This document shows, piece after piece, positions 1 through 64,000 of a stretch of DNA of 64,000 nucleotides. The position numbers and the translations under genes are program-made. The notes beneath the pieces were generated by a model. The model was not told the DNA's origin. It made no database searches and saw only the letters and a list, made by a program, of their open reading frames with translations. Every line of letters starts with the position of its first letter. Position 1 is the first letter of the stretch. The stretch is from Nitrosopumilus sp. (lineage in GTDB: Archaea; Thermoproteota; Nitrososphaeria; Nitrososphaerales; Nitrosopumilaceae), in the NCBI GenBank assembly GCA_965219345.1, contig OZ244732.1, positions 1,632,001 to 1,696,000 on the forward strand, in the 5' to 3' direction.

Positions 1-25
1 TAACTTGGCATCAATGGTGGTATAA
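1..25 (+). CDS. rpl14: 3' end of ribosomal protein uL14 (partial)
   Basis: Reads ...NLASMVV* directly upstream of uL24, the expected position in the spc cluster. Confidence 0.7.
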
Positions 26-29
26 TAAA

Positions 30-1001
30 ATGAAACCAACTAAAATGCGCAACAAAATGATTTATCGTGCAACATATCAGACAAAAAGCAAACAACTTGG
101 AAGTGCATTATCAAAAGAACTGCACAAAAAATATGGAAAGAGGAGTGTCCGTGTTGTTGAGGGAGATAGTATAACAATTGTTAGAGGAGAATTCAAAGGA
201 GTAGATGGTAAAATTTCAAAAATATCTACGCAAAAAAGTAGTGTTTCTGTTGAAGGAATAAAGAAAGAGAAAACAAAAGGGGATAAATTTGACGTTTACA
301 TTCATACATCAAATCTTGTAGTTACGTCACTCAGTACTGGGGATAAATGGAGGATGGCAAAGCTCGAGGGTAAAGATCCAAGAAAACAGCCTGAAGAGAC
401 ACCTAAAGAAAAACCAGCTAAGGAAGAGTCTGTTAAGGAAGCTCCTAAAGAAAAACCAGCTAAGGAAGAGTCTGTTAAGGAAGCTCCTAAAGAAAAACCA
501 GCTAAGGAAGAGTCTGTTAAGGAAGTTCCTAAAGAAAAACCAGCTAAGGAAGAGTCTGTTAAGGAAGTTCCTAAAGAAAAACCAGCTAAGGAAGAGTCTG
601 TTAAGGAAGTTCCTAAAGAAAAACCAGCTAAGGAAGAGTCTGTTAAGGAAGTTCCTAAAGAAAAACCAGCTAAGGAAGAGTCTGTTAAGGAAGCTCCTAA
701 AGAAAAACCAGCTAAGGAAGAGTCTGTTAAGGAAGTTCCTAAAGAAAAACCAGCTAAGGAAGAGTCTGTTAAGGAAGTTCCTAAAGAAAAACCAGCTAAG
801 GAAGAGTCTGTTAAGGAAGTTCCTAAAGAAAAACCAGCTAAGGAAGAGTCTGTTAAGGAAGCTCCTAAAGAAAAACCAGCTAAGGAAGAGTCTGTTAAGG
901 AAGCTCCTAAAGAAAAACCAGCTAAGGAAGAGTCTGTTAAGGAAGCTCCTAAAGATACAAAAAAGGCAAAGGAAATCGAAAAAAAGGAAGATGAGAAATA
1001 A
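30..1001 (+). CDS. rpl24: Ribosomal protein uL24 with long Lys/Glu/Pro repeat C-terminal extension
   Basis: N-terminal archaeal L24 motifs ([23 protein letters not shown] motif, IHTSNLVVT); position before eS4. Confidence 0.95.
402..955 (+). repeat. Coding tandem repeat, 13 x 42 bp ([13 protein letters not shown][A/V])
   Basis: Unit CCTAAAGAAAAACCAGCTAAGGAAGAGTCTGTTAAGGAAG(C/T)T repeated 13 times, varying only at GCT/GTT. Confidence 0.97.
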
Positions 1002-1717
1002 TGGTAAGCATAGCAGGAAGTAAAAAACTTAAGCGTCAAATGGCTCCACAGTTCTGGGGAATTACTAGAAAAAGCAAGAGATTTGTGATTACAGTAAGAC
1101 CAGGCCCACACAAAAAGAGTCGTTCTGTGCCAACTGCAGTTTTTCTAAGAGATACATTAAAAATAGTTTCAAGTCTTAGAGAAGCAAAATCTGTAATATA
1201 TTCAGGTAAAGTAAAAATTGACGGAGTTGTAAGAAAATCACTTCATCATGCAATTGGATTAATGGATGTGGTAGAATTAGAAAATGTTTCAGATATTTAT
1301 CGTTTAGTTCCGTCAGAAAAAAGACTGTTAACACCAATTAAGATTAACGAATCAGAAAAATCAAAAAAACTTGTCAGGGTAATTAGTAAAACTACAATTA
1401 ACAAAGGAAAAATGCAGATAGGATTCCATGACGGACGTTCAACTATTTCAGATACAAAACTAAATGTAGGGGATACTTGCTTGGTACAAATTCCGGATCT
1501 AAAAATTCTTGAAGTAGTAAAATTAGAAGCAGGTTGCCAATGTATGGTAACACGTGGAGTTAACGCAGGACAAATAGGTAAGATTGAAACTATAGTAGAA
1601 GGTACATTTATTCTTCCAAAAAGAGCAGTTCTTCTTTTAGGGGATAGAAAAATCGAGATTCCAGCTGACATCGTAATGGCAATAGGAAAAGAGGAGCCAC
1701 TAATTCAACTAAAGTGA
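1001..1717 (+). CDS. rps4e: 30S ribosomal protein eS4 (S4e)
   Basis: KKLKRQMAPQFW, RPGPH, IGLMDVV motifs; operon context. Confidence 0.96.
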   Translation: MVSIAGSKKLKRQMAPQFWGITRKSKRFVITVRPGPHKKSRSVPTAVFLRDTLKIVSSLREAKSVIYSGKVKIDGVVRKSLHHAIGLMDVVELENVSDIYRLVPSEKRLLTPIKINESEKSKKLVRVISKTTINKGKMQIGFHDGRSTISDTKLNVGDTCLVQIPDLKILEVVKLEAGCQCMVTRGVNAGQIGKIETIVEGTFILPKRAVLLLGDRKIEIPADIVMAIGKEEPLIQLK

Positions 1718-1721
1718 TCAT

Positions 1722-2243
1722 ATGTCCCAAACAACAGAATCTCCAATGAAAACAATCTCTTTAGGTAAAGTAGTTCTCAACATGGGTGTAGGTAAATCGG
1801 GGGATGCAATCGAAATTGCAAAAAAAGCACTTGATCAAATTTCAGGGAAAAAATCATGTTCACATAATGCAAAAGAGACACAAAGGGATTGGGGAATTAG
1901 AAAAGGTGAGCCAATAGGCGTATCAGTAACAGTTCGCGGTGAAGACGCCATAGCATTACTAAAAAGATTATTGGAATCTAAAGGTAATACCGTTAAAGGT
2001 AAATCATTTGATAATTTTGGAAACTATTCATTTGGAATTAATGAACACATAGACATTCCAGGTGTTAAATATGAACCACAAATTGGAATTTTGGGTCTTG
2101 GAATTGCAATCACATTAACTAGACCCGGTTATGGAATAAGAAAAAGAAGTAAACACAAAGCAAGTCTTGGAAAATCTCATATTATTACAAGTCAAGAAGC
2201 AAAAGATTATCTAGTAAAAGAGTTTGGAGTGACGATAGAATAA
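1722..2243 (+). CDS. rpl5: 50S ribosomal protein uL5
   Basis: KVVLNMGVG, WGIRKGEPIGVSVTVRG, FDNFGNYSFGI motifs. Confidence 0.96.
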   Translation: MSQTTESPMKTISLGKVVLNMGVGKSGDAIEIAKKALDQISGKKSCSHNAKETQRDWGIRKGEPIGVSVTVRGEDAIALLKRLLESKGNTVKGKSFDNFGNYSFGINEHIDIPGVKYEPQIGILGLGIAITLTRPGYGIRKRSKHKASLGKSHIITSQEAKDYLVKEFGVTIE

Positions 2244-2422
2244 TGCCAAAAGATAGATCATACGAATTTACCGGAAGAAAAAAACATGACTTTGGTAGAG
2301 GTTCAAGATGGTGTAAAAGATGTGGGGATTATACAGCAGTCATACAGAAATACGATTTAATGTTATGCAGACGATGTTTCAGAGAAGTAGCAGTTTCTTT
2401 AGGATTTAGGAAAAATAAGTGA
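2243..2422 (+). CDS. rps14: 30S ribosomal protein uS14 (Zn-binding; absent from ORF track)
   Basis: Manual translation MPKDRSYEFTGRKKHDFGRGSRWCKRCGDYTAVIQKYDLMLCRRCFREVAVSLGFRKNK*; CxxC...CxxC between uL5 and uS8. Confidence 0.95.
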   Translation: MPKDRSYEFTGRKKHDFGRGSRWCKRCGDYTAVIQKYDLMLCRRCFREVAVSLGFRKNK

Positions 2423-2426
2423 TATC

Positions 2427-2819
2427 ATGCCAGCAACTAACATTTTAGCAAATCTATTTGTTACATTATACAATAATGAAACAAGAAGAAGAAATGAATG
2501 TACAATTCTCCCAACTTCAAAAATAGGAGTTGAGGTTCTAAAGACCCTTCAAAAGGGCGGATATGTTGGAAAATTTGAACATATTGATGACAAAAGAGGC
2601 GGAAAATTCAAAATCAATCTATTGGCAAAAATAACAAAGTGTGGAGCAATTTCCCCAAGATTCAAAGTGAAAAATGATGAATTTAACAGCTGGGAACAAC
2701 AGTATTTGCCTGCATACAATAGAGGAATGCTTCTAGTTACAACAAATCAAGGAGTAATGTCTCATCATGAAGCAGTAGAGAAAGGAATTGGGGGATTTTT
2801 GATAGGATATGTCTACTGA
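2427..2819 (+). CDS. rps8: 30S ribosomal protein uS8
   Basis: CGAISPRF, LVTTNQGVMSHHEA...GIGG motifs. Confidence 0.96.
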   Translation: MPATNILANLFVTLYNNETRRRNECTILPTSKIGVEVLKTLQKGGYVGKFEHIDDKRGGKFKINLLAKITKCGAISPRFKVKNDEFNSWEQQYLPAYNRGMLLVTTNQGVMSHHEAVEKGIGGFLIGYVY

Positions 2820-3366
2820 GCAACTTGAAAAATTTCAAGACGAAGTAATTATTCCAGAAGGGGTTAAAGTTACACAAAATAAACACATGATAGCATTCGA
2901 AGGTCCATTAGGTAAAACCTTCAAAAGTTTTCGCAAAATTCCAATTAATATAGAGATTAAAGAAGGCAAAATGATCTTAAAGACAAAAAGTTTTAGAAAA
3001 AGGGATTATTCAATTTTACATGCTTCAAGATCAGTTATCAGAAATATTTGTGAAGGTCTAATAGATGGATATACAATTAAAATGAAAATTGTCTTTGCAC
3101 ACTTTCCAATTACGGTAAAAGTAGAAGGAAAGAAAATTTTAATTGAAAACTTTCAAGGAGAACGTGCACCAAGAATTACAAAAATTGTTGGGAACACCAA
3201 AGTAATTCCAAAAGGTGAAGATGTAATTCTTACTGGTGAAGTTTGGACAGACATTACTCAAACTGCAGCAAATATTGAGCTAAAAACTAAAGTAAAAAAT
3301 AAAGACCATAGGGTTTTCCTTGATGGTGTCTATGTCTATGATAAGAAAAAAGGCATAGAAAAATAA
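2809..3366 (+). CDS. rpl6: 50S ribosomal protein uL6
   Basis: IPEGV, GPLG, FAHFPI, ENFQGE, KDHRVFLDGVY motifs. Confidence 0.96.
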   Translation: MSTEQLEKFQDEVIIPEGVKVTQNKHMIAFEGPLGKTFKSFRKIPINIEIKEGKMILKTKSFRKRDYSILHASRSVIRNICEGLIDGYTIKMKIVFAHFPITVKVEGKKILIENFQGERAPRITKIVGNTKVIPKGEDVILTGEVWTDITQTAANIELKTKVKNKDHRVFLDGVYVYDKKKGIEK

Positions 3367-3383
3367 AATTTCTAGTTTTTCTT

Positions 3384-3671
3384 ATGACCCTAGATCCTGA
3401 ATTTACAGAACAAACAACAGACTTGATTGAACAGACACTAGAATTATACAAATCATCAGGGGCCTCGCCTAGAGTTGGAGAAATATGGGACTGTGCAAAC
3501 ATTGGCGACTTTTTATGTGGGTTTTTTGTTGGGGAGATGGTCGGTTCGGCACTTGGTGCATTTCAGATTGTTCATAAAAGGGAACCTACACCTGAGGAGC
3601 ATTCAGAAATTATTGAGCTAGTAGAAAGTCATTCAAAAGAAATCAGAGAATTTTTTGCCAAATTCAATTGA
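3384..3671 (+). CDS. Conserved hypothetical protein
   Basis: Clean 95-aa ORF with host-like composition. Confidence 0.75.
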   Translation: MTLDPEFTEQTTDLIEQTLELYKSSGASPRVGEIWDCANIGDFLCGFFVGEMVGSALGAFQIVHKREPTPEEHSEIIELVESHSKEIREFFAKFN

Positions 3672-3744
3672 ACAGTTCCTGGACTTTGGTCTATTTTGCA
3701 TAGTAGCAAGGATTAAATCACTTTTACCAAAGTACAAGCATGTT

Positions 3745-3818
3745 GCCGCCCTAGCTCAGCGTGGTAGAGCATCCGACTGTTAATCGGACGGTCGTCAGTT
3801 CAAGTCTGATGGGCGGCG
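3745..3818 (+). tRNA. tRNA-Asn (GTT), intronless, CCA not encoded
   Basis: Acceptor stem GCCGCCC/GGGCGGC, D-arm AGCTCAGCGTGGTAGAGC, anticodon arm TCCGA-CTGTTAA-TCGGA, T-loop GTTCAAG. Confidence 0.96.
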
Positions 3819-4353
3819 CTCCTATACACACACCAAAAGATGCTCTCTTTGAAACAGCCATGACAAGCATGCAGAATTCATGCTATCTGGCCCATAAGAA
3901 CTGATTTGCGCAGAAGACTGGTACTGTTAACTTTTGAGGATCCGAGATGCCAAATTGAGCGTGTCATCTGGCAAAAGACTCTCTGTTGTTAACAGTACTG
4001 TTAATGTTAGTACGGATAAATACAATAGATGGACCAAGTAAAAACGATTGGCAGTGAAAGCCATAACGCTCTCATCTGCCATAGGAAATGACGAGGTTGC
4101 ATCCAACAATCTGAGCCAATCATTTTTTCCTACTTGGTTCACCTATCTTAATTTTCAAGAGGTTTTACGCATGAATCCAAGAACACGGCGAGTCAAACAG
4201 ATGATAAAATCAACAGGATATGCCTTACTAAGCAAGGATTCTCAATAACCACAAAACTTCAATTCGGAGAAAATTCATGTTTTGGGTCTTGAAGATCATA
4301 CAGAACCAAATGATGGCCAAAATAAGAAAAAGAAGTTTTCTGATGGTTTAAGA

Positions 4354-5217
4354 ATGGTACAGTCAGAGTCAATACAGTTGAGAACCCGTAACTTGTCAGA
4401 TACGTCGGCTCTGGTACTGCTCCTAGCTGACGGGGCAGTCCATACAAGCAGACATTCCAAAAAATATCTGGGCATGCTAAATCTTGATTCAGGCAAGACG
4501 CTTTACTCTGAGTGTGGCAGGATATGGCCGCACTACGGCGAGGTGATAAAGAACAGGAAGAGATGCATCATGGATCTAGTTCTTCACCACGTCACAAAAG
4601 AGAGGATCACGCAGCTGGCAGTCTTGGGCAGCGGCATGGATGCCCTGTCCCTGGAGACAGTATCACGTGCCAAGGACGTTGATGCCTATGATGTTGATTA
4701 TTCGCATATGGAGCTCAAAGAAAGGCTCATCAGAAAGGCATACGGCACAAGCCCAATCAGGTGTGTTCTCTCTGATCTGAATGATGCAAAAAAGGTTCTT
4801 GACGGCATGAGAAAAAACGGATGGGACAACAGCAGGCCGTCGGTTTTGGTGCTTGAGGGGATATCATATTATTTGAGCAGAAAAAAATTGTGGGATCTTG
4901 TTGCCACATTCAAGACAGCAGACAGGAGAAACGTGCTGATACTGGAGTACATGGTACCGCAAGAGGGGATTGCCAGAAAAAGACAACAGATACCGGAGCA
5001 AGTTTTTGGAGCAATTCAGAAGAAGAGTGACGACTCAAAGACACACCATACCGTAAGATATGGTGCAGATGACATTAGGATGTGCATTGAGAAGATTGGG
5101 GGATGTCTCATCCTGAGATACCGCATGAAGAACATGGAGAAGAACAGGACGGGGCACAACGTGCACTTTAAGACATACAAGAGCGGGTGGATTGAGGTGT
5201 GCCAGGCAGTTATCTGA
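4354..5217 (+). CDS. Class I SAM-dependent methyltransferase (leucine carboxyl methyltransferase-like)
   Basis: QLAVLGSGMD (motif I), YDVD, SDL, VLVLEGISYYL; ATG at 4354 preferred over TTG at 4282. Confidence 0.8.
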   Translation: MVQSESIQLRTRNLSDTSALVLLLADGAVHTSRHSKKYLGMLNLDSGKTLYSECGRIWPHYGEVIKNRKRCIMDLVLHHVTKERITQLAVLGSGMDALSLETVSRAKDVDAYDVDYSHMELKERLIRKAYGTSPIRCVLSDLNDAKKVLDGMRKNGWDNSRPSVLVLEGISYYLSRKKLWDLVATFKTADRRNVLILEYMVPQEGIARKRQQIPEQVFGAIQKKSDDSKTHHTVRYGADDIRMCIEKIGGCLILRYRMKNMEKNRTGHNVHFKTYKSGWIEVCQAVI

Positions 5218-5560
5218 GCATTGGAGCTTCAAGGCCTTGCAAAAAACGTCATTCTCAGATGATGATATGACATCAGAAACCTGCTGTTAAATTTTGATGA
5301 TCAGAATAACTGGTATTTATCACATCTTGTCTTGTGCCATCAAAAGGGCTCTGGTCAATTTAGGTGATCAGATCACCGATAGTGGCCAGGGCCGCCAGAA
5401 CATCCCCGTATCGTTGCCATTATTACTAATATGAAAAAACACAAAGAACCGTTCACAGATCCTCAAAAAAATTGATCGTGTGACACAGTTTGGTTTACTC
5501 TATTAGACAACATAGATCTAATAGTTGATCGCATATTGAGAATAATGCAGGAGGTTTACA

Positions 5561-5830
5561 TTGGTCAGAACTAGACGTGCCAACAGGTATTGTGTCGACT
5601 GTGGTGCCAGACTTGTGTATTATCCCAGGCTTTCAAACCCCAAGGCGCCAAACGAGCACAGGATACTAGTTTATGCATGTCCTGACTGTACAGATGACTT
5701 TGAGAAACCAAAGATGTTCTCAATCCGGCGCAACCAAGTAGAGGCGCCACTAGAGACAGTCGAAATTGAGATCACGCAGACGCAGAAAAAAAACGCGACA
5801 ACAAGTAGGGGAGAACAGAGGACGGGATGA
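5561..5830 (+). CDS. Zn-ribbon protein
   Basis: CVDCG...YACPDC. Confidence 0.7.
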   Translation: MVRTRRANRYCVDCGARLVYYPRLSNPKAPNEHRILVYACPDCTDDFEKPKMFSIRRNQVEAPLETVEIEITQTQKKNATTSRGEQRTG

Positions 5831-6051
5831 GTTACACTAAAAAAAGAAGCAACGCGTGGTTTTTGCTGCCAATCCTCTTGGGAATTGTCGGCGGCATCAT
5901 TGCATTTTTTGTCTTGCGACAAGATGATCCTGCAAAGGCAAAAAACTGCCTGTACCTAGGAATTGTGTTGATGGTAGTGGGCATAGTCTTGAACGTCACC
6001 CTTGCTGCATTTTTCCCCGAGTTGGGTGCAGACTTTGATGTGAACATCTAG
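5827..6051 (+). CDS. Small two-TM membrane protein
   Basis: Two hydrophobic segments (WFLLPILLGIVGGIIAFFVL, CLYLGIVLMVVGIVL); ATGA overlap with upstream ORF. Confidence 0.8.
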   Translation: MSYTKKRSNAWFLLPILLGIVGGIIAFFVLRQDDPAKAKNCLYLGIVLMVVGIVLNVTLAAFFPELGADFDVNI

Positions 6052-6181
6052 AGAGGGTACATGTCGTTTCAGACAGCATCTGCAGGTCAGCAAATTTTGC
6101 AATGCAAGATTATCCCGGCACGCGACTGCACTAAATTCATGCCTCCAAACACAAATAAAAGACAAAAAAGAGATTCTCCAG

Positions 6182-6646
6182 ATGGCAAAGAAGACACTTT
6201 ACCTTGCAAACCCGTACGGATTCTCTGAGCAACAAAAAGCCGGACCGCTGCAAGACCTTGTAAGGACGCTAAATGATCTGGGAGCCGAGGTGTGGGAGCC
6301 GTTTGAGCGAAACAATCAGGACAGTATGCTGGCAGCTGGCAGTCCCTACAAGATCGGCCGTGCTGACATGCAAGATGTCAGGGATGCAGACGGCATCTTT
6401 GCAGTCGTTAATGGGACGCCGCCAGATGAAGGCGTAATGATCGAGCTTGGCATGGCTATTGCATGGGGCAAGGAGGTCTTTTTGTTCCGTGATGACTTTC
6501 GGAGATGCACTGACAGCAGTATGTATACGCTCAACCTGATGCTGTTTACCGGCCTGCCAGAAAACGGCTGGCAAGACTGGTACTATACCAGCATGGCCGA
6601 GCTTGCAGACCCAGACAAGGCCCTGGTAAAGTGGCTAAACAAATAA
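6182..6646 (+). CDS. Nucleoside 2-deoxyribosyltransferase family protein
   Basis: LYLANPYGFS, ADGIFAVVNG, PDEGVMIELGMAIAWGK, NLML motifs typical of NDT/RCL family. Confidence 0.88.
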   Translation: MAKKTLYLANPYGFSEQQKAGPLQDLVRTLNDLGAEVWEPFERNNQDSMLAAGSPYKIGRADMQDVRDADGIFAVVNGTPPDEGVMIELGMAIAWGKEVFLFRDDFRRCTDSSMYTLNLMLFTGLPENGWQDWYYTSMAELADPDKALVKWLNK

Positions 6647-6733
6647 CCTGTTACTGTAAGATCATCATCATCTAATTTCAAAATTATTTTTTCTAAGGTA
6701 AAGTGGCTAAACAAATAACCTGTTGCTGTAAGA
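6625..6733. repeat. 37-bp direct repeat (1 mismatch) flanking a 35-bp unique insert; period 72 bp
   Basis: GGTAAAGTGGCTAAACAAATAACCTGTT(A/G)CTGTAAGA at 6625-6661 and 6697-6733. Confidence 0.93.
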
Positions 6734-6885
6734 CAGCGATGTGCGGATCTGCTTACTCTTCAAATCTGACAGCGCGTGGAGCTGTTGTAGTCAGGTAAAT
6801 TTACATACAGGAATGCGATATGCCATCTCTTATGCATTGAAGGTGAAAACAAGTGGAAGGCAATCATTGAGAACGCAAGTAAGGA

Positions 6886-7224
6886 TTAATCTTTTTTCTT
6901 AAGAGATTTGAATTTTTCATTTATCTCTTCAGGAGATAGAATTGTTCCAAATAGTTTTTCATATTTTGCTAATTCTTGCTGTAGAATTATAGCCCATGAT
7001 TTTAAGTTGACAGGTGTTAGATTTATCACACATTCAATTTCTCTATTGATTGTTGTTTTAGATGCCTTGATTTGATTTCCGTTTAATGCTTCTCTATAAT
7101 CTGGAATATCATGTAATACAGTTAGTTTGACTCCGTCATAGGTTAAATTGGAAATCTGTCCAGATACATGAACTTCTTTGTATGTGTTTGATTGTGTTAC
7201 TTGTACATCTGGTGCTTCGGACAT
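6886..7224 (-). CDS. DUF3467-like protein (likely start 7224; ORF open to 7353)
   Basis: MSEAPDVQV...INLTPVNLKSWAIILQQELAKYEKLFGTI; C-terminal YExxFGxI signature recalled for DUF3467. Confidence 0.6.
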   Translation of the reverse strand: MSEAPDVQVTQSNTYKEVHVSGQISNLTYDGVKLTVLHDIPDYREALNGNQIKASKTTINREIECVINLTPVNLKSWAIILQQELAKYEKLFGTILSPEEINEKFKSLKKKD

Positions 7225-7571
7225 GATTTTATCATTCTCATAAATAAAATTATTTAAACTGATCCCAATTTTTGGGCTTATTATCAATTCTGAGAGCAAT
7301 TTTATGGTCTCGATTCCAGAGACAGATTTAGTCATTTTTTCCTCCACCGACACGCAACACCAATTTAATCAATCATTTTCACCTATAACGCAATGGACCT
7401 CGAATTTTATAGGAGTTTTTTTACGCCCAAGATAATGAGCAGGTAACCTCACACAAATATGATTCCGGTTATTTGTCAAAGTATTATGTCCCAGGTTGAA
7501 TGTATAACATTCCGGACAGTACGTGGATTCTCCCAATTGGAATAATCTTGATCTAGTTTATTTGCATCTCA

Positions 7572-9257
7572 TTGACACAAACATCAATGAGCGAGCCAAA
7601 GTCAGATACTCTGGATCTCATACCGGTAAGAATGCTTACACAGTATGCATACTGCAAGCGCCTGGCATACATGGAATGGGTGCAAGGCGAGTTTGAGTAT
7701 AATGCAGACGTAGTAGACGGCAAGTATCAGCACAGAAATGTAGACAAGCCGTCTGGAACAAAACAGACTGATCAGGACACAGATGAAAAGATTCATGCAA
7801 GATCAGTCACCATGTCAGATGCAAAACTCGGACTCGTATCTAAGATGGATCTGCTTGAGATGGAGGGAAATACCGCAACTCCGATAGAATACAAGCGTGG
7901 AAGCACTCCCAAGAATCCTAACAGGACGTATGAGGATCATGTCGTGCAGGTGTGTGCACAGGGACTGTTGCTTCGCGCAAACGGATACACATGCACCAGA
8001 GGCATTGTCTACTACATATCATCAAAGCAGAGAATAGAAGTCAATCTAGATGATGAGACGGTAAAAAAGACAAAACAGATGATCATGGAGATGAGGGAGA
8101 TGGCAAGTACTGACATGATGCCGCCTCCTCTTGTAGACAGTCCAAAGTGTCCGCGATGTTCTCTTGTCGGCATATGTCTGCCAGACGAAACAAACATGCT
8201 ATCCAAAAACGTGAGCCATATGAATAAGGATCAGATCCGCAGGATGTACCCAATGCGAAACGATGCCATCCCGATGTACGTGCAGGAGCAGGGGGCATAT
8301 GTAACAAAATCCGGAGAATGCATCCACGTAAAGACAAGAGAGGGATCTGTAAAAAAAGTCAGGCTAATTGACATCTCAGAGATCACAGTGTTTGGAAACG
8401 TACAGATAACAACCCCTGCAATACGGGAACTGTGCAACAGAAACATTCCCATCTGCTACATGACATACGGAGGATGGTTTACCGGCATGATTTCAGGACT
8501 GTCCCACAAGAATGTGGAGCTTCGCATAGGCCAGCACAGAATATACGAAAAGAAGAATGCATCTATGGCAATAGCTCGCGAGATTGTGTTTGCAAAGATA
8601 AAAAATTGTGTAACAATGCTGCGCAGAAACCACAAATCTCCCCCAAAAGACAAGATAGACGAGCTGGACGGATTTGCAGAGCGAGCACGTACTGTCAGGC
8701 AGTATGAGACACTTCTGGGAATAGAAGGAATGGCAGCTCGCATATATTTTTCAGAGTTTAACGGTATGGTAAAATCGGAGTCGATGTATTTCGAGTTTGT
8801 AGGCAGAAACAGGAGGCCTCCAAAGGATCCAGTCAATGCAATTCTGTCTTTTTTGTATGCGATGCTGACAAGGCAGGCGGTGACTACTGTGAGCATGGTT
8901 GGCCTTGATCCATATCTGGGGTATCTTCACAGGCCAAAGTATGGCAAACCTGCACTTGCGCTTGATCTGATTGAAGAATTTCGGCCAATTGTGGCAGATT
9001 CTGTCTGCATCACGCTTATCAATAACGGAGAGATAACCCCATCAGACGTGATAAAGACACGCTTTGGTGTGAATCTCACAAGTAATGGAAGGCGTAATGT
9101 GATAACTGCATATGAAAGGCGGATGGACACTACCATAACACATCCGATTTTGGGTTATGCTGCAAGTTATAGGAGGGTTATGGAGACGCAGGCAAGATTA
9201 CTCTCCAGACACATCCTAGCGGAGATCCCGGCATATCCTGCATTTAGGACAAGGTGA
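7572..9257 (+). CDS. cas1: CRISPR-associated Cas4-Cas1 fusion (type I-G); ATG at 7587 is an alternative start
   Basis: N-terminal Cas4 (YCKR, DLLE...PIEYKRG, QVCAQ, KCPRCSLVGIC Fe-S cysteines); C-terminal Cas1 (LLGIEGMAARIYF, RNRRPPKDPVNAILSFLY, GYLH, LALDLIEEFRP). Confidence 0.97.
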   Translation: MTQTSMSEPKSDTLDLIPVRMLTQYAYCKRLAYMEWVQGEFEYNADVVDGKYQHRNVDKPSGTKQTDQDTDEKIHARSVTMSDAKLGLVSKMDLLEMEGNTATPIEYKRGSTPKNPNRTYEDHVVQVCAQGLLLRANGYTCTRGIVYYISSKQRIEVNLDDETVKKTKQMIMEMREMASTDMMPPPLVDSPKCPRCSLVGICLPDETNMLSKNVSHMNKDQIRRMYPMRNDAIPMYVQEQGAYVTKSGECIHVKTREGSVKKVRLIDISEITVFGNVQITTPAIRELCNRNIPICYMTYGGWFTGMISGLSHKNVELRIGQHRIYEKKNASMAIAREIVFAKIKNCVTMLRRNHKSPPKDKIDELDGFAERARTVRQYETLLGIEGMAARIYFSEFNGMVKSESMYFEFVGRNRRPPKDPVNAILSFLYAMLTRQAVTTVSMVGLDPYLGYLHRPKYGKPALALDLIEEFRPIVADSVCITLINNGEITPSDVIKTRFGVNLTSNGRRNVITAYERRMDTTITHPILGYAASYRRVMETQARLLSRHILAEIPAYPAFRTR

Positions 9258-9261
9258 GAGG

Positions 9262-9549
9262 TTGCGCAACAGATACTTTGTGTGTTACGATGTTTCAGAT
9301 CCGCAGCGGCTTGCGCAGACATACAAGAAGATGAAAGGATACGGAGAAGCAGTACAGTATTCCGTGTTTGCCTGCGATCTAAATGACAAGGAGATCATAA
9401 TTATGAAGGAGGATCTGGGGAACATATTAAACCTAGAAGAGGACAGAATTTTGATGATCAACATCGGATCGGTGGACAAAAGCAAGGATCGTGTGTCCAC
9501 TATGGGCATGTCGCTTGAAACACAAAAGGAGGCATCCATAGTGATATGA
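9262..9549 (+). CDS. cas2: CRISPR-associated Cas2
   Basis: YFVCYDVSD...R...KKMKGYGEAVQYSVF; follows cas1. Confidence 0.96.
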   Translation: MRNRYFVCYDVSDPQRLAQTYKKMKGYGEAVQYSVFACDLNDKEIIIMKEDLGNILNLEEDRILMINIGSVDKSKDRVSTMGMSLETQKEASIVI

Positions 9550-9727
9550 TAAAGACGATGCGAGATGTCGTGACTCATCGCATCTACGAAGAAGCGCTTG
9601 CAGATGTGTTTTATGGTAAAAAAAATATGCGTAAAATATACTTGCACGGTATGACCAAAACGTCGGCAAACAAAGAAAAAACAACGAAGAGCGAAAATTT
9701 CTTGACGAATCCTGAGAAAATGACAGG
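9550..9727 (+). promoter_or_regulatory. CRISPR leader
   Basis: A-rich non-coding segment between cas2 and first repeat; GATGCGA...TCGCATC inverted repeat; repeats end in ATTGAAGC on +, and the degenerate repeat lies at the far end. Confidence 0.8.
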
Positions 9728-12700
9728 ATTTCCATAACGAAAAAGTTATGGCCCCATTGAAGCTTTTACCTCGAATATTGAAAAGTCTATTCTAACACCT
9801 TGAATTTCCATAACGAAAAAGTTATGGCCCCATTGAAGCAATGCAAATCGAAAATAATTATGCTACAATCGGCAGAATTTCCATAACGAAAAAGTTATGG
9901 CCCCATTGAAGCACAAAAGTCAATCTTCACTTTCTCCTTGGATTTTTGATTTCCATAACGAAAAAGTTATGGCCCCATTGAAGCTCTTCTTTGTTTCCTG
10001 CCATAATTATTCAGAACAATCAGGATTTCCATAACGAAAAAGTTATGGCCCCATTGAAGCTAGTAAGATATTGTAAGGCGTCTTGCTCATCATCTCGATT
10101 TCCATAACGAAAAAGTTATGGCCCCATTGAAGCTCCTCTTCGTCTAAAGTTCCTCGAAGAAGAAAATTCCAAATTTCCATAACGAAAAAGTTATGGCCCC
10201 ATTGAAGCTTTGACAAGTCTACAACAGTACCTGAGGTGTGTAAAATTTCCATAACGAAAAAGTTATGGCCCCATTGAAGCACGGATGTGGATATGAGACA
10301 CATGAAAGGAGTCCCATAATTTCCATAACGAAAAAGTTATGGCCCCATTGAAGCTTCAAGCTGAATTGATAGTCCCTCCAGTGCTCTATCCCTTATTTCC
10401 ATAACGAAAAAGTTATGGCCCCATTGAAGCATTAATTTCAGTGCCAATAACAATTGATTTTTTGGTTAAATTTCCATAACGAAAAAGTTATGGCCCCATT
10501 GAAGCGATACCAGTATCGATTTGTAGCCTTTGCCCCATATACTTAATTTCCATAACGAAAAAGTTATGGCCCCATTGAAGCTCCAGTTCCTTGCCCTTTA
10601 GGCCGTCATCCCACTCGAAATTTCCATAACGAAAAAGTTATGGCCCCATTGAAGCCTCGATGGACTCCTCTATTTCTCCCTGGGCTGATTTATTTCCATA
10701 ACGAAAAAGTTATGGCCCCATTGAAGCTTAATTCCTGATGTTGTTGCTCAAGAAACTGCGGCGGAATTTCCATAACGAAAAAGTTATGGCCCCATTGAAG
10801 CAGATAAAACATGAAGGATCAAATTAAGACAAGGCCCATTTCCATAACGAAAAAGTTATGGCCCCATTGAAGCTCCCTAGGGGAATCGATTACATTCCCA
10901 TTAGGAAAATTTCCATAACGAAAAAGTTATGGCCCCATTGAAGCACTTTTTTGGGACAAGTTGTGCATTATTACAAAAAGGCAAATTTCCATAACGAAAA
11001 AGTTATGGCCCCATTGAAGCAAAGTATAGTTACAAAATTATGTTAACACAAAAAAGAAATTTCCATAACGAAAAAGTTATGGCCCCATTGAAGCCGTGAC
11101 ACCTTTGCAATTCCCCCCGCCAATTCCAACAATTTCCATAACGAAAAAGTTATGGCCCCATTGAAGCTCTGTTCTGGAGGAAAGTTAGTATCAGTGTATG
11201 ATGCCGAATTTCCATAACGAAAAAGTTATGGCCCCATTGAAGCTTCCCTCAGGATCAATAAACACCTGCTCTGACATTAATTTCCATAACGAAAAAGTTA
11301 TGGCCCCATTGAAGCAGATCACTAAATTCCAATGATGTGTTTGCCAGTGTCTGATTTCCATAACGAAAAAGTTATGGCCCCATTGAAGCCATCATCATCG
11401 ATTCCATCATCATCGATTCCATCATATTTCCATAACGAAAAAGTTATGGCCCCATTGAAGCATTTTTTCGGCGGTGCTAACCATGTCGATCATAACGAAT
11501 TTCCATAACGAAAAAGTTATGGCCCCATTGAAGCAAAGACTGGCAGTAACTACTAGGTCTACTCCCTTTTTTTAGCATATTTCCATAACGAAAAAGTTAT
11601 GGCCCCATTGAAGCTTTTCTATGTTTGCCGACTTTATTATATCCCAGTTCAACCCCAATTTCCATAACGAAAAAGTTATGGCCCCATTGAAGCGTTTTTG
11701 GCGGTGTTTCCTCCTCCACCAACGGATGTGATTTCCATAACGAAAAAGTTATGGCCCCATTGAAGCTGTCGTAACTATCACCGGTGCCTGCGATGGTTCT
11801 GCATTATTTCCATAACGAAAAAGTTATGGCCCCATTGAAGCATAACAAAGGAATTGCTGCCGGCCATATCACGGCAGATTTCCATAACGAAAAAGTTATG
11901 GCCCCATTGAAGCCTCCTCCTCCTTCCCCCATTTGTCCTGCAGAATCCATTGATTTCCATAACGAAAAAGTTATGGCCCCATTGAAGCGGTAAGCCCCTT
12001 TACGGAGATAATTTGGAGGATAGTAATTTCCATAACGAAAAAGTTATGGCCCCATTGAAGCTCACGGGACAGTCCCGCGGTACGGGTGGAACCGAGATTT
12101 CCATAACGAAAAAGTTATGGCCCCATTGAAGCATTGAGTGTTCTTGCGTTGCTTTGGTGTGCTGTGCTACATTTCCATAACGAAAAAGTTATGGCCCCAT
12201 TGAAGCTGATTTTCCAGCCGTTTTTACGACGGCCTTAGTATTTAATTTCCATAACGAAAAAGTTATGGCCCCATTGAAGCGAATAAAATTTTGGGTGATA
12301 TGGTTAATCCAAAAATATTTCCATAACGAAAAAGTTATGGCCCCATTGAAGCCGGTATTGGTACTAGTTCCGGTATTGGCTCTTCCGGATTTCCATAACG
12401 AAAAAGTTATGGCCCCATTGAAGCATGGGCTTGCTGGGTGTTCATCCTGCTTTCATCGTAGATTTCCATAACGAAAAAGTTATGGCCCCATTGAAGCCTA
12501 CTTCCTCGAGATGGACACTTGTAATATATTTAAAGTTCGTAATTTCCATAACGAAAAAGTTATGGCCCCATTGAAGCACATTTACCAGTTTCATCAAAAT
12601 AGTGCATACAATCACATTTCCATAACGAAAAAGTTATGGCCCCATTGAAGCTCTTTTGTTGCTGAGTGCATGTACCTTGGAGCGAGAAAATTTCCATAAC

Positions 12701-15700
12701 GAAAAAGTTATGGCCCCATTGAAGCAACGAATTCGGTAGGCTTACATCACCCACTACGGACGGGAATTTCCATAACGAAAAAGTTATGGCCCCATTGAAG
12801 CCCAGTCTTCCCGCTTTAGCTCCAGGATTCCCGTAGTTATCAATTTCCATAACGAAAAAGTTATGGCCCCATTGAAGCCCATGCAGGCCGTTAGGTCGCT
12901 GCGCACTTGTGACAAATTTCCATAACGAAAAAGTTATGGCCCCATTGAAGCAATTTTCTCATGGTTGCTTGACAGGGTCAATACCTCCATATTTCCATAA
13001 CGAAAAAGTTATGGCCCCATTGAAGCCTTTTTTCGTTAATCGCGAAAGTGCCGAATAAACCGAATTTCCATAACGAAAAAGTTATGGCCCCATTGAAGCT
13101 TGCCTTCCAATTTTTAATACAGTTTCTTCTCCAAAATTTCCATAACGAAAAAGTTATGGCCCCATTGAAGCGAAACGCAATCGGCACGGACATCAACCCA
13201 AAGGCAATTGAGCTGTGTCTGCAGATTTCCATAACGAAAAAGTTATGGCCCCATTGAAGCTTTCCCATGCCGCTAAACGCGGTGAGCGTCTAACAATTGC
13301 GGCCCAAATTTCCATAACGAAAAAGTTATGGCCCCATTGAAGCAAAAGTTGGGAATTTATTACCGAATCTGCCAAACTGAATTTCCATAACGAAAAAGTT
13401 ATGGCCCCATTGAAGCTTATCATGGATAATGTCGCCAAATTGCCTACATTTTTTATTTCCATAACGAAAAAGTTATGGCCCCATTGAAGCTCGCTCATGT
13501 CACCGCCGCCGCCTCCAAGCATTCCGCATTTCCATAACGAAAAAGTTATGGCCCCATTGAAGCTAGTTTGTTGGCAAGTAGTTCAAAGGTTGCTGTTTCT
13601 TATTTCCATAACGAAAAAGTTATGGCCCCATTGAAGCATATCTGGTCCATCCTACATTATCTGGTATGTCTGGTATTTCCATAACGAAAAAGTTATGGCC
13701 CCATTGAAGCAGAATCATATAATCTAACACCGTGGAGTCTGTGGATGATTTCCATAACGAAAAAGTTATGGCCCCATTGAAGCTTGCTCCTACTCTGTCC
13801 CTTACTACTTCTGAGATGAATTTCCATAACGAAAAAGTTATGGCCCCATTGAAGCATGGTCATGTGAGAACCACCTTCGAATTGAAGGTTACCAATTTCC
13901 ATAACGAAAAAGTTATGGCCCCATTGAAGCTCGAAAACAGGTGCCCATCCGTCAACCTCATTTCCTCCACTGGATTTCCATAACGAAAAAGTTATGGCCC
14001 CATTGAAGCTTAGTTTCTGCTGTTTTTCCGTCTCGTTTTGCCTTAACCAATTTCCATAACGAAAAAGTTATGGCCCCATTGAAGCACCTAATCCTTCCAT
14101 AGGAACGCAATAGCACCTCCTAATTTCCATAACGAAAAAGTTATGGCCCCATTGAAGCACGATTGATGAGCAAACACCAACTTTACCAGACATACATTTC
14201 CATAACGAAAAAGTTATGGCCCCATTGAAGCAAAGAATAATCAACATCGCTAAACGGAACAAATGGAAATTTCCATAACGAAAAAGTTATGGCCCCATTG
14301 AAGCGGCTAAAATTACAGCATCATAGATGTAGTTGCTGCGGGATTTCCATAACGAAAAAGTTATGGCCCCATTGAAGCACATCGACAATAATTCGTGAAG
14401 AATTGAAATATTCGAGATTTCCATAACGAAAAAGTTATGGCCCCATTGAAGCTTGTCCAGCAAATGTTAGAAATAGAAAGTTTGTTGATTTCCATAACGA
14501 AAAAGTTATGGCCCCATTGAAGCCCGTGTTGACGACCATTACAATTTGTATGCCAAATTACAAATTTCCATAACGAAAAAGTTATGGCCCCATTGAAGCG
14601 TAATTGCGTGAATACATACTGGAAAAGTGCATATCCCAATTTCCATAACGAAAAAGTTATGGCCCCATTGAAGCGATTTCATTTTGTAAAATTTGGAGTG
14701 CCTCATTATCATTTCCATAACGAAAAAGTTATGGCCCCATTGAAGCGGTGGAGTTGTAATGCTGAGGTTTGGGGAAATACAGAATTTCCATAACGAAAAA
14801 GTTATGGCCCCATTGAAGCAGCGACCGGGAAAAAATCCGCGTCGATTGTAACGCGCGAATTTCCATAACGAAAAAGTTATGGCCCCATTGAAGCTCAGCC
14901 CCGAGCCCCCCCCCCCTAGTCGCAGATTAACCCCACATTTCCATAACGAAAAAGTTATGGCCCCATTGAAGCTTTTGATGGTCTAAATTTTCTAACGCCC
15001 TTTTCAAAAATTTCCATAACGAAAAAGTTATGGCCCCATTGAAGCTATTATAGGAATAAAGTTGAAGAGTGCATAGTTGCGACAAATTTCCATAACGAAA
15101 AAGTTATGGCCCCATTGAAGCTACCTATTGTTTTTACCGGCTTGATGATTTCACCGGCGATTTCCATAACGAAAAAGTTATGGCCCCATTGAAGCACTTT
15201 CAGTGTAGGAAACACGCAGAAAGACTAGTGAAATTTCCATAACGAAAAAGTTATGGCCCCATTGAAGCTGAAATCTTTGTCAGTCTTTATGGTTCGCCTA
15301 AAAATATTTCCATAACGAAAAAGTTATGGCCCCATTGAAGCAAAAACTCGAAGGCAATAACGGCCATAAAAAAAACTGATTTCCATAACGAAAAAGTTAT
15401 GGCCCCATTGAAGCCACCACCTCCATCAGCGCGTCATACACCGTGGTCTCCTCGCCATTTCCATAACGAAAAAGTTATGGCCCCATTGAAGCAACGTGTA
15501 CGGTTACAATGAACCAGATGATGAACCCATATTTCCATAACGAAAAAGTTATGGCCCCATTGAAGCGTATTTCATAGTGATCACACTGAGAATAATTTCT
15601 ATAAATTTCCATAACGAAAAAGTTATGGCCCCATTGAAGCGCCCCAACTGAAGTAATCATCCTCAATCACGGTGTCAATTTCCATAACGAAAAAGTTATG

Positions 15701-18700
15701 GCCCCATTGAAGCATGAAGTATTGAGTGCCAGTCCCTGATTCCACTGAAATTTCCATAACGAAAAAGTTATGGCCCCATTGAAGCTCTAATATCGCTCTA
15801 AAGGCAATTCCATTTAGCGCAATTTCCATAACGAAAAAGTTATGGCCCCATTGAAGCATCTTTTCATCATCATTACCATGAGGACAACTACAAGCATTTC
15901 CATAACGAAAAAGTTATGGCCCCATTGAAGCATCAAAATCAATCCCATATTCGCGCTTGTACCGATATCATTTCCATAACGAAAAAGTTATGGCCCCATT
16001 GAAGCGGAGCGCCAACGATTGTAAACGCGAGTCCTGTAGTTATTTCCATAACGAAAAAGTTATGGCCCCATTGAAGCTCTCACCTTCCGCTGATTCCCAT
16101 CTTACCAGTAGGTGAGATTTCCATAACGAAAAAGTTATGGCCCCATTGAAGCAGCCTAGTGTGTGTAACCGCCCGCTGAAAAGGACTATTATTTCCATAA
16201 CGAAAAAGTTATGGCCCCATTGAAGCAAAACCTTTGGCCATAACAAATTATGTTGCTGTTGCTACATTTCCATAACGAAAAAGTTATGGCCCCATTGAAG
16301 CTCTTTTTGTTGGGTCTTCCATGTCGTGATAATTTGACATTTCCATAACGAAAAAGTTATGGCCCCATTGAAGCGCCCTCCTCTGTCATTTGTCTAGTCC
16401 TAAAGCCGAGATTTCCATAACGAAAAAGTTATGGCCCCATTGAAGCTTAGTTCGGAAGGATCAAAGGGAAAAATATCGGACAATTTCCATAACGAAAAAG
16501 TTATGGCCCCATTGAAGCTGGTATGTACCGGGCGCGGACGGAAAAAGCGCCAAAATTTCCATAACGAAAAAGTTATGGCCCCATTGAAGCTCCATATCTC
16601 GCCTTTCGTTGTTTATCTAATCTAAATTTCCATAACGAAAAAGTTATGGCCCCATTGAAGCGAAGTTGCTACTCCTTTTGTCTTTTCCACAAAAACCGTA
16701 TTTCCATAACGAAAAAGTTATGGCCCCATTGAAGCACTGCCGTAAATTCCGACTAATCCAGCCATACCAAAATTTCCATAACGAAAAAGTTATGGCCCCA
16801 TTGAAGCTTGGATCTGCTATCTTTCCCATGGTGGTGACAGCCCGATTTCCATAACGAAAAAGTTATGGCCCCATTGAAGCGGTGTATACAACGATAATAA
16901 CAGCCAGGTATTTGGCAGATTTCCATAACGAAAAAGTTATGGCCCCATTGAAGCAGTTATCTTGGGTGGATCAATCGGTTTTTTATTTCAGGTAGAATCT
17001 GAATTTCCATAACGAAAAAGTTATGGCCCCATTGAAGCATGGTCATGTGACTTCCGCCCTCATATTGCAAATTGCCGTATTTCCATAACGAAAAAGTTAT
17101 GGCCCCATTGAAGCACAAGTCTTTACGGTTCGCCCAAAAATTCTCGTTATATTTCCATAACGAAAAAGTTATGGCCCCATTGAAGCTCAGTACTCCTGAT
17201 AGCACGAGCAATTAAAGCACTAGATTTCCATAACGAAAAAGTTATGGCCCCATTGAAGCTAATATCCATTCTCTAATTTTGTTTTTTCTGCATATCTATT
17301 TCCATAACGAAAAAGTTATGGCCCCATTGAAGCTGTGAGAATGAGCTGTCGGATTTCAGGATGTTTAGATTTCCATAACGAAAAAGTTATGGCCCCATTG
17401 AAGCTGTGATAAAGCCATCTGCAACCAGCACGTAATTTCTATTTCCATAACGAAAAAGTTATGGCCCCATTGAAGCGTGTAATTGACTTGAGAAATTGTT
17501 TTTGATTGTTCCAAATTTCCATAACGAAAAAGTTATGGCCCCATTGAAGCTGTAATTGACCTAACCAATCTACTGGAGGGTCATTAATTTCCATAACGAA
17601 AAAGTTATGGCCCCATTGAAGCTGAGAGGTCCATGAAAAATTTGGGAATCAAGGCGGTATTTCCATAACGAAAAAGTTATGGCCCCATTGAAGCCAGAAA
17701 CTTTGATACAAAGTGAAAGCATCAAACTTGATTTCCATAACGAAAAAGTTATGGCCCCATTGAAGCGTCTATTTGGCGAATCTAAGGGATTCATCTAAAT
17801 GTCCGATTTCCATAACGAAAAAGTTATGGCCCCATTGAAGCTTGGATACTTTGACGATGCTGAAGAGGTTGAAAAATATTTCCATAACGAAAAAGTTATG
17901 GCCCCATTGAAGCTTTAATTTCGGTATGTTTAGGACGCCAGATGAAACAATTTCCATAACGAAAAAGTTATGGCCCCATTGAAGCTGATGCTAGTTTTGT
18001 TAAGGGGAATTAATTTTTCCTTGATTTCCATAACGAAAAAGTTATGGCCCCATTGAAGCAGGGTCTTGCTGGACACACGACTGGGATTTCTTGATGAGAT
18101 TTCCATAACGAAAAAGTTATGGCCCCATTGAAGCACAGACTGGGATTGGGATGTTTCAGGTGACCTAAATAATTTCCATAACGAAAAAGTTATGGCCCCA
18201 TTGAAGCCCTGGTTTTCCACTTCCTATAATTCCTGGACAAATTCAGATTTCCATAACGAAAAAGTTATGGCCCCATTGAAGCTTCGGAATGTGGTTTCTT
18301 AATCAATCGGACGAATCTGAATTTCCATAACGAAAAAGTTATGGCCCCATTGAAGCAAATTCCTCTGATGTTGCCAGTGTTCCTCTTTTGGTATTTCCAT
18401 AACGAAAAAGTTATGGCCCCATTGAAGCTCTGTTTAGTAAAATGATGGATTACTGGGGATTGACCACGATTTCCATAACGAAAAAGTTATGGCCCCATTG
18501 AAGCGGAGACAACTAGAGAAATAATATAATGACAGAAATACCTATTTCCATAACGAAAAAGTTATGGCCCCATTGAAGCACGACAATAATAACATTCTAC
18601 TTCCCGACCCCTGGATAAATTTCCATAACGAAAAAGTTATGGCCCCATTGAAGCCCAACTACAAGAACGTAAATTGTCTTGTAATAGATATTTCCATAAC

Positions 18701-21700
18701 GAAAAAGTTATGACCCCATTGAAGCAGAAATAAAAAAAAGAAAAAGGGGTGATTGATTAATCAATTTCCATAACGAAAAAGTTATGGCCCCATTGAAGCC
18801 CAAACGGCAGTAAAGCCGCCCGTCGCGAATGAACCGACTCTAATTTCCATAACGAAAAAGTTATGGCCCCATTGAAGCAAAAGAAATTGTCTTATAAGTT
18901 TACAAAGAACCTCTTAATTTCCATAACGAAAAAGTTATGGCCCCATTGAAGCTGCCTCATTTGCTGAGCGTTCGTACGACTCAATCGCAATTTCCATAAC
19001 GAAAAAGTTATGGCCCCATTGAAGCGCTAAATCTGTCAATGATATGCTAGATAGCAGAGCCAATTTCCATAACGAAAAAGTTATGGCCCCATTGAAGCTG
19101 GTATGTCATGCTCCAGGATTTGGGCATCCGATTTCATTTCCATAACGAAAAAGTTATGGCCCCATTGAAGCAGGTGGATCGATTGGTTTTTTATTTCAGG
19201 TTGAGAGCGAATTTCCATAACGAAAAAGTTATGGCCCCATTGAAGCTCACCATCTCAACAGGCATTTATTGAATCTCGAGAGATTTCCATAACGAAAAAG
19301 TTATGGCCCCATTGAAGCATCCCGTGACACAAAGAATAATTCCACAACCATACCCAATTTCCATAACGAAAAAGTTATGGCCCCATTGAAGCTTGTTCTG
19401 AGAGCGCCACATTCAGAAACATGAGAGAATTTCCATAACGAAAAAGTTATGGCCCCATTGAAGCAAGATTATTGGCGTCGCCGGATATGATAACTACGGG
19501 AAATTTCCATAACGAAAAAGTTATGGCCCCATTGAAGCAATTATTCACCGAATCAGAAATTAGCCTAACTCAGGTTCCCTATTTCCATAACGAAAAAGTT
19601 ATGGCCCCATTGAAGCAGCAATTTATCAAGGAACATCACAAGGAGATGTCGATTTCCATAACGAAAAAGTTATGGCCCCATTGAAGCGCCCTCTATATCT
19701 CCAGAATTGCCATGCTGAGTTTCATAATTTCCATAACGAAAAAGTTATGGCCCCATTGAAGCAAGGCATCTGTTGCGACATTGTCTAATCCACCGTTCCT
19801 TATTTCCATAACGAAAAAGTTATGGCCCCATTGAAGCCTTGCGAATTCGTGAGCATCATCAACCACCATCACCAAAATTTCCATAACGAAAAAGTTATGG
19901 CCCCATTGAAGCAAGGTGATGGACTCACCACACGATCTATTATTTCACAATTTCCATAACGAAAAAGTTATGGCCCCATTGAAGCTTTGGCCATTCCGCC
20001 ATAATTCGATTTTTCCGGTTCCGGCGGATTTCCATAACGAAAAAGTTATGGCCCCATTGAAGCTCTTCTTCAAGATAATCTACCTCACGGAATCCATGAA
20101 TTTCCATAACGAAAAAGTTATGGCCCCATTGAAGCTCAGTGTGGTCTTTGTGGTGGTGCTGCCAGTTAGCGCGATTTCCATAACGAAAAAGTTATGGCCC
20201 CATTGAAGCTGGTATTATGGACGGCGCTGTCAATTCTCATCTATATTTCCATAACGAAAAAGTTATGGCCCCATTGAAGCATCCAATGGAGGGGTAAGAA
20301 CAGGAGGAGGCAATTCCATATTTCCATAACGAAAAAGTTATGGCCCCATTGAAGCTCGTATGCTCTGCCAATTTGTCTGAGTGATGGCCTTATTTCCATA
20401 ACGAAAAAGTTATGGCCCCATTGAAGCCCCAAAACAAGAATGGTGGGGGTGGTGATGGCAGGGACAAATTTCCATAACGAAAAAGTTATGGCCCCATTGA
20501 AGCGATAGTTTGCCATGTATTATTAAATCGTCACATTCAGATTTCCATAACGAAAAAGTTATGGCCCCATTGAAGCTACGAATAGTAAGTTTGCCCTTCA
20601 CAAAGTGATGGAATTTCCATAACGAAAAAGTTATGGCCCCATTGAAGCGTATCAATTATAATATTATTTCTGGTACAATATTTGAGATTTCCATAACGAA
20701 AAAGTTATGGCCCCATTGAAGCCCGAATATCGACATGGCACTGAAGGTCATAGAGTCTATTTCCATAACGAAAAAGTTATGGCCCCATTGAAGCATTGTA
20801 ACGACTACGTGTGTACCTATGTTTCCTACCCTAATTTCCATAACGAAAAAGTTATGGCCCCATTGAAGCTACTGCATCGTATAGACTCTGTGTGTAGGCA
20901 TACTCATTTCCATAACGAAAAAGTTATGGCCCCATTGAAGCCATCTCTCAGTATTTCCGCATTCCCAGCATCCTTTGATTTCCATAACGAAAAAGTTATG
21001 GCCCCATTGAAGCGAGTGAGATTGGAAACGAAAATGCAGACACATTGAAAATTTCCATAACGAAAAAGTTATGGCCCCATTGAAGCAGCGAACCGTCCTA
21101 TTCCTACTTTCAGTACTATTCTTATTTCCATAACGAAAAAGTTATGGCCCCATTGAAGCGGATATAAGGTGAGGATGGATATCGCAATTAATGGGCATTT
21201 CCATAACGAAAAAGTTATGGCCCCATTGAAGCTGAGCATCCTCGGCACCATGCCCTGTGAATTCCCTCAGAATTTCCATAACGAAAAAGTTATGGCCCCA
21301 TTGAAGCTAGTACGCTAATTACATCTTGTGCTATTTGTTCGCGCAATTTCCATAACGAAAAAGTTATGGCCCCATTGAAGCAGTAAATGTGAACTGTATC
21401 ATTAATTTCAAGAAAACTATTTCCATAACGAAAAAGTTATGGCCCCATTGAAGCCTTGCCAAAACACGTAAAAAATGTAGGCAATTTGGCGAATTTCCAT
21501 AACGAAAAAGTTATGGCCCCATTGAAGCGTCAACGCCTTCCATGGACATTGGGACCAACACTAAATTTCCATAACGAAAAAGTTATGGCCCCATTGAAGC
21601 ATTGTTACCCTTACTGCCGTTCACCAAAAGCTATCGCCTATTTCCATAACGAAAAAGTTATGGCCCCATTGAAGCGAAAAAATCTCTGAGGCAATTTCGA

Positions 21701-21821
21701 CGCACACACCAATTTCCATAACGAAAAAGTTATGGCCCCATTGAAGCAGGTGTAAGATTCCATCGTGAGATGAATTCTGTTGTGGATTTCCATAACGAAA
21801 AAGTTATGGCCCCATTGAAGC
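9728..21821 (+). CRISPR. CRISPR array, about 164 repeats / 163 spacers (manual count), 36-bp repeat ATTTCCATAACGAAAAAGTTATGGCCCCATTGAAGC
   Basis: Near-invariant repeat with 7-bp hairpin CCATAAC/GTTATGG; unique spacers mostly 35-42 nt, up to 53 nt; one variant repeat at 18690-18725. Confidence 0.99.
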
Positions 21822-21869
21822 CTGATCTGTATGATACAACATGATCTACAAATGCGTCAAAAATTGATG

Positions 21870-21893
21870 ATTTCTATAGGGCCGAAATAATGG
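21870..21893 (+). repeat. Probable degenerate terminal repeat
   Basis: ATTTCTATAGGGCCGAAATAATGG matches 16 of the first 24 repeat positions, 48 nt after the last intact repeat. Confidence 0.5.
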
Positions 21894-21908
21894 AATTGGC
21901 ACGTAGGA

Positions 21909-23324
21909 TTAAATGGTTTCTGGGACAAACATCCCCAAACCAAAATGAGCACCATGGCCAAAAGATAGAGGCCCTTGTATTTCCTCATCAAATTCAATCA
22001 ATACATCATATGCGCCAAATCCTGCAAGTTTGTCCTTTCTCCAACGACTAAACTGGATTGGTTTTAAGCCACATTTCATAGTAGAGGTGCTATCATTAAT
22101 TTCAATATTTTTGATTTTTGCTGTATCGCAAAATCTCCTTTTAATCTCCAGTCTTATCTGATCTTCTGGACCATCAACTATGTGTTTTTCCCCTTTACCT
22201 CTTACCTTGACATGTCTATTAAGTACAAATGGTGTAACAGATCTCCATCTTTTTGATTTTTGCAAAATTAAAATTTTTTCGAAATCTTCGAGTTCTCCGT
22301 ATCCCTGAAATACCAGACTAAATCCGTTTTGACCATATTGAACATGTCTCATAGAGGCTAATGCGTTCATCTCCTTTTCACCAAATGGATCTTTTGCAAC
22401 TATTGTTATATGATCTAAAATATTGTCTCCATCCTCATCGGTTGGAAGAAAAAATGCATGTCTATGGTTGTCTTTAAGATATGTGCTATCTGTTTGTTTT
22501 CCTGTGAATACTTGTGATGTCTCATTTTTATTTTCCTTTCCATAAATTGACATAGCAACTCTTCTAAGAAAATCACCCACATGGAGTGATTTAGTAACTT
22601 TTGGCCTTACGCTTCCTGCAATACGATATCTGACGACATTTATCGGTTTTGGTGGTACTGATGTGCTTTCCAACTGTTTTGTAAGCAAGTCCTTTGGAAG
22701 CCCATACTGTATCCATTTACTCCCCGGAGGATTCATAATTTTTTCTTTGTGAAGATCTCCAGTCTCAACGCAAATGTCCTCAAATGATACATTCTTGTTT
22801 GTAACTAGAACCTGAACGATATTTTCATTTCCTATGTGTACGTCATCCTCTAACTTGGAACAGTTTGGGGTGGGTGGTTTATCTACGCGTTGTACTTTAC
22901 ACCATGATTCTGCCCGTCCAAAGTATGACATGCTATTGATCACGATATCCAAAATTTCTTCTTGTTTCGTCTCTAATTTGACATCATTCCATATTGCAAC
23001 AACACACTCTTGAGTGTTTATCACCATAAAAGAGTCAATTATCTTTGTGGTTTCTTCTCCTCCCCAAACTGGCATGTAATGTCTAGTATGTGACTGTATT
23101 GCATTTGGCAGGTTAAATGAAACATCACATTCTGAGATAGCCTTTAGTATGGGCCACATTTCATCATATTTTATGTTATTTGATGTTTTTTTCCAAGTTG
23201 CAATTATTGCTCGCAATATACGCCAAGGGGATGGAGGCCAGTCAATTATCCCTTCATTTACATTTCTACCCCACTGTGTTGCATGATATCTACCAGCTAA
23301 AAATCTAAACGATAGTGCAAGCAT
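21909..23324 (-). CDS. csb2: Type I-G Csb2 (Cas5/Cas6 fusion)
   Basis: F.AGRYHATQWG...WPPSPWRILRA, YFGRAESW, HRHAFFLP, W.SVTPFVL, C-terminal GPLSFGHGAHFGLGMF glycine loop. Confidence 0.93.
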   Translation of the reverse strand: MLALSFRFLAGRYHATQWGRNVNEGIIDWPPSPWRILRAIIATWKKTSNNIKYDEMWPILKAISECDVSFNLPNAIQSHTRHYMPVWGGEETTKIIDSFMVINTQECVVAIWNDVKLETKQEEILDIVINSMSYFGRAESWCKVQRVDKPPTPNCSKLEDDVHIGNENIVQVLVTNKNVSFEDICVETGDLHKEKIMNPPGSKWIQYGLPKDLLTKQLESTSVPPKPINVVRYRIAGSVRPKVTKSLHVGDFLRRVAMSIYGKENKNETSQVFTGKQTDSTYLKDNHRHAFFLPTDEDGDNILDHITIVAKDPFGEKEMNALASMRHVQYGQNGFSLVFQGYGELEDFEKILILQKSKRWRSVTPFVLNRHVKVRGKGEKHIVDGPEDQIRLEIKRRFCDTAKIKNIEINDSTSTMKCGLKPIQFSRWRKDKLAGFGAYDVLIEFDEEIQGPLSFGHGAHFGLGMFVPETI

Positions 23325-23332
23325 GTTATTTT

Positions 23333-24304
23333 TTATGAACCCTGTTTACTTTTATTTTTTGTTTCATATTTGATGCTAATTGACTTATTTGGATCGAACT
23401 TACATTTAGATATAAGATCTTTTATCTTCGAGTTTAATTCAGACATGTCAGGTAATGTAAATCCTTCAGGAGATATAACTTTGGGTTCACTCTTAATCTG
23501 AAGATCGCATGCAGTTCGCAAACGCAATCCTGTTTCCAAGAATTTTTGAATCTTCCACAATGCCAGATTTATCAGTAATTCTGTCTGATGTTTTTCAAGA
23601 CAGTAACTCCTTATCTGTTGTAAATCTAGATTAAAAAATGCTGTTATGGATTCGGCAGTGTATTCTATACGTGAAAATGGAACGTTTCCTTGACCTTTTG
23701 ATGCACCACCTGTATCATCATCCTTACCTGGCTTAACATGATCAATTTTTGCACCACCACTTGTAACATTCTTTACATTTTTTGCCTCTATGAATGCTGA
23801 GAGTGCACGTGGAATTTTTATTCTTCCTTCCGCAATTTTTTTTGCAATCCAAACTCCATGTAACAAAGAATTAACATCCAATTCAAATATCAAAGGAGAT
23901 GTTTTAACAAGATCCGTGTTCCATCTTCCATCTTTATTTTGTAATCCATTTAATTTCTTTTTGATTTCCTCATTGCCACCTTCAAGGATATAAAACGAAC
24001 CGATTCGATGTGATTCACGAACTGAATTTGTTATTTGTTCATTATTGATATTGTTGACCTTTATCATTGGCAATCCATTTAATTCATCAACAAAGTTTGT
24101 CTTGTCTTTGTTCAAGCAAACTTCTTCCAAACGATTTGCCATTGATTGTGGTGATTCAACTAAAAGTGATATTGTGCTGTCATGTAATGGAATCTCAGCT
24201 GCACCCAAGTCTGGAAATCCAGTTGGCTGGAATCTATCTCCTTGTATAGGCTTTAATTCCACTTCTAATAATAATCTGCCACTGTTCTCTAAACTGTCAC
24301 TCAT
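23333..24304 (-). CDS. csb1: Type I-G Cas7 (Csb1)
   Basis: DRFQPTGFPDLGAA, LLVESPQSMANRLE, SHR, DVNSLLHGVW, GNVPF, LRLRTACDL. Confidence 0.94.
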   Translation of the reverse strand: MSDSLENSGRLLLEVELKPIQGDRFQPTGFPDLGAAEIPLHDSTISLLVESPQSMANRLEEVCLNKDKTNFVDELNGLPMIKVNNINNEQITNSVRESHRIGSFYILEGGNEEIKKKLNGLQNKDGRWNTDLVKTSPLIFELDVNSLLHGVWIAKKIAEGRIKIPRALSAFIEAKNVKNVTSGGAKIDHVKPGKDDDTGGASKGQGNVPFSRIEYTAESITAFFNLDLQQIRSYCLEKHQTELLINLALWKIQKFLETGLRLRTACDLQIKSEPKVISPEGFTLPDMSELNSKIKDLISKCKFDPNKSISIKYETKNKSKQGS

Positions 24305-24328
24305 AAGATATCTAAGAATAGTCCATTA

Positions 24329-26482
24329 TTAAATTATATTGTATTTGATTCTGGGTTTTGCAATATGGTTAATCAGTTTCTCCATATCTGATTTATGTAA
24401 TGGAAAAAGAACAGCAGCTGTAAGTTTACTTATCATATGTTCTGGTATCTCCTGTGTTGAGTTTGATGAATACTTTGAGCTATCATATGTCAATATACTT
24501 GTACCAGTTATGTAAAGACGGCGCTGTGATATCTTGTGTGCTAAATTTATCTTACCTGATTTTAGCAGTCCTACTATAGATGGCTCAAATTTTGTAATAT
24601 TAGGGTCAAATGAGACTGGAGGAAAGTTTGACTTTATGGATATATATGTCTCTGGTATGAGCTCAGGAATTTCCCATATTTCTCTATAATTCTCATAGTC
24701 TAAATGATTATCATAATTAATCATTGAAAGTGGAAGTAATAGATTGCTTATCTTTTCATAGTCCAATTGACCATTTAGGAATAACAATACATCATTTACA
24801 GGCGCAGATACTTTTGATTTCAGTGGGATTGTTTTAAATTTTTGTATTTGGGCATCAATACATCGTCTTTCTAATACTGCAATCATGTTTTTAACGGTAT
24901 TGTTTTTATTCCATACTGCATGAGGACTTGATGGCTTCCATTCTAGTTTGTGGGTATACCTTATCTGCTCTAAATTGTATCTTATAGGATACTGTCCATC
25001 ATCATCTAAAATTGATGCCAAGGATACAGCAAGTCTGAATTCAGGTGTTTTATCATAACATGCACTTAGCCAATCAAAGGATAATTTCTGGAATGGTTGA
25101 ATCTTTTCTCTGATGGATGAGGAATTAGATATGATCCATTCTATCTTTCCTAAAATGATCAGGATCTCTTGCAAATATTGTTCCTTAGGATGTGTACAGA
25201 ATTTTATGATTGCGCCATCTATGTTACGTAATAATGATCTTATTGTTATTGGGAGGTTCTTCACTTTGCGGATTTTTTCCAACCACTCATCTATGTCTGT
25301 CAATAAATTGACTTGATGGTTTTTTATAGTATCTATCCTACCTAAACTAGTAGCAAGAAACGCCAATCCTTTTCTTTCAAACACACCAAATCTTTGAAAT
25401 CCGTATATGCCTCGCTCTGTACCCAAGCTTGTCAATGCTCTAACAAAATCAGTACCTGTGCTGGAATGTTTTTTGCCAATCTGTGATCTTCCTTCATTGA
25501 AGATATATTTTATTTCATCATATGTTGCAGGATTATCCCAGAGTGGAATCCATAACTCACCTCTAGACTTTTCTGCAGAGGATGAACCATATCCTGCCAT
25601 GGACGAATGCACTGTGAATGGGAATGCAGCTTTTGTTAAAATAGAACGGCGTGATACACTGCCTGCAAAAAGCAGGGTTCCCTCTATCATGAGAATATAG
25701 TCCCACGGATTTATCAATGATATTTTTTCTTTTTCGAAACCGGCACTTGTACAGTTTGATCCCTTGTATCCGTCAGGGTAAAAATATGCAGAGCTATTCT
25801 CCATTAACTTTACAGAATTACCAAACAACGAACCTTTAATCCAGTCTTTCTTCTCATCATCGGTGGAATTTTTATCTGGTAAAATACATTTACATATACA
25901 TTTCATAAAATTTTCTGAAATCTCAAAATTTCCATCATTTCCACAACTTCCTAAAATGGTACCATACGATGGTTTTGTAGATGTAATGACATACATTGCA
26001 TCAAACCAAGGTACTAATTTTTCAGTAATCTTGTTGCGGAATTGACTGAGCAGTAGATCTTTGTTATTCTTTATTTTCTTTTTGAGTTCTTTCATACGCT
26101 CCTCATCTTTTTTCTTGATTAGTTCAGCATATTCAGAAATGTTATCTTGGAGAATTTCTCGTACGTCTTCAAAAACCTCACAATACTCCTTTAAACGTTT
26201 ATTGTCTGATTGTTCTATCTCATACACAACAGAGTTGTCCACATCAAAAAAACCACTACCTCCATTCCAAGGGGATACTAGTGGTGTTGGTTTATACTGT
26301 TTTAGAAAAAAATCAAGTAATTCATCTTTGCTCAATTTTGTATGCAATACAAACACGTCTCTTTCCCAGTTTGCCGTAATTTCTTGGTCCATCTGTTCTG
26401 CTAGGATGCGAAAAATTCCAAGTGCTTTTAGATTCATCATAAGTGATTCTGGAATACATCCGTCCAGTCGTATGTCTATCAT
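24329..26482 (-). CDS. csx17: Type I-G large subunit Cas8g (Csx17)
   Basis: LKALGIFRIL, YKPTPLVSPWNGGSGF, GNDGNFE, INPWDYILMIEG, RGELWIPLW, PEFRLA motifs. Confidence 0.92.
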   Translation of the reverse strand: MIDIRLDGCIPESLMMNLKALGIFRILAEQMDQEITANWERDVFVLHTKLSKDELLDFFLKQYKPTPLVSPWNGGSGFFDVDNSVVYEIEQSDNKRLKEYCEVFEDVREILQDNISEYAELIKKKDEERMKELKKKIKNNKDLLLSQFRNKITEKLVPWFDAMYVITSTKPSYGTILGSCGNDGNFEISENFMKCICKCILPDKNSTDDEKKDWIKGSLFGNSVKLMENSSAYFYPDGYKGSNCTSAGFEKEKISLINPWDYILMIEGTLLFAGSVSRRSILTKAAFPFTVHSSMAGYGSSSAEKSRGELWIPLWDNPATYDEIKYIFNEGRSQIGKKHSSTGTDFVRALTSLGTERGIYGFQRFGVFERKGLAFLATSLGRIDTIKNHQVNLLTDIDEWLEKIRKVKNLPITIRSLLRNIDGAIIKFCTHPKEQYLQEILIILGKIEWIISNSSSIREKIQPFQKLSFDWLSACYDKTPEFRLAVSLASILDDDGQYPIRYNLEQIRYTHKLEWKPSSPHAVWNKNNTVKNMIAVLERRCIDAQIQKFKTIPLKSKVSAPVNDVLLFLNGQLDYEKISNLLLPLSMINYDNHLDYENYREIWEIPELIPETYISIKSNFPPVSFDPNITKFEPSIVGLLKSGKINLAHKISQRRLYITGTSILTYDSSKYSSNSTQEIPEHMISKLTAAVLFPLHKSDMEKLINHIAKPRIKYNII

Positions 26483-28935
26483 GATTTTGATCTTTCATCC
26501 TCACTTGCCCTAGAATCTGCAGCACGTATTACTGCCTCAAGATATGCAAGTTTGAATGGACCATGTTTCTTGAGCAATCCTAATGTTATCTGTAGCCATG
26601 ATCTGCTGTTATCTTTTTTTCCAATTCTTGTAATGGATGCATCTATCTTGATCTCTTTATCTATATTTTCTTGCAATTTTTCCTCCTTACTTTCTTTTGA
26701 TTCTTTCATTTTATTGGATAGGAATATCGAGAGTTTTTCTGTTTCATCCAATTTCATTCCTAGAATATAACTGCCATCAGAATTGATGTATTTTGTGCCT
26801 TTCTTTTCAGGAAGAGAACGCATGGATAGACGCATCTTGCCATGGTGCGATGCAATGAGGTATGCTGCAAGATCTACATCAGTCTGTATATTGAGTTTTA
26901 AAAATGCCAGAGCACTTGCAGCCTCATGTCGAAAATTCTTACGTTCATGATTTGCACGTCCCCCTCTTTTTGCCCAAATCTCATCGCACGACACAGATGT
27001 GTCATCAGTGTTTTTTAGCATTGTATTTTGAAATACAGTATGTGCCTTGCCAATATCATGGTATTTTGCAACAATAATCATGACATCCTTTAGTTCTGTC
27101 AAATGTTCTAGTTGCTCAAGAATCTTTTTTGTCTTGGTAAGCACATGCACTGTATGATCATTGAGTGTAATCCAATCAGAATTCTCTGATATGGGATCTG
27201 AATTCAAAGATTCCTCTTCTGATTCTGATATTGGTTTGGTTTTATTGATATTATCTGGATGTGATTTGTCTTCCAAATCTTTTTCAACTGGTTTTACATA
27301 ATCATCTAATTTCACATGCCATCCTTTCTCTTCAGTGTATCCTCCACTTTTGGAATATATCAAATACGTCTGACCTGGATGCACATCATAACTCCTTTCC
27401 CAATATCCATCTAGCACATCATATTTCCATATACTATTTTTTTTAATAAATTCTTTTATGTCTGATATTGGCACATTACAAATCTCTTCATTTCGTATCT
27501 TATGTTTTGGCGGTCGCTGTTTTTCATCCCATTCTCTCCATAGGGCACCAACATCTGTAGTTTTTTCTAATGAACGAACATATCTTGATACATCAGTATG
27601 ACTGCCGGAAAGATCAGGAGTACTATCAAACAATCCAAGTACATCAGACTCTCTTATTACTATTTCATGGGTAATTGTTTCATCAATTTTTGGTATGGAT
27701 TTTGGCGAGAGGGATTTGCCTATTGATTTATCTATTTTCTTTTCAGATCTTTCCATATCTTCTTTCTCATATGGGATGTATTGATTTTCTGCAAGCCTTA
27801 TAAAATAAACTTTAGAGTCGTCATGCTCTCCTTTACGGTTACATCTTCCAAATCTTTGTACCATGCTAGACCACGGTGCCATCTCGGTGATCAGAGTCTT
27901 GGCAGAAATGTCAACACCTGCTTCAATTACCTGTGTAGATACTATGATCATATCCTGTTTTTCATCGGATTTTTCTGAGATATTCTGAATCTTTTTGTTT
28001 ATGTTTGCCCTCTCTTTTCTTCTGAATCGAGAATGTATCAACATTATGTCTGTTTTTTCTGAGATTTTTTTCAATTCTTCAAAAAGGCTCTGAGCTCGCT
28101 TTACAGTATTTACTATGATCAAGGTAACTGTTCCAGTATCATGTTTCTTTTTGATCTCTATTGCATCATTTTTTGTGTACTCATCTTTGTGTTTCGAAAG
28201 TTTTAATTCCTCTAGTCGTTTTTTTGCATTGTTGCGCTTTGAAAGAGATTCGTTTTCTGTATCTTCTTTGGACAACTCAAACTTTGTATATTTCTCAGGA
28301 TCCGAGTCCACAGTCTTCAACCATTGAGGGTTTATAGTAGCTGACATCCACACTGTCTTGTGTGGTGCATATGTCTTCTTTCTATCTCTAAACTCCTCTA
28401 ATTGTATAGATGTGGCAAGCCCGTTATGCATAAGTTGAATCTCATCCATTATCCACAGGCAATCATTGTTTAACAATCCAAACTCAACTGGCCATTGAAA
28501 TGGATTCATAGCATATCCTCTATTCAGTGCACGTGAAAGAAGCATGTCCTGAGTACCAATTATAATTGCATCGCTTTCAGGATATAGCCTATAATCATAT
28601 TCTGCGTTTCCGCCCATAATAGTGATCACTTTGATTTTATTTTCTAGTTTGAGGTTCTCAATCCATCTCTTAACTTTAGACACTGTTTGCTCTACTAAAA
28701 CGCGCATAGGCAAACAATAGACTAGTCTTCTTGGTGTGTTTTTGCGAACATCTTGATTTGAGTAAATACGTCTCCATACATATATTGCAAGTACTGCAGC
28801 TTCTGTTTTGCCTGCACCTGTAGGAATGCTGAGAATCTCCGAAATGTCTTTTGCGTTTGCTAATTTTTCTTGATAGGGATATGGTGCGAATCCACTTGCA
28901 TTTTTGAAAAACTCCTTAAATGTAATCTGTTCCAA
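26479..28935 (-). CDS. cas3: Type I-G Cas3: SF2 helicase with C-terminal HD nuclease
   Basis: PTGAGKT, DEIQ, MSAT, QRFGRCNR; C-terminal HDIGK, RHEAAS, HHG, RAAD; HD-after-helicase order is diagnostic of I-G. Confidence 0.96.
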   Translation of the reverse strand: MEQITFKEFFKNASGFAPYPYQEKLANAKDISEILSIPTGAGKTEAAVLAIYVWRRIYSNQDVRKNTPRRLVYCLPMRVLVEQTVSKVKRWIENLKLENKIKVITIMGGNAEYDYRLYPESDAIIIGTQDMLLSRALNRGYAMNPFQWPVEFGLLNNDCLWIMDEIQLMHNGLATSIQLEEFRDRKKTYAPHKTVWMSATINPQWLKTVDSDPEKYTKFELSKEDTENESLSKRNNAKKRLEELKLSKHKDEYTKNDAIEIKKKHDTGTVTLIIVNTVKRAQSLFEELKKISEKTDIMLIHSRFRRKERANINKKIQNISEKSDEKQDMIIVSTQVIEAGVDISAKTLITEMAPWSSMVQRFGRCNRKGEHDDSKVYFIRLAENQYIPYEKEDMERSEKKIDKSIGKSLSPKSIPKIDETITHEIVIRESDVLGLFDSTPDLSGSHTDVSRYVRSLEKTTDVGALWREWDEKQRPPKHKIRNEEICNVPISDIKEFIKKNSIWKYDVLDGYWERSYDVHPGQTYLIYSKSGGYTEEKGWHVKLDDYVKPVEKDLEDKSHPDNINKTKPISESEEESLNSDPISENSDWITLNDHTVHVLTKTKKILEQLEHLTELKDVMIIVAKYHDIGKAHTVFQNTMLKNTDDTSVSCDEIWAKRGGRANHERKNFRHEAASALAFLKLNIQTDVDLAAYLIASHHGKMRLSMRSLPEKKGTKYINSDGSYILGMKLDETEKLSIFLSNKMKESKESKEEKLQENIDKEIKIDASITRIGKKDNSRSWLQITLGLLKKHGPFKLAYLEAVIRAADSRASEDERSKS

Positions 28936-29206
28936 GCAGCTATCAATCCTCCATGATTATTGATTATTGTTAACTATGAATATCTTTCCAAATATGGGGA
29001 CTACAGTTATCGGATATGAGTATTCATATTTTTATAATTTCATTCTTGCTGACAGAAGGTGTTGGGAATGTGTTGTATACCATACCTGCCAAATATCTTA
29101 ATCGACTTTCTAATTTTCCACCAATAGTTCTAAACCAAACCATGTTACATCCTTTATTAATAACGCCACACACAAGTTATTTTATCTGTGCCTGTCTATC
29201 CATACC

Positions 29207-29910
29207 ATGCCCAACCTCTTTGTCGACATAGAAACGGCGCCTAATATGACTAGTGACCAATATTTTCAGACCAGGCAGGAGATCGAGTCAGGCAAGCTGA
29301 CAAAAGACTCAGAGGACAAAGAAAGATTCTGGAAGTTTGAGAGGGAAGGCCTTACGCCGTTTGATGGCAAGGTGATTCTTATCACCTATAAGGTCAACAA
29401 CGGATACGTCCACAGACTCAAAGAATGGGAGGATGGCAAGGAGGCCATACTGAAAAAATTCTTTGAGATCCCAGTTGATCTGCAAAAAGGTGGAGGTTGG
29501 GATAACAGGCTGAGAATAATAGGCCACAACATACTTGGGTTTGATCTGTTCTTTTTGTGTAACCGCTCAAGAATTTACAAAATTCAAGAGGAGGGGGTCA
29601 TGCTTTAGACCCTTTGTGTTAAAGTCATTGATTGGTATGTGCACCTGAAGCGGGTCAGCACCTCAGGCTTGTTTATGATCCATTGATAGAGCCGGTGCTG
29701 GCACACGCATACAGATTTCCAACAAAGGAAACCCTAGGCTCTGGAGAAATCTCGCACTACTGCTAAAAAGAATATGGTAAGATCATAGAATATCCTAAAC
29801 GAGAGTTCATTTACCCAGAACTGTATGCAAAGATAGAGTTAGATGGTCTGACATCAAGGCAGTGTCTTCAAGAATCAATCCGGTGGTACGACGATCTGAA
29901 TCTACTCTGA
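29207..29910 (+). pseudogene. DnaQ/RNase H-like 3'-5' exonuclease, disrupted by an internal inversion, a 1-bp loss and a stop
   Basis: Exo I (LFVDIET) and Exo II (IIGHNILGFD) in 29207-29596; 29597-29694 reads as coding only when reverse-complemented; 29695-29910 continues VLAHAYRFPTKETLGSGEISHYC*KEYGKIIEY... Confidence 0.8.
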
Positions 29911-29988
29911 TTCAAATAAAGTCAGATCATAAGGCATCAGAAGAAACAACAGAAATTCTGCAATAAGGAAATCAGGTTTTTTGTTTAA

Positions 29989-30896
29989 GGTGATTATCAA
30001 TTATTCACCACTAACACATAATCAAGCAATAATGAGAAAGTGTCCTCATCTCTGTTGCTGTATCTCCATTCCATCTCCTTGATGTACAACAGAAACCTTT
30101 CAGAACCAACACCATGATGCTCTGCCATCCTCTCTTTTGCAAAACTCCAAAAAGATTCAGTTCCATTGATGTACATACCACCTTTTCCAAACGTCTTACT
30201 GTGGCCAGCTGACAAGTGACGATATCCACGAAACATCAATGAATCATAACCTTTCGACTTGTCCGCATACACAATGCTTCCTTTCTTTGCTTTCTTGATG
30301 GTTCCAGCAAGCAATGTTTTGGCTTTCACATTAGTGACAGTCTCAATGTGAACCTTTCCTTTTCTCTCCAGTATTCCAAATACTATCGCCTTGTTTTTGG
30401 CACCACGTCCACGATTTCCATTTCTTCTGCCCCAAAAATACGCCGCCTCGTCAGCCTCAATTTTGCCCTTTGGTTTCCTGTCTGATTTTGCAAGATGGTA
30501 CGGTATGGAATACCTGATACAGTCAAATGCATTTGGTGCAGCTGGATAACTGACATCTGCTTCTCTTGCTGCACGTCTTGCACTAATCCCAAGATCAGGG
30601 AGTTTGATTAGAGCCAACCATTTTGTAAAATCAATGTTGATAATGTCAAACCATGTTCCACCAAATGGTCTGAACCTGTTTTGCAACCCTTGCATCTTAG
30701 CTTTCATCTTGAGATGATATGGTAATTTTTGGAATCACATAATGTGCAATGGATTGTGTCTTTCTTTTGGAATTGTCTGCATAGAAATTCCAATGCAGTG
30801 GATTTGTTGTAAATTATTTTGGATAATTCAATTAGATTGGTTGTTTTTCTCAATAATTATGTGAAATTAGTTGGCGGTAATAGGTTTACAATCACC
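29989..30896 (-). mobile_element. IS1595-family element, degenerate
   Basis: ISXO2-like DDE transposase; imperfect terminal inverted repeats GGTGATT.../...AATCACC; no target duplication visible. Confidence 0.8.
29997..30853 (-). pseudogene. IS1595 transposase pseudogene
   Basis: N-terminal Zn ribbon (CTLCDS...RCKGC) cut off by stop and frameshift; core IEADE, GRGAKNKAIVFGILER, VYAD, INGTESFWS, EMEWRY. Confidence 0.85.
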
Positions 30897-31319
30897 AATT
30901 CATAATCCAGAATAAAGTTACAAAATAGAGATATTCCATATTTTACAAGCTCGGTAGATTTTACAGATTTACAGTTCGAGGTCACATTATTTTACATAGT
31001 GGAGGCGATGGATAATAGATCATATTTTTTCCATATTCTACACACACTTACATGAAAATGGTCTATTTTCAACCACGGACACCACAATTCACACATTAGC
31101 CAAATTAAATCATGCCCCCATGGCGGAAATAGTAAATGGCAAAAAATTGTCTCACTTTGGTTTGGGTATGTTTATACCATACAATAAGCCAGACAAGTCT
31201 TGATCATAACTAATTCTCATTTTCAATGCCTGGAATTAATTGATGGTTAGTATCTGATTGCAGTTTGTTGAAGAGTTCTACCAAGAAACAATTTTTAGAT
31301 ACAATACTATCTACACCAT

Positions 31320-32048
31320 ATGACACGCCCAAAAATTACCAAATCGCTTAAAGGTGCTCTTGGTGAGACATACTACAAGGAGCTATGCTCACAAAGAGGT
31401 TGGGCATACTGCTCGCTTGAGACCATACACGGTTGCAAAAATCTTGGTGACGTTGTTTTTAAGATGGGTTTTGAGAGGTTTCGAGTACACATTCCAGAAT
31501 CCATAAGACCCGAGGTTCTTCAAATATCAGAACCATCCAACCGTTCTTCTTATAATCCAAGCTTTGTGTTTGACTATCTTGCATGTAAAATAGAGCAAGC
31601 AAACACCTCACATATCCAGCATCCAAGCGATTTCTGCTGGGCAGAAGTAAAGACCGGGTTGGGAATATTCTCAGACAGTCAATACAAGACATTATCAGAC
31701 ATACGCCTGCCGATTGCTGTCTTTTACATAGAGAATGTTTTGAGCAAGCCGGAGTATATCGACATGGATTTTGACATGATGACAGGGAAGGCATTTGCGC
31801 GCACTTTGACAAGTACAGAGGATGAATATGAGAACAACAATGGAAATATCTATGGTAATAGCCCGGATAACAACTATAGGAATAGCTACAATAACAAACA
31901 TGGCTCACAACTACATGGGATAATGGCAAAATTCAGCAGCATGTGCAAAATATGTAAACGTAAAATAACAGCAGGTAAGGACAGAGTTGCACAAGATAGA
32001 TACTCAAATTGGGTTCATGTAAGATGTGCTTCACAAAAAAGATTTTGA
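31320..32048 (+). CDS. Putative PD-(D/E)xK nuclease with Asn-rich linker and C-terminal Zn finger
   Basis: KGALGE, FDYL, AEVKT motifs; C-terminal CKIC...WVHVRC. Confidence 0.65.
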   Translation: MTRPKITKSLKGALGETYYKELCSQRGWAYCSLETIHGCKNLGDVVFKMGFERFRVHIPESIRPEVLQISEPSNRSSYNPSFVFDYLACKIEQANTSHIQHPSDFCWAEVKTGLGIFSDSQYKTLSDIRLPIAVFYIENVLSKPEYIDMDFDMMTGKAFARTLTSTEDEYENNNGNIYGNSPDNNYRNSYNNKHGSQLHGIMAKFSSMCKICKRKITAGKDRVAQDRYSNWVHVRCASQKRF

Positions 32049-32053
32049 GAGAA

Positions 32054-32338
32054 TCATGCAAACCAGTTTTGAGATCCTGCAGAGTTTACCATCATGTTCA
32101 TTTTCAAAACTGCCCATACTGTTTTACAGCATTCCAAAAAGGAATACTTAGATGTGCCGAATCTGCATTCTATTTTAGCCCTTACTGCATCGGACATGGA
32201 TTTTTCAAATGAAAATATGTTATACAATCTATCAATAGTACTTGCACGTGATGATTGGGTTTCATTGCCAAACACTTCTGCTAGAAAGATAGAGGAGTCC
32301 ATGCAAACAGAAACATTGCTTAGTTTATGCAAGAACAA
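32054..32338 (-). pseudogene. Possible truncated PIN-domain protein
   Basis: N-terminal VCMDSSIFLAEVFGNE resembles PIN strand-1 motif; too short for a full domain. Confidence 0.35.
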
Positions 32339-32469
32339 TCGAAAAGAATCTGCTACTTGAGCGTCTTAGTGACCTCGATGATGCAAAACCTGTATTTGAA
32401 GGTAGGATGACAAACGTAAAACTGCTGTCCAATTCTGGAATCATAAAGGGCGCGGATCCAACATTGCCT

Positions 32470-32640
32470 TAGACTTTTGCCGATGCAGTCACTCCGCACA
32501 AGCAGGCAGAATACGGAATTCCGCTTGAAAGCATCGAATGTAGTTGTTCCTTACAGCTGATGTTGAGTGCCAACGGACAGGGTGCAATATGCGTGTAGGA
32601 ATAAGCGTCTCTGACAGGAATCACCCATTTGATCTGATGA
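32470..32640 (+). pseudogene. Remnant of a thaumarchaeal cell-surface Cys-rich module
   Basis: VTPHKQAEYGIPLESIECSCSLQLMLSANGQGAICV* resembles the SPLKQ...GI...C...CV module; bounded by stops. Confidence 0.45.
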
Positions 32641-32813
32641 GATAAAATGCCTGTCGTAAGCTGCAGAAGAGATCATCGTGTTTTTGTTGCAATATTTTTG
32701 ATCTCGGTGGCTTTGCTACATTATGATACATGTATTTCTAAACTCGAATTTAAAAATATTATAAACCTACATGCCTAAAACAACATAATATTAGGCAAGA
32801 CAGCATCCAGACC

Positions 32814-33260
32814 ATGGCTCAAGACCTCAGAGACGCAGTAGAGCGGTGGCTGACTCATGAAAGCTACAAGTTCAAGAACACTACTGCAGAAGACGATTCA
32901 TTCAGGATCACAGTAAGCCATGTGGGCAGTTTTGGAAACGCCATAGAAATATTTGAGCCAAAAAGCCAGCCAGACGTACTTGTTCTGGGAGCAAAATGCC
33001 CCCTAAAGAACAGCCAGAATGCCAGGTTCCTGAAATTCTCAGATCAACAAAAAGCAGGTTTTGAGGGAAGGGTCACGGAATACTGCAAGGTTATCGGCGC
33101 AGTGCATAGGTTCTCTGAGGAGAACGGCAAAAAAACCGTAGGAATTTACGCTGTTCTGGACAAAAAAGAGCAGCTAAACCATGGGAATTTTGCACAAACC
33201 ATCCAAAAAGTCTCAGAGATGAGTGAGAAGATGACCCGATACTTGATGAAAACGTTCTGA
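32814..33260 (+). CDS. DUF2299-like protein
   Basis: VERWLTHESYKF...IEIFEPKSQPDVLVLG pattern of a thaumarchaeal family. Confidence 0.65.
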   Translation: MAQDLRDAVERWLTHESYKFKNTTAEDDSFRITVSHVGSFGNAIEIFEPKSQPDVLVLGAKCPLKNSQNARFLKFSDQQKAGFEGRVTEYCKVIGAVHRFSEENGKKTVGIYAVLDKKEQLNHGNFAQTIQKVSEMSEKMTRYLMKTF

Positions 33261-33873
33261 CGAAAGTCTCCAGATCACTTGATTGATCATCTTGCTTGAC
33301 ACAGTGCAAGAAAATACGTGAAAATTTTCCAGTCAAGTGTAGCAAGAGTCTAGAGGCATTGTTTTGGATGTTCCGAAAAAATAGAAAACAGGCACCACCA
33401 TGCAACTCTTGTCTTGGGGTTTATGCTCTCTTAAAGCAAGATGGCTGCTCCAAAACGCGATTGTGCCCAAAAGCTAAACCCCCCTCTACCAAACCCGCTT
33501 TCAGGCACCATACGATATTTCCAAAAACCGCCGTTTTGATGGGGGGTTTAACACCTGTGCCTAGATACGATATGCAACGGTCAAACCACCCAGCTAGCTC
33601 AGCTAGACTAGTATGATCTTTTTTTGTTGTGCGTAAATGCTAAACCCCCTAAATTTTAGTAAAAAATAAAGAAAAAGTAGTTGTCAATCACCCATTTTTT
33701 CTGAAATGGTAGGGGTTTTTTAGTGAAATTTCCGCGGATTTTATGTTATTCTATGTGATAATAATATTTGAGTTCAGACCTATCTATGCCCCTTGTGCCA
33801 TTCGTTGCACTAGGTCTGAATTTCTTCCTAAAAATTGCGTTTCAACTATATACCAAAATAATTTAGGGTTTTC

Positions 33874-34359
33874 ATGGGAGGTATTGTGATTGTGATTATA
33901 ATTGGAGCAATAATTGCTTCAATGGGAGCTGGAATGTTCATGTATTCACAATACCAAACAAACTACATCTCATCAATAGCAGGAGAAACAATTATCATTG
34001 GACCAGTAGAATATGTTATTACATTTGAAGGAACACATGAGGGAAGTAAAGAAGTTGTGCCAGAAAATGTATTTGTAAAAATTGGAATTAGTGCAAAAAA
34101 CACAAGTAATGAAAAAACTATGCTTACAGGAGGACAATTTTACATTATTGATGACAAAGAGCAGAAACATGAAGCAGTATATGGAGAATTTTCTTCTAAA
34201 GACCTATTCATAGAATGGTTAGAGCCAAACAAACCAATTGAAATTACAACACAGTTTGATATTCCGTTTGATGAAGAAACACAATACAAAATAATTGTTA
34301 GACCACAAAAAGAACAATCAACTGTTGATACAGCTGTTGTTTGTATAACAAATTGTTGA
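33874..34359 (+). CDS. Membrane-anchored DUF4352-like Ig-fold protein
   Basis: N-terminal TM helix; VKIGISAKN, FYIIDDK, LEPN...FDIP. Confidence 0.75.
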   Translation: MGGIVIVIIIGAIIASMGAGMFMYSQYQTNYISSIAGETIIIGPVEYVITFEGTHEGSKEVVPENVFVKIGISAKNTSNEKTMLTGGQFYIIDDKEQKHEAVYGEFSSKDLFIEWLEPNKPIEITTQFDIPFDEETQYKIIVRPQKEQSTVDTAVVCITNC

Positions 34360-34458
34360 TCGCAAATTTTTAAAACAAAAAAGTGTCAAATTTTACTATT
34401 GTTAGCGTAGTTATGTGTGACTTGTACTATATAACATCATAACTTTTGCAAAAAAGTC

Positions 34459-34758
34459 ATGGCAATATCTAAAGCCAAAAGAGCAGCAGCAGCTAAAAAA
34501 GCAGCAAGAACTCGAAAGAGAAATGCAGCAGCTAAAGCAGCAGCAGCAGCAAAGACAAGAGCATCTCGAAGGAGAAAAGCAGCAGCTAAAAGAGGTGCAG
34601 CAACTCGTAAGAGAAAGGTATCACGTAAAGCTCCAAAAAGAAAGGCAGCTAAACGTAAAGCTCCAAAAAGAAAGGCAGCTAAACGTAAAGCTCCAAAAAG
34701 AAAGGCAGCTAAACGTAAAGCTCCAAAAAGAAAGGCAGCTAAACGCAGAAAACGTTAA
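34459..34758 (+). CDS. Histone H1-like Lys/Arg/Ala-rich basic protein
   Basis: 99 aa, almost entirely K/R/A, with KRKAPKRKAA repeats. Confidence 0.85.
   Translation: MAISKAKRAAAAKKAARTRKRNAAAKAAAAAKTRASRRRKAAAKRGAATRKRKVSRKAPKRKAAKRKAPKRKAAKRKAPKRKAAKRKAPKRKAAKRRKR
34621..34740 (+). repeat. Coding tandem repeat, 4 x 30 bp
   Basis: AAACGTAAAGCTCCAAAAAGAAAGGCAGCT units (first copy begins TCA). Confidence 0.92.
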
Positions 34759-34839
34759 ACTGTCTTACAAACTTTTTTCTATTTTTTTAATTCTTAATTA
34801 AATATATTTCTAAACTCAAATTTAGAAACATTCTAATTT

Positions 34840-35244
34840 CTATTCATTCATTTTTAATTCAGGCAATACAAAAACTTTGTTTGGTTTAATTTTTAGAATT
34901 ACTCTTTTTTCATCATCACGTTTGAATGGATAATGTTCACGACCCATGTATTGTTGTGTAAGTTTGTCTGCATGTTTGTAACTATAATCTGGAATCAGCT
35001 CTTCAACGATTCCACGAATTGTTGTCATATCAAGTGGGTTATTTTTTGATACAACAGATACCGCAACACGAGTGTCACGTAAAACATTTTTGTGTTTTAT
35101 CCTACCTTCTGCAGTATTTACTAGAATATATCCGTCTTCATAATTTGCCCAAACAGGAGATACTTGCGGTGAACCATCTTTCATGATTGTTGCAATAAAA
35201 ACGAGATTTTTTTCAGAAAATAATTTTACAGCCTTTTCTTCCAA
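34840..35244 (-). CDS. PPOX-class F420-dependent oxidoreductase
   Basis: IATIMKDGSPQVSPVW, GRIKHKNVLRDTRVAVSV. Confidence 0.88.
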   Translation of the reverse strand: MEEKAVKLFSEKNLVFIATIMKDGSPQVSPVWANYEDGYILVNTAEGRIKHKNVLRDTRVAVSVVSKNNPLDMTTIRGIVEELIPDYSYKHADKLTQQYMGREHYPFKRDDEKRVILKIKPNKVFVLPELKMNE

Positions 35245-35256
35245 TACCGTTCATCA

Positions 35257-35760
35257 TCATTTTTTTGCAGAATTTTCAAGTATATTGGTCATGGCACGGT
35301 TCATAATCTCCATTACCAAGTATTGAGAATATTCTTTAGATTTTTTGCCCTTTGATTTGGGAGTTTTTGGTGTTAAACCTTTGAGAATCTTTTCAATTTT
35401 GGCTGATGTATGATCAATGACCTTGGAATATTTTGAATCAAAATCTTCAGGAGCATGAAAATCCAACAATTTGATAGATGTGCCATAATATTTTTTTATA
35501 GCACCCCTTGATTCTTCAATTTTCACGATTTCAATTAATCCAGCATTTTTGAGGATTTCCAGATGGTGACGAATTGTTGTTAATGCTTTTTTACATCCTT
35601 TCTTTTTTAGAGCAGTTGTGATCTGATCCGCAGAAAGTTTTTGATGGTATAAAATTTCTACAATTTTAGCTCGTGCAGGATCTTCAATTGCACGTGCGTG
35701 TTCAATATTGGTTGTAACAATACGATTTACTTTGATTTGTTTTTCTAATAGGGTAGACAT
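35257..35760 (-). CDS. ArsR-family wHTH transcriptional regulator
   Basis: DPARAKIVEIL, TTIRHHLEILKNAGLIE. Confidence 0.85.
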   Translation of the reverse strand: MSTLLEKQIKVNRIVTTNIEHARAIEDPARAKIVEILYHQKLSADQITTALKKKGCKKALTTIRHHLEILKNAGLIEIVKIEESRGAIKKYYGTSIKLLDFHAPEDFDSKYSKVIDHTSAKIEKILKGLTPKTPKSKGKKSKEYSQYLVMEIMNRAMTNILENSAKK

Positions 35761-36087
35761 GCTAAGATTACCTTTAGATCTGATCTAAAAGATCCTTGTA
35801 TCATATTTTTTTGTCTAATAGCATCAATTTTTTTTCATTTTAATAAATTTCATAATGTTACTAAAAATATCGTAATGCTTTTCATAATATTGATACCATT
35901 ACAATGAATATAGAAGTGGTAGAATAATTATTGTAACGGTTTCAGATATTTTCAAAAATATTAAAAAAATATAGTTCTGGGAAATAATGTTGGCAAATGA
36001 CTCATCAAGACGTAATTTATCAAAATATCAAAAATGAAATTCGAGTTAATGTTAGCTTCTAGTCAACAACAAATAAACAGTGAAGAG

Positions 36088-36912
36088 TCAGAGAGAACTT
36101 CCCGAAAGTTTTTCATATGCAGTTACATAACGTTCTGTCATCTTTGCAATTATCTCTTGTGGAATTTCTGGAGGGATAGGTTCTTTTCCTGCATTACGTG
36201 CATCATCAAATTGTTTTTGATATCCATTAGCAGTCAGCCAATCACGCAAAAGCTGTTTATCATATGCTTCTTGAATTTTTCCTACCTCAAAAGATTCTTT
36301 TGGCCATAGACGATACTCATCGGGTCCAATTGAATCGCCTAGAGTAATTTGCCCATCCAAGATTCCAAATTCTAATTTCAAATCAGCCAAGATAAAACCA
36401 ACACCTTCAGTAATTTCTGCCATTTTTTTGTAAATTTCAATCGAAGTCTTTTCTAGCCAATTAAATTGTTCTTCAGTAACTAAATTCATCTCTAAAGCTT
36501 TTGATTTGTCAATAGGGATATCATGCTCTGATTTTGTAGTAGGATCGAAAATTGGTTCTGGAAGTTTCGTAGCCAATGCAGTGTCAGTACCTTCAGGCAA
36601 TGTAACTTCACCATTCTTCCATCGGTTTACTAAACTTCCATAGAAATAGCCTCTAACAACACACTCTATTGGGAGCATCTGCATCTTTTTTACAACAATC
36701 TCAGTATCGGATTCATGTCTAACAAAATGATTTCTTACTGATAGTTTATTGAACCAAAACTCTGCGAATTTGCACAAAACTTCACCCTTTCGTGGAATAT
36801 CCTGCTTGAATTTGACATCATATGCAGAAACTCTGTCTGAGAACTTGAAAAGAAACGTATCTTCATCTATATCATAGATGTCCTTTACTTTACCACTTGT
36901 AAGAAACTTCAA
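36088..36912 (-). CDS. purC: SAICAR synthetase
   Basis: [33 protein letters not shown]. Confidence 0.96.
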
Positions 36913-36957
36913 ACAATCACACTTGATTTTGATGTGATTTAACTTATAGTAAAAAGG

Positions 36958-37344
36958 TCATGAACCCATCATACCAACCATCTTTGGCATCTCACGATAT
37001 GCTTTATTTACAAATATATCGTTATCGGCACTAATCATCACAAACTCCATTGGATTATCAGGAGGTGGGGAGAGTATAATTTTTTGTCCTGCTTTTAGAG
37101 TTGCAAGATCAAGAGTATCTCCAGCCCCAAAGTTTACATGAATATTTGTTAATGGTTGAGAACCAGTATTCTGAATTGTTACTCTCCCCATTACAAATAG
37201 ACTCTGTTTGTCTAAAATTGGATCAACAAAGATATCATAATCCTGAGTTGAAACAGATAATTTCAAAATATCTGCGCCAAAAATTACTCCCATTATTGCG
37301 ATTCCTCCAACACCCACAGCAATAATAACAGCATATTGATTCAC
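36958..37344 (-). CDS. Membrane-anchored hypothetical protein
   Basis: N-terminal TM helix plus beta-rich domain (IQNTGSQPLTNI). Confidence 0.7.
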   Translation of the reverse strand: MNQYAVIIAVGVGGIAIMGVIFGADILKLSVSTQDYDIFVDPILDKQSLFVMGRVTIQNTGSQPLTNIHVNFGAGDTLDLATLKAGQKIILSPPPDNPMEFVMISADNDIFVNKAYREMPKMVGMMGS

Positions 37345-37379
37345 AAATTTTGTGTTGTTTTTCTAATAATTAAGATTAA

Positions 37380-37658
37380 TTACTTTACTTCAACACCATT
37401 CCAAAAGGCCACCATTCCTTTGATTTTCTTAGCAGCATCATTTGGTTCCTCATAATACCATGCACAATCTTTGTTAGTTTTTCCACTTACGGTAATAGAA
37501 TAGTAATTTGCCATTCCTTTCCAACCACAAAGAGTTGTTAATTCAGTCTTTTGGAAATACTCCTGTTTTATTGAATCAAATGGAAAATAATGATTTCCCT
37601 CAACTAAAACGGTTTCATTACTTTCAGCAATTACGACATCATTCCATATAGCTTGCAC
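37380..37658 (-). CDS. DUF427 protein
   Basis: VIAES...VEGNHYFP...CGWKG.ANYY...AWYY. Confidence 0.9.
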   Translation of the reverse strand: MQAIWNDVVIAESNETVLVEGNHYFPFDSIKQEYFQKTELTTLCGWKGMANYYSITVSGKTNKDCAWYYEEPNDAAKKIKGMVAFWNGVEVK

Positions 37659-37661
37659 GAT

Positions 37662-39095
37662 TTATTCGCCTTTCATCTCTAGTCTGCTTCTAAATTGAGG
37701 AGTAATTCCAAGAGAAGCATAGTTGCCTGAAGAGCATGTAAAGCACATAGAGTCTTTTGGAATGCCAACTGCTGCTGCAAGATTTTCAGCATCATTATAT
37801 CCCAAAAAGTCCGCACCTATGCTCTGTCTTACCATCTCAGTGGTTTGTTCCGGTGTCATATCTTTTCCGTTAGAAAATGTTGCAAGTTCTTCTTGTGATG
37901 GAAAGTCAATTCCAGCATAACATGGAAATTTGATTGGCGGGTATGTAATGACCATACTAATTTTTTTGGCACCTGCCCTTCGAAGTGCCTTAATAATTGC
38001 CTTAGAACTTGTGCCTCTAACTAAACTATCATCAATTACAACAACGTGTTTTCCTTCAATTATTTCTTTAATAGGAATAATCCATCTATTGATCTCTATT
38101 CTGTCAGTTTGATGTGGTTCAATAAAACTTCGCAATGGTCCTTTCTTACTATATCTGTCTTTGAGTAAGCCTTCATCAAAAGGCACTCCAAGTTCTTGTG
38201 CATATCCCAATGCCGCAGGTCTAGCAGAGTCAGGTACAGGTATCACTAAATCTGCATCTTTAATTGAAAATTTCTTTGCCAGAAATCTACCAATGTTTTT
38301 TCTTGCAACATAGATGTTAGTTCCTTCCATGTTGCTTGATGGATGTGCAAAGTAAGTAAATTCAAAAGAACAATGTGCACGTTCAGGATTATCAGAAAAG
38401 CGTTCGGTTTCTAATCCATTTTTGCTTAACTTGATTAATTCGCCAGGGTTTACATTTCGTTGCAGTTCAGCCCCAACTGCAGATAATGCAGAAGATTCAG
38501 ATGCAACAATGTAAGTATTGTCTATTTCTTTATGTCCTAAAACCATTGGACGAAAGCCTTTAGGATCACGTGCAGCATAAACAGAATTATCATCAGAAAT
38601 AAATGTAAAACAATAAGACCCAGCTATCTCGTTTTTAAGAATTGAGAGGGCTTTGCCCATCTGACCATTCTCAGAGATCAGTGTAACAAGTCTTTGTGCT
38701 GCAACAAGTGTATCACTTGCATTTTGTGGCGTAAATGAACAACCCCCTACAAGATTTGATAGTTCTTGAACATTTGCAATGGTTCCATTATGGGCAATAC
38801 AAAGATCTTTCACTTTGAGAGGTTGTGCATTTTTAAGGGAACTTTGGCCCATGGTGGAATAACGTACATGTCCAATTACTGAAGGAGAAGCATATTCTTG
38901 GGTAATTGCCTTAAATTCCGAGGATGCCGCAGAAACTAGTCCCAACCTCTTTAGTGGCTCTTTGTTTGGAATTGCAAGACCCCATGCTTCTTGACCTCGA
39001 TGTTGTAGTGCTCTTAGTGCATCAATTACCATAGGTATCACATTGGTTCCACTTTGACTGTAGATTCCAACTACGCCACAATTCTCCTTAACCAT
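37662..39095 (-). CDS. purF: Amidophosphoribosyltransferase
   Basis: ENCGVVG, LQHRGQE, GHVRYST, VIDDSLVRGT. Confidence 0.97.
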   Translation of the reverse strand: MVKENCGVVGIYSQSGTNVIPMVIDALRALQHRGQEAWGLAIPNKEPLKRLGLVSAASSEFKAITQEYASPSVIGHVRYSTMGQSSLKNAQPLKVKDLCIAHNGTIANVQELSNLVGGCSFTPQNASDTLVAAQRLVTLISENGQMGKALSILKNEIAGSYCFTFISDDNSVYAARDPKGFRPMVLGHKEIDNTYIVASESSALSAVGAELQRNVNPGELIKLSKNGLETERFSDNPERAHCSFEFTYFAHPSSNMEGTNIYVARKNIGRFLAKKFSIKDADLVIPVPDSARPAALGYAQELGVPFDEGLLKDRYSKKGPLRSFIEPHQTDRIEINRWIIPIKEIIEGKHVVVIDDSLVRGTSSKAIIKALRRAGAKKISMVITYPPIKFPCYAGIDFPSQEELATFSNGKDMTPEQTTEMVRQSIGADFLGYNDAENLAAAVGIPKDSMCFTCSSGNYASLGITPQFRSRLEMKGE

Positions 39096-41253
39096 GAAGC
39101 ACCAAGTCCTTTAACGAATTTACCCAAGTCTTTTGCGCAATATCAACTCTTAGATCAATGATTGACTTTGATCCCTTTGTGAATTGAATTTTCTTTCCTG
39201 TAAACTTACCAATAAGTTTGAATGAAACTTTGTTCTTATTGAGCAATGTTTCAAGTTTTTTGAGATTTTTCTTGTCTAATACTAAGAGATAGCGAGAATG
39301 ACTTTCAGAAAATAAAATTCTGTCAACATCAAGTTTCTCACCGGGGACTTTTTCTAACGATATTTTACAACCAATTTGATTTGTCATACAAAGTTCAGAT
39401 ACTGCAACTACCAGTCCTCCTTTTGAACAATCGTGAGCAACTTTTATGAGTTTATTTTCAATAATATCCAACACTGCTTTCATGTTTTTCTTTGATTCTG
39501 CAAAATTGACAGTAGGGCATTTTCCTCCAATGAAGTTATGGACGTATTCAAAGTATTCAGAACCACCCATCTCATCTTTGGTATTTCCAACAATTACAAG
39601 ATAGTCATTATCTGTGATCTTTTGAGGGACAAGGGGATTTTTGTCAATTAGCCCCAAGACTCCAATTAATGGAGTTGGTTTGATTGGACCCATAGGTGTT
39701 TCATTGTACAAACTTACCTTGCCTCCAACGCAAGGAATCTTGAAATCATTAGCAAAATCAGTTAACCCTTTTAGAGATTCTAAAAATGTCCAAAATATTT
39801 CAGGATCTTTTGGATTTCCAAATTGAAGATGATCAAGCATGCCAACTGGTTTTGCGCCAGTACAGACAACATTTCTACATGCCTCCTCAAAACAACCTAT
39901 CGCACCTTCTCTTGGATTGATGTAACATTGTTTAGGATTTCCGTCAATCTTTACAGAAAGGAATTTTCCGTTATCTAATCGTAAAACTGATGCATCATAT
40001 CCAGGCTTTACGACAGTCCTAATACCAACTTCATGATCATATTGTCCATAAACCCAAATTTTGCTTGCTATATTTGGTGCAGCAAGTAATTTCATCATTG
40101 TTTTAGAATAATCAGAAATTGGTTCAAGTTTTTTTTCTTTTTCAATTGTTTTTAGATATGCAGGCTTTTGTGATGGTAGATCTAGAAGAGTTGCATTTGC
40201 AATAACATTAGTTGGGAGATTTGCAAATGTCTTTTTGCCTTTTTTCACATGCATCTGATTATCTGATTTTACATGACCAATTACAGAGCATGCAATACGG
40301 AATTTCTTGCAAATTTCTTGCAGTTTTTCTAATTTAGTTTTGCTTGTGATAATTAGCATTCTCTCTTGCGATTCAGATACCATAATTTCGTCTGGATGCA
40401 TATTTGATTCACGTGTGTGAACCCTATCAACATCCATCTCTATTCCGACTTCTAACGTATCAGCAATCTCTGAAACGGCACAGGACAGTCCACCGCCCCC
40501 AAGGTCTTTCATGGCGTTAATTAGTTTTTGATTTCGTGCCTCCAAGATCGCCTCTATGATTAATTTCTCAATAAAAGGATCTGGAATTTGAACTGCAGAG
40601 CGATCTTCGGATTCTAAAGAATCAGAAGCAAACTGAGATCCGCCCATTCCATCTCTGCCAGTGGAACCTCCAAGTAACACAACCAAGTCTCCTTTCTTAG
40701 TGTGATTTTTAATCAAATTCTCTTTTTTTCCAAACCCTACTGCCGCTACATCAACTAGTGCATAGTTTTGATAGCAGTCATCAAACTCAACCTCACCTCC
40801 AATAGTTGGAATGCCTAAACAGTTTCCATAGTCAGCAATTCCAGTAACTGCATTTTTGAAAAGCCATCTTGCTTGTTGATCTTTTTCTATATTTCCAAAA
40901 CGCAATCCGTCAAATATTGCAATAGGTCTTGTACCTGCTGATAAAATATCTCTAATTACACCGCCAACACCAGTTGCAGCCCCACCATATGGTTCAACGG
41001 CAGACGGATGATTATGACTTTCAATGTGTGCAGTTACAACGTAGCCACCTCCAACATCTAGTACACCAGAATCATATCCTTTCTCATGAATTACAAGAGG
41101 TCCCTTCATCGGCAACATTTTGAGATGTTTTTTTGATGATTTGTAAGAGCAATGCTCAGACCATTCTGCAGCTATAATTTGTAATTCAGTAGAAGTTGGA
41201 GTTCTACCAATTTTTGATTTTAGTTCAGTTAGTTCTTGTGGTTCAAGACTCAA
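39088..41253 (-). CDS. purL: FGAM synthase subunit PurL
   Basis: WSEHCSYKSS, ESHNHPSAVEPYGGAATGVGG, DLGGGG, GGKVSLYN. Confidence 0.97.
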   Translation of the reverse strand: MSLEPQELTELKSKIGRTPTSTELQIIAAEWSEHCSYKSSKKHLKMLPMKGPLVIHEKGYDSGVLDVGGGYVVTAHIESHNHPSAVEPYGGAATGVGGVIRDILSAGTRPIAIFDGLRFGNIEKDQQARWLFKNAVTGIADYGNCLGIPTIGGEVEFDDCYQNYALVDVAAVGFGKKENLIKNHTKKGDLVVLLGGSTGRDGMGGSQFASDSLESEDRSAVQIPDPFIEKLIIEAILEARNQKLINAMKDLGGGGLSCAVSEIADTLEVGIEMDVDRVHTRESNMHPDEIMVSESQERMLIITSKTKLEKLQEICKKFRIACSVIGHVKSDNQMHVKKGKKTFANLPTNVIANATLLDLPSQKPAYLKTIEKEKKLEPISDYSKTMMKLLAAPNIASKIWVYGQYDHEVGIRTVVKPGYDASVLRLDNGKFLSVKIDGNPKQCYINPREGAIGCFEEACRNVVCTGAKPVGMLDHLQFGNPKDPEIFWTFLESLKGLTDFANDFKIPCVGGKVSLYNETPMGPIKPTPLIGVLGLIDKNPLVPQKITDNDYLVIVGNTKDEMGGSEYFEYVHNFIGGKCPTVNFAESKKNMKAVLDIIENKLIKVAHDCSKGGLVVAVSELCMTNQIGCKISLEKVPGEKLDVDRILFSESHSRYLLVLDKKNLKKLETLLNKNKVSFKLIGKFTGKKIQFTKGSKSIIDLRVDIAQKTWVNSLKDLVLHG

Positions 41254-41930
41254 GTAACAACACCCATTTTTGCCATTAGAGATTCAAAGATGAGAGAGGA
41301 AGGCTTGTTATCAATTGGATTAATTTCAGACTCTACTGCTCTTTCTGGATGTGGCATCATGCCAACAACATTTCCTTCCTCATTACAGACACCTGCAATT
41401 CTGTTTGAAGAGCCATTTACAACTTGACTGTATCTAAATACAATCTGGTTTTTTTTCTTTAATTGTTTTAGAGTATCATCATCAACATAATATCTTCCTT
41501 CACCATTTGCGATTGGTATTGGGATTTTCTCATGCAGTTTGAATTGATTTGTAAATGGAGTCTTGTTGTTTTCGACAATCAAATTTGTCCATTCACACAT
41601 AAAATTTAGAGACTTATTTTTGAGCAGAACCCCGGGAAGTAAACCAGATTCTACAAGGATCTGAAATCCATTACATACACCTAAAATTGGAATTCCTTTT
41701 TCTGCCATTTTTTGGATATCTTTAATGACTGGACTATGAGCCGCGATTACTCCGGCTCTAAGTCTATCTCCATAAGAGAATCCACCCGGAAGAATTACTG
41801 CATCAATATTTTTTGAGAGAGGTTTCTCATGCCAATAGTATTGTGTATCAAGATTAAAGACATCAGTTAGCACATGATACATATCACGATCACAGTTACT
41901 ACCAGGAAAAACTACAACCCCAACCTTCAC
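41250..41930 (-). CDS. purQ: FGAM synthase subunit PurQ
   Basis: VFPGSNCDRD, PGGFSYGD, GVCNGFQ, MMPHPER. Confidence 0.97.
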   Translation of the reverse strand: MKVGVVVFPGSNCDRDMYHVLTDVFNLDTQYYWHEKPLSKNIDAVILPGGFSYGDRLRAGVIAAHSPVIKDIQKMAEKGIPILGVCNGFQILVESGLLPGVLLKNKSLNFMCEWTNLIVENNKTPFTNQFKLHEKIPIPIANGEGRYYVDDDTLKQLKKKNQIVFRYSQVVNGSSNRIAGVCNEEGNVVGMMPHPERAVESEINPIDNKPSSLIFESLMAKMGVVT

Positions 41931-41979
41931 ATTTGTATTTACAATTAGTGATATTTAATTTGAATCGAATCTGAAAAGT

Positions 41980-42240
41980 CTAGGCATCAAAAACAACTAC
42001 CGATACTTTGCTAACCATGGGATTGAATATTCGTAGTTCATCACAGATCTCTTGTATTTTTGATTGAGCAGTCTTTTTGTCTTTTTCTTTGATTGTGAAT
42101 TTTAGCATCTTTGCAGTTTTGATTTTAGAAACTGTTTTGTGAGTTCCTTTTAAAACTAGATCATTTAGAATAGTATCCCCTTCAGGATCACTGATACCAG
42201 GTTTATTTTCTATGGTGACGTGAACATTAAAAGTTGCCAT
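41980..42240 (-). CDS. purS: FGAM synthase subunit PurS
   Basis: KPGISDPEG...NP motif; upstream of purQ. Confidence 0.92.
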   Translation of the reverse strand: MATFNVHVTIENKPGISDPEGDTILNDLVLKGTHKTVSKIKTAKMLKFTIKEKDKKTAQSKIQEICDELRIFNPMVSKVSVVVFDA

Positions 42241-42371
42241 TAACAATTTTCAAATTTAAATCGAGATTAATCTATCTTCCGAATAATTTTATACATTCAT
42301 GCTTATTTTGAAAAATATATCAGGCTACCTATTAAAAATAGAGATACTACAAAACAACTCCTAGTTTTGAA

Positions 42372-42527
42372 TTATGCTTTAAATTTCTTGAGACCTTCAC
42401 TCACAACTAAATTCAGTACATGTGAGAAGCTGATGGATTTAGGGGAAGTTCTGATCATCTTTGCTTGAATGTTACGAAGTTTCTCAACATTTGTAGTATT
42501 CAATACAATGGTTATTCTGTCTCCCAT
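42372..42527 (-). CDS. Small ribbon-helix-helix-like protein (absent from ORF track)
   Basis: Manual translation MGDRITIVLNTTNVEKLRNIQAKMIRTSPKSISFSHVLNLVVSEGLKKFKA*. Confidence 0.7.
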   Translation of the reverse strand: MGDRITIVLNTTNVEKLRNIQAKMIRTSPKSISFSHVLNLVVSEGLKKFKA

Positions 42528-42626
42528 AGATTATTTACGTTAATTTGCTATAAAAGGAAGATCACATATTCCTACTGCTCAGATACACATTGGGATTTAT
42601 ATCAGAATAATTTACAGTATTGCATA

Positions 42627-43094
42627 ATGCCAAAAGGTAGATCAAGGTATTGGAAGCTCACATCAGATGAAATGGGCGGGTTTACGTATGATGAAAGTAA
42701 ATTGTTAAACTGGGAAATTAAATGTGTTAGAGAACCAGAAGAAGAAGCTCACTTTATTGGTGTTTTCATGTATAGGCATGGTACTGCATTTGACTATGAA
42801 TCAGTAAAAGGAATATGTTATTTTTACAACAATATCGATAGAAAAGAGCTTCCAGCAATCACTAGTTTTCTTAAAGGAAAATTCAACGGCAAAGAGATGG
42901 AGAAGGGAGAAAGAGTCTTCCTTAAAGATTCAAAAGAAATCTACTCCAGCAAAGACATTGGAGAATTGGCAAAGGAAATGGAAACAAAATTCAATACAAA
43001 GGCTGTTATTTCTTTAGAGTTTGAGAATTTAACTGCAGACCAACTCAAAGAAGCAGGACTGCCAGAGGGAAAATTGTTACCAATTCCCACATAA
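42627..43094 (+). CDS. Conserved hypothetical protein (start 42627, MPKGRSRYW)
   Basis: Coding-like from ATG 42627; upstream ORF extension overlaps the opposite-strand RHH gene. Confidence 0.75.
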   Translation: MPKGRSRYWKLTSDEMGGFTYDESKLLNWEIKCVREPEEEAHFIGVFMYRHGTAFDYESVKGICYFYNNIDRKELPAITSFLKGKFNGKEMEKGERVFLKDSKEIYSSKDIGELAKEMETKFNTKAVISLEFENLTADQLKEAGLPEGKLLPIPT

Positions 43095-43124
43095 TTGATA
43101 TAGCTTAAAGCACAAAGATATTAG

Positions 43125-43916
43125 ATGTCAGAGTTAGAAGGAATAAATCGCCATCTCGAAGAGTTAAGAAAGAGATTACTTAGAATTGTACTAGTTATTG
43201 GTATCATTACTGCATTTATTCTAACTTTTCATGCAGAACCAATTCAAATAGGACAAATTACTTTGTACTATCCATTGCCTGAACCACTAAACAATATTGC
43301 TGCACAAATTACTAACCACATGAAATTCAATCTTGTTCCAGAAGATGTTCAGTTAATTCAAACAGCCCCAGGACAAGCTTTCTTTGCTCAAGTATACATT
43401 GCAGCACTTGTAGGAATTGTGGTTGGAATGCCAATTATTATCAAAGAGTTAGTTGGATTCATCAAACCAGCACTAAAAGAAAATGAAATCAATGTTAGTA
43501 GAAGCATATCACTTCCAGCATTAGGGCTATTTATTGCAGGTTGTGTTTTTTCTTACAATTTTGTAATTCCATATATTTTAGAATTTTTGTATAGATATGG
43601 CGAATCTGCGGGGCTTGTAACTTTTCTGAACATAATGGATTTTGTGACTTTTGTTTTACAATTTTTGTTAGCGTTTGGGTTTTCATTTCAGCTTCCACTT
43701 GTAATGTACGCGATATCTGTATCAGGAATGGTAGATTCAGACTTTTGGAGAAAGAATATCAGATATGCAATTGTAGTTATTGTGATCTTTGGTGCAGTGA
43801 TTACTCCCGACGGAAGTGGTGTAACCATGTGGTTTATTGCAGTTCCAATGATTGTTCTTTACGTCACAGGCATGATAATAATTGAGCGTCAAGAACGCAA
43901 AAAGTTGAACACTTAA
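43125..43916 (+). CDS. tatC: Twin-arginine translocase TatC
   Basis: HLEELRKRL, FIKPAL, FQLP, AVITPD; six TM segments. Confidence 0.95.
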   Translation: MSELEGINRHLEELRKRLLRIVLVIGIITAFILTFHAEPIQIGQITLYYPLPEPLNNIAAQITNHMKFNLVPEDVQLIQTAPGQAFFAQVYIAALVGIVVGMPIIIKELVGFIKPALKENEINVSRSISLPALGLFIAGCVFSYNFVIPYILEFLYRYGESAGLVTFLNIMDFVTFVLQFLLAFGFSFQLPLVMYAISVSGMVDSDFWRKNIRYAIVVIVIFGAVITPDGSGVTMWFIAVPMIVLYVTGMIIIERQERKKLNT

Positions 43917-43943
43917 ATCTAAAATCAACGAACTTTATTCAAT

Positions 43944-44123
43944 ATGCTTGGAAGTACTGAAATTATTGTATTGGTTGTGGTAATTGGTGTATTAATTTTT
44001 GGTGCAAAAAAGATTCCAGAATTAGCAAAAACCTTTGGTAAAGCAAAGGGAGAATTTGAGAAAGGAAAGATCGAAGGCGACAAAGAACTCAAAGACTTTA
44101 AGGATAAAGTAAAATCTGACTAG
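43944..44123 (+). CDS. tatA: Twin-arginine translocase TatA (absent from ORF track)
   Basis: MLGSTEIIVLVVVIGVLIFGAKKIPELAKTFGKAKGEFEKG... Confidence 0.93.
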   Translation: MLGSTEIIVLVVVIGVLIFGAKKIPELAKTFGKAKGEFEKGKIEGDKELKDFKDKVKSD

Positions 44124-44548
44124 TTCTCAGCAATTTTTGCAAAATCATCTAAAATTTTGGCATAATCTTCTTCAAACTTGTTTTTTTCAAACATGCTTGA
44201 CATCTTCATCTTCCCGTTTAGTTTCAAATCTACATCAACCACAACTCTGGTTCCTTCCGAAATTTCAATAAATTGTTGCTTGATATGGCTTCCCTTGGCA
44301 TCACCGCCAATAACAAAAACCTCATGCAATACAGGTTCTTCAGTAACATGCTTTGCCATAAGTACCAGTTCTTTATCTCCAAGATTCATGTGCTCCTCTA
44401 CAACTGAGGTATTTCCTCGAACTGAACGTACTCGAATTGATGGAAAATGTTGAGGAATTAATTTCTGATAGTTTTCATAATTTGATAATATTTTAAAGAC
44501 AGTTTCTCTTTTTGCATTGACAGTTTTTTTTAAAGAAAACTTTGACAA
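44120..44548 (-). CDS. SRPBCC/polyketide cyclase family protein
   Basis: VNAKRETVFKILSNYENYQKLIP helix-grip start. Confidence 0.8.
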   Translation of the reverse strand: MSKFSLKKTVNAKRETVFKILSNYENYQKLIPQHFPSIRVRSVRGNTSVVEEHMNLGDKELVLMAKHVTEEPVLHEVFVIGGDAKGSHIKQQFIEISEGTRVVVDVDLKLNGKMKMSSMFEKNKFEEDYAKILDDFAKIAEN

Positions 44549-44555
44549 CAGTAAT

Positions 44556-45113
44556 TTAGAATGTACCCCATCGAGGGTATAAGTCGTGCTCTATGCCAAA
44601 CTGGTCCAGGCACTTTCCCACCCCATGATTAACAATATCATCAATTGATTTGGGTTTTGTGTAAAACTCTGTAACGGGCGGTAAAATTACAACCCCCAGT
44701 CTAGATAACTTTAACATGTTTTCTAAATGGATTGCAGAAAGTGGGGTCTCTCTTGCCATCAAAATTAATTTTCTGGATTCTTTTATTGTTACACCTGCTG
44801 CTCTTGCAATCAATGTATCATCATATCCATTTGCAACTGCAGATAATGTTTTCATGCTACATGGTAGAATAATCATTCCATCAACTCTATGAGTTCCGCT
44901 TGAAACACTTGATGCCATATTTTTTTCATCTGAAGTGTTTGTTGCAAGTGATTTCACATAGTCAACTGTATATTCAGTTTCCATAGAGATGCATTTTTCA
45001 GCCCACCCAGACATTATCAAGTGAGTTTCAACGTTTAGCTTTTTTAGAATCTCTAACATTCTAATTCCATAAATTGCTCCAGTACTGCCAGTAATACCAA
45101 TGACTAACTTCAA
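44556..45113 (-). CDS. ubiX: Flavin prenyltransferase UbiX
   Basis: IGITGSTG, SSGT, PCSMKTL, RETPL. Confidence 0.95.
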   Translation of the reverse strand: MKLVIGITGSTGAIYGIRMLEILKKLNVETHLIMSGWAEKCISMETEYTVDYVKSLATNTSDEKNMASSVSSGTHRVDGMIILPCSMKTLSAVANGYDDTLIARAAGVTIKESRKLILMARETPLSAIHLENMLKLSRLGVVILPPVTEFYTKPKSIDDIVNHGVGKCLDQFGIEHDLYPRWGTF

Positions 45114-45168
45114 TAATTAATCTTGGAAAGTGCAGTATTTTATGTGTTAGATAGAAGAGAGCATAATA

Positions 45169-45318
45169 CTAAGGATTTTGCGCCTCGTCATTCTCTGCAG
45201 ACTTTTTCTCTAACTCTTTTCTTGCTTTTCTTCGTTTAAGCCACAAAAAAATTCCAGCTGCTGCCATTACAGGTAGTAAAATTACTCCTACCAGCTGTAA
45301 TTCAAAATGATAAAACAT
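45169..45318 (-). CDS. Small single-TM protein (49 aa)
   Basis: MFYHFELQLVGVILLPVMAAAGIFLWLKRRKARKE...*. Confidence 0.55.
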   Translation of the reverse strand: MFYHFELQLVGVILLPVMAAAGIFLWLKRRKARKELEKKSAENDEAQNP

Positions 45319-45416
45319 ATCTGAAATCAGATATTAATTAAAAAAAAATCTTGTGATTTACGCCTATTAAATAAATTGAAAATTAGCTATATTAGATCCC
45401 ATAATGTGGGAATAAT

Positions 45417-46508
45417 GTGATCAAGAGTTCTGAGATAAAGAAGATAGTAAACAACTATTCAGATGTCAGGATAGGAGTTCTTGGCAGTCACTCGGCATTA
45501 GAAGTGATGGATGGTGCAAAAGATGAGGATTTCCAGACTAGTGTTTTTTGTCAAAGAGGAAGAGAAGGACCATATCAGAGATTTGCAAGGATTGCAGACG
45601 AGATCATAGTGTTAGATAAATTCAAAGATATGGCTTCAGCCAAAATTCAAAAAAAGTTGCTTGAGTCAAATACAATCATAGTTCCACATAGATCACTTAC
45701 TGTTTATCTAGGTTACAAAATAATAGAGAACACATTCAAAGTGCCAATTTTTGGAAATAGAAAATTATTCCAAGCAGAAGAGAGAACTGCAAAAAAAGGC
45801 CAGTACTATCTTTTAGAGAAATCTAGAATAAAATACCCTAAATTATTCAAAGACCCAAAAAGAATTAACAGACCTTGTATTGTAAAGGTTCAAGAAAAAA
45901 ATAGACCACTGGAAAGAGCATTCTTCACTGTTTCATCTTACAAGGATTATAAAGAAAAATCAGAAGCAAAAATCAAACAGGGCGTTATCTCGAGAAAGGA
46001 TCTAGAAAAATCAAGCATCGAAGAATTAGTAATAGGAACATACATGAATTTTAACTTCTTCCATACACCAATTTCAGACCAAGTTGATTTTATTGGAATT
46101 GAAAGAAGATTGCAAACGAACATACACGATTACAATGCACTTCCTGCAAAACAGCAACTAGACATTAACATAGATTTACAAAATATTGAGGTAGGTCATA
46201 CGCCTGCAAGCATTAGAGAATCACTGCTTGAAAAAGTAATCAAGATGGGAGATAAGTTTGTAGCAGCTGTCAAAAAAGAGTATGCTCCAGGAATTATTGG
46301 GCCATTCTCACTTCAAAGTGTAATTACAAAAGATTTAGAATTAATAGTATATGATGTATCGTTACGAGTTCCTGGAAATCCAATAGTAGCAACCACAAGC
46401 CCTTACACAAAATATCAATATGGTAAGACCTTTGGCGTGGGTAGAAGAATCGCAATGGAGATTAAGCGAGCCCAAGAAGAAGATCGTCTTGATGAAATAG
46501 TAACATAA
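45417..46508 (+). CDS. purP: PurP-family ATP-grasp enzyme (formate:AICAR ligase-like)
   Basis: IGVLGSHSALE, GAKDE, FGNR, RESLLEKV, PGIIGPFSLQ, GRRIAMEIK. Confidence 0.92.
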   Translation: MIKSSEIKKIVNNYSDVRIGVLGSHSALEVMDGAKDEDFQTSVFCQRGREGPYQRFARIADEIIVLDKFKDMASAKIQKKLLESNTIIVPHRSLTVYLGYKIIENTFKVPIFGNRKLFQAEERTAKKGQYYLLEKSRIKYPKLFKDPKRINRPCIVKVQEKNRPLERAFFTVSSYKDYKEKSEAKIKQGVISRKDLEKSSIEELVIGTYMNFNFFHTPISDQVDFIGIERRLQTNIHDYNALPAKQQLDINIDLQNIEVGHTPASIRESLLEKVIKMGDKFVAAVKKEYAPGIIGPFSLQSVITKDLELIVYDVSLRVPGNPIVATTSPYTKYQYGKTFGVGRRIAMEIKRAQEEDRLDEIVT

Positions 46509-46701
46509 TGGTACCTAATAAATCCAAAAATATATTTCCGGTAAAAATTGTCTATTTTTGTTAATTGGCTAGATTGAGAAATATATTGAATACTCAACGT
46601 TTTGGCTCAAATAATTAAAACGGTTTGATGTTTGAGACAAAATTGCTGGATGCCAATTGACAATACAAACTCTTTTTTGACCAATTAAGATTCAAAGAAT
46701 A

Positions 46702-46962
46702 ATGGGTAGAACTATCTTCATCAAAGAGATCATAATCATAGGAAAAGAACCCAGACTTTGTCCCACTTGTGAGAAAGAAGACAGGTTAGAAAAAGAAATC
46801 GTTAGAGAAGAAAGATCTGGTGGAAAAACAATTCTCTGTTCTCGTTGTGAAGCATTAATCATAATTACAAATCATAATCTCAAGGAAGTAGAATTATCAT
46901 CACAAAAAGATGATATTATTATGCTAAAGGAACCTTATCTGATTAGAAAAGTGACATATTAG
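46702..46962 (+). CDS. Zn-ribbon hypothetical protein
   Basis: CPTC...CSRC. Confidence 0.7.
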   Translation: MGRTIFIKEIIIIGKEPRLCPTCEKEDRLEKEIVREERSGGKTILCSRCEALIIITNHNLKEVELSSQKDDIIMLKEPYLIRKVTY

Positions 46963-46988
46963 TTTTCAGCTTTTACAATAAATTCCTG

Positions 46989-47426
46989 TTATGCTTCCAT
47001 AGTTTTTTTGAGTAAATTTTTTCTAACAAGAATTGGAATATTATAAAATGATGCAAGTGCCATGGCATCAGATGCACGATAGTTTCTCAATACAAGGTCT
47101 TTTTTGCCGGTAAAGTATAGATTTGCTCGTAATACTTCACCACTCTCATAGATTTTTACTTTGACTAAAATCAATTCGTTTTCTTCACAAATCTCTTCAA
47201 TCATCTTGTAGATTGAGGGTACTGGCTCTCCTTCATTTTCATCAAAACTTGAGATGTGTCTTACAACTTCACCAGAAAAGGCCCTCATGTGAAATTCTTT
47301 TCCATTATCAGCCTTTAGAACAACCATTCCTTCAACAGCATAAGGATCAACGAATCCAATGTAATCAATTTTGACTGATTCATAGTCAGGCTCTTGTGCT
47401 TGATCAATATTCATTGTATTACGCAT
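46989..47426 (-). CDS. Bifunctional nuclease (DUF151) family protein
   Basis: RASDAMALA...PILV motif. Confidence 0.8.
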   Translation of the reverse strand: MRNTMNIDQAQEPDYESVKIDYIGFVDPYAVEGMVVLKADNGKEFHMRAFSGEVVRHISSFDENEGEPVPSIYKMIEEICEENELILVKVKIYESGEVLRANLYFTGKKDLVLRNYRASDAMALASFYNIPILVRKNLLKKTMEA

Positions 47427-47553
47427 AAACTTCAGGCTCAGTGTTTATAAACATAGCAAGAACTGAGATCAAATTGCAAAAAGATCGGAAGGTAAATTAT
47501 TTTTTAACAATCAAGACTACTGGTTAACCCCAAATTATTTAAAATCCCTAACT

Positions 47554-49380
47554 ATGGTTAGCTTAATGTCAACAAATCCAGAACGTGCAGTTTCATATGT
47601 TCTGAGCAAGTATGTCACGCAATACATGGACAAGGATATACTTATTCTTAGTCCGAGTATACAGACTAGCGAAGCAGCTAGAATGTTGCATCGTTATGAA
47701 ACAGATGACATTATTATTGCCGATAAAGATGGCGTTCCAGTTGGAATTGTCACAGATGAAGACATTCTAAGCAAAGTTAGTGATGTTTCAGTTTACGCCG
47801 AAGCTACTACATTAAAAGAAGTCATGAGCACTCCACTTGTTACAATTAATGAAAAGGCAACATTACAAGATGCTTTGCATAAAATGAGAGACAATGACAT
47901 CAGAAAACTTCCGGTTATATCAAAGAAAAACAAAGTTGTTGGAATAATCTATCAGACAACTATTGCAAATGTAATTAGAAACGCCACTGCCACTACTCCC
48001 CGCCTTTTGAGTCCCCCTGTAAAGGCAGTTCTTGGCAGTCTAGGTTTTGTTTTACAGTTTGCAGGAGTTTTGTTGCTTGTACCTGCTCTTGTTGCAACAG
48101 TTTTAGAGGATACAGTGATTGCCACGGGAATTTATCTGACTACAGTTCTTTTGTTAATTACTGGATTTTTTCTAAACTCTTATGGCGAAAAATCTAGCCT
48201 CAATTTACAGCAGGCATCAATTCTGGTCTTTGCCAGTCTATTTTTGCTATCATTATTCGGAACTGTTCCATATCTATACGTATTTCCAAGTGTCGAGAGT
48301 GATGCAGAGGTCTTTGGAAATGCTTTCTTTTCAAGTGCTGCAGGATTTACAACTGGGGGCATATCCCTATTTGATGAACCAGAGGAACTTTCTCAGAGTT
48401 TTACCTTCTATCGTAGCTACACACAGCTTGTAGGAGGTATGAGTTTCATTTACTTGGTAATTACAGCATTTTATCCAGAGTCAAAACTACAATCGATGCG
48501 GGGTTTCATATCAGGAAGAACACTTCACATGAAGGAACTTTTCTTAACCATCACAGTCATTTTTTCAATTTACATTGTAATTGTTGCAACCCTTTTGTAT
48601 TTCTTGGGTGAAAGAGACATACTTGATAATTTTTCATTGGCTATGAGCACTCTTTCAACAGGTGGATTCATTCCTACATCGACAATTCTTGAAGATTTAC
48701 TTTGGCAGGAACACATAGTCTTAATGGGTGCAATGATACTTGGAGCATTGCCATTTACATTCCATTATGCATTCGTTAGAAAAAAATTCCTTTCACCAAA
48801 ACTTGGAAAGGAAGTTCTAACATACTTTGCAATTTTAGGTAGTGCAACTGTTTTGTTTGTAGCAGTTAGTGGATTAGATCCTTTGGAAAGTGTTTTTTAT
48901 TCCGTGTCAGCTAGTACCACTGCAGGACTTCAGCAAGACAGCCTTACAGGACTCAATGGTGGAGCTTATACTGTTTTGATAATTTTGATGTTTATTGGAG
49001 GATGTGGATTCTCAACTGCCGGTGGTTTGAAAATATTTAGGCTATTCCACTTGAAAGATGTAACATCACTCTTCAGTAAAATAAAAAGGGCAGAACTATC
49101 AACCCAAGCAAAAAAAGAAGTTATTTCTACTTTAATTATTTTGGCACTATTTCCTACCATTGCAGCAATTACAGGATTACATCTTGCAGCAATAGAGGAA
49201 GTACCATTCCAAGAGGCATTCTTTGAAGCAGTTGGAGTTATTACAACTGGCGGTCTATCAGCAGGAGTAATTGACTCTGATACAGATTCTGCGACAAAAA
49301 TTGTTCTAGGATTTTTGATGATATTTGGTAGATTGGAGATAATTGCAATTATCTACATCTTTGTTCCTAGACTTAGCTAA
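47554..49380 (+). CDS. trkH: CBS-domain-fused TrkH-type potassium uptake protein
   Basis: Two N-terminal CBS domains; pore motifs GFTTGG, LSTGG, STTAG, ITTGG; CGFSTAGGLK, FGRLEI. Confidence 0.9.
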   Translation: MVSLMSTNPERAVSYVLSKYVTQYMDKDILILSPSIQTSEAARMLHRYETDDIIIADKDGVPVGIVTDEDILSKVSDVSVYAEATTLKEVMSTPLVTINEKATLQDALHKMRDNDIRKLPVISKKNKVVGIIYQTTIANVIRNATATTPRLLSPPVKAVLGSLGFVLQFAGVLLLVPALVATVLEDTVIATGIYLTTVLLLITGFFLNSYGEKSSLNLQQASILVFASLFLLSLFGTVPYLYVFPSVESDAEVFGNAFFSSAAGFTTGGISLFDEPEELSQSFTFYRSYTQLVGGMSFIYLVITAFYPESKLQSMRGFISGRTLHMKELFLTITVIFSIYIVIVATLLYFLGERDILDNFSLAMSTLSTGGFIPTSTILEDLLWQEHIVLMGAMILGALPFTFHYAFVRKKFLSPKLGKEVLTYFAILGSATVLFVAVSGLDPLESVFYSVSASTTAGLQQDSLTGLNGGAYTVLIILMFIGGCGFSTAGGLKIFRLFHLKDVTSLFSKIKRAELSTQAKKEVISTLIILALFPTIAAITGLHLAAIEEVPFQEAFFEAVGVITTGGLSAGVIDSDTDSATKIVLGFLMIFGRLEIIAIIYIFVPRLS

Positions 49381-49415
49381 GATAGGATTTAATTTCATAA
49401 AAAAAGTTCTAAATC

Positions 49416-50246
49416 ATGAAAGATCAATCATCTAAGAGTACAAACTCCGGAAGGAACATGATTGTTTTTGGATTTGTAATAATTACAATACTTTTTTTGC
49501 TTTATCACAGATATCAGGATCCAGAGATAATTACACCTGATGCACTAAATTCAATACAAAGAATTGCCTATGGATTTTACATAACGCTTGCTGCAGCATT
49601 TGGTGCTATTGCTTTTGGCATGTATAGATATCACAAGGAAAAAGTTGTAAACAAAGGAAAGGGACTAACAACAATAATTGCGCTGACAACATGGAATTCA
49701 AAATCACGTAAAATCTTTGTTGCCACATTTATTGGATATGGTTTATTCTTTTCACTAGCATCAGGTACACTAGTCTATCAGCCTGAAGTTAACTTTGCAA
49801 TTCATTATGGTGCAACAATTCCTTCTGGTTTTATTGCACCATGTTGTGATAGTCCTGGATACATGCCAAAGATAATTATCTACTTGACAGAACATGTAGG
49901 TTTGCAGATAATTCCAGTTAATTTAGTATTACAAGTGGTTGTGTCATATCTAGTTGGATTGAACGCGTCAATTGCTGCCAATGCTTATGCAATTTTAAAG
50001 AAAGGAAGTGGGATAAGCACTATTGGCGCAGCTACAGGACTTTTCATTGCATGTCCAACTTGTGCAGGAACACTTCTATCAATATTTGTTGGAACTGCAA
50101 GTGGAATTGCATTATCAATTGCGTTAACACAATTACAGACATTATTTATTGCGATATCAGTCCCAGTGTTAGTTATTACACCATATCTTATGGCGAGGAA
50201 ATTACGAAACACCGATGGCAGTTGTAAAATTGTTCCTACAAATTAA
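49416..50246 (+). CDS. Multi-pass membrane protein with CC and CPTC motifs
   Basis: Several TM helices; PCC, ACPTCAG. Confidence 0.8.
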   Translation: MKDQSSKSTNSGRNMIVFGFVIITILFLLYHRYQDPEIITPDALNSIQRIAYGFYITLAAAFGAIAFGMYRYHKEKVVNKGKGLTTIIALTTWNSKSRKIFVATFIGYGLFFSLASGTLVYQPEVNFAIHYGATIPSGFIAPCCDSPGYMPKIIIYLTEHVGLQIIPVNLVLQVVVSYLVGLNASIAANAYAILKKGSGISTIGAATGLFIACPTCAGTLLSIFVGTASGIALSIALTQLQTLFIAISVPVLVITPYLMARKLRNTDGSCKIVPTN

Positions 50247-50488
50247 ATTTTTTGACTTCAGGAATCCTGTGATTTCCGATATCGCATCCATCACGTCTTA
50301 GATACTTGGGAGTTAGCTTGTAAATTAGCTCATCATGATCAACTTGTGTCAGTATTTCAGTCCATAGTACTTCCTTTTGCTTCAATTTGTTTTTTAAAAT
50401 CAGGATTCATGGGTTCAGCAATGTCTATGCACTGATCAAAAGTTTTCCCATTTTTGTAAGCACGAGCATGTCTATCACAACTATCCAT
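50236..50488 (-). pseudogene. Frameshifted small hypothetical gene
   Basis: MDSCDRHARAYKNGKTFDQC...IEAK then frame change to VLWTEILTQVDHDELIYKL...KKFNL*. Confidence 0.6.
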
Positions 50489-50567
50489 AATCAAATATTC
50501 TTGAAATTCTAAATAAACCTAGTTTGAGGGTGTGTCAAACAAATACTAGAGGAGGAGATTAGGAATA

Positions 50568-50801
50568 ATGGGCATACAATCAGCCTTTGAATATGTGGAT
50601 TTTTTCATTAATCTCAATATGGGAGAAAATGTGAGCTTACTGAGTTTTGTTAACAATGAAAAAATAGTGCTCAAACAAAAACTAGAATACAAGAATTTAG
50701 AAAAAGAACCAATTCAGAAAGGAGTAGAAATTTTGGAAAAATTAGTAAGAGAGATTAATGAGATTGGAGAAAAAGCAGTACTAGAAAAATATCAAAAATA
50801 A
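50568..50801 (+). CDS. Hypothetical protein
   Basis: 77-aa ORF, host-like composition. Confidence 0.7.
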   Translation: MGIQSAFEYVDFFINLNMGENVSLLSFVNNEKIVLKQKLEYKNLEKEPIQKGVEILEKLVREINEIGEKAVLEKYQK

Positions 50802-51386
50802 TTGCTAGGAGATAACCAAATGGATAAAAATTTAGGAATAATTAGAACTGAGATCATCAGAATTCTTAACGAAAATGGAAAAATACGTGGAACCGAACTT
50901 GCCAAACGAGTAATAGAAAAAGTTGGTAATGAAAAAATGGTTTACAGAGAAATCAGTGCACTTGTTGAAGCAGGAGAAATTGAAAAGAAAATCCACAGCC
51001 GGTCTCACATAGAATATGAGTTGATCAATTTATCAGAATCAGTTAACAGTCAACTCAAAAATATCCACAAGGAAATTGATATAATTTTTAATGAAATTGC
51101 TAATTTTGATATCAGTAGTAAAGAAGAAAAATTTTCTTCCCGGGAAAGATTAAGATCAATCATCCATCTTATTCACATAGTACAGTCAACGGATGGAGTA
51201 ATGAAATTACTGTCTTATTATCCCGCATTCAAAAAAGACAAAATGTTCTCACAGATTAACAGAAAGATAAATGATTGTTGGCAAGCAATCATGAACACAA
51301 TTGCACATCAACCAGAAGATAATTTCATAAATGAAATTCTTGCAAACTTGAGGATATTGCAGTTTGATTCAAAGAATGTAAATTAG
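50802..51386 (+). CDS. wHTH-containing hypothetical protein
   Basis: IIRILNENG...ELAKRV...EISALVEAGEIEK. Confidence 0.7.
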   Translation: MLGDNQMDKNLGIIRTEIIRILNENGKIRGTELAKRVIEKVGNEKMVYREISALVEAGEIEKKIHSRSHIEYELINLSESVNSQLKNIHKEIDIIFNEIANFDISSKEEKFSSRERLRSIIHLIHIVQSTDGVMKLLSYYPAFKKDKMFSQINRKINDCWQAIMNTIAHQPEDNFINEILANLRILQFDSKNVN

Positions 51387-51658
51387 AATTTTTTTAGTTT
51401 CTCTACAACAATTCTAAAAATCTCATCATTATCTGGCAATACATAAGGAAGATTATTTTCTTCACACGCCTGACCACTCTCCGTGTCCCGTGTAACTAGT
51501 ATCATGTCATTTTCTTGGGCATAACTTATCACAGAATAGTCAGTTCTGAGTTTATGACCATCCATGCGCGCATCTTCTTAACACTATATGCATCATATCC
51601 TAACTCCTTGAGTTTTTCATCTAAACCATCATCCATCCCATAGATTAAAATTTTTATA
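51383..51658 (-). pseudogene. DUF5615/Mut7-like PIN protein, degenerate and frameshifted
   Basis: IKILIYGMDDGLDEKLKELGYDAYSVKKMR then frame change to DGHKLRTDYSVISYAQENDMILVTRD; start codon and first acidic residues appear lost. Confidence 0.65.
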
Positions 51659-51731
51659 TAATTGCATGATTTTACTTTAATATTAGTATAAACAAAATGA
51701 TCAAGTACTTATTTTCAATAAAATAACAGTT

Positions 51732-51968
51732 TTGATGGATGTAAAAGAAGAAGACAAATCGGAAGAATCCAAAAAGAATCATCTTACATACTATAAATCA
51801 CTAACCAAAGTAATTTTTGATTTTCAAGAAGAAAAAAATCAAGTGGTAGACCCCACAATCAAAAATCATCTAGATGGGAGAATTAATGCTGTTGAGAGAG
51901 ACAGAAAAAGGATTAGAGAAATGTTTCCAGATATTACAAAAGAGGAATGGGATGTCTACACCAACTGA
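51732..51968 (+). CDS. Hypothetical helical protein
   Basis: 78-aa ORF. Confidence 0.65.
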   Translation: MMDVKEEDKSEESKKNHLTYYKSLTKVIFDFQEEKNQVVDPTIKNHLDGRINAVERDRKRIREMFPDITKEEWDVYTN

Positions 51969-52158
51969 AAAAAACCATAACAAACATCTCGACTTACTTC
52001 AAGACTACAAGTTACACTTGATAACATATGTCCAAGAATTAGAAAAGATGGATGAACAATCAGAATTTGCAAAAAAATGGAATGAGACTACCATTAAAGA
52101 AAGAAAGGAAGAGATTCAAGTGGTTGACAAGATTCTAAAAAACCTAGTTAGATTCTAG
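51952..52158 (+). CDS. Hypothetical helical protein
   Basis: MSTPTEKNH... overlaps the upstream stop region. Confidence 0.6.
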   Translation: MSTPTEKNHNKHLDLLQDYKLHLITYVQELEKMDEQSEFAKKWNETTIKERKEEIQVVDKILKNLVRF

Positions 52159-52508
52159 TTATGATATTTCTGCGTCAAGTCATAGAGACTTGAACAAAAT
52201 TCATCAGTATGTTCAGGCGATATGTCATTAAACCAGGCAAGTTCTTTGTTAACATTAAAGCCCTGAAAATCTGACTTTGAGTTTAACTTTGTAAACTCTA
52301 TTTCATTTTTGATTAGTTTTGTAATTTCTTCTTGTTCTTGATTTGAAAATTCATAATTACATGTCATCAAATCAATCTGAACATAATATTTTTTATTTCC
52401 GGGATTAATCCTTGCCTTGATAAACGGCTTGTTTAGTTGCTTACATTCTCTGTAGTGCCTATCATACTCAAACATCTTTGAGTCTCCAAGATATTTGTGA
52501 AATGTCAT
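52155..52508 (-). CDS. Hypothetical protein
   Basis: 117-aa ORF. Confidence 0.7.
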   Translation of the reverse strand: MTFHKYLGDSKMFEYDRHYRECKQLNKPFIKARINPGNKKYYVQIDLMTCNYEFSNQEQEEITKLIKNEIEFTKLNSKSDFQGFNVNKELAWFNDISPEHTDEFCSSLYDLTQKYHN

Positions 52509-52544
52509 TATGTTTAGAAATTAATGAGATTATCTAAATTTTCT

Positions 52545-52928
52545 CTAGAGATCAGCAGTAATTTTCTTTATTTTTGTAATTAATCTGATTTTGGTGTTAA
52601 TTGGCATCTCAGGTTCCATTGCAAAATAGACAATGTTTCTTTTTGTGTAAATTACCATCTGAGATACTTTTTCTCGTTCAACATGTACGTACCGTACTTT
52701 ACCGAGACTTTTGTTGAATTCTTGTCTCATTGCTTTTCTTTGTGCCACTTGTTTACAGAAATGTTCTTCCTCTTTTTGGGAGTCAAGGCTTGTTTTTCCG
52801 GCCTTCATTATCGCCTCTCGGATTTTGCCTTTTGTGTCAATTATTGCTGCAAATCTCATTTGTGAATCCAATTTGAGAATTTTCTGAACTATATCTAACA
52901 GATCAGGTTTTTTCTTTGCTACCAACAT
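52545..52928 (-). CDS. Roadblock-like (DUF6659-type) protein
   Basis: ILKLDSQMRFAAII..G...SLGKVRYVHVEREKV. Confidence 0.7.
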   Translation of the reverse strand: MLVAKKKPDLLDIVQKILKLDSQMRFAAIIDTKGKIREAIMKAGKTSLDSQKEEEHFCKQVAQRKAMRQEFNKSLGKVRYVHVEREKVSQMVIYTKRNIVYFAMEPEMPINTKIRLITKIKKITADL

Positions 52929-53027
52929 TAAATTCAAAAATTTCTGACTAAATATAAGCCATTGAAAGTGTCCCAAAAGGGGTTGGACAAAGTCACGGTT
53001 AAATTATTTTAAAAATACACAGATAGT

Positions 53028-53645
53028 ATGATAAACTCAATCTATCAGGTGCTTGAAGAGTTAGAAATACAATCAACCCTAGAGAAATCAAAGCAAGTCA
53101 ACATTCCTTCTGAAGACAGAATGCTTGCAATAACAAAAGAAACAGGAGAATTACTAAATATGATTTTACGGCTAAAGAATGCAAAAAATATACTTGAAGT
53201 AGGTATGTCAACAGGATATTCCACTATATGGTGTGCGGAAGCCATATCTGAGCAATCAGGTAAAATCATTACAATTGAACAAAATCAAAGCAAAATCAAA
53301 AGAGCAAAAGAGAATTTTCAGAAAGCGGGTGTAATGGATACAATCACTATAAAAAAAGGATTAGCGATGCAAATACTTACAGAATTGAATTTACAGCAAA
53401 GATTTAGGGATTTTTTTGATTTTGTGTTAATTGATGCAGATAAAGAGAATGTAATAGAATATTTTGATTTAATTTTTCCAATGGTTTCAGTTGGTGGAGT
53501 GATTATTACTGACAATATGCTATATCCTGAAAAGTTTAGAGAAGACATGAAAAAATTCTCAGACTATCTCAAAAAGAATCCTAACCTTAGGACTATAACA
53601 TCACCGATTGGAAATGGTGAAGAGATTACAATAAAGCTAAAATAG
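53028..53645 (+). CDS. O-methyltransferase (COMT-like)
   Basis: ILEVGMSTGYS, FDFVLIDADK, GGVIITDN. Confidence 0.9.
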   Translation: MINSIYQVLEELEIQSTLEKSKQVNIPSEDRMLAITKETGELLNMILRLKNAKNILEVGMSTGYSTIWCAEAISEQSGKIITIEQNQSKIKRAKENFQKAGVMDTITIKKGLAMQILTELNLQQRFRDFFDFVLIDADKENVIEYFDLIFPMVSVGGVIITDNMLYPEKFREDMKKFSDYLKKNPNLRTITSPIGNGEEITIKLK

Positions 53646-53696
53646 TTATTTCCTGGCCTTTATGATTTTGTTCTTGTTATTTATTAATCAGAAATA

Positions 53697-53933
53697 ATGA
53701 GTTTTCATATGAAAGTAGGGATGTCAGTGATCATTATAGGGATAATCATGTTTGTTGCAGGGCTAGTATTTTTTTACTCCATCGAATTAGGTCAAACAGA
53801 TCCTATTTTTAGATTTATCAAGAATATAGGCACATTTATTGGCATTAGTGGAATGGGTGTTGTTCTGGCAGGAATTTTACTTCATCTTATAAATAAGAAC
53901 GAACCCCCCGTAAAAGAAAACTATGATTTCTAA
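53697..53933 (+). CDS. Small two-TM membrane protein
   Basis: Two hydrophobic helices. Confidence 0.7.
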   Translation: MSFHMKVGMSVIIIGIIMFVAGLVFFYSIELGQTDPIFRFIKNIGTFIGISGMGVVLAGILLHLINKNEPPVKENYDF

Positions 53934-53973
53934 AATTCCAAATTATTATAATACGGGAAATTAACGTTGATAA

Positions 53974-54399
53974 ATGCCTGAGAAGATCTGGGTTGGTGGA
54001 ATCTATCTTAAAGATGAAGGAGGGTATGAAATTGTTCTAAAATCTTTGAAGCACTACAAAAATAGATTAAAAACAATGGGCAACAGCCCAGAACTAAAAG
54101 ATGCAGGTGCAATGTTTGCACCAGTTTTACATCAACAAGCAATGAAAACAATTCTAAAAATTGATCAGATAATTCAAAAGATTCAAGACAATATGGAAGA
54201 TATTCAATCAGTTAACAAGATAAGTGAAGATGTTCCATTTTTAGAAAAAGCGTTGTTATGTTATGAAGCAGATATTCACAAGGCGGAAGATATAGGACAT
54301 GAATATTTTGTAAAACTTGTTGGAAATATAACAGAAGCAAAAGATGATCTAAATACTATCAAAAATGCACTGGAAAAAATAAATCAGTATTCAGAATAA
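53974..54399 (+). CDS. Hypothetical protein
   Basis: 141-aa ORF. Confidence 0.75.
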   Translation: MPEKIWVGGIYLKDEGGYEIVLKSLKHYKNRLKTMGNSPELKDAGAMFAPVLHQQAMKTILKIDQIIQKIQDNMEDIQSVNKISEDVPFLEKALLCYEADIHKAEDIGHEYFVKLVGNITEAKDDLNTIKNALEKINQYSE

Positions 54400-54401
54400 T
54401 T

Positions 54402-54632
54402 TTACAGTCCTTGCAGATACCAGTCCAAGTATGGTCTTAAAGCATTACACAATTTTTTCCTTTCAGTCTCATCATTTATACCTAAAATCTTCTGGATTTT
54501 TCCCTGAAGATATTCTGAAATGAGTGCATTTTTGAATTCAGGTTTAATCTTACTTAGAATTTCAAGAATCTTCTCAGAAGGAGTATTCTCAAAATCATCC
54601 AAAGTCTGTTTAATTTGGTCTTCTAATAACAT
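54402..54632 (-). CDS. Hypothetical protein
   Basis: 76-aa ORF. Confidence 0.65.
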   Translation of the reverse strand: MLLEDQIKQTLDDFENTPSEKILEILSKIKPEFKNALISEYLQGKIQKILGINDETERKKLCNALRPYLDWYLQGL

Positions 54633-54668
54633 AAGATTATTTGAAAAATGCCATTATTATTTGTAGAA

Positions 54669-54896
54669 TTAGAGAACATCCTCATCATCCCAGGTAAGAC
54701 GGAATTTCCCCGTAACTCTAAACATTTTGAACTTTCCGCCCTCCTTAAAATGCAGTTTATATAATTTGTGAGACGTGTCTTCTATTTCCAAACTAACGTC
54801 ATCCTTGATTGTTTGAAAAACTATAGGATCATTTGAAATTTGTTTCCACTCTTCTTCAGCAAAGTCCATGTAGAATTTAGTATACAGCAATCCCAT
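54669..54896 (-). CDS. Hypothetical protein
   Basis: 75-aa ORF. Confidence 0.7.
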   Translation of the reverse strand: MGLLYTKFYMDFAEEEWKQISNDPIVFQTIKDDVSLEIEDTSHKLYKLHFKEGGKFKMFRVTGKFRLTWDDEDVL

Positions 54897-54938
54897 GAAT
54901 AGTGATAAATGGACCTGAATAAATAACTAGATGGAATA

Positions 54939-55517
54939 TTATCTCTCCATTGATCTTTTTGGCATGATAATTCCTAGATAGCTCAGAATAGCAGGTAAAA
55001 TTATCTCAAAGTCCCTGTCGTGTCTTATCGTTTCAAAAACCTGATAAATTAACTGCTGAATTGTCAGATGCTCATCTCTGTATAACGTTTTTTTTGGATT
55101 TTTTGATGAATCCAAAATAGTAAATCCATTATCTGTCTGCAATAGATTTTTTAGAAGAGAGCTTGCAATCGTTATCTTCTCATCTACATCCTTGTGTGGA
55201 TAGTCAGTCTCCAATCTTTTGATTTGTGATTTTAAATCATGAAAAGAGTTGTTTGTATTTCGTTCAATATGTTGTTGTGATTTTTGTTCATAATTTTCAG
55301 TTAGACGATAAAGCTTCATGTTCGCTTTAGTCTGCACAAAAATAATTTCTTTTTCTAGTAAAGAATCTCTTGTCTTCTCAAAAGTTGTTTTTGCCATAAA
55401 TTCAGGTACGATTAATTTTAGGAGTGCATTATGATGCAAATTTGGGTTATTTTTAATATTCTCAAGTAGTATCCTTTCACGCTCATATATCTCAAAGTTA
55501 GGCTCATGATGACTCAT
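54939..55517 (-). CDS. wHTH-like hypothetical protein
   Basis: ILLENIKNNP.LHHN.L...MAKTTFEK...L; architecture similar to 50802-51386. Confidence 0.7.
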   Translation of the reverse strand: MSHHEPNFEIYERERILLENIKNNPNLHHNALLKLIVPEFMAKTTFEKTRDSLLEKEIIFVQTKANMKLYRLTENYEQKSQQHIERNTNNSFHDLKSQIKRLETDYPHKDVDEKITIASSLLKNLLQTDNGFTILDSSKNPKKTLYRDEHLTIQQLIYQVFETIRHDRDFEIILPAILSYLGIIMPKRSMER

Positions 55518-55606
55518 TTTTACTAGGTCGACCCATTATAGGTGAGTTAACTATTAATCAGTTTCTATACAAGAAATTAGCTCAGAAAGTTGGATATGAA
55601 ATAAAG

Positions 55607-55900
55607 TTAGGAAAAGTCTTCAGGTGGTTTTTGGACGAAGATATTACAAACAAGCGCATCAGTTTTTGAATCTCTATATTGAACATTACATGATACAAAT
55701 TTTCCTTTTAATGCACGTTCTAGCTGAACTCGTGTGGTTTCTGCATATTGTGGATCATCAGGATTATCGATCTTTGCAATGATTATTTTTTCAGTCTTAC
55801 CATATTCGTCTTTGTTGTCTTTTCTTACATGACTAACAAGTAACTGAAAAGCATTATTTGTCAGAATCCCCATGACAGGACCACCGATACCATCACCCAT
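55607..55900 (-). CDS. Hypothetical protein, possibly thermonuclease-like OB fold
   Basis: IAKIDNP...LERALKGKFVSC...RD pattern loosely like SNase; catalytic residues not evident. Confidence 0.6.
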   Translation of the reverse strand: MGDGIGGPVMGILTNNAFQLLVSHVRKDNKDEYGKTEKIIIAKIDNPDDPQYAETTRVQLERALKGKFVSCNVQYRDSKTDALVCNIFVQKPPEDFS

Positions 55901-55926
55901 AATTTGTAAAATTTTTTGTTCTATAA

Positions 55927-56754
55927 TTACTTGGTGGCAATACTAATCTCAAAGTCAGGTACCAGATTCTTGTTTTTTGCCATCTCAAAGAGTTTTCTAA
56001 TGGATTCCTCGCCAGAATCTCCCATGTTAACAGTTACCTCATTAACATACATCTTTACAAATTTTTCAATCAAATCACGTGGCTTGCCTCTGGAATACTG
56101 CATTGCATAATCTAGTGCATCTGAAAGATGCTCTAATCCAAATTCTATTGATGTTTGAAGATGCTTATCAAATTTACAAATGGTCTCCATACCTAGATCT
56201 GTTCTCATCACATTGATTCCAAGTGGCACTGGCAATCCATTTGTTGTTTTGTCCCACCATTCCCCAACATCCAAAATCTTGACATTTCCTTCTTGCTCGT
56301 ACGATAACTGGGTCTCATGAATTACAAGTCCTACATCAACCTTGCCGCTTTTGACAGCTTTAGGAATATCACTAAAATTCATCTCTACATAATCAAATTT
56401 ACCAATCATTAGTTGTAACAGCAAGAATGCAGATGTCATTTTTCCTGGAATTGCAATCTTAGACTTTTTTATCTGGTCAATTGACATCTGTTGTTTTGCG
56501 GTAACTATTGGACCATAACCGATTCCAAAACTTCCACCGCTTCTCAGGATTGTGTATCCGTGGATATAGGCACATGCGTGGACTGAAACCGCAGTTACAT
56601 CGAGTTGCGGATCAGTTGCCTTACGATTTAACTTCTCAATATCTTCAATAACATGACTTACCGTAAAGTCTGGAGATGTAACTTTGTCTGTGAACATTCC
56701 ATAAAACATGAATGCGTCATCTGAATCAGGAGTGTGTCCCACAGAAATTTCCAT
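55927..56754 (-). CDS. mqnD: MqnD-like menaquinone (futalosine pathway) protein
   Basis: GHTPDSDDAFMFY, GYGP, AIPG.MTSA, VIHE, LPVPLG, YVNE. Confidence 0.85.
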   Translation of the reverse strand: MEISVGHTPDSDDAFMFYGMFTDKVTSPDFTVSHVIEDIEKLNRKATDPQLDVTAVSVHACAYIHGYTILRSGGSFGIGYGPIVTAKQQMSIDQIKKSKIAIPGKMTSAFLLLQLMIGKFDYVEMNFSDIPKAVKSGKVDVGLVIHETQLSYEQEGNVKILDVGEWWDKTTNGLPVPLGINVMRTDLGMETICKFDKHLQTSIEFGLEHLSDALDYAMQYSRGKPRDLIEKFVKMYVNEVTVNMGDSGEESIRKLFEMAKNKNLVPDFEISIATK

Positions 56755-56837
56755 GACTGTTTGCTGAAAGGTCGTAATAAAAACCAAAACTTAGGTTGAA
56801 CCGTTTTTCTAATATATGTCCAAAATCATTTGATGTT

Positions 56838-57743
56838 ATGAATACAATTGAGGCATATGAAAAAGACATTGAACTTCAATTAGATTTTTTAAAATCATTT
56901 AGAAAACAAAGACTACTATCTCATAGTCAGCAAAAAAATACTATCTTTTCAGGTAGTGGTGATTCTTTAGCATCTGCAATGCTAGCTGAATCGTTTTCAG
57001 AGGGGGTGGTAAAAGCAATGGATCCATTAGATATTTACAGAAATAAACAATTGGTCAAATCTAAACATGTCTACTTTGTATCAATATCTGGAAACACAAT
57101 CACAAACGTAAAGGTAGCAAAGATTGCAAAAAGAGCTACTGCAATCACCTCAAAGTCTAAAAGTAGGTTGGCTGATGCTTCTGATGAAACTATTCTCCTT
57201 ACTTCTCCAAATAATGAAATCTTTACTGCCGGAAGCATTTCATTTTTGGAAAGTGCTTTAACATGTATTTCTTTAGTTAAGAAGATAACAATTCCACAAA
57301 ACTCTAAAATATTTTCAAAGGCAAAGGCGGATGCAAAAAAATTTAGAATAACAAAAAGGATATTCATTCTTGGGAATCTGTTTACATTTCCATTGGCAAT
57401 GTATTGTGCCGCAAAGTTTTATGAAATTCTAGGTTATGACGCCCATTATTGTAAATTAGAACAGTTTTCTCACATGGAGTTGTTTTCAATTCACAAAGGG
57501 GATACTGTCATTATCTTTGAGGAGAAAAACTCTTACAATAAACATCTTGAAAAAAATCTCAAGAAAATAGGCGTGAATATAATTCATCCAAGCATACCAT
57601 CCTCAAAGATCTCTCAAATGATTTACTGTATATTTTTTTCTCAACTACTTGCCCTTTTTGAGGGAAAAAAGAAAAGGAAAAAAGAATGTCATTTTGTTAC
57701 AGCAAAAAAGATTCACAATGTTAGCAACCAAATGATCTATTGA
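56838..57743 (+). CDS. SIS-domain sugar isomerase
   Basis: FSGSGDS, VSISGNT, AAKFYE, EQFSHME. Confidence 0.82.
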   Translation: MNTIEAYEKDIELQLDFLKSFRKQRLLSHSQQKNTIFSGSGDSLASAMLAESFSEGVVKAMDPLDIYRNKQLVKSKHVYFVSISGNTITNVKVAKIAKRATAITSKSKSRLADASDETILLTSPNNEIFTAGSISFLESALTCISLVKKITIPQNSKIFSKAKADAKKFRITKRIFILGNLFTFPLAMYCAAKFYEILGYDAHYCKLEQFSHMELFSIHKGDTVIIFEEKNSYNKHLEKNLKKIGVNIIHPSIPSSKISQMIYCIFFSQLLALFEGKKKRKKECHFVTAKKIHNVSNQMIY

Positions 57744-57791
57744 TCTTTTCCTAGGCTAAGGTTTAATAGCTGATTACTGGGGTTTGCGAAT

Positions 57792-59984
57792 ATGGTAAAA
57801 TACAAGTCAACAGGTGAGGTTTTAAAAATCATCAAGAACAAGGACCAGATCCGTAACTTCGGTGTTATTGCTCACGTTGACCATGGAAAAACTACTATGA
57901 GCGATAGTCTCTTAGCGTACTCTGGGATTATTGCTCCATCTGCTGCCGGAAAGGCATTGGCAATGGACTTTGATAAAGAGGAGCAGGAAAGAGGAATTAC
58001 AATTTATCAGGCAAATGTTACTTTACACTTTTCTCAGAAAGACAAAGAATACGTCATTAACATGATTGATACTCCTGGACACGTAGATTTCAGTGGAAGA
58101 GTAATTCGTAGTCTTAGGGCAATAGACGGTGCAGTTGTAGTTTGCGATGCAGTGGAAGGAATCATGACTCAGACTGAAACTGTAACCAGGATGGCACTTG
58201 AAGAGAGAGTAAGACCGGTTTTATTTATCAACAAAGTTGACAGACTCATCAAAGAACTCAGATTGACTCCTGAGAAGATGCAACAACAACTAGCTGAAGT
58301 TGTTTCTGACTTTAACCAATTAATTGACACATATGCAGAACCTGAATACAAAGAAAAATGGAAAGTATCAATTCAGGATGCAAGTGTTACATTTGGTTCT
58401 GCAAAGGACAGATGGGCAATCAACATTGATTTGATGAAGGAGAAAGGACTTACATTCAAAGATGTCATTGATGCTTATCAAAGTGAAAAAGTTCCAGATC
58501 TTGTAGAGAAAGCACCATTAGCCGAGGCCATACTTGGCATGGTTGTAAAACATCATCCTCCACCCCATGAGGCGGTAAAATATAGAATTCCACAAATCTG
58601 GAAAGGTGATTTAGATTCTGATGTTGGAAAGGCATTACTTGCTTGCAGTGATGATGGTCCGACAATTATGATGATTGTAAATATGGTGTTAGATCCTGCA
58701 GCAGGACCTGTTGCAATAGGTAGATTATTCTCTGGTAAAATCATAGATGGGCAAACAATCAATATTATTGATGAGAAAAGAGAGGGAAGAATTCAATCCG
58801 TAAACTTTTTCATGGGAAACCAAAGAGAACAAGTAGGTGAGCTTGGAGCAGGAAACATACCAGCATTATTAGGATTAACTGATGCCAGAGCAGGAAACAC
58901 TCTATCTTCTGTCAAAGGCATTCAAATGTTTGAAGGAGTAAAATACGTTTCAGAACCTGTAGTTCAAATCGCAATTGAACCAAAACATCCTAAAGACTTA
59001 CCTAAACTAGTTGAATTTCTAAAACAATTAACAATTGAAGACCCAAACCTTATCGTAAAAATTGATCAGGAAAGTGGTGAAACTATCATTGCAGGAATGG
59101 GTGTATTACATCTTGATGTTGCAATTCATCGTATACAAGATGCCAAACTTGAGATTATTACTTCCGAGCCTTTGATCAACTATAGAGAAACTGTAAAAGG
59201 TACCTGTGAACCAATCATGTCAAAGTCTCCTAATAGACACAACAAGATCTTCATGAAAGTAGGGCCATTGGAGCCAGAGATTGCAAACATGCTTAGAACT
59301 GGTGAAATCAGCGACATGAAAGACAAGAAGTTTGTTGCAGACAAGCTAAAAGAGGTAGGATGGGATACTGACACAATTAAGAGAGTTATGAAACTTGATT
59401 CACGTGGAAATGTTTTGATTAATGGAACAAAAGGGGTTCAGTTTGTCCAAGAGTCAACTGACTCCATTAATACCGGTTTTGATGAGGTAATGAAAGAAGG
59501 CCCACTCTGTAGAGAACAGATGAGAGATTGCAAATTTATCTTTACTCACTTCGTTCCACATGAAGATACAGCTCACAGAGGTCTCTCTCAACTTGGTCCA
59601 GCTTCTCGTCGAGCATGTATGGGGGCATTACTAACAGCTGGCACTACAGTTTTAGAACCAACTTTAGCTATTGAGGTTCGAGTTCCAACCGACTTGGTTG
59701 GAAACGTTGCAACTGTTCTTTCTGGTAAACGTGGTAAAGTCCTTGACATGTCACAAAAAGGTGCATCAAGTATCGTTATAGGTGAAATTCCAGCTTCTGA
59801 AACATTTACTTTATCTGAAGCAATGAGAGGTCAAACTGCAGGACGTGCAACATGGAATACATCATTTAAACAATGGACTGAAGTTCCAAAATCATTATTC
59901 CAGACAGCAATAGCTGATATTAGAAAAAGAAAAGGATTGGCTCCAGATCCACCACGTATAAACGACTTTATCGATAAAGATTAG
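57792..59984 (+). CDS. fusA: Translation elongation factor aEF-2
   Basis: AHVDHGKTT, RGITI, DTPGHVDF, NKVD, diphthamide loop HEDTAHRG. Confidence 0.98.
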   Translation: MVKYKSTGEVLKIIKNKDQIRNFGVIAHVDHGKTTMSDSLLAYSGIIAPSAAGKALAMDFDKEEQERGITIYQANVTLHFSQKDKEYVINMIDTPGHVDFSGRVIRSLRAIDGAVVVCDAVEGIMTQTETVTRMALEERVRPVLFINKVDRLIKELRLTPEKMQQQLAEVVSDFNQLIDTYAEPEYKEKWKVSIQDASVTFGSAKDRWAINIDLMKEKGLTFKDVIDAYQSEKVPDLVEKAPLAEAILGMVVKHHPPPHEAVKYRIPQIWKGDLDSDVGKALLACSDDGPTIMMIVNMVLDPAAGPVAIGRLFSGKIIDGQTINIIDEKREGRIQSVNFFMGNQREQVGELGAGNIPALLGLTDARAGNTLSSVKGIQMFEGVKYVSEPVVQIAIEPKHPKDLPKLVEFLKQLTIEDPNLIVKIDQESGETIIAGMGVLHLDVAIHRIQDAKLEIITSEPLINYRETVKGTCEPIMSKSPNRHNKIFMKVGPLEPEIANMLRTGEISDMKDKKFVADKLKEVGWDTDTIKRVMKLDSRGNVLINGTKGVQFVQESTDSINTGFDEVMKEGPLCREQMRDCKFIFTHFVPHEDTAHRGLSQLGPASRRACMGALLTAGTTVLEPTLAIEVRVPTDLVGNVATVLSGKRGKVLDMSQKGASSIVIGEIPASETFTLSEAMRGQTAGRATWNTSFKQWTEVPKSLFQTAIADIRKRKGLAPDPPRINDFIDKD

Positions 59985-60341
59985 AAATAGAATTACTTGG
60001 ATTCAAAAATCCTTGGTTGATAAAAAAACAGAGGTATGATTTGTTGGAAAATTATTTTATTTATATTTGAACAAGAAATTTAAAGAAAGAAAGAAACACA
60101 CCAAGACAATCAATCCTTGAGAGGGGCATGGATAATCTTATTTTGATTATGTTACCAACTTTCTCTGATTTCTTTATGAATGAGATTAATAAGTCAATCT
60201 TGGTTAATGCGATCATACAATTTGGTTTAGTTTTTTTGTGTGCGATCATCACTCTAAATAACTTTAAGATTTTGTTAGATAAAATTAAAAAATGTGAGTA
60301 ATTTAGATTAAAAAACTATTAAGAAATTTAGCCTAAAATTT

Positions 60342-60470
60342 TTAGTTACGATGTTTTTGCAAACATTCTTTGCAATACACCGGTCTGTCGGGTGTCGGTT
60401 CAAAAGGTACTTCTGAATCTGTGCCACAATCAGAGCACTTGATAGGGTGCATTTTTCGTTCTTCTGACAT
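60342..60470 (-). CDS. CxxC-x17-CxxC Zn-binding protein (absent from ORF track)
   Basis: MSEERKMHPIKCSDCGTDSEVPFEPTPDRPVYCKECLQKHRN*. Confidence 0.85.
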   Translation of the reverse strand: MSEERKMHPIKCSDCGTDSEVPFEPTPDRPVYCKECLQKHRN

Positions 60471-60661
60471 AATTTTCCAGAATTTCTTAACTATAAGAAG
60501 GGTCCTATTTTTGTAAAAAGTTTCATTAATTCATCTAATTAATTTTTTCAAGGAAAAGATAACAGTATTTAAGATGAAAAGCCAGAATAATATTTGGTAT
60601 CTCATATGTCATTGTGCCATCATTTTAAAAATTCGATTATTTCTGGAGGGTATTACAAAAA

Positions 60662-61582
60662 TTATACTTTCAATTTGGATGCTAATCCTTCCTTTAATCC
60701 CTTGTAACGATTTCTTATGGTAACTTCAGTAACTCCTGCAGCTTCTGCTAGGTCTCGTTGAGTGATAGATACCCCATTTTGGACACAAGATAAGTATAGT
60801 GCAGTTGCTGCAAGACCCATTGGATCCTTTCCAGCTGATTCTTTACGGTCTTGTGCATCTTGGAGTACTTTGATTGCATATCGTTTTGTTTTTTCTGTGA
60901 TCTTTAGTTTACTTGAAATTCTTGCAATACATTGAATTGAATCCACAACAGGCATCTTCAACTCTAATTCATTATGCAATAATCTATAACATCTTGAAAT
61001 ATCTTTTCGTTTAACATTTGCAGCATCAGCAATATCTTTTAGGGTTCTAGGTGTTTCGGTATCTCTGCAAGCAGCATAAAGTGATGCAGCAATCATTGCA
61101 GAGATAGATCTTCCACGAACAAGTTTTTTCTCCAATGCCTTTCTGTAAAGATAAGCAGCCTTTTCAAGGACATTTGCAGAAATTGCAACCTTGTCTTTTA
61201 GCTTATTTAATTCACTGAGAGCTTGTCTCAAATTTCGATCAACAGGTTCATGAACTTGGCTTCTATTGTCCCAAGTTCTGAGTCTTTCAATAGTGCTTTT
61301 CATTGAAGCAGTAAGAGGTTTTCCCGTCGCATCTCTATTTTGAGGATTAATAACTGTAGATAATCCCATGTCGTGAATTGTAAGTGATGATGGTGCACCA
61401 GTTCTTGCTGGATCTGAGCCACCATCTTTTTGAAAAGATCTCCATTCTGGGCCTGATGCTTGTAACTTTTCGGAAATTACAAAACCACACTTAGCACAAA
61501 ACTGTTCCCCAGTATCTTCATCTGTCAATAATGAGTTTTTTCCACAACGTAGACAATTAGAATTTGACTTGAAAGTTACCAT
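60662..61582 (-). CDS. tfb: Transcription initiation factor IIB
   Basis: Zn ribbon CLRC...CAKCG, GPEWRSF, cyclin repeats, GVTEVTIRNRYK. Confidence 0.97.
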   Translation of the reverse strand: MVTFKSNSNCLRCGKNSLLTDEDTGEQFCAKCGFVISEKLQASGPEWRSFQKDGGSDPARTGAPSSLTIHDMGLSTVINPQNRDATGKPLTASMKSTIERLRTWDNRSQVHEPVDRNLRQALSELNKLKDKVAISANVLEKAAYLYRKALEKKLVRGRSISAMIAASLYAACRDTETPRTLKDIADAANVKRKDISRCYRLLHNELELKMPVVDSIQCIARISSKLKITEKTKRYAIKVLQDAQDRKESAGKDPMGLAATALYLSCVQNGVSITQRDLAEAAGVTEVTIRNRYKGLKEGLASKLKV

Positions 61583-61846
61583 GTAAACTATAAAGTTATC
61601 TCAGATGACTAATTTAAACGAGTAGTATATCATCTAATTTATTCATACAAAATAAGAAAGTTATTGGTTAATCAAGAAATTATCATCTCAGATTGAATTC
61701 TAGATTTCCTGTTTTACAATTCATCATAAATGAAATATCAAAAAATACCATACAGGAATAATTTGAGCCTGTAAGTGTCAGTGTTTTAATTACAAATACG
61801 ATCAGACTTTTATGATATTATTATAATAATTCATTGAGAGTGGGCA

Positions 61847-63835
61847 TTGGTGCATGTAGCAATTCTATTATTAGTTGTCCCAGTCTGGAGTATCACAATT
61901 TCTGGAATTAGTCAAAGTTTTGCTGAAGAAGGCGGGATTCTTGATTGGGTAAAGACAGCTCTGATTTTATGGTCTGAAGATGAAATAACAAATGTAGAAT
62001 TTGTTAAAACAATAGATTATCTATCGTCAAAAGGAATTGTAACAATTTCGTCCACTAATGATAAAGAAGTTCAAAGGCAACTCGAGTATTTAAAAGCGAA
62101 AAGTGAAGTACCCCAAGAAGAAGTAAAGGAACTTCGTGACGAAAACAAGGAATATAGAATTTTACTCAAGAGTCAAGAAATAAGTGAACCAATCAAGAGT
62201 TCAGCATCATTTACAAAATGAGAATACTCTATTCAGAAATGACATGATGTTCATACAAGACCAAAACACATCAGAACGTAAATCACTCATAAGACAACTT
62301 GAGAGTAAGAAAAACAATCAACAGACGATCATAACTTCAATGAATGTAGAAATTGAAGAGTCAAATGATCTAATAAACACACTCAATTCAAAGATTGTAG
62401 TTTATCAAAAACAAATTAGTTTAATGGAACAAGAAGGAGTACAGTACAAAAATGAGATTACTACGTTAAGGATAGAAAACAATGACCAACAAGATTCGTT
62501 AAGCATTACAAGCAATACAGTTGATGAAGACATTAGTATGATAAATCCATTAACTGAGGAAAATAAAAGACATCAAAATATAATTAATGAACTCAAACAG
62601 GAAAACAAACTATTAGAAAAGAAAACTAGTTTTACAATAAATGAAAATGTAGATAATTTTATCTTGATTACTGAAATTGAATCTGAAAACAATGAGATGA
62701 AAAAGCAAATCGAATTATTGCAATCTCAAATTAAACAAAAACGCGAACAAATTGAAACTTTGAAGAATGGCCAAATACAAAAAGATAATGAAATTTCACA
62801 GATTCAGGCACAAAAATTACAGGTTTTACAGTCAACAAACAATCTAGGTGAGATAGAAAACCTATCAAATCAAAATGATATGTATCTTGTAGAACTAAAC
62901 TATCTGAAAGCAAAGAACCTTGTTAATGATGAAGAAATAAAAACTCTAAGAGGAGAAAATGAAGAATATAGAGTATTACACAATCTCTTAAAGAAAGGAC
63001 AGGACTCAGTTACAGGAATTGATAATGTAAACTATGATTCTATGAATGATATGCAGTACAGGGTGTTGTAATGTACGGAACAACTAGAATGGAAAAGAGT
63101 TTGCCTGATGATTGGATTGCAAAAGTAAATAATTCTAAAGAATACTCAATATACATCGAACCAACATCCAAGTGTTCAAATGATGTTTTGCCTGAAGTAC
63201 ACAAAGCATTGGAGTTTTGGAACCAAGTAGATGGTGTACAATTTGAAATTATTGATGCACCATCATTTGGAATTATTTCTATTGCGTGGGAAAAAGAATT
63301 ACGAAATGGTTATGATGGATATGTTTTGGGCCAAACAAATGTATCTATTGGACTTGGAAGTAATGATTGCGATAGTAACTGGAAAGCATATAATACTGAA
63401 TCAGTAAGAAATATTTTGATCCATAAAATTGATCATACTGTTGGGTTAGATCATGCAGTTAGCAAATCAAACATTATGTATCCATTGATTCATGACGCAA
63501 AGTTTACAGCAATTGAACAATCATTTACTATCCCACAAAACGATTCAATATTCATCAAGGGATGTTCGTTTAGCGCTGATCCATCATATAAATATCAAGT
63601 AGAAGTGAATGATTCAAAAAAGATGGATGTCTTCTTTGTACCATCAATGGAGGAGAAATACAAAGTTGATTCTGGAGATTCGTTCAACTATTATTCTGAT
63701 ATCAGTTGCCTTGGAATAGATAAATCATTCAAAATGGGAGTCTGTAAAGAAATAGCTGATTCTGGTGGAATGTTGATAATTAATTCAGATAATGAAGGTA
63801 CAATTTTACTCAAAGTGTATCTAGAAGAGCAATAG
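61847..63835 (+). pseudogene. Secreted coiled-coil plus matrixin-type metalloprotease gene, split into three frames
   Basis: Fragments 61847-62221, 62184-63071, 63071-63835; thaumarchaeal WVK...W...I...EF...I.YL module; Zn motif degraded to HKIDHTVGLDH; SNIMYP Met-turn. Confidence 0.75.
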
Positions 63836-64000
63836 TCCAAATTCTTCTAAATTAAAAAATTGAGAGATAAAAAATTAAGGAAAATAGATAATATATGATA
63901 AAACCCAAACATAGTCAGAATTGGTTCTTGTTAACAAAAAAATGCTAATGAGTGGTCTTGCAATGATAATTGTAGGAATAGTACTCACAGTGATCATTAG

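Follow-up and report, generated by a model that had tools for sequence, protein, structure and literature searches.

The duplicated structure at the 3' end of the nucleoside 2-deoxyribosyltransferase (NDT) gene is very probably a scar left when the type I-G Cas4/1-Cas2 encoded nearby integrated a single spacer outside its array. Ectopic Cas1-Cas2 integration had been the reading of the preliminary description, and it is supported by a duplication of repeat length, an insert of spacer length, a distant donor in the host and about three dozen sister footprints in the same genome. We infer Cas4/1-Cas2 as the agent; directly observed were the anatomy of the structure and its donor, the existence of sister events and of empty sites, and an association with type I-G systems. 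The structure is most likely an inert footprint and not a working array.

Anatomy of the footprint at the 3' end of the NDT gene

The NDT gene (154 aa; Pfam PF05014, E 8.7e-25) occupies positions 6182..6646 on the plus strand of the window, that is, the whole stretch of 64,000 nucleotides that was analysed. The sequence GGTAAAGTGGCTAAACAAATAACCTGTT[A/G]CTGTAAGA is present twice, at 6625..6661 (copy 1) and 6697..6733 (copy 2), each copy being 37 nt long, with one mismatch (G for A at position 29 of copy 2) and a start-to-start spacing of 72. A recount confirmed this duplication and its period as they had been given in the preliminary description, and the 35-nt insert between the copies (6662..6696, minus strand) carries exactly the letters quoted there. 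The structure is equally readable as 36 + 36 + 36, with the A at 6661 common to copy 1 and the insert, so that copy 1 counts 36 nt and the insert likewise 36 nt. Its edges are sharp, the bases outside the two copies being unlike (T/A before, T/C after). In 64 kb, chance cannot account for a 37-mer that returns at a constant distance with a single mismatch. Tandem Repeats Finder gave no report of the structure at 6625-6733 because the insert is not repeated.

The last 22 nt of the NDT gene, including the stop codon (6644-6646), lie within copy 1, and the gene is therefore intact. Since the stop codon was retained in copy 1, the event was harmless and persisted. Copy 2 ends 839 bp upstream of the start of cas4/1 (7572), a distance that had been estimated as about 850 bp.

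The resident type I-G CRISPR-Cas system

The neighbouring CRISPR-Cas locus is a complete type I-G system with a 164-repeat array. The proposed integrase is encoded by a cas4/cas1 fusion at 7572..9257 on the plus strand (NCBIfam NF049935 cas4g_cas1g, 754 bits; Pfam Cas1 and Cas4), followed on the same strand by cas2 at 9262..9549 (Pfam PF09827, E 4e-18). The cas4g_cas1g match is full-length and Cas1-Cas2 is apparently intact; moreover, at E<=1e-20 the genome yields no Cas1 match other than cas4/1. The array (9728..21821, plus strand) contains 164 repeats and 163 spacers. Its repeats are 36 nt long and identical in 163/164 cases, the period is mostly 72-74, and the spacers measure 35-53 nt with a mode of 36 (37 spacers of 36 nt, 35 of 37 nt and 34 of 38 nt). 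The effector genes (21909..28935) were assigned with NCBIfam models TIGR02165, TIGR02570, TIGR04113 and TIGR02621 and comprise, on the minus strand, csb2 (cas5/6; 21909-23324), cas7g (23333-24304), cas8g/csx17 (24329-26482) and cas3g (26479-28935). An IS1595 transposase is also encoded within the window.

The dimensions of the NDT footprint and of the array can be compared directly: the duplication is 37 (36) nt vs. a repeat of 36 nt, the period is 72 vs. mostly 72-74, and the insert is 35-36 nt vs. spacers of 35-53 nt with a mode of 36. No protospacers of the array spacers were found in the phage collection, and in a search of 150 genomes of the genus every short match was to the repeat and not to a spacer.

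A HEAT-repeat gene as source of the insert

The insert matches 34/35 positions of G000:C1:301522-301556 (G000 being the genome under study), which lies in a HEAT-repeat gene 1.3 Mb away, so that a donor, or protospacer, for the NDT insert was identified elsewhere in the genome. Against the ortholog of this gene in the sister species G036 the match is 35/35, and at the position of the mismatch between insert and donor the A of the insert is found in 12/14 relatives. The donor ORF (L002, 1408-1944; Pfam HEAT_2, E 5e-17) is a conserved host gene and is in frame with the insert, whose minus-strand reading is ...LEKIILKLDDD...; this in-frame origin bears out the earlier remark on minus-strand coding in the insert. 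The insert is no continuation of the flanking DNA, its borders are sharp, and the microhomology at the two junctions is 1 nt and 0 nt. In the time since its formation the scar has acquired two substitutions, one separating the copies and one the insert from its donor.

Sister footprints across the genome

A genome-wide scan followed by curation by hand yielded 38 footprints of the same anatomy, representing 36 independent events. Among the isolated direct-repeat pairs in the genome (>=24 nt, spacing 30-250), 29/55 fall at a spacing of 70-76. In the 35 footprints that were counted, the duplication is 36 nt (13 footprints), 37 nt (9), 38 nt (3), 34-35 nt (3) or 27-32 nt (7), giving 36-38 nt in 25/35, and the inserts are 32-40 nt long. 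The duplicated sequence differs in every footprint; the 35 inserts are likewise all different and have no terminal repeats in common. A third tandem copy was present in none of the 38 footprints. A 35-nt pair with a spacing of 137 (C1:451555) is no footprint, since it belongs to a segmental duplication that is partly tandem, and the pairs at 185773 and 1482757, which look like protein or tandem repeats, were excluded from the list.

A full-length donor elsewhere in the genome was identified for 7/35 inserts, six of them at 100% identity, and all seven self donors sit in ordinary unduplicated context; for 27/35 inserts no template was found in the genome. One donor of another footprint lies within the window, namely 37 nt at 4412..4448 (plus strand) in a methyltransferase-like gene (4282-5217; Pfam LCM), which is copied 37/37 into the ectopic insert at G000:C1:915809-915845. 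Self-derived sequences thus account for 7/35 ectopic inserts, compared with matches to the own genome for 0/163 array spacers; such a contrast would be expected if self-spacers kill the cell only through expression from the array. The GC content is 0.424 for the inserts, 0.421 for the array spacers and 0.36 for the genome, and the terminal positions are A-rich and C-poor in both inserts and array spacers. No match was detected between ectopic inserts and array spacers. With regard to a viral origin of the non-self inserts, 28-nt cores of 4 of the 27 were scanned against viral contigs and gave 0 matches.

Empty sites and broken genes

The state of target sites before integration was visible in paralogs and in relatives. 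The footprint at 404166 was compared with the paralogous empty site at 333045, with matches of 40/40, 36/36 and 40/40. Nine further comparisons between sites and paralogs also show empty sites, covering 8 footprints in all. Moreover, the relative G017 has empty sites for two events, with end-to-end alignment to the empty model, and the relatives G036 and G165 have the empty site for a third. The sister footprints occur at arbitrary places, some of them inside ORFs that they break, and in at least 7 events the ORFs became longer once the insert and one copy were removed in silico (666 aa vs. 439 and 257 in one case).

At the NDT site itself, the ortholog in G002 (80% identical and of the same length) has a single-copy 3' end, and no larger element was found at this site in relatives. 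A conspecific empty allele was sought in two ways: contigs of 4 runs contained no joint skipping the 72 nt, and two metagenome scans, one with the downstream flank and one with the duplicate itself, gave 0 matches. Five other type I-G genomes hold no orthologous NDT site: what lies upstream of cas4/1 in them shows no homology to the NDT region, homology with these genomes beginning at 7614.

Footprint density follows the type I-G system

The density of footprints follows the presence of the type I-G system in a comparison of three vs. two related genomes, most of them sampled in part. Typical footprints per Mb amount to 17.1 in G000, 12.5 in G165 and 10.0 in G169, all of which carry type I-G; the Cas4/1 of G165 is 83% identical to that of G000, and the repeat is the same. 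Hence further scars of this kind exist in sister species with the same system. In G012, which is without Cas4/1, the density is 1.2 per Mb, arising from one low-complexity case. G007, which has no match to Cas4/1 or the array, gave 3.8 per Mb, from three typical-looking pairs in 800 kb whose copies differ at 5, 6 and 1 positions. The footprints in these two Cas4/1-free genomes are old or doubtful, and G007 makes the control unclean.

Target preference, PAM and likeness to the repeat

Two target sequences were each struck twice independently, with different inserts, and a weak symmetric motif recurs at the ends of the duplicated segments, with G at +4 in 34/70 ends (p 2.9e-7) and A at both +6 and +7. 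The double-struck targets and the weak end motif point to an enzyme with its own target preference. The likeness of the target sites to leader plus repeat is at random level (mean 18.7 vs. 19.0 of 51), and the NDT target has no resemblance to the canonical repeat or to leader plus repeat. The preliminary description had put identity between the duplicate and the canonical repeat at about 13 of 36 positions, and a recount gave 13/36; the repeat-like TAAC..GTTA dyad that it had also pointed out turned out to be a mere 4-bp stem, disrupted in copy 2. Furthermore, the duplicate has neither the 7-bp hairpin of the canonical repeat nor its ATTGAAGC end, and the minimum free energies of the two copies are -4.1 and -3.1 kcal/mol vs. 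-8.3 kcal/mol for the repeat.

The 5'-TTN PAM that had been anticipated is absent beside the donor of the NDT insert, which is flanked by ATA on the same strand and ATT on the other; TTN is the PAM of the characterised type I-G system and may not be that of the system studied here. TTN occurs on either side in 3/7 self donors vs. about 0.2 expected by chance, which is not significant. The 3 bases upstream of the seven self donors are TAG, GTA, ACT, CTC, TTG, TTG and ATA on one strand and CTC, TTA, AGG, CTG, TTT, TTT and ATT on the other, and no consistent PAM motif emerged from these flanks. A PAM is not needed for integration as such.

Alternative explanations

It is extremely unlikely that the structure is an artefact of assembly or sequencing. 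A short repeat can confuse short-read graphs, and contigs of run X1 do break at the duplicate; nevertheless, a Logan contig of run X2 (3193 nt) covers 6561-7800 gap-free and so spans the whole structure, and a 134-nt Logan contig of run X1 is identical over 6593-6726, being exact over copy 1, the insert and part of copy 2. Both runs may include the source sample of the genome. The copies, moreover, differ at one base, and the same anatomy recurs at dozens of sites and in the assemblies of other species. An equally slight chance attaches to the remnant of a mobile element, whether an attL/attR-type duplication or a target-site duplication left by a transposon or casposon that was later deleted to 35 nt. 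Such a remnant would suit the location, since integrative elements typically enter genes at the 3' end and duplicate the last codons; the region also belongs to a GC-richer, flexible part of the genome, with the IS1595 transposase in the window. The insert, however, is a sharp-bordered copy of an ordinary conserved host gene and not of element ends, the 35 counted inserts differ from one another throughout and share no terminal repeats, and relatives hold no larger element at the site. In addition, a duplication of 36-37 nt far exceeds those made by transposons and casposons, casposon target duplications being 14-15 bp.

A replication or repair error is improbable. Template switching or MMBIR would have copied 35 nt and re-primed 37 nt back, or filler DNA would have been taken up in break repair; MMBIR/FoSTeS can yield a duplication plus a templated insertion, and the NDT insert is indeed templated from elsewhere in the genome. 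Such an error is countered by the junction microhomology of 1 nt and 0 nt, by duplications of 36-37 nt in 22/35 footprints and inserts of 32-40 nt at dozens of unrelated sites, which are the sizes of CRISPR repeats and spacers, by the 27/35 inserts that have no genomic template and by a density that tracks the type I-G system. We also give a low probability to a functional one-spacer mini-array, either newborn or producing a regulatory crRNA-like molecule, that would be transcribed, processed and targeted to the host HEAT-repeat gene. This possibility, raised in the preliminary description, draws on the near-identical 'repeats' around a spacer-sized sequence, on the 34/35 match to a host gene and on the nearby cas genes, and seeding of neo-CRISPR loci through off-target integration has been proposed for E. 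coli (10.1101/148544, consulted in part). The duplicate, though, has 13/36 identity to the repeat, a weaker fold and neither the hairpin nor the end of the repeat; no third tandem copy, and hence no second spacer, occurs in the 38 footprints; sister footprints lie at arbitrary places, even inside broken ORFs; and the donor has no TTN PAM. This part of the preliminary description was therefore set aside in favour of an inert scar of off-array integration.

Proposed origin

The steps by which the scar may have arisen are modelled on the established Cas1-Cas2 mechanism. A prespacer of about 36 bp would have been cut from the HEAT-repeat gene of the host or of a very close relative. The integrase would then have attacked the end of the NDT gene and not the leader-repeat junction, joining one 3' end of the prespacer to each chromosomal strand at points separated by about 36 bp. 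Gap repair would have copied the 36-37 bp between the attack points, as it does for an array repeat.

More broadly, the type I-G Cas4/1-Cas2 of the genus probably follows a loose target rule, with two weak half-sites about 36 bp apart and no need of leader or repeat; on this reading, which we hold with modest confidence, the enzyme would be a frequent insertional mutagen in nature and its scars an unselected record of capture. If this is true, dozens of fixed 72-bp scars are carried per genome in several species, with genes broken, and about one fifth of the captured record is self DNA that never survives in the array.

Relation to known systems and significance

Off-array integration by Cas1-Cas2 is already known from over-expression and in vitro work, of which the sources were consulted in part for the comparisons below. 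'Neo-CRISPR' loci formed by the E. coli type I-E Cas1-Cas2 (Nivala, Shipman & Church 2018; cited in PMC7054753, PMC6698737, PMC9456107 and 10.1101/148544) are described as having, like the footprints here, a spacer-sized off-array insert, a target duplication of repeat length and the cognate Cas1-Cas2 as proposed agent. Those events took place in oligonucleotide-fed cultures over-producing Cas1-Cas2 and were linked to sequences resembling IHF sites, whereas the events here, about three dozen per genome, are fixed in the genomes of wild ammonia-oxidising archaea and are ascribed to a type I-G Cas4/1-Cas2; furthermore, unlike in E. coli, their targets show no likeness to repeat or leader and none has grown into an array. 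The 2018 preprint (10.1101/148544), in the part consulted, calls the natural evidence for two other species circumstantial and describes it as unclear whether off-array integration commonly occurs in nature.

Off-target full-site integration with repeat-length spacing has been established for other Cas1-Cas2 proteins (PMC6698737 and PMC7054753, both in part). The Pyrococcus furiosus enzyme (PMC6698737) resembles the one proposed here in its paired attacks on opposite strands, repeat-length spacing, use of non-CRISPR sites and base preference at the attack points and close to them. That work was done in vitro on plasmids, with a spacing of 30 bp and favoured sites that were repeat-like; the present events are natural, with a spacing of 36 bp, a different weak end motif and 7/35 duplications of 27-32 nt. 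The type I-U/I-G Cas4/1-Cas2 of Geobacter sulfurreducens (Almendros et al., 2019; PMC6547450) belongs to the same cas4g_cas1g family and has a predominant spacer length of 36 bp. Its acquisition is described as on-array, 50% of the unique spacers having an upstream PAM of TTN, in contrast to the ectopic donors here, where TTN is not significant (3/7 either side); the term 'off-target' does not appear in the main text of that paper. Casposons, whose casposases are homologues of Cas1, are known in ammonia-oxidising archaea (PMC8464041, in part), and they share with the footprints Cas1-family integrase chemistry, target-site duplication and the archaeal group. They are kilobase elements with terminal inverted repeats, whereas the inserts here are 32-40 nt long and all different, with 36-nt duplications. 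A second Cas1 is absent from this genome at E<=1e-20.

The genome described here is that of a wild archaeon and holds about three dozen fixed events, with more of them in at least two sister species that have the same system. No earlier report of natural footprints on a genome-wide scale was found in the literature searched, which lay largely outside subscription journals and the key 2018 paper. From the gene-breaking footprints, the mutational cost of CRISPR adaptation can be gauged in nature. In addition, the ectopic inserts form a selection-free sample of captured spacers, in which self/non-self bias and the purging of self-spacers can be measured directly, and the natural off-target sites allow the intrinsic target rule of Cas4/1-Cas2 to be read, which is relevant to DNA recorders based on Cas1-Cas2.

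A target duplication and spacer-sized insert at the end of the NDT gene

Repeat analysis of the window and contigs from public sequencing runs confirmed the duplication and 35-nt insert that the preliminary description had placed at the end of the nucleoside 2-deoxyribosyltransferase (NDT) gene. The direct repeat GGTAAAGTGGCTAAACAAATAACCTGTT[A/G]CTGTAAGA is present in two 37-nt copies with one mismatch (6625-6661 and 6697-6733; spacing 72), and this footprint has sharp edges, with an unrelated 35-nt insert separating the copies. Copy 1 includes the final codons and stop of the NDT ORF (6182-6646; Pfam PF05014, E 8.7e-25), and the gene is therefore intact. Since the A at 6661 that precedes the insert also precedes the genomic segment of which the insert is a copy (the donor), the footprint can equally be read as 36 + 36 + 36. 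The filled form was found in Logan contigs of two runs, a 3193-nt contig of X2 spanning 6561-7800 gap-free and a 134-nt contig of X1 exact over 6593-6726; these rule out a one-off assembly slip but are not independent biology, as the runs may include the source sample. At lower depth, a second contig (about 2160 nt) in these runs differs at 9 of 99 positions over the 3' end of NDT (6561-6659) and ends at 6659; it belongs to a co-occurring related strain or species whose NDT gene has diverged.

The insert recurs at G000:C1:301522-301556 on contig C1 of the source genome (34/35), in frame within a 178-aa HEAT-repeat gene that is conserved across the genus. At the mismatch the host's own gene has G, while the insert's A is found in 12 of 14 relatives, and the ortholog in G036, another genome of the genus, matches the insert at 35/35, indicating that the insert keeps the older donor state. 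It was captured either from the host gene before its change or from a close relative's DNA. This older donor state, together with the mismatch between the duplicate copies, indicated that the NDT event is older than most of its sister events.

A genome-wide class of footprints

Across the whole 1.91-Mb genome, direct repeats that were 24 nt or longer and spaced by 30-250 were collected, and those with another repeat match within 600 nt were discarded. Spacings of 70-76 accounted for 29 of the 55 isolated pairs, and every other single spacing occurred 0-2 times. Curation by eye yielded 38 sharp-edged footprints that are not part of tandem arrays. Two of these, 37490 and 1826944 (named by start position on contig C1), were duplicated along with segments carrying 243305 and 1483340, respectively, leaving 36 independent events. 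Footprint 123646 was re-registered from a 42- to a 37-nt duplicate, 5 nt belonging to the donor, and 429362 from 33 to 36 nt with one mismatch allowed. Composition and motif counts were based on 35 footprints, with 37490, 1448839 and 1826944 omitted as paralogous copies of counted targets. Among these 35, duplications measured 36 nt (13), 37 nt (9), 38 nt (3), 35 nt (2), 34 nt (1) or 27-32 nt (7), inserts ranged from 32 to 40 nt (median 36), and the period was 70-76 for 28 of them and 64-68 for the other 7. The 37-38-nt duplications are a true 36 plus chance identity of the next base. Both the duplicated sequence and the insert differ in every footprint. The footprint at G000:C1:88227-88337 (period 75), in a region of GC 0.53, lies in frame inside a giant, unbroken open frame of about 3375 aa.

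That these structures arose by insertion was evaluated using single-copy, empty paralogs, which were present in the genome for 8 footprints (10 site-paralog comparisons). Event 404166 and its empty paralog 333045 agree at every position of the 36-nt target and of 40 nt on either side (40/40, 36/36 and 40/40); the corresponding values are 40/40, 37/38 and 39/40 for 1335276 and paralog 749637, and 38/40, 35/37 and 40/40 for 243305 and paralog 237135. In addition, the related genome G017 is empty at both 1339320 and 1339961: the empty models align to it over their full length (157 nt without gaps and 158 nt with 2 gaps), and each filled sequence breaks into a pair of matches, with overlaps in G017 of 35 and 36 nt. 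For event 1503080, the empty state occurs in G036 and G165, in copies of a multi-copy element. Furthermore, at least seven events regain a longer open frame once the insert and one copy are removed: 1519410 (restored 666 aa; as found 439 and 257), 1339320 (303; 185 and 173), 426365 (261; 138 and 192), 1503080 (304; 218), 601723 (252; 155), 123646 (199; 142) and 919312 (114; 57 and 91).

Origin and composition of the inserts

Full-length donors, in ordinary unduplicated context, were found in the genome for 7 of the 35 inserts, at 100% identity in six and 34/35 for the NDT insert. One exact donor (37/37), of the insert at G000:C1:915809-915845, lies in the window at 4412-4448, within a gene for a methyltransferase-like protein (4282-5217; Pfam LCM). 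An eighth insert aligns with a repeat family along 26 of its 34 nt, and the remaining 27 had no source in the genome. In contrast, outside the array the genome has no match to any of the 163 array spacers apart from three chance matches (22 nt, 2 mismatches). This difference would be expected if autoimmunity purges self-derived spacers from the expressed array and such spacers are tolerated at crRNA-less sites. The GC content of the inserts (0.424) is close to that of the array spacers (0.421; genome 0.36), and both are A-rich and C-poor at their last positions. A TTN PAM is reported for a characterised type I-G/I-U system (PMC6547450); the TTN that the preliminary description anticipated is absent at the donor of the NDT insert (flanks ATA / ATT), and its occurrence on either side of 3 of 7 donors is not significant.

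Target choice

The targets are no closer to the leader-repeat junction than random sites are, the mean best-orientation identity to the repeat and 15 nt of leader being 18.7/51 versus 19.0 for 2000 random sites; the NDT site matches the canonical repeat at 13/36. Pooling both duplication ends (70 ends) revealed a weak symmetric end motif, with G at +4 in 34 ends versus 14.7 expected (p 2.9e-7, whereas 1000 random-site sets gave no p below 3.6e-5), and with A in 34 ends at +6 and in 36 at +7. The NDT site has no G at +4. Two target sequences are hot spots struck independently at least twice, with different inserts and slightly shifted registers (404166 and 1448839; 1824847 and 1483340, the latter with its copy 1826944). 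Moreover, events are clustered (9 gaps below 5 kb versus 3.07 expected, P 0.0014), and 18 of 35 lie at a local GC of at least 0.42, which makes up 11.5% of the genome. This could stem either from a preference of the enzyme or from the flexible genome tolerating insertions. The closeness of the NDT footprint to cas4/1 is not significant (P about 0.14 for at least 1 of 35 random events falling that near).

Probable attribution to the type I-G adaptation module

In its established chemistry, Cas1-Cas2 attacks each end of the repeat by one transesterification, on opposite strands, and gap repair then duplicates the repeat. At any site mistaken for a repeat, this chemistry predicts a spacer-length insert flanked by duplicates of repeat length. 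Full-site off-target integration at repeat-length spacing has been described for P. furiosus Cas1-Cas2 in vitro (PMC6698737) and is reported for E. coli in vivo (Nivala et al., 2018). Here, Cas4/1-Cas2 would take a non-array site for the repeat, insert a spacer and duplicate the target, and the seven 27-32-nt duplications would fit a mis-set ruler where the repeat's internal anchors are missing. The ectopic integration proposed in the preliminary description is supported by the anatomy, the distant donor, the class of 38 footprints and the empty sites. Its other suggestion, a newborn or regulatory mini-array, is not supported, as the duplicate lacks the repeat's 7-bp hairpin and 3' end; a second spacer has been gained in 0 of 38 footprints. 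We know of no other process that inserts heterogeneous ~36-bp fragments with ~36-bp duplications, and on this basis the NDT footprint is very probably the work of Cas4/1-Cas2.

A single Cas1 was detected in the source genome at E<=1e-20. Among the 150 other genomes of the genus (151 species-level genomes in the collection), full-length type I-G Cas4/1 (63-83% identity) occurs in 10 and is broken in an eleventh. Typical pairs (spacing 64-76, duplication 27-39 nt, insert 30-41 nt) were counted with the same script in three genomes with the system and two without a match to Cas4/1 or the array, all kin and hence not independent: 32 in 1871 kb of the source genome (17.1 per Mb), 5 in 400 kb of G165 (12.5 per Mb; identical repeat, Cas4/1 83% identical) and 4 in 400 kb of G169 (10.0 per Mb; 36-nt repeat), versus 3 in 800 kb of G007 (3.8 per Mb) and 1 in 800 kb of G012 (1.2 per Mb). 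The G012 pair is a 28-nt low-complexity coding repeat with 3 mismatches. The G007 pairs (C1:280427, 572977 and 660163) have periods of 72-75 and copies differing at 5, 6 and 1 positions, so that this negative control is not clean; they could be remains of a type I-G system since lost. None of the events in G165, G169 and G007 is orthologous to those of the source genome, indicating that they arose separately. The process is known; its natural and fixed record across a whole genome, in archaea and for a type I-G Cas4/1-Cas2, is new, and it includes gene disruption that can be measured and 7 self-derived inserts among 35; a literature search of partial coverage returned no report of natural genome-wide footprints.

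The CRISPR-Cas locus and its surroundings

The window contains a complete type I-G system: cas4/1 (7572-9257; NCBIfam cas4g_cas1g, 754 bits), cas2 (9262-9549), an array of 164 repeats (9728-21821), and csb2, cas7g, cas8g/csx17 and cas3g on the minus strand (21909-28935). The 36-nt canonical repeat, ATTTCC...ATTGAAGC, is identical in 163 of 164 copies; the 163 spacers measure 35-53 nt (36 nt, 37; 37 nt, 35; 38 nt, 34), giving a period of 71-76 in 150 of 163 units. The repeats of sister species (arrays L016, L017 and L018 of G165, G160 and G169) depart from it through matched substitutions in both stem arms (CCATAAC/GTTATGG; CCGTAAC/GTTACGG; CTGTAAC/GTTACAG), a compensatory variation that supports the repeat hairpin. 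Near-exact repeat matches of 35-44 nt (88-98% identity) also occur in genomes without a type I-G Cas4/1 match (G017:C1:1535361-1535404, G172:C1:2066163-2066197 and G163:C1:1629273-1629313) and may be remnants of lost arrays.

The GC content of 0.38-0.49 across the CRISPR-cas block and surroundings (about 3500-21800), against 0.36 for the genome, suggests an acquired island. Between the footprint and cas4/1, a 155-aa ORF on the minus strand (6886-7353) has a GC of about 0.34 beside GC-richer neighbours and no match in Pfam or NCBIfam. An IS1595-family transposase gene lies just past cas3g (29997-30707, minus strand). The host is an ammonia-oxidising archaeon, and its genome contains an archaeal AmoA gene. 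Positions 1001-3366 hold an archaeal ribosomal operon, as read from ORF sizes and an L6 match. Inside a plus-strand ORF running off the window start (3-1001), a 42-nt tandem unit (14 aa) is repeated fourteen times (276-1081), with nearly identical copies mid-array.

Follow-up and report, generated by a model that had tools for sequence, protein, structure and literature searches.

Diverged twin spacers in the type I-G CRISPR array of an ammonia-oxidising archaeon probably record repeated captures from related invaders

The single CRISPR array in the 64-kb window (the whole stretch of DNA analysed here) contains three consecutive spacers, 98, 99 and 100, each of which has a diverged twin elsewhere in the same array (spacers 128, 56 and 75, respectively). 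The partners in each pair encode nearly the same peptide and differ almost entirely at synonymous sites. The explanation that best accounts for the observations overall, and that we consider probable, is that the twins are independent captures from diverged relatives of a mobile element or virus, made at motif-anchored positions, with spacers 98–100 most likely acquired in one episode. Each pair would then represent separate captures of the same short protein-coding stretch. The sources would be relatives with approximately 70–80% nucleotide identity and conserved protein sequence, belonging to a mobile element or virus lineage that is absent from the public collections searched.

The type I-G locus and its array

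The array is composed of 164 repeats and 163 spacers and is of type I-G. All but one of the repeats are identical (163/164), the exception being a single G>A variant at 18690–18725. The repeat forms a 7-bp hairpin, and its + strand ends in ATTGAAGC. A leader is presumed to occupy the 178 nt that separate cas2 from the first repeat, in which case spacer 1 would be the newest in the array.

Six type I-G genes surround the array (cas4/cas1, cas2, csb2, csb1/cas7g, cas8g1/csx17 and cas3g; Table 1), and all six score above the NCBI curated cut-offs. The locus combines a Cas3g with a C-terminal HD domain (residues 609–714 in Pfam, following the helicase), the set of Cas8g1/Csx17, Csb1/Cas7g and Csb2 characteristic of type I-G, and a Cas4/Cas1 fusion that adjoins the array together with Cas2. 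The same 1.91-Mb genome encodes an archaeal AmoA, and archaeal ribosomal proteins are encoded within the window, identifying the host as an ammonia-oxidising archaeon.

A similar set of proteins has been described for the type I-U (I-G) system of Geobacter sulfurreducens, which also contains a Cas4/Cas1 fusion, Cas2, Cas3, Cas8, Cas7 and a Cas5/6 fusion (available text of PMC6547450). The Geobacter module is bacterial and was assayed in Escherichia coli on plasmids (PMC6547450, same text), whereas the locus described here is archaeal.

Table 1. Features of the type I-G locus and the six twin spacers, in window coordinates
Feature	Coordinates	Strand	Description
cas4/cas1 fusion (Cas4g/Cas1g, 561 aa)	7572..9257	+	Pfam Cas4 + Cas1; NCBIfam NF049935, 754 bits (cut-off 560)
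cas2 (95 aa)	9262..9549	+	TIGR01573; ends 178 nt ahead of first repeat
Presumed leader	9550..9727	+	178 nt, cas2 to first repeat; adjoins cas2
CRISPR array	9728..21821	+	164 x 36-nt repeat, 163 spacers of 35-53 nt
Spacer 56 (39 nt)	13856..13894	+	Newer twin of spacer 99
Spacer 75 (37 nt)	15269..15305	+	Newer twin of spacer 100
Spacer 98 (48 nt, unusually long)	16955..17002	+	Sense frame ..GGSIGFLFQVES; twin is spacer 128
Spacer 99 (40 nt)	17039..17078	+	Reverse complement GNLQYEGGSHMT; twin is spacer 56, first base shared
Spacer 100 (36 nt)	17115..17150	+	Encodes TSLYGSPKNSRY; twin is spacer 75, offset 10
Spacer 128 (39 nt)	19172..19210	+	Older twin of spacer 98, last base shared
csb2 (Cas5-Cas6 fusion, 471 aa)	21909..23324	-	NCBIfam TIGR02165, 132.7 bits (cut-off 45); no Pfam match
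csb1/cas7g	23333..24304	-	Pfam Cas_GSU0053; TIGR02570, 92.5 bits, above cut-off
cas8g1/csx17 (717 aa)	24329..26482	-	TIGR04113, 563 bits (cut-off 150)
cas3g (818 aa), helicase + C-terminal HD nuclease	26479..28935	-	Pfam; TIGR02621, 731.7 bits (cut-off 400)

Three twin pairs with synonymous differences

The original prediction described three pairs of spacers that encode the same or similar peptides with mostly synonymous changes. The six stretches are six whole spacers of one array (98, 99 and 100; 128, 56 and 75), and the pairing is as described in each case. Spacers 98 and 128 are identical at 31 of 39 nt, with starts offset by 9 nt and a common last base. Both encode GGSIGFLFQVES, and the five codons that differ are all changed synonymously, including a TCT/AGC serine switch. 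Spacers 56 and 99 begin at the same base and are identical at 27 of 39 nt. Their reverse-complement frames read GNLQFEGGSHMT and GNLQYEGGSHMT, i.e. GNLQ[F/Y]EGGSHMT, and are related by seven synonymous changes and one conservative replacement (Y/F). Spacers 75 and 100 are offset by 10 and match at 22 of 27 nt in the overlap; SLYGSPKN is common to both, with two synonymous changes, and the codon preceding it differs (GTC Val vs ACA Thr). When the changed codons of the three pairs are pooled, 14 of 15 are synonymous and one is a replacement (binomial p ~3e-7, with six frames allowed for). The differences are distributed 3/3/14 over codon positions 1, 2 and 3.

Array DNA is not translated. The protein-preserving pattern must therefore stem from the source genomes, making the partners separate captures of diverged homologues. 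Synonymous changes are in excess and fall mainly on third codon positions, which argues that homologous coding sites, diverging under purifying selection, were captured independently to give the two members of each pair. The proposal from which this work started, that the array records repeated encounters with divergent members of one virus or mobile-element family, is borne out with regard to separate capture and purifying selection. Membership of a single family is a possibility; no protospacer was found in any of the collections searched.

The 163 spacers were compared all-against-all at the nucleotide and peptide levels, using shuffled spacer sets as the control. The highest nucleotide scores are 26 (98/128), 23 (50/159), 20 (75/100), 16 (56/99), 15 and 13, and the best scores in six shuffled sets range from 13 to 16. 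By nucleotides alone, pair 56/99 (score 16) is not above chance; its significance derives from the protein-level match and the full-length, in-register alignment. Peptide scores for 98/128, 56/99 and 75/100 are 60, 63 and 43. The top four peptide scores of the real array are 63, 60, 44 and 43, followed by 38. Among 70 shuffled sets, the best score was at least 43 in one (maximum 47) and the second-best score never exceeded 38. Similar matches in shuffled sets had been named at the outset as a result that would count against the pairs, and no comparable set of matches appeared in the 70. The consecutive spacers 98–100 thus account for three of the four pairs that rise above chance. In the remaining pair, 50/159, the two spacers match exactly over 23 nt on opposite strands. 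Spacers 96 and 126 were considered as a further neighbouring twin (peptide score 36, 13 of 14 nt) and dropped: shuffled sets reach such scores, and its two matching blocks do not share a frame.

Twins across related arrays and the register of capture

Related type I-G arrays are present in eleven other genomes of the genus, and their repeat stems have compensatory differences. The pooled set contains 1153 spacers from 14 arrays in 12 genomes. Pairs with a peptide score of at least 42 were treated as twins; low-complexity pairs, including those with His runs (W23, G186:23, G428:110), were left out of all counts. This threshold yields 43 pairs, 39 within one array and 4 between arrays. Of the within-array pairs, 12 are identical duplicates and 2 match exactly over part of their length; the other 25 are diverged twins, each inside a single array and together spanning 9 of the 14 arrays. 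The diverged twin pattern is general in the related type I-G arrays of this genus. Codon-position differences in the 25 diverged twins are 25/17/84. Non-identical twins number 27 within arrays (65,189 possible pairs) vs 4 between arrays (598,939 possible pairs), giving an odds ratio of 62, and no identical spacers are common to different genomes among the first six arrays.

Twin divergence grows with distance along the array (Spearman 0.49, p 0.013, n = 25), and does so within the G406 array, which has the most twins (Spearman 0.77, p 0.0035, n = 12); as twins are few and pairs from the same array are non-independent, this trend is a lead. Separately, a capture-recapture calculation that assumes uniform sampling gives an order-of-magnitude target space of ~89 kb for the array in the window and ~22 kb for the G406 array.

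The diverged twins are aligned at their starts. Among 22 same-orientation pairs, 14 have a start offset of 0 and 2 an offset of ±1, and only 5 end on the same base; this share of in-register pairs is inflated, as full overlaps score higher and are detected more readily. According to the available text of two reports on type I-G, a TTN motif lies upstream of the protospacer and spacers are 36 bp long (PMC6547450), and Cas4 cuts the motif end while cleavage at the other end, by the Cas1 domain, shows no sequence preference (PMC10504553). The start-base register fits motif-anchored capture of this kind. The Cas4 domain of Cas4/Cas1 would select a T-rich motif on the 5′ side and fix the leader-proximal end of the spacer, so that related invaders that keep the motif would be sampled at the identical base. 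The distal end would be set by a ruler-type cut with a wobble of a base or two. The correspondence between the motif end and the leader-proximal spacer end was worked out from integration geometry and is presumed here.

Flanking letters provide a partial view of the motif. TT is found at positions −2/−1 in 5 of 9 usable offset-twin flanks, vs 0.094 expected, and is absent from the other 4; these letters come from the diverged twin and not from the true source, and the count leaves out three rows from His-run pairs and six single-base rows. In public sequencing runs, three non-array contigs among the matches listed match spacers 119, 8 and 162, at sites preceded by ..CTTT(C), ..TTTTT and ..TTTTT, respectively. 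In Geobacter sulfurreducens, the I-U system takes up ~36-bp spacers next to an upstream TTN set by Cas4, and priming has been demonstrated (available text of PMC6547450); the non-motif end is cut without sequence preference (available text of PMC10504553). The TT at −2/−1 in most of the readable flanks here is one base off the Geobacter TTN, or reflects slippage. Pair 98/128 is an exception to the start register, with starts 9 nt apart, a shared end and a 48-nt spacer 98. This may be due to chance or to capture from a motif 9 nt farther upstream.

The run of spacers 98–100 and the origin of the twins

By permutation, three twin-bearing spacers in a row, each from a different pair, arise with p 0.002 when three pairs are placed at random and 0.007 when four are. 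Adjacencies between twin-bearing spacers number 2 in this array vs 0.34 expected. In the G406 array, where 24 of 139 spacers are twin-bearing, 3 adjacencies were seen vs 3.97 expected; its adjacent twin-bearing spacers 37–38, 81–82 and 101–102 equal the chance expectation and were not retained as further bursts. Five arrays were tested for clustering, and three others (G428, G186 and G160) have no excess, with no adjacencies seen. Clustering of spacers 98–100 is suggestive and not established, as it concerns a single run in a single array. The predicted burst, in which these neighbours derive from one variant, draws support from the permutation values, but not from G406, where adjacency is at expectation. 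Sequencing-run contigs break at repeats and carry no information on spacer order or on presence or absence of the 98–100 block; among the matches listed, no loose end was found at these spacers in public runs.

The partners 128, 75 and 56 are scattered over the array. If the leader adjoins cas2, capture would have begun with 128, followed by 100, 99 and 98, then 75, and lastly 56. We infer that spacers 98–100 came most likely from one variant in one infection episode, with spacer 128 deriving from an earlier encounter and spacers 75 and 56 from two later ones, each with a relative that had diverged by 20–30%.

The run could also have arisen by primed updating. According to this model, a drifted variant escapes destruction by the old spacer 128 and still recruits the interference complex, which triggers the capture of spacers 100, 99 and finally 98; spacers 75 and 56 are later primed by 100 and 99. 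Spacers 98–100 are consecutive, and all three are matched in part by another spacer, which is older in one case (128) and newer in two (75, 56). Spacer 128 is an older spacer that partly matches the invader sampled by spacer 98 (31/39 identical), and the rise of divergence with array distance (0.49, n = 25; 0.77 in G406, n = 12) also counts in favour of the model. In the available text of the respective reports, the type I-G/I-U system primes after a single protospacer mismatch (PMC6547450), and priming is likewise proposed for overlapping Legionella spacers (PMC5071653). However, priming would have to operate here despite 8–12 mismatches, 128 alone among the three partners predates the run, and the G406 array has no excess adjacency. 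In the laboratory type I-U system, moreover, primed spacers are drawn evenly from the whole target and do not favour the priming site (available text of PMC6547450), so re-capture at the same site is not a known signature of priming. Priming in this array is possible, but we regard it as an unlikely source of the run.

Chance provides another account of the neighbours. Six unrelated single captures, drawn from conserved common genes at favoured motif-flanked sites, could have placed three twin-bearing spacers side by side by coincidence. The permutation p is 0.002–0.007, in one array out of five examined, adjacency in G406 is at the chance level, and the exact start base shared in 14 of 22 twins points to favoured sites that could be re-sampled with no link between neighbours. 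Against this stand the 2 adjacencies vs 0.34 expected and the leader-ordered growth of the array, which is read most simply if neighbouring spacers stem from one infection. We therefore doubt that coincidence explains the run.

A broader form of the priming model, in which arrays ‘update’ their memories because a drifted invader primes re-capture at the identical motif-anchored site, and in which spacers 98–100 are one primed burst, seems improbable to us. If it were correct, the members of a twin pair would represent one memory in successive versions, and the array would preserve their order in time, so that the synonymous divergence of an uncultured archaeal virus lineage could be read per acquisition step. 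Such a clock would have its first trace in the growth of divergence with distance (rho 0.49 for the 25 pairs, 0.77 within G406).

We also considered a cellular target in place of a virus or mobile element, namely genes of the host itself or of relatives that compete with it. The twin peptides are conserved in a housekeeping-like fashion, and no viral match was found for them. Degenerate patterns for the peptides of 98/128 and 56/99 had no target in IMG/VR, JGI metagenome contigs or GTDB species genomes. For the peptide of 75/100, no target was found in the own genome or, with two extended patterns, in the IMG/VR viral collection, which also has no exact match to spacer 119. The whole array had no blastn match to INPHARED phages at E 0.01, nor did 13850–21821 to PLSDB plasmids at the same threshold. 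The cellular account is countered by the genomes themselves. The host's own 1.91-Mb genome contains no match beyond the spacers themselves, contrary to what an origin in host genes, raised as a possible objection in the original prediction, would entail. Of 400 other genomes in the class, none encodes the 56/99 peptide even when up to 2 mismatches are allowed; none of 150 other genomes in the genus encodes the 98/128 peptide, and the GTDB species set lacks both. A blastn search of 13850–19250 (spacers 56–128) against 150 genus genomes returned just other arrays, lone repeats and short matches with E 0.003–0.7 per genome. Cellular targets are accordingly a very remote prospect, and a viral or mobile origin of the twin sources is the reading that we adopt by inference.

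Several apparent target matches were rejected. Spacers 65 (26/30 nt in a 337-aa ORF) and 102 (25/28 nt in a 266-aa ORF) have matches that were judged to be chance and to recur via gene conservation in relatives. A shortened pattern for the 56/99 peptide matched four contigs, none with GNLQ ahead; in three of the four, the match is ..FEGGRHMTRM at the end of a sugar-nucleotidyltransferase/isomerase-like ORF, which we take to be an RpiB-like motif. The shortened pattern for the 98/128 peptide gave two matches, either interrupted by a stop or lacking GGS. A peptide shared across arrays of the relatives, IPLGxWDDP, led to four contigs with IP[LF]GxWDDP; the window peptides are absent from these contigs, their best ungapped scores are at background, and the first six arrays have no spacer match to them beyond 21 nt.

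The remaining alternative, in-array duplication of repeat-spacer units by recombination or slippage followed by drift, has next to no probability: exact duplicated units or blocks do exist in relatives (spacers 76–79 = 80–83 in G466, three pairs in G240, and singles in G215, G406 and G172), but these 12 duplicates are letter-identical over their full length, whereas the window pairs are unequal in length, start at different points in two cases, and have 5–12 differing positions that are neither absent nor frame-blind (14/15 changed codons synonymous, with the TCT/AGC switch), and noncoding array DNA has no reason to preserve protein.

Repeated capture from diverged relatives, the reading preferred here, has precedents. 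Overlapping and repeated spacers against the element LME-1 occur in type I-C and I-F arrays of Legionella pneumophila and are read as repeated invasion by related elements; the older partners are mismatched, and priming by the older spacer is proposed (available text of PMC5071653). The mechanism is thus not new. In Legionella, the target is known and carries a few escape-type changes in motif or seed (PMC5071653, same text), whereas the twins described here have 20–30% divergence that is almost wholly synonymous, belong to an archaeal host with a type I-G system, and have no target in the collections searched. A limited search of the open-access literature turned up no description of synonymously diverged twins from type I-G arrays of archaea. 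Twin spacers are a real and expected kind of infection record, extended here to a genus-wide, motif-anchored register.

A sponge-associated Nitrosopumilus provides a parallel in the host. It is likewise an ammonia-oxidising archaeon with a very long type I array of 158 spacers, to which ten viral contigs of the same sponge have matches; spacer-matching viruses were found solely in its own holobiont, and the available text makes no mention of twin spacers (PMC11410982). Viruses restricted to a holobiont in this manner would explain why general viral collections are empty for the array studied here, and the comparison suggests that the invaders are local and unsampled. Sampling is poor for the viruses and mobile elements that infect ammonia-oxidising archaea, both marine and sponge-associated. 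Each host lineage would meet its own, repeatedly returning and diverging invader family, missing from the viral, metagenome and genome collections searched, and the type I-G system would re-sample the same motif-anchored sites each time. The twin peptides are ready-made probes for such a family in holobiont viromes. Three public sequencing runs (X6, X7 and X8) contain this array together with non-array contigs that match other spacers, and the invaders are therefore probably recoverable from the samples of these runs.

Covariation in the repeat stem

The 7-bp stem of the array repeat carries compensatory pair changes across 12 genomes of the genus (window 9728–9763 and the arrays in loci L017–L019, L022, L024 and L052–L058), providing covariation support for the repeat hairpin. 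Five stem variants occur among these genomes: CCATAAC/GTTATGG, CCGTAAC/GTTACGG, CTGTAAC/GTTACAG, CCGCAAC/GTTGCGG and CCACAAC/GTTGTGG. The loop is variable and the 3' tail, CCCCATTGAAG[C/G], is conserved in the same set.

Duplicated and solitary repeats in related genomes

Repeat-spacer units are exactly duplicated in tandem in three related arrays (G466, G240 and G215; see table). These copies either arose through genuine repeat–repeat recombination or were introduced during assembly. Single repeat copies were found in two other genomes of the genus, one with 1 mismatch in locus L023 (G105:C1, about 1535367–1535402) and one matching at 32/32 nt (G139:C1:2066163–2066194). Searches found no array in G105 or G139, and these lone repeats are possibly remnants of lost arrays.

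Candidate protospacers and unusual spacers

Three spacers are matched by non-array contigs of public sequencing runs that also contain the window's array: spacer 119 (18505–18543) in run X6, and spacers 8 (10281–10318) and 162 (21676–21711) in run X8. The flanks of these contig matches differ from the array on one or both sides, and the matches are probably protospacers of co-occurring invaders. Within the array, spacers 50 and 159 (13417–13454 and 21455–21492) share an exact 23-nt overlap on opposite strands. Spacers 42 and 132 (12802–12842 and 19465–19502) overlap by 15 nt, with a nucleotide-level score inside the range obtained from shuffled spacer sets.

Spacer 70 (14895–14936) includes a run of 11 C, which is one C shorter, at place 14906, in one contig of run X8. 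Three spacers are unusually long relative to the modal 36–38 nt: the neighbouring spacers 47 (13172–13224, 53 nt) and 48 (13261–13307, 47 nt), and that at 16955–17002 (48 nt).

Other repeats and a transposase gene

The 42-bp repeats near the start of the window form a long repeat tail on a KOW-domain ORF.

Tandem duplications in related arrays and further features of the window
Feature	Location	Remark
Exact tandem duplications	L056 (G466 array), spacers 76–83, 99–100, 111–112	Four-unit block included
Exact tandem duplications	L054 (G240), spacers 39–45	
Exact tandem duplication	L052 (G215), spacers 54–55	
Tandem repeat, 13.2 copies of 42-bp unit, 99% matches	Window 402–955	Inside ORF with ribosomal L24/L26 KOW domain
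IS1595-family (ISXO2-like) transposase gene	Window 29997–30707	~1 kb past cas3g
Tandem repeat, 4.1 perfect copies of 30-bp unit	Window 34623–34745	Within small ORF 34459–34758
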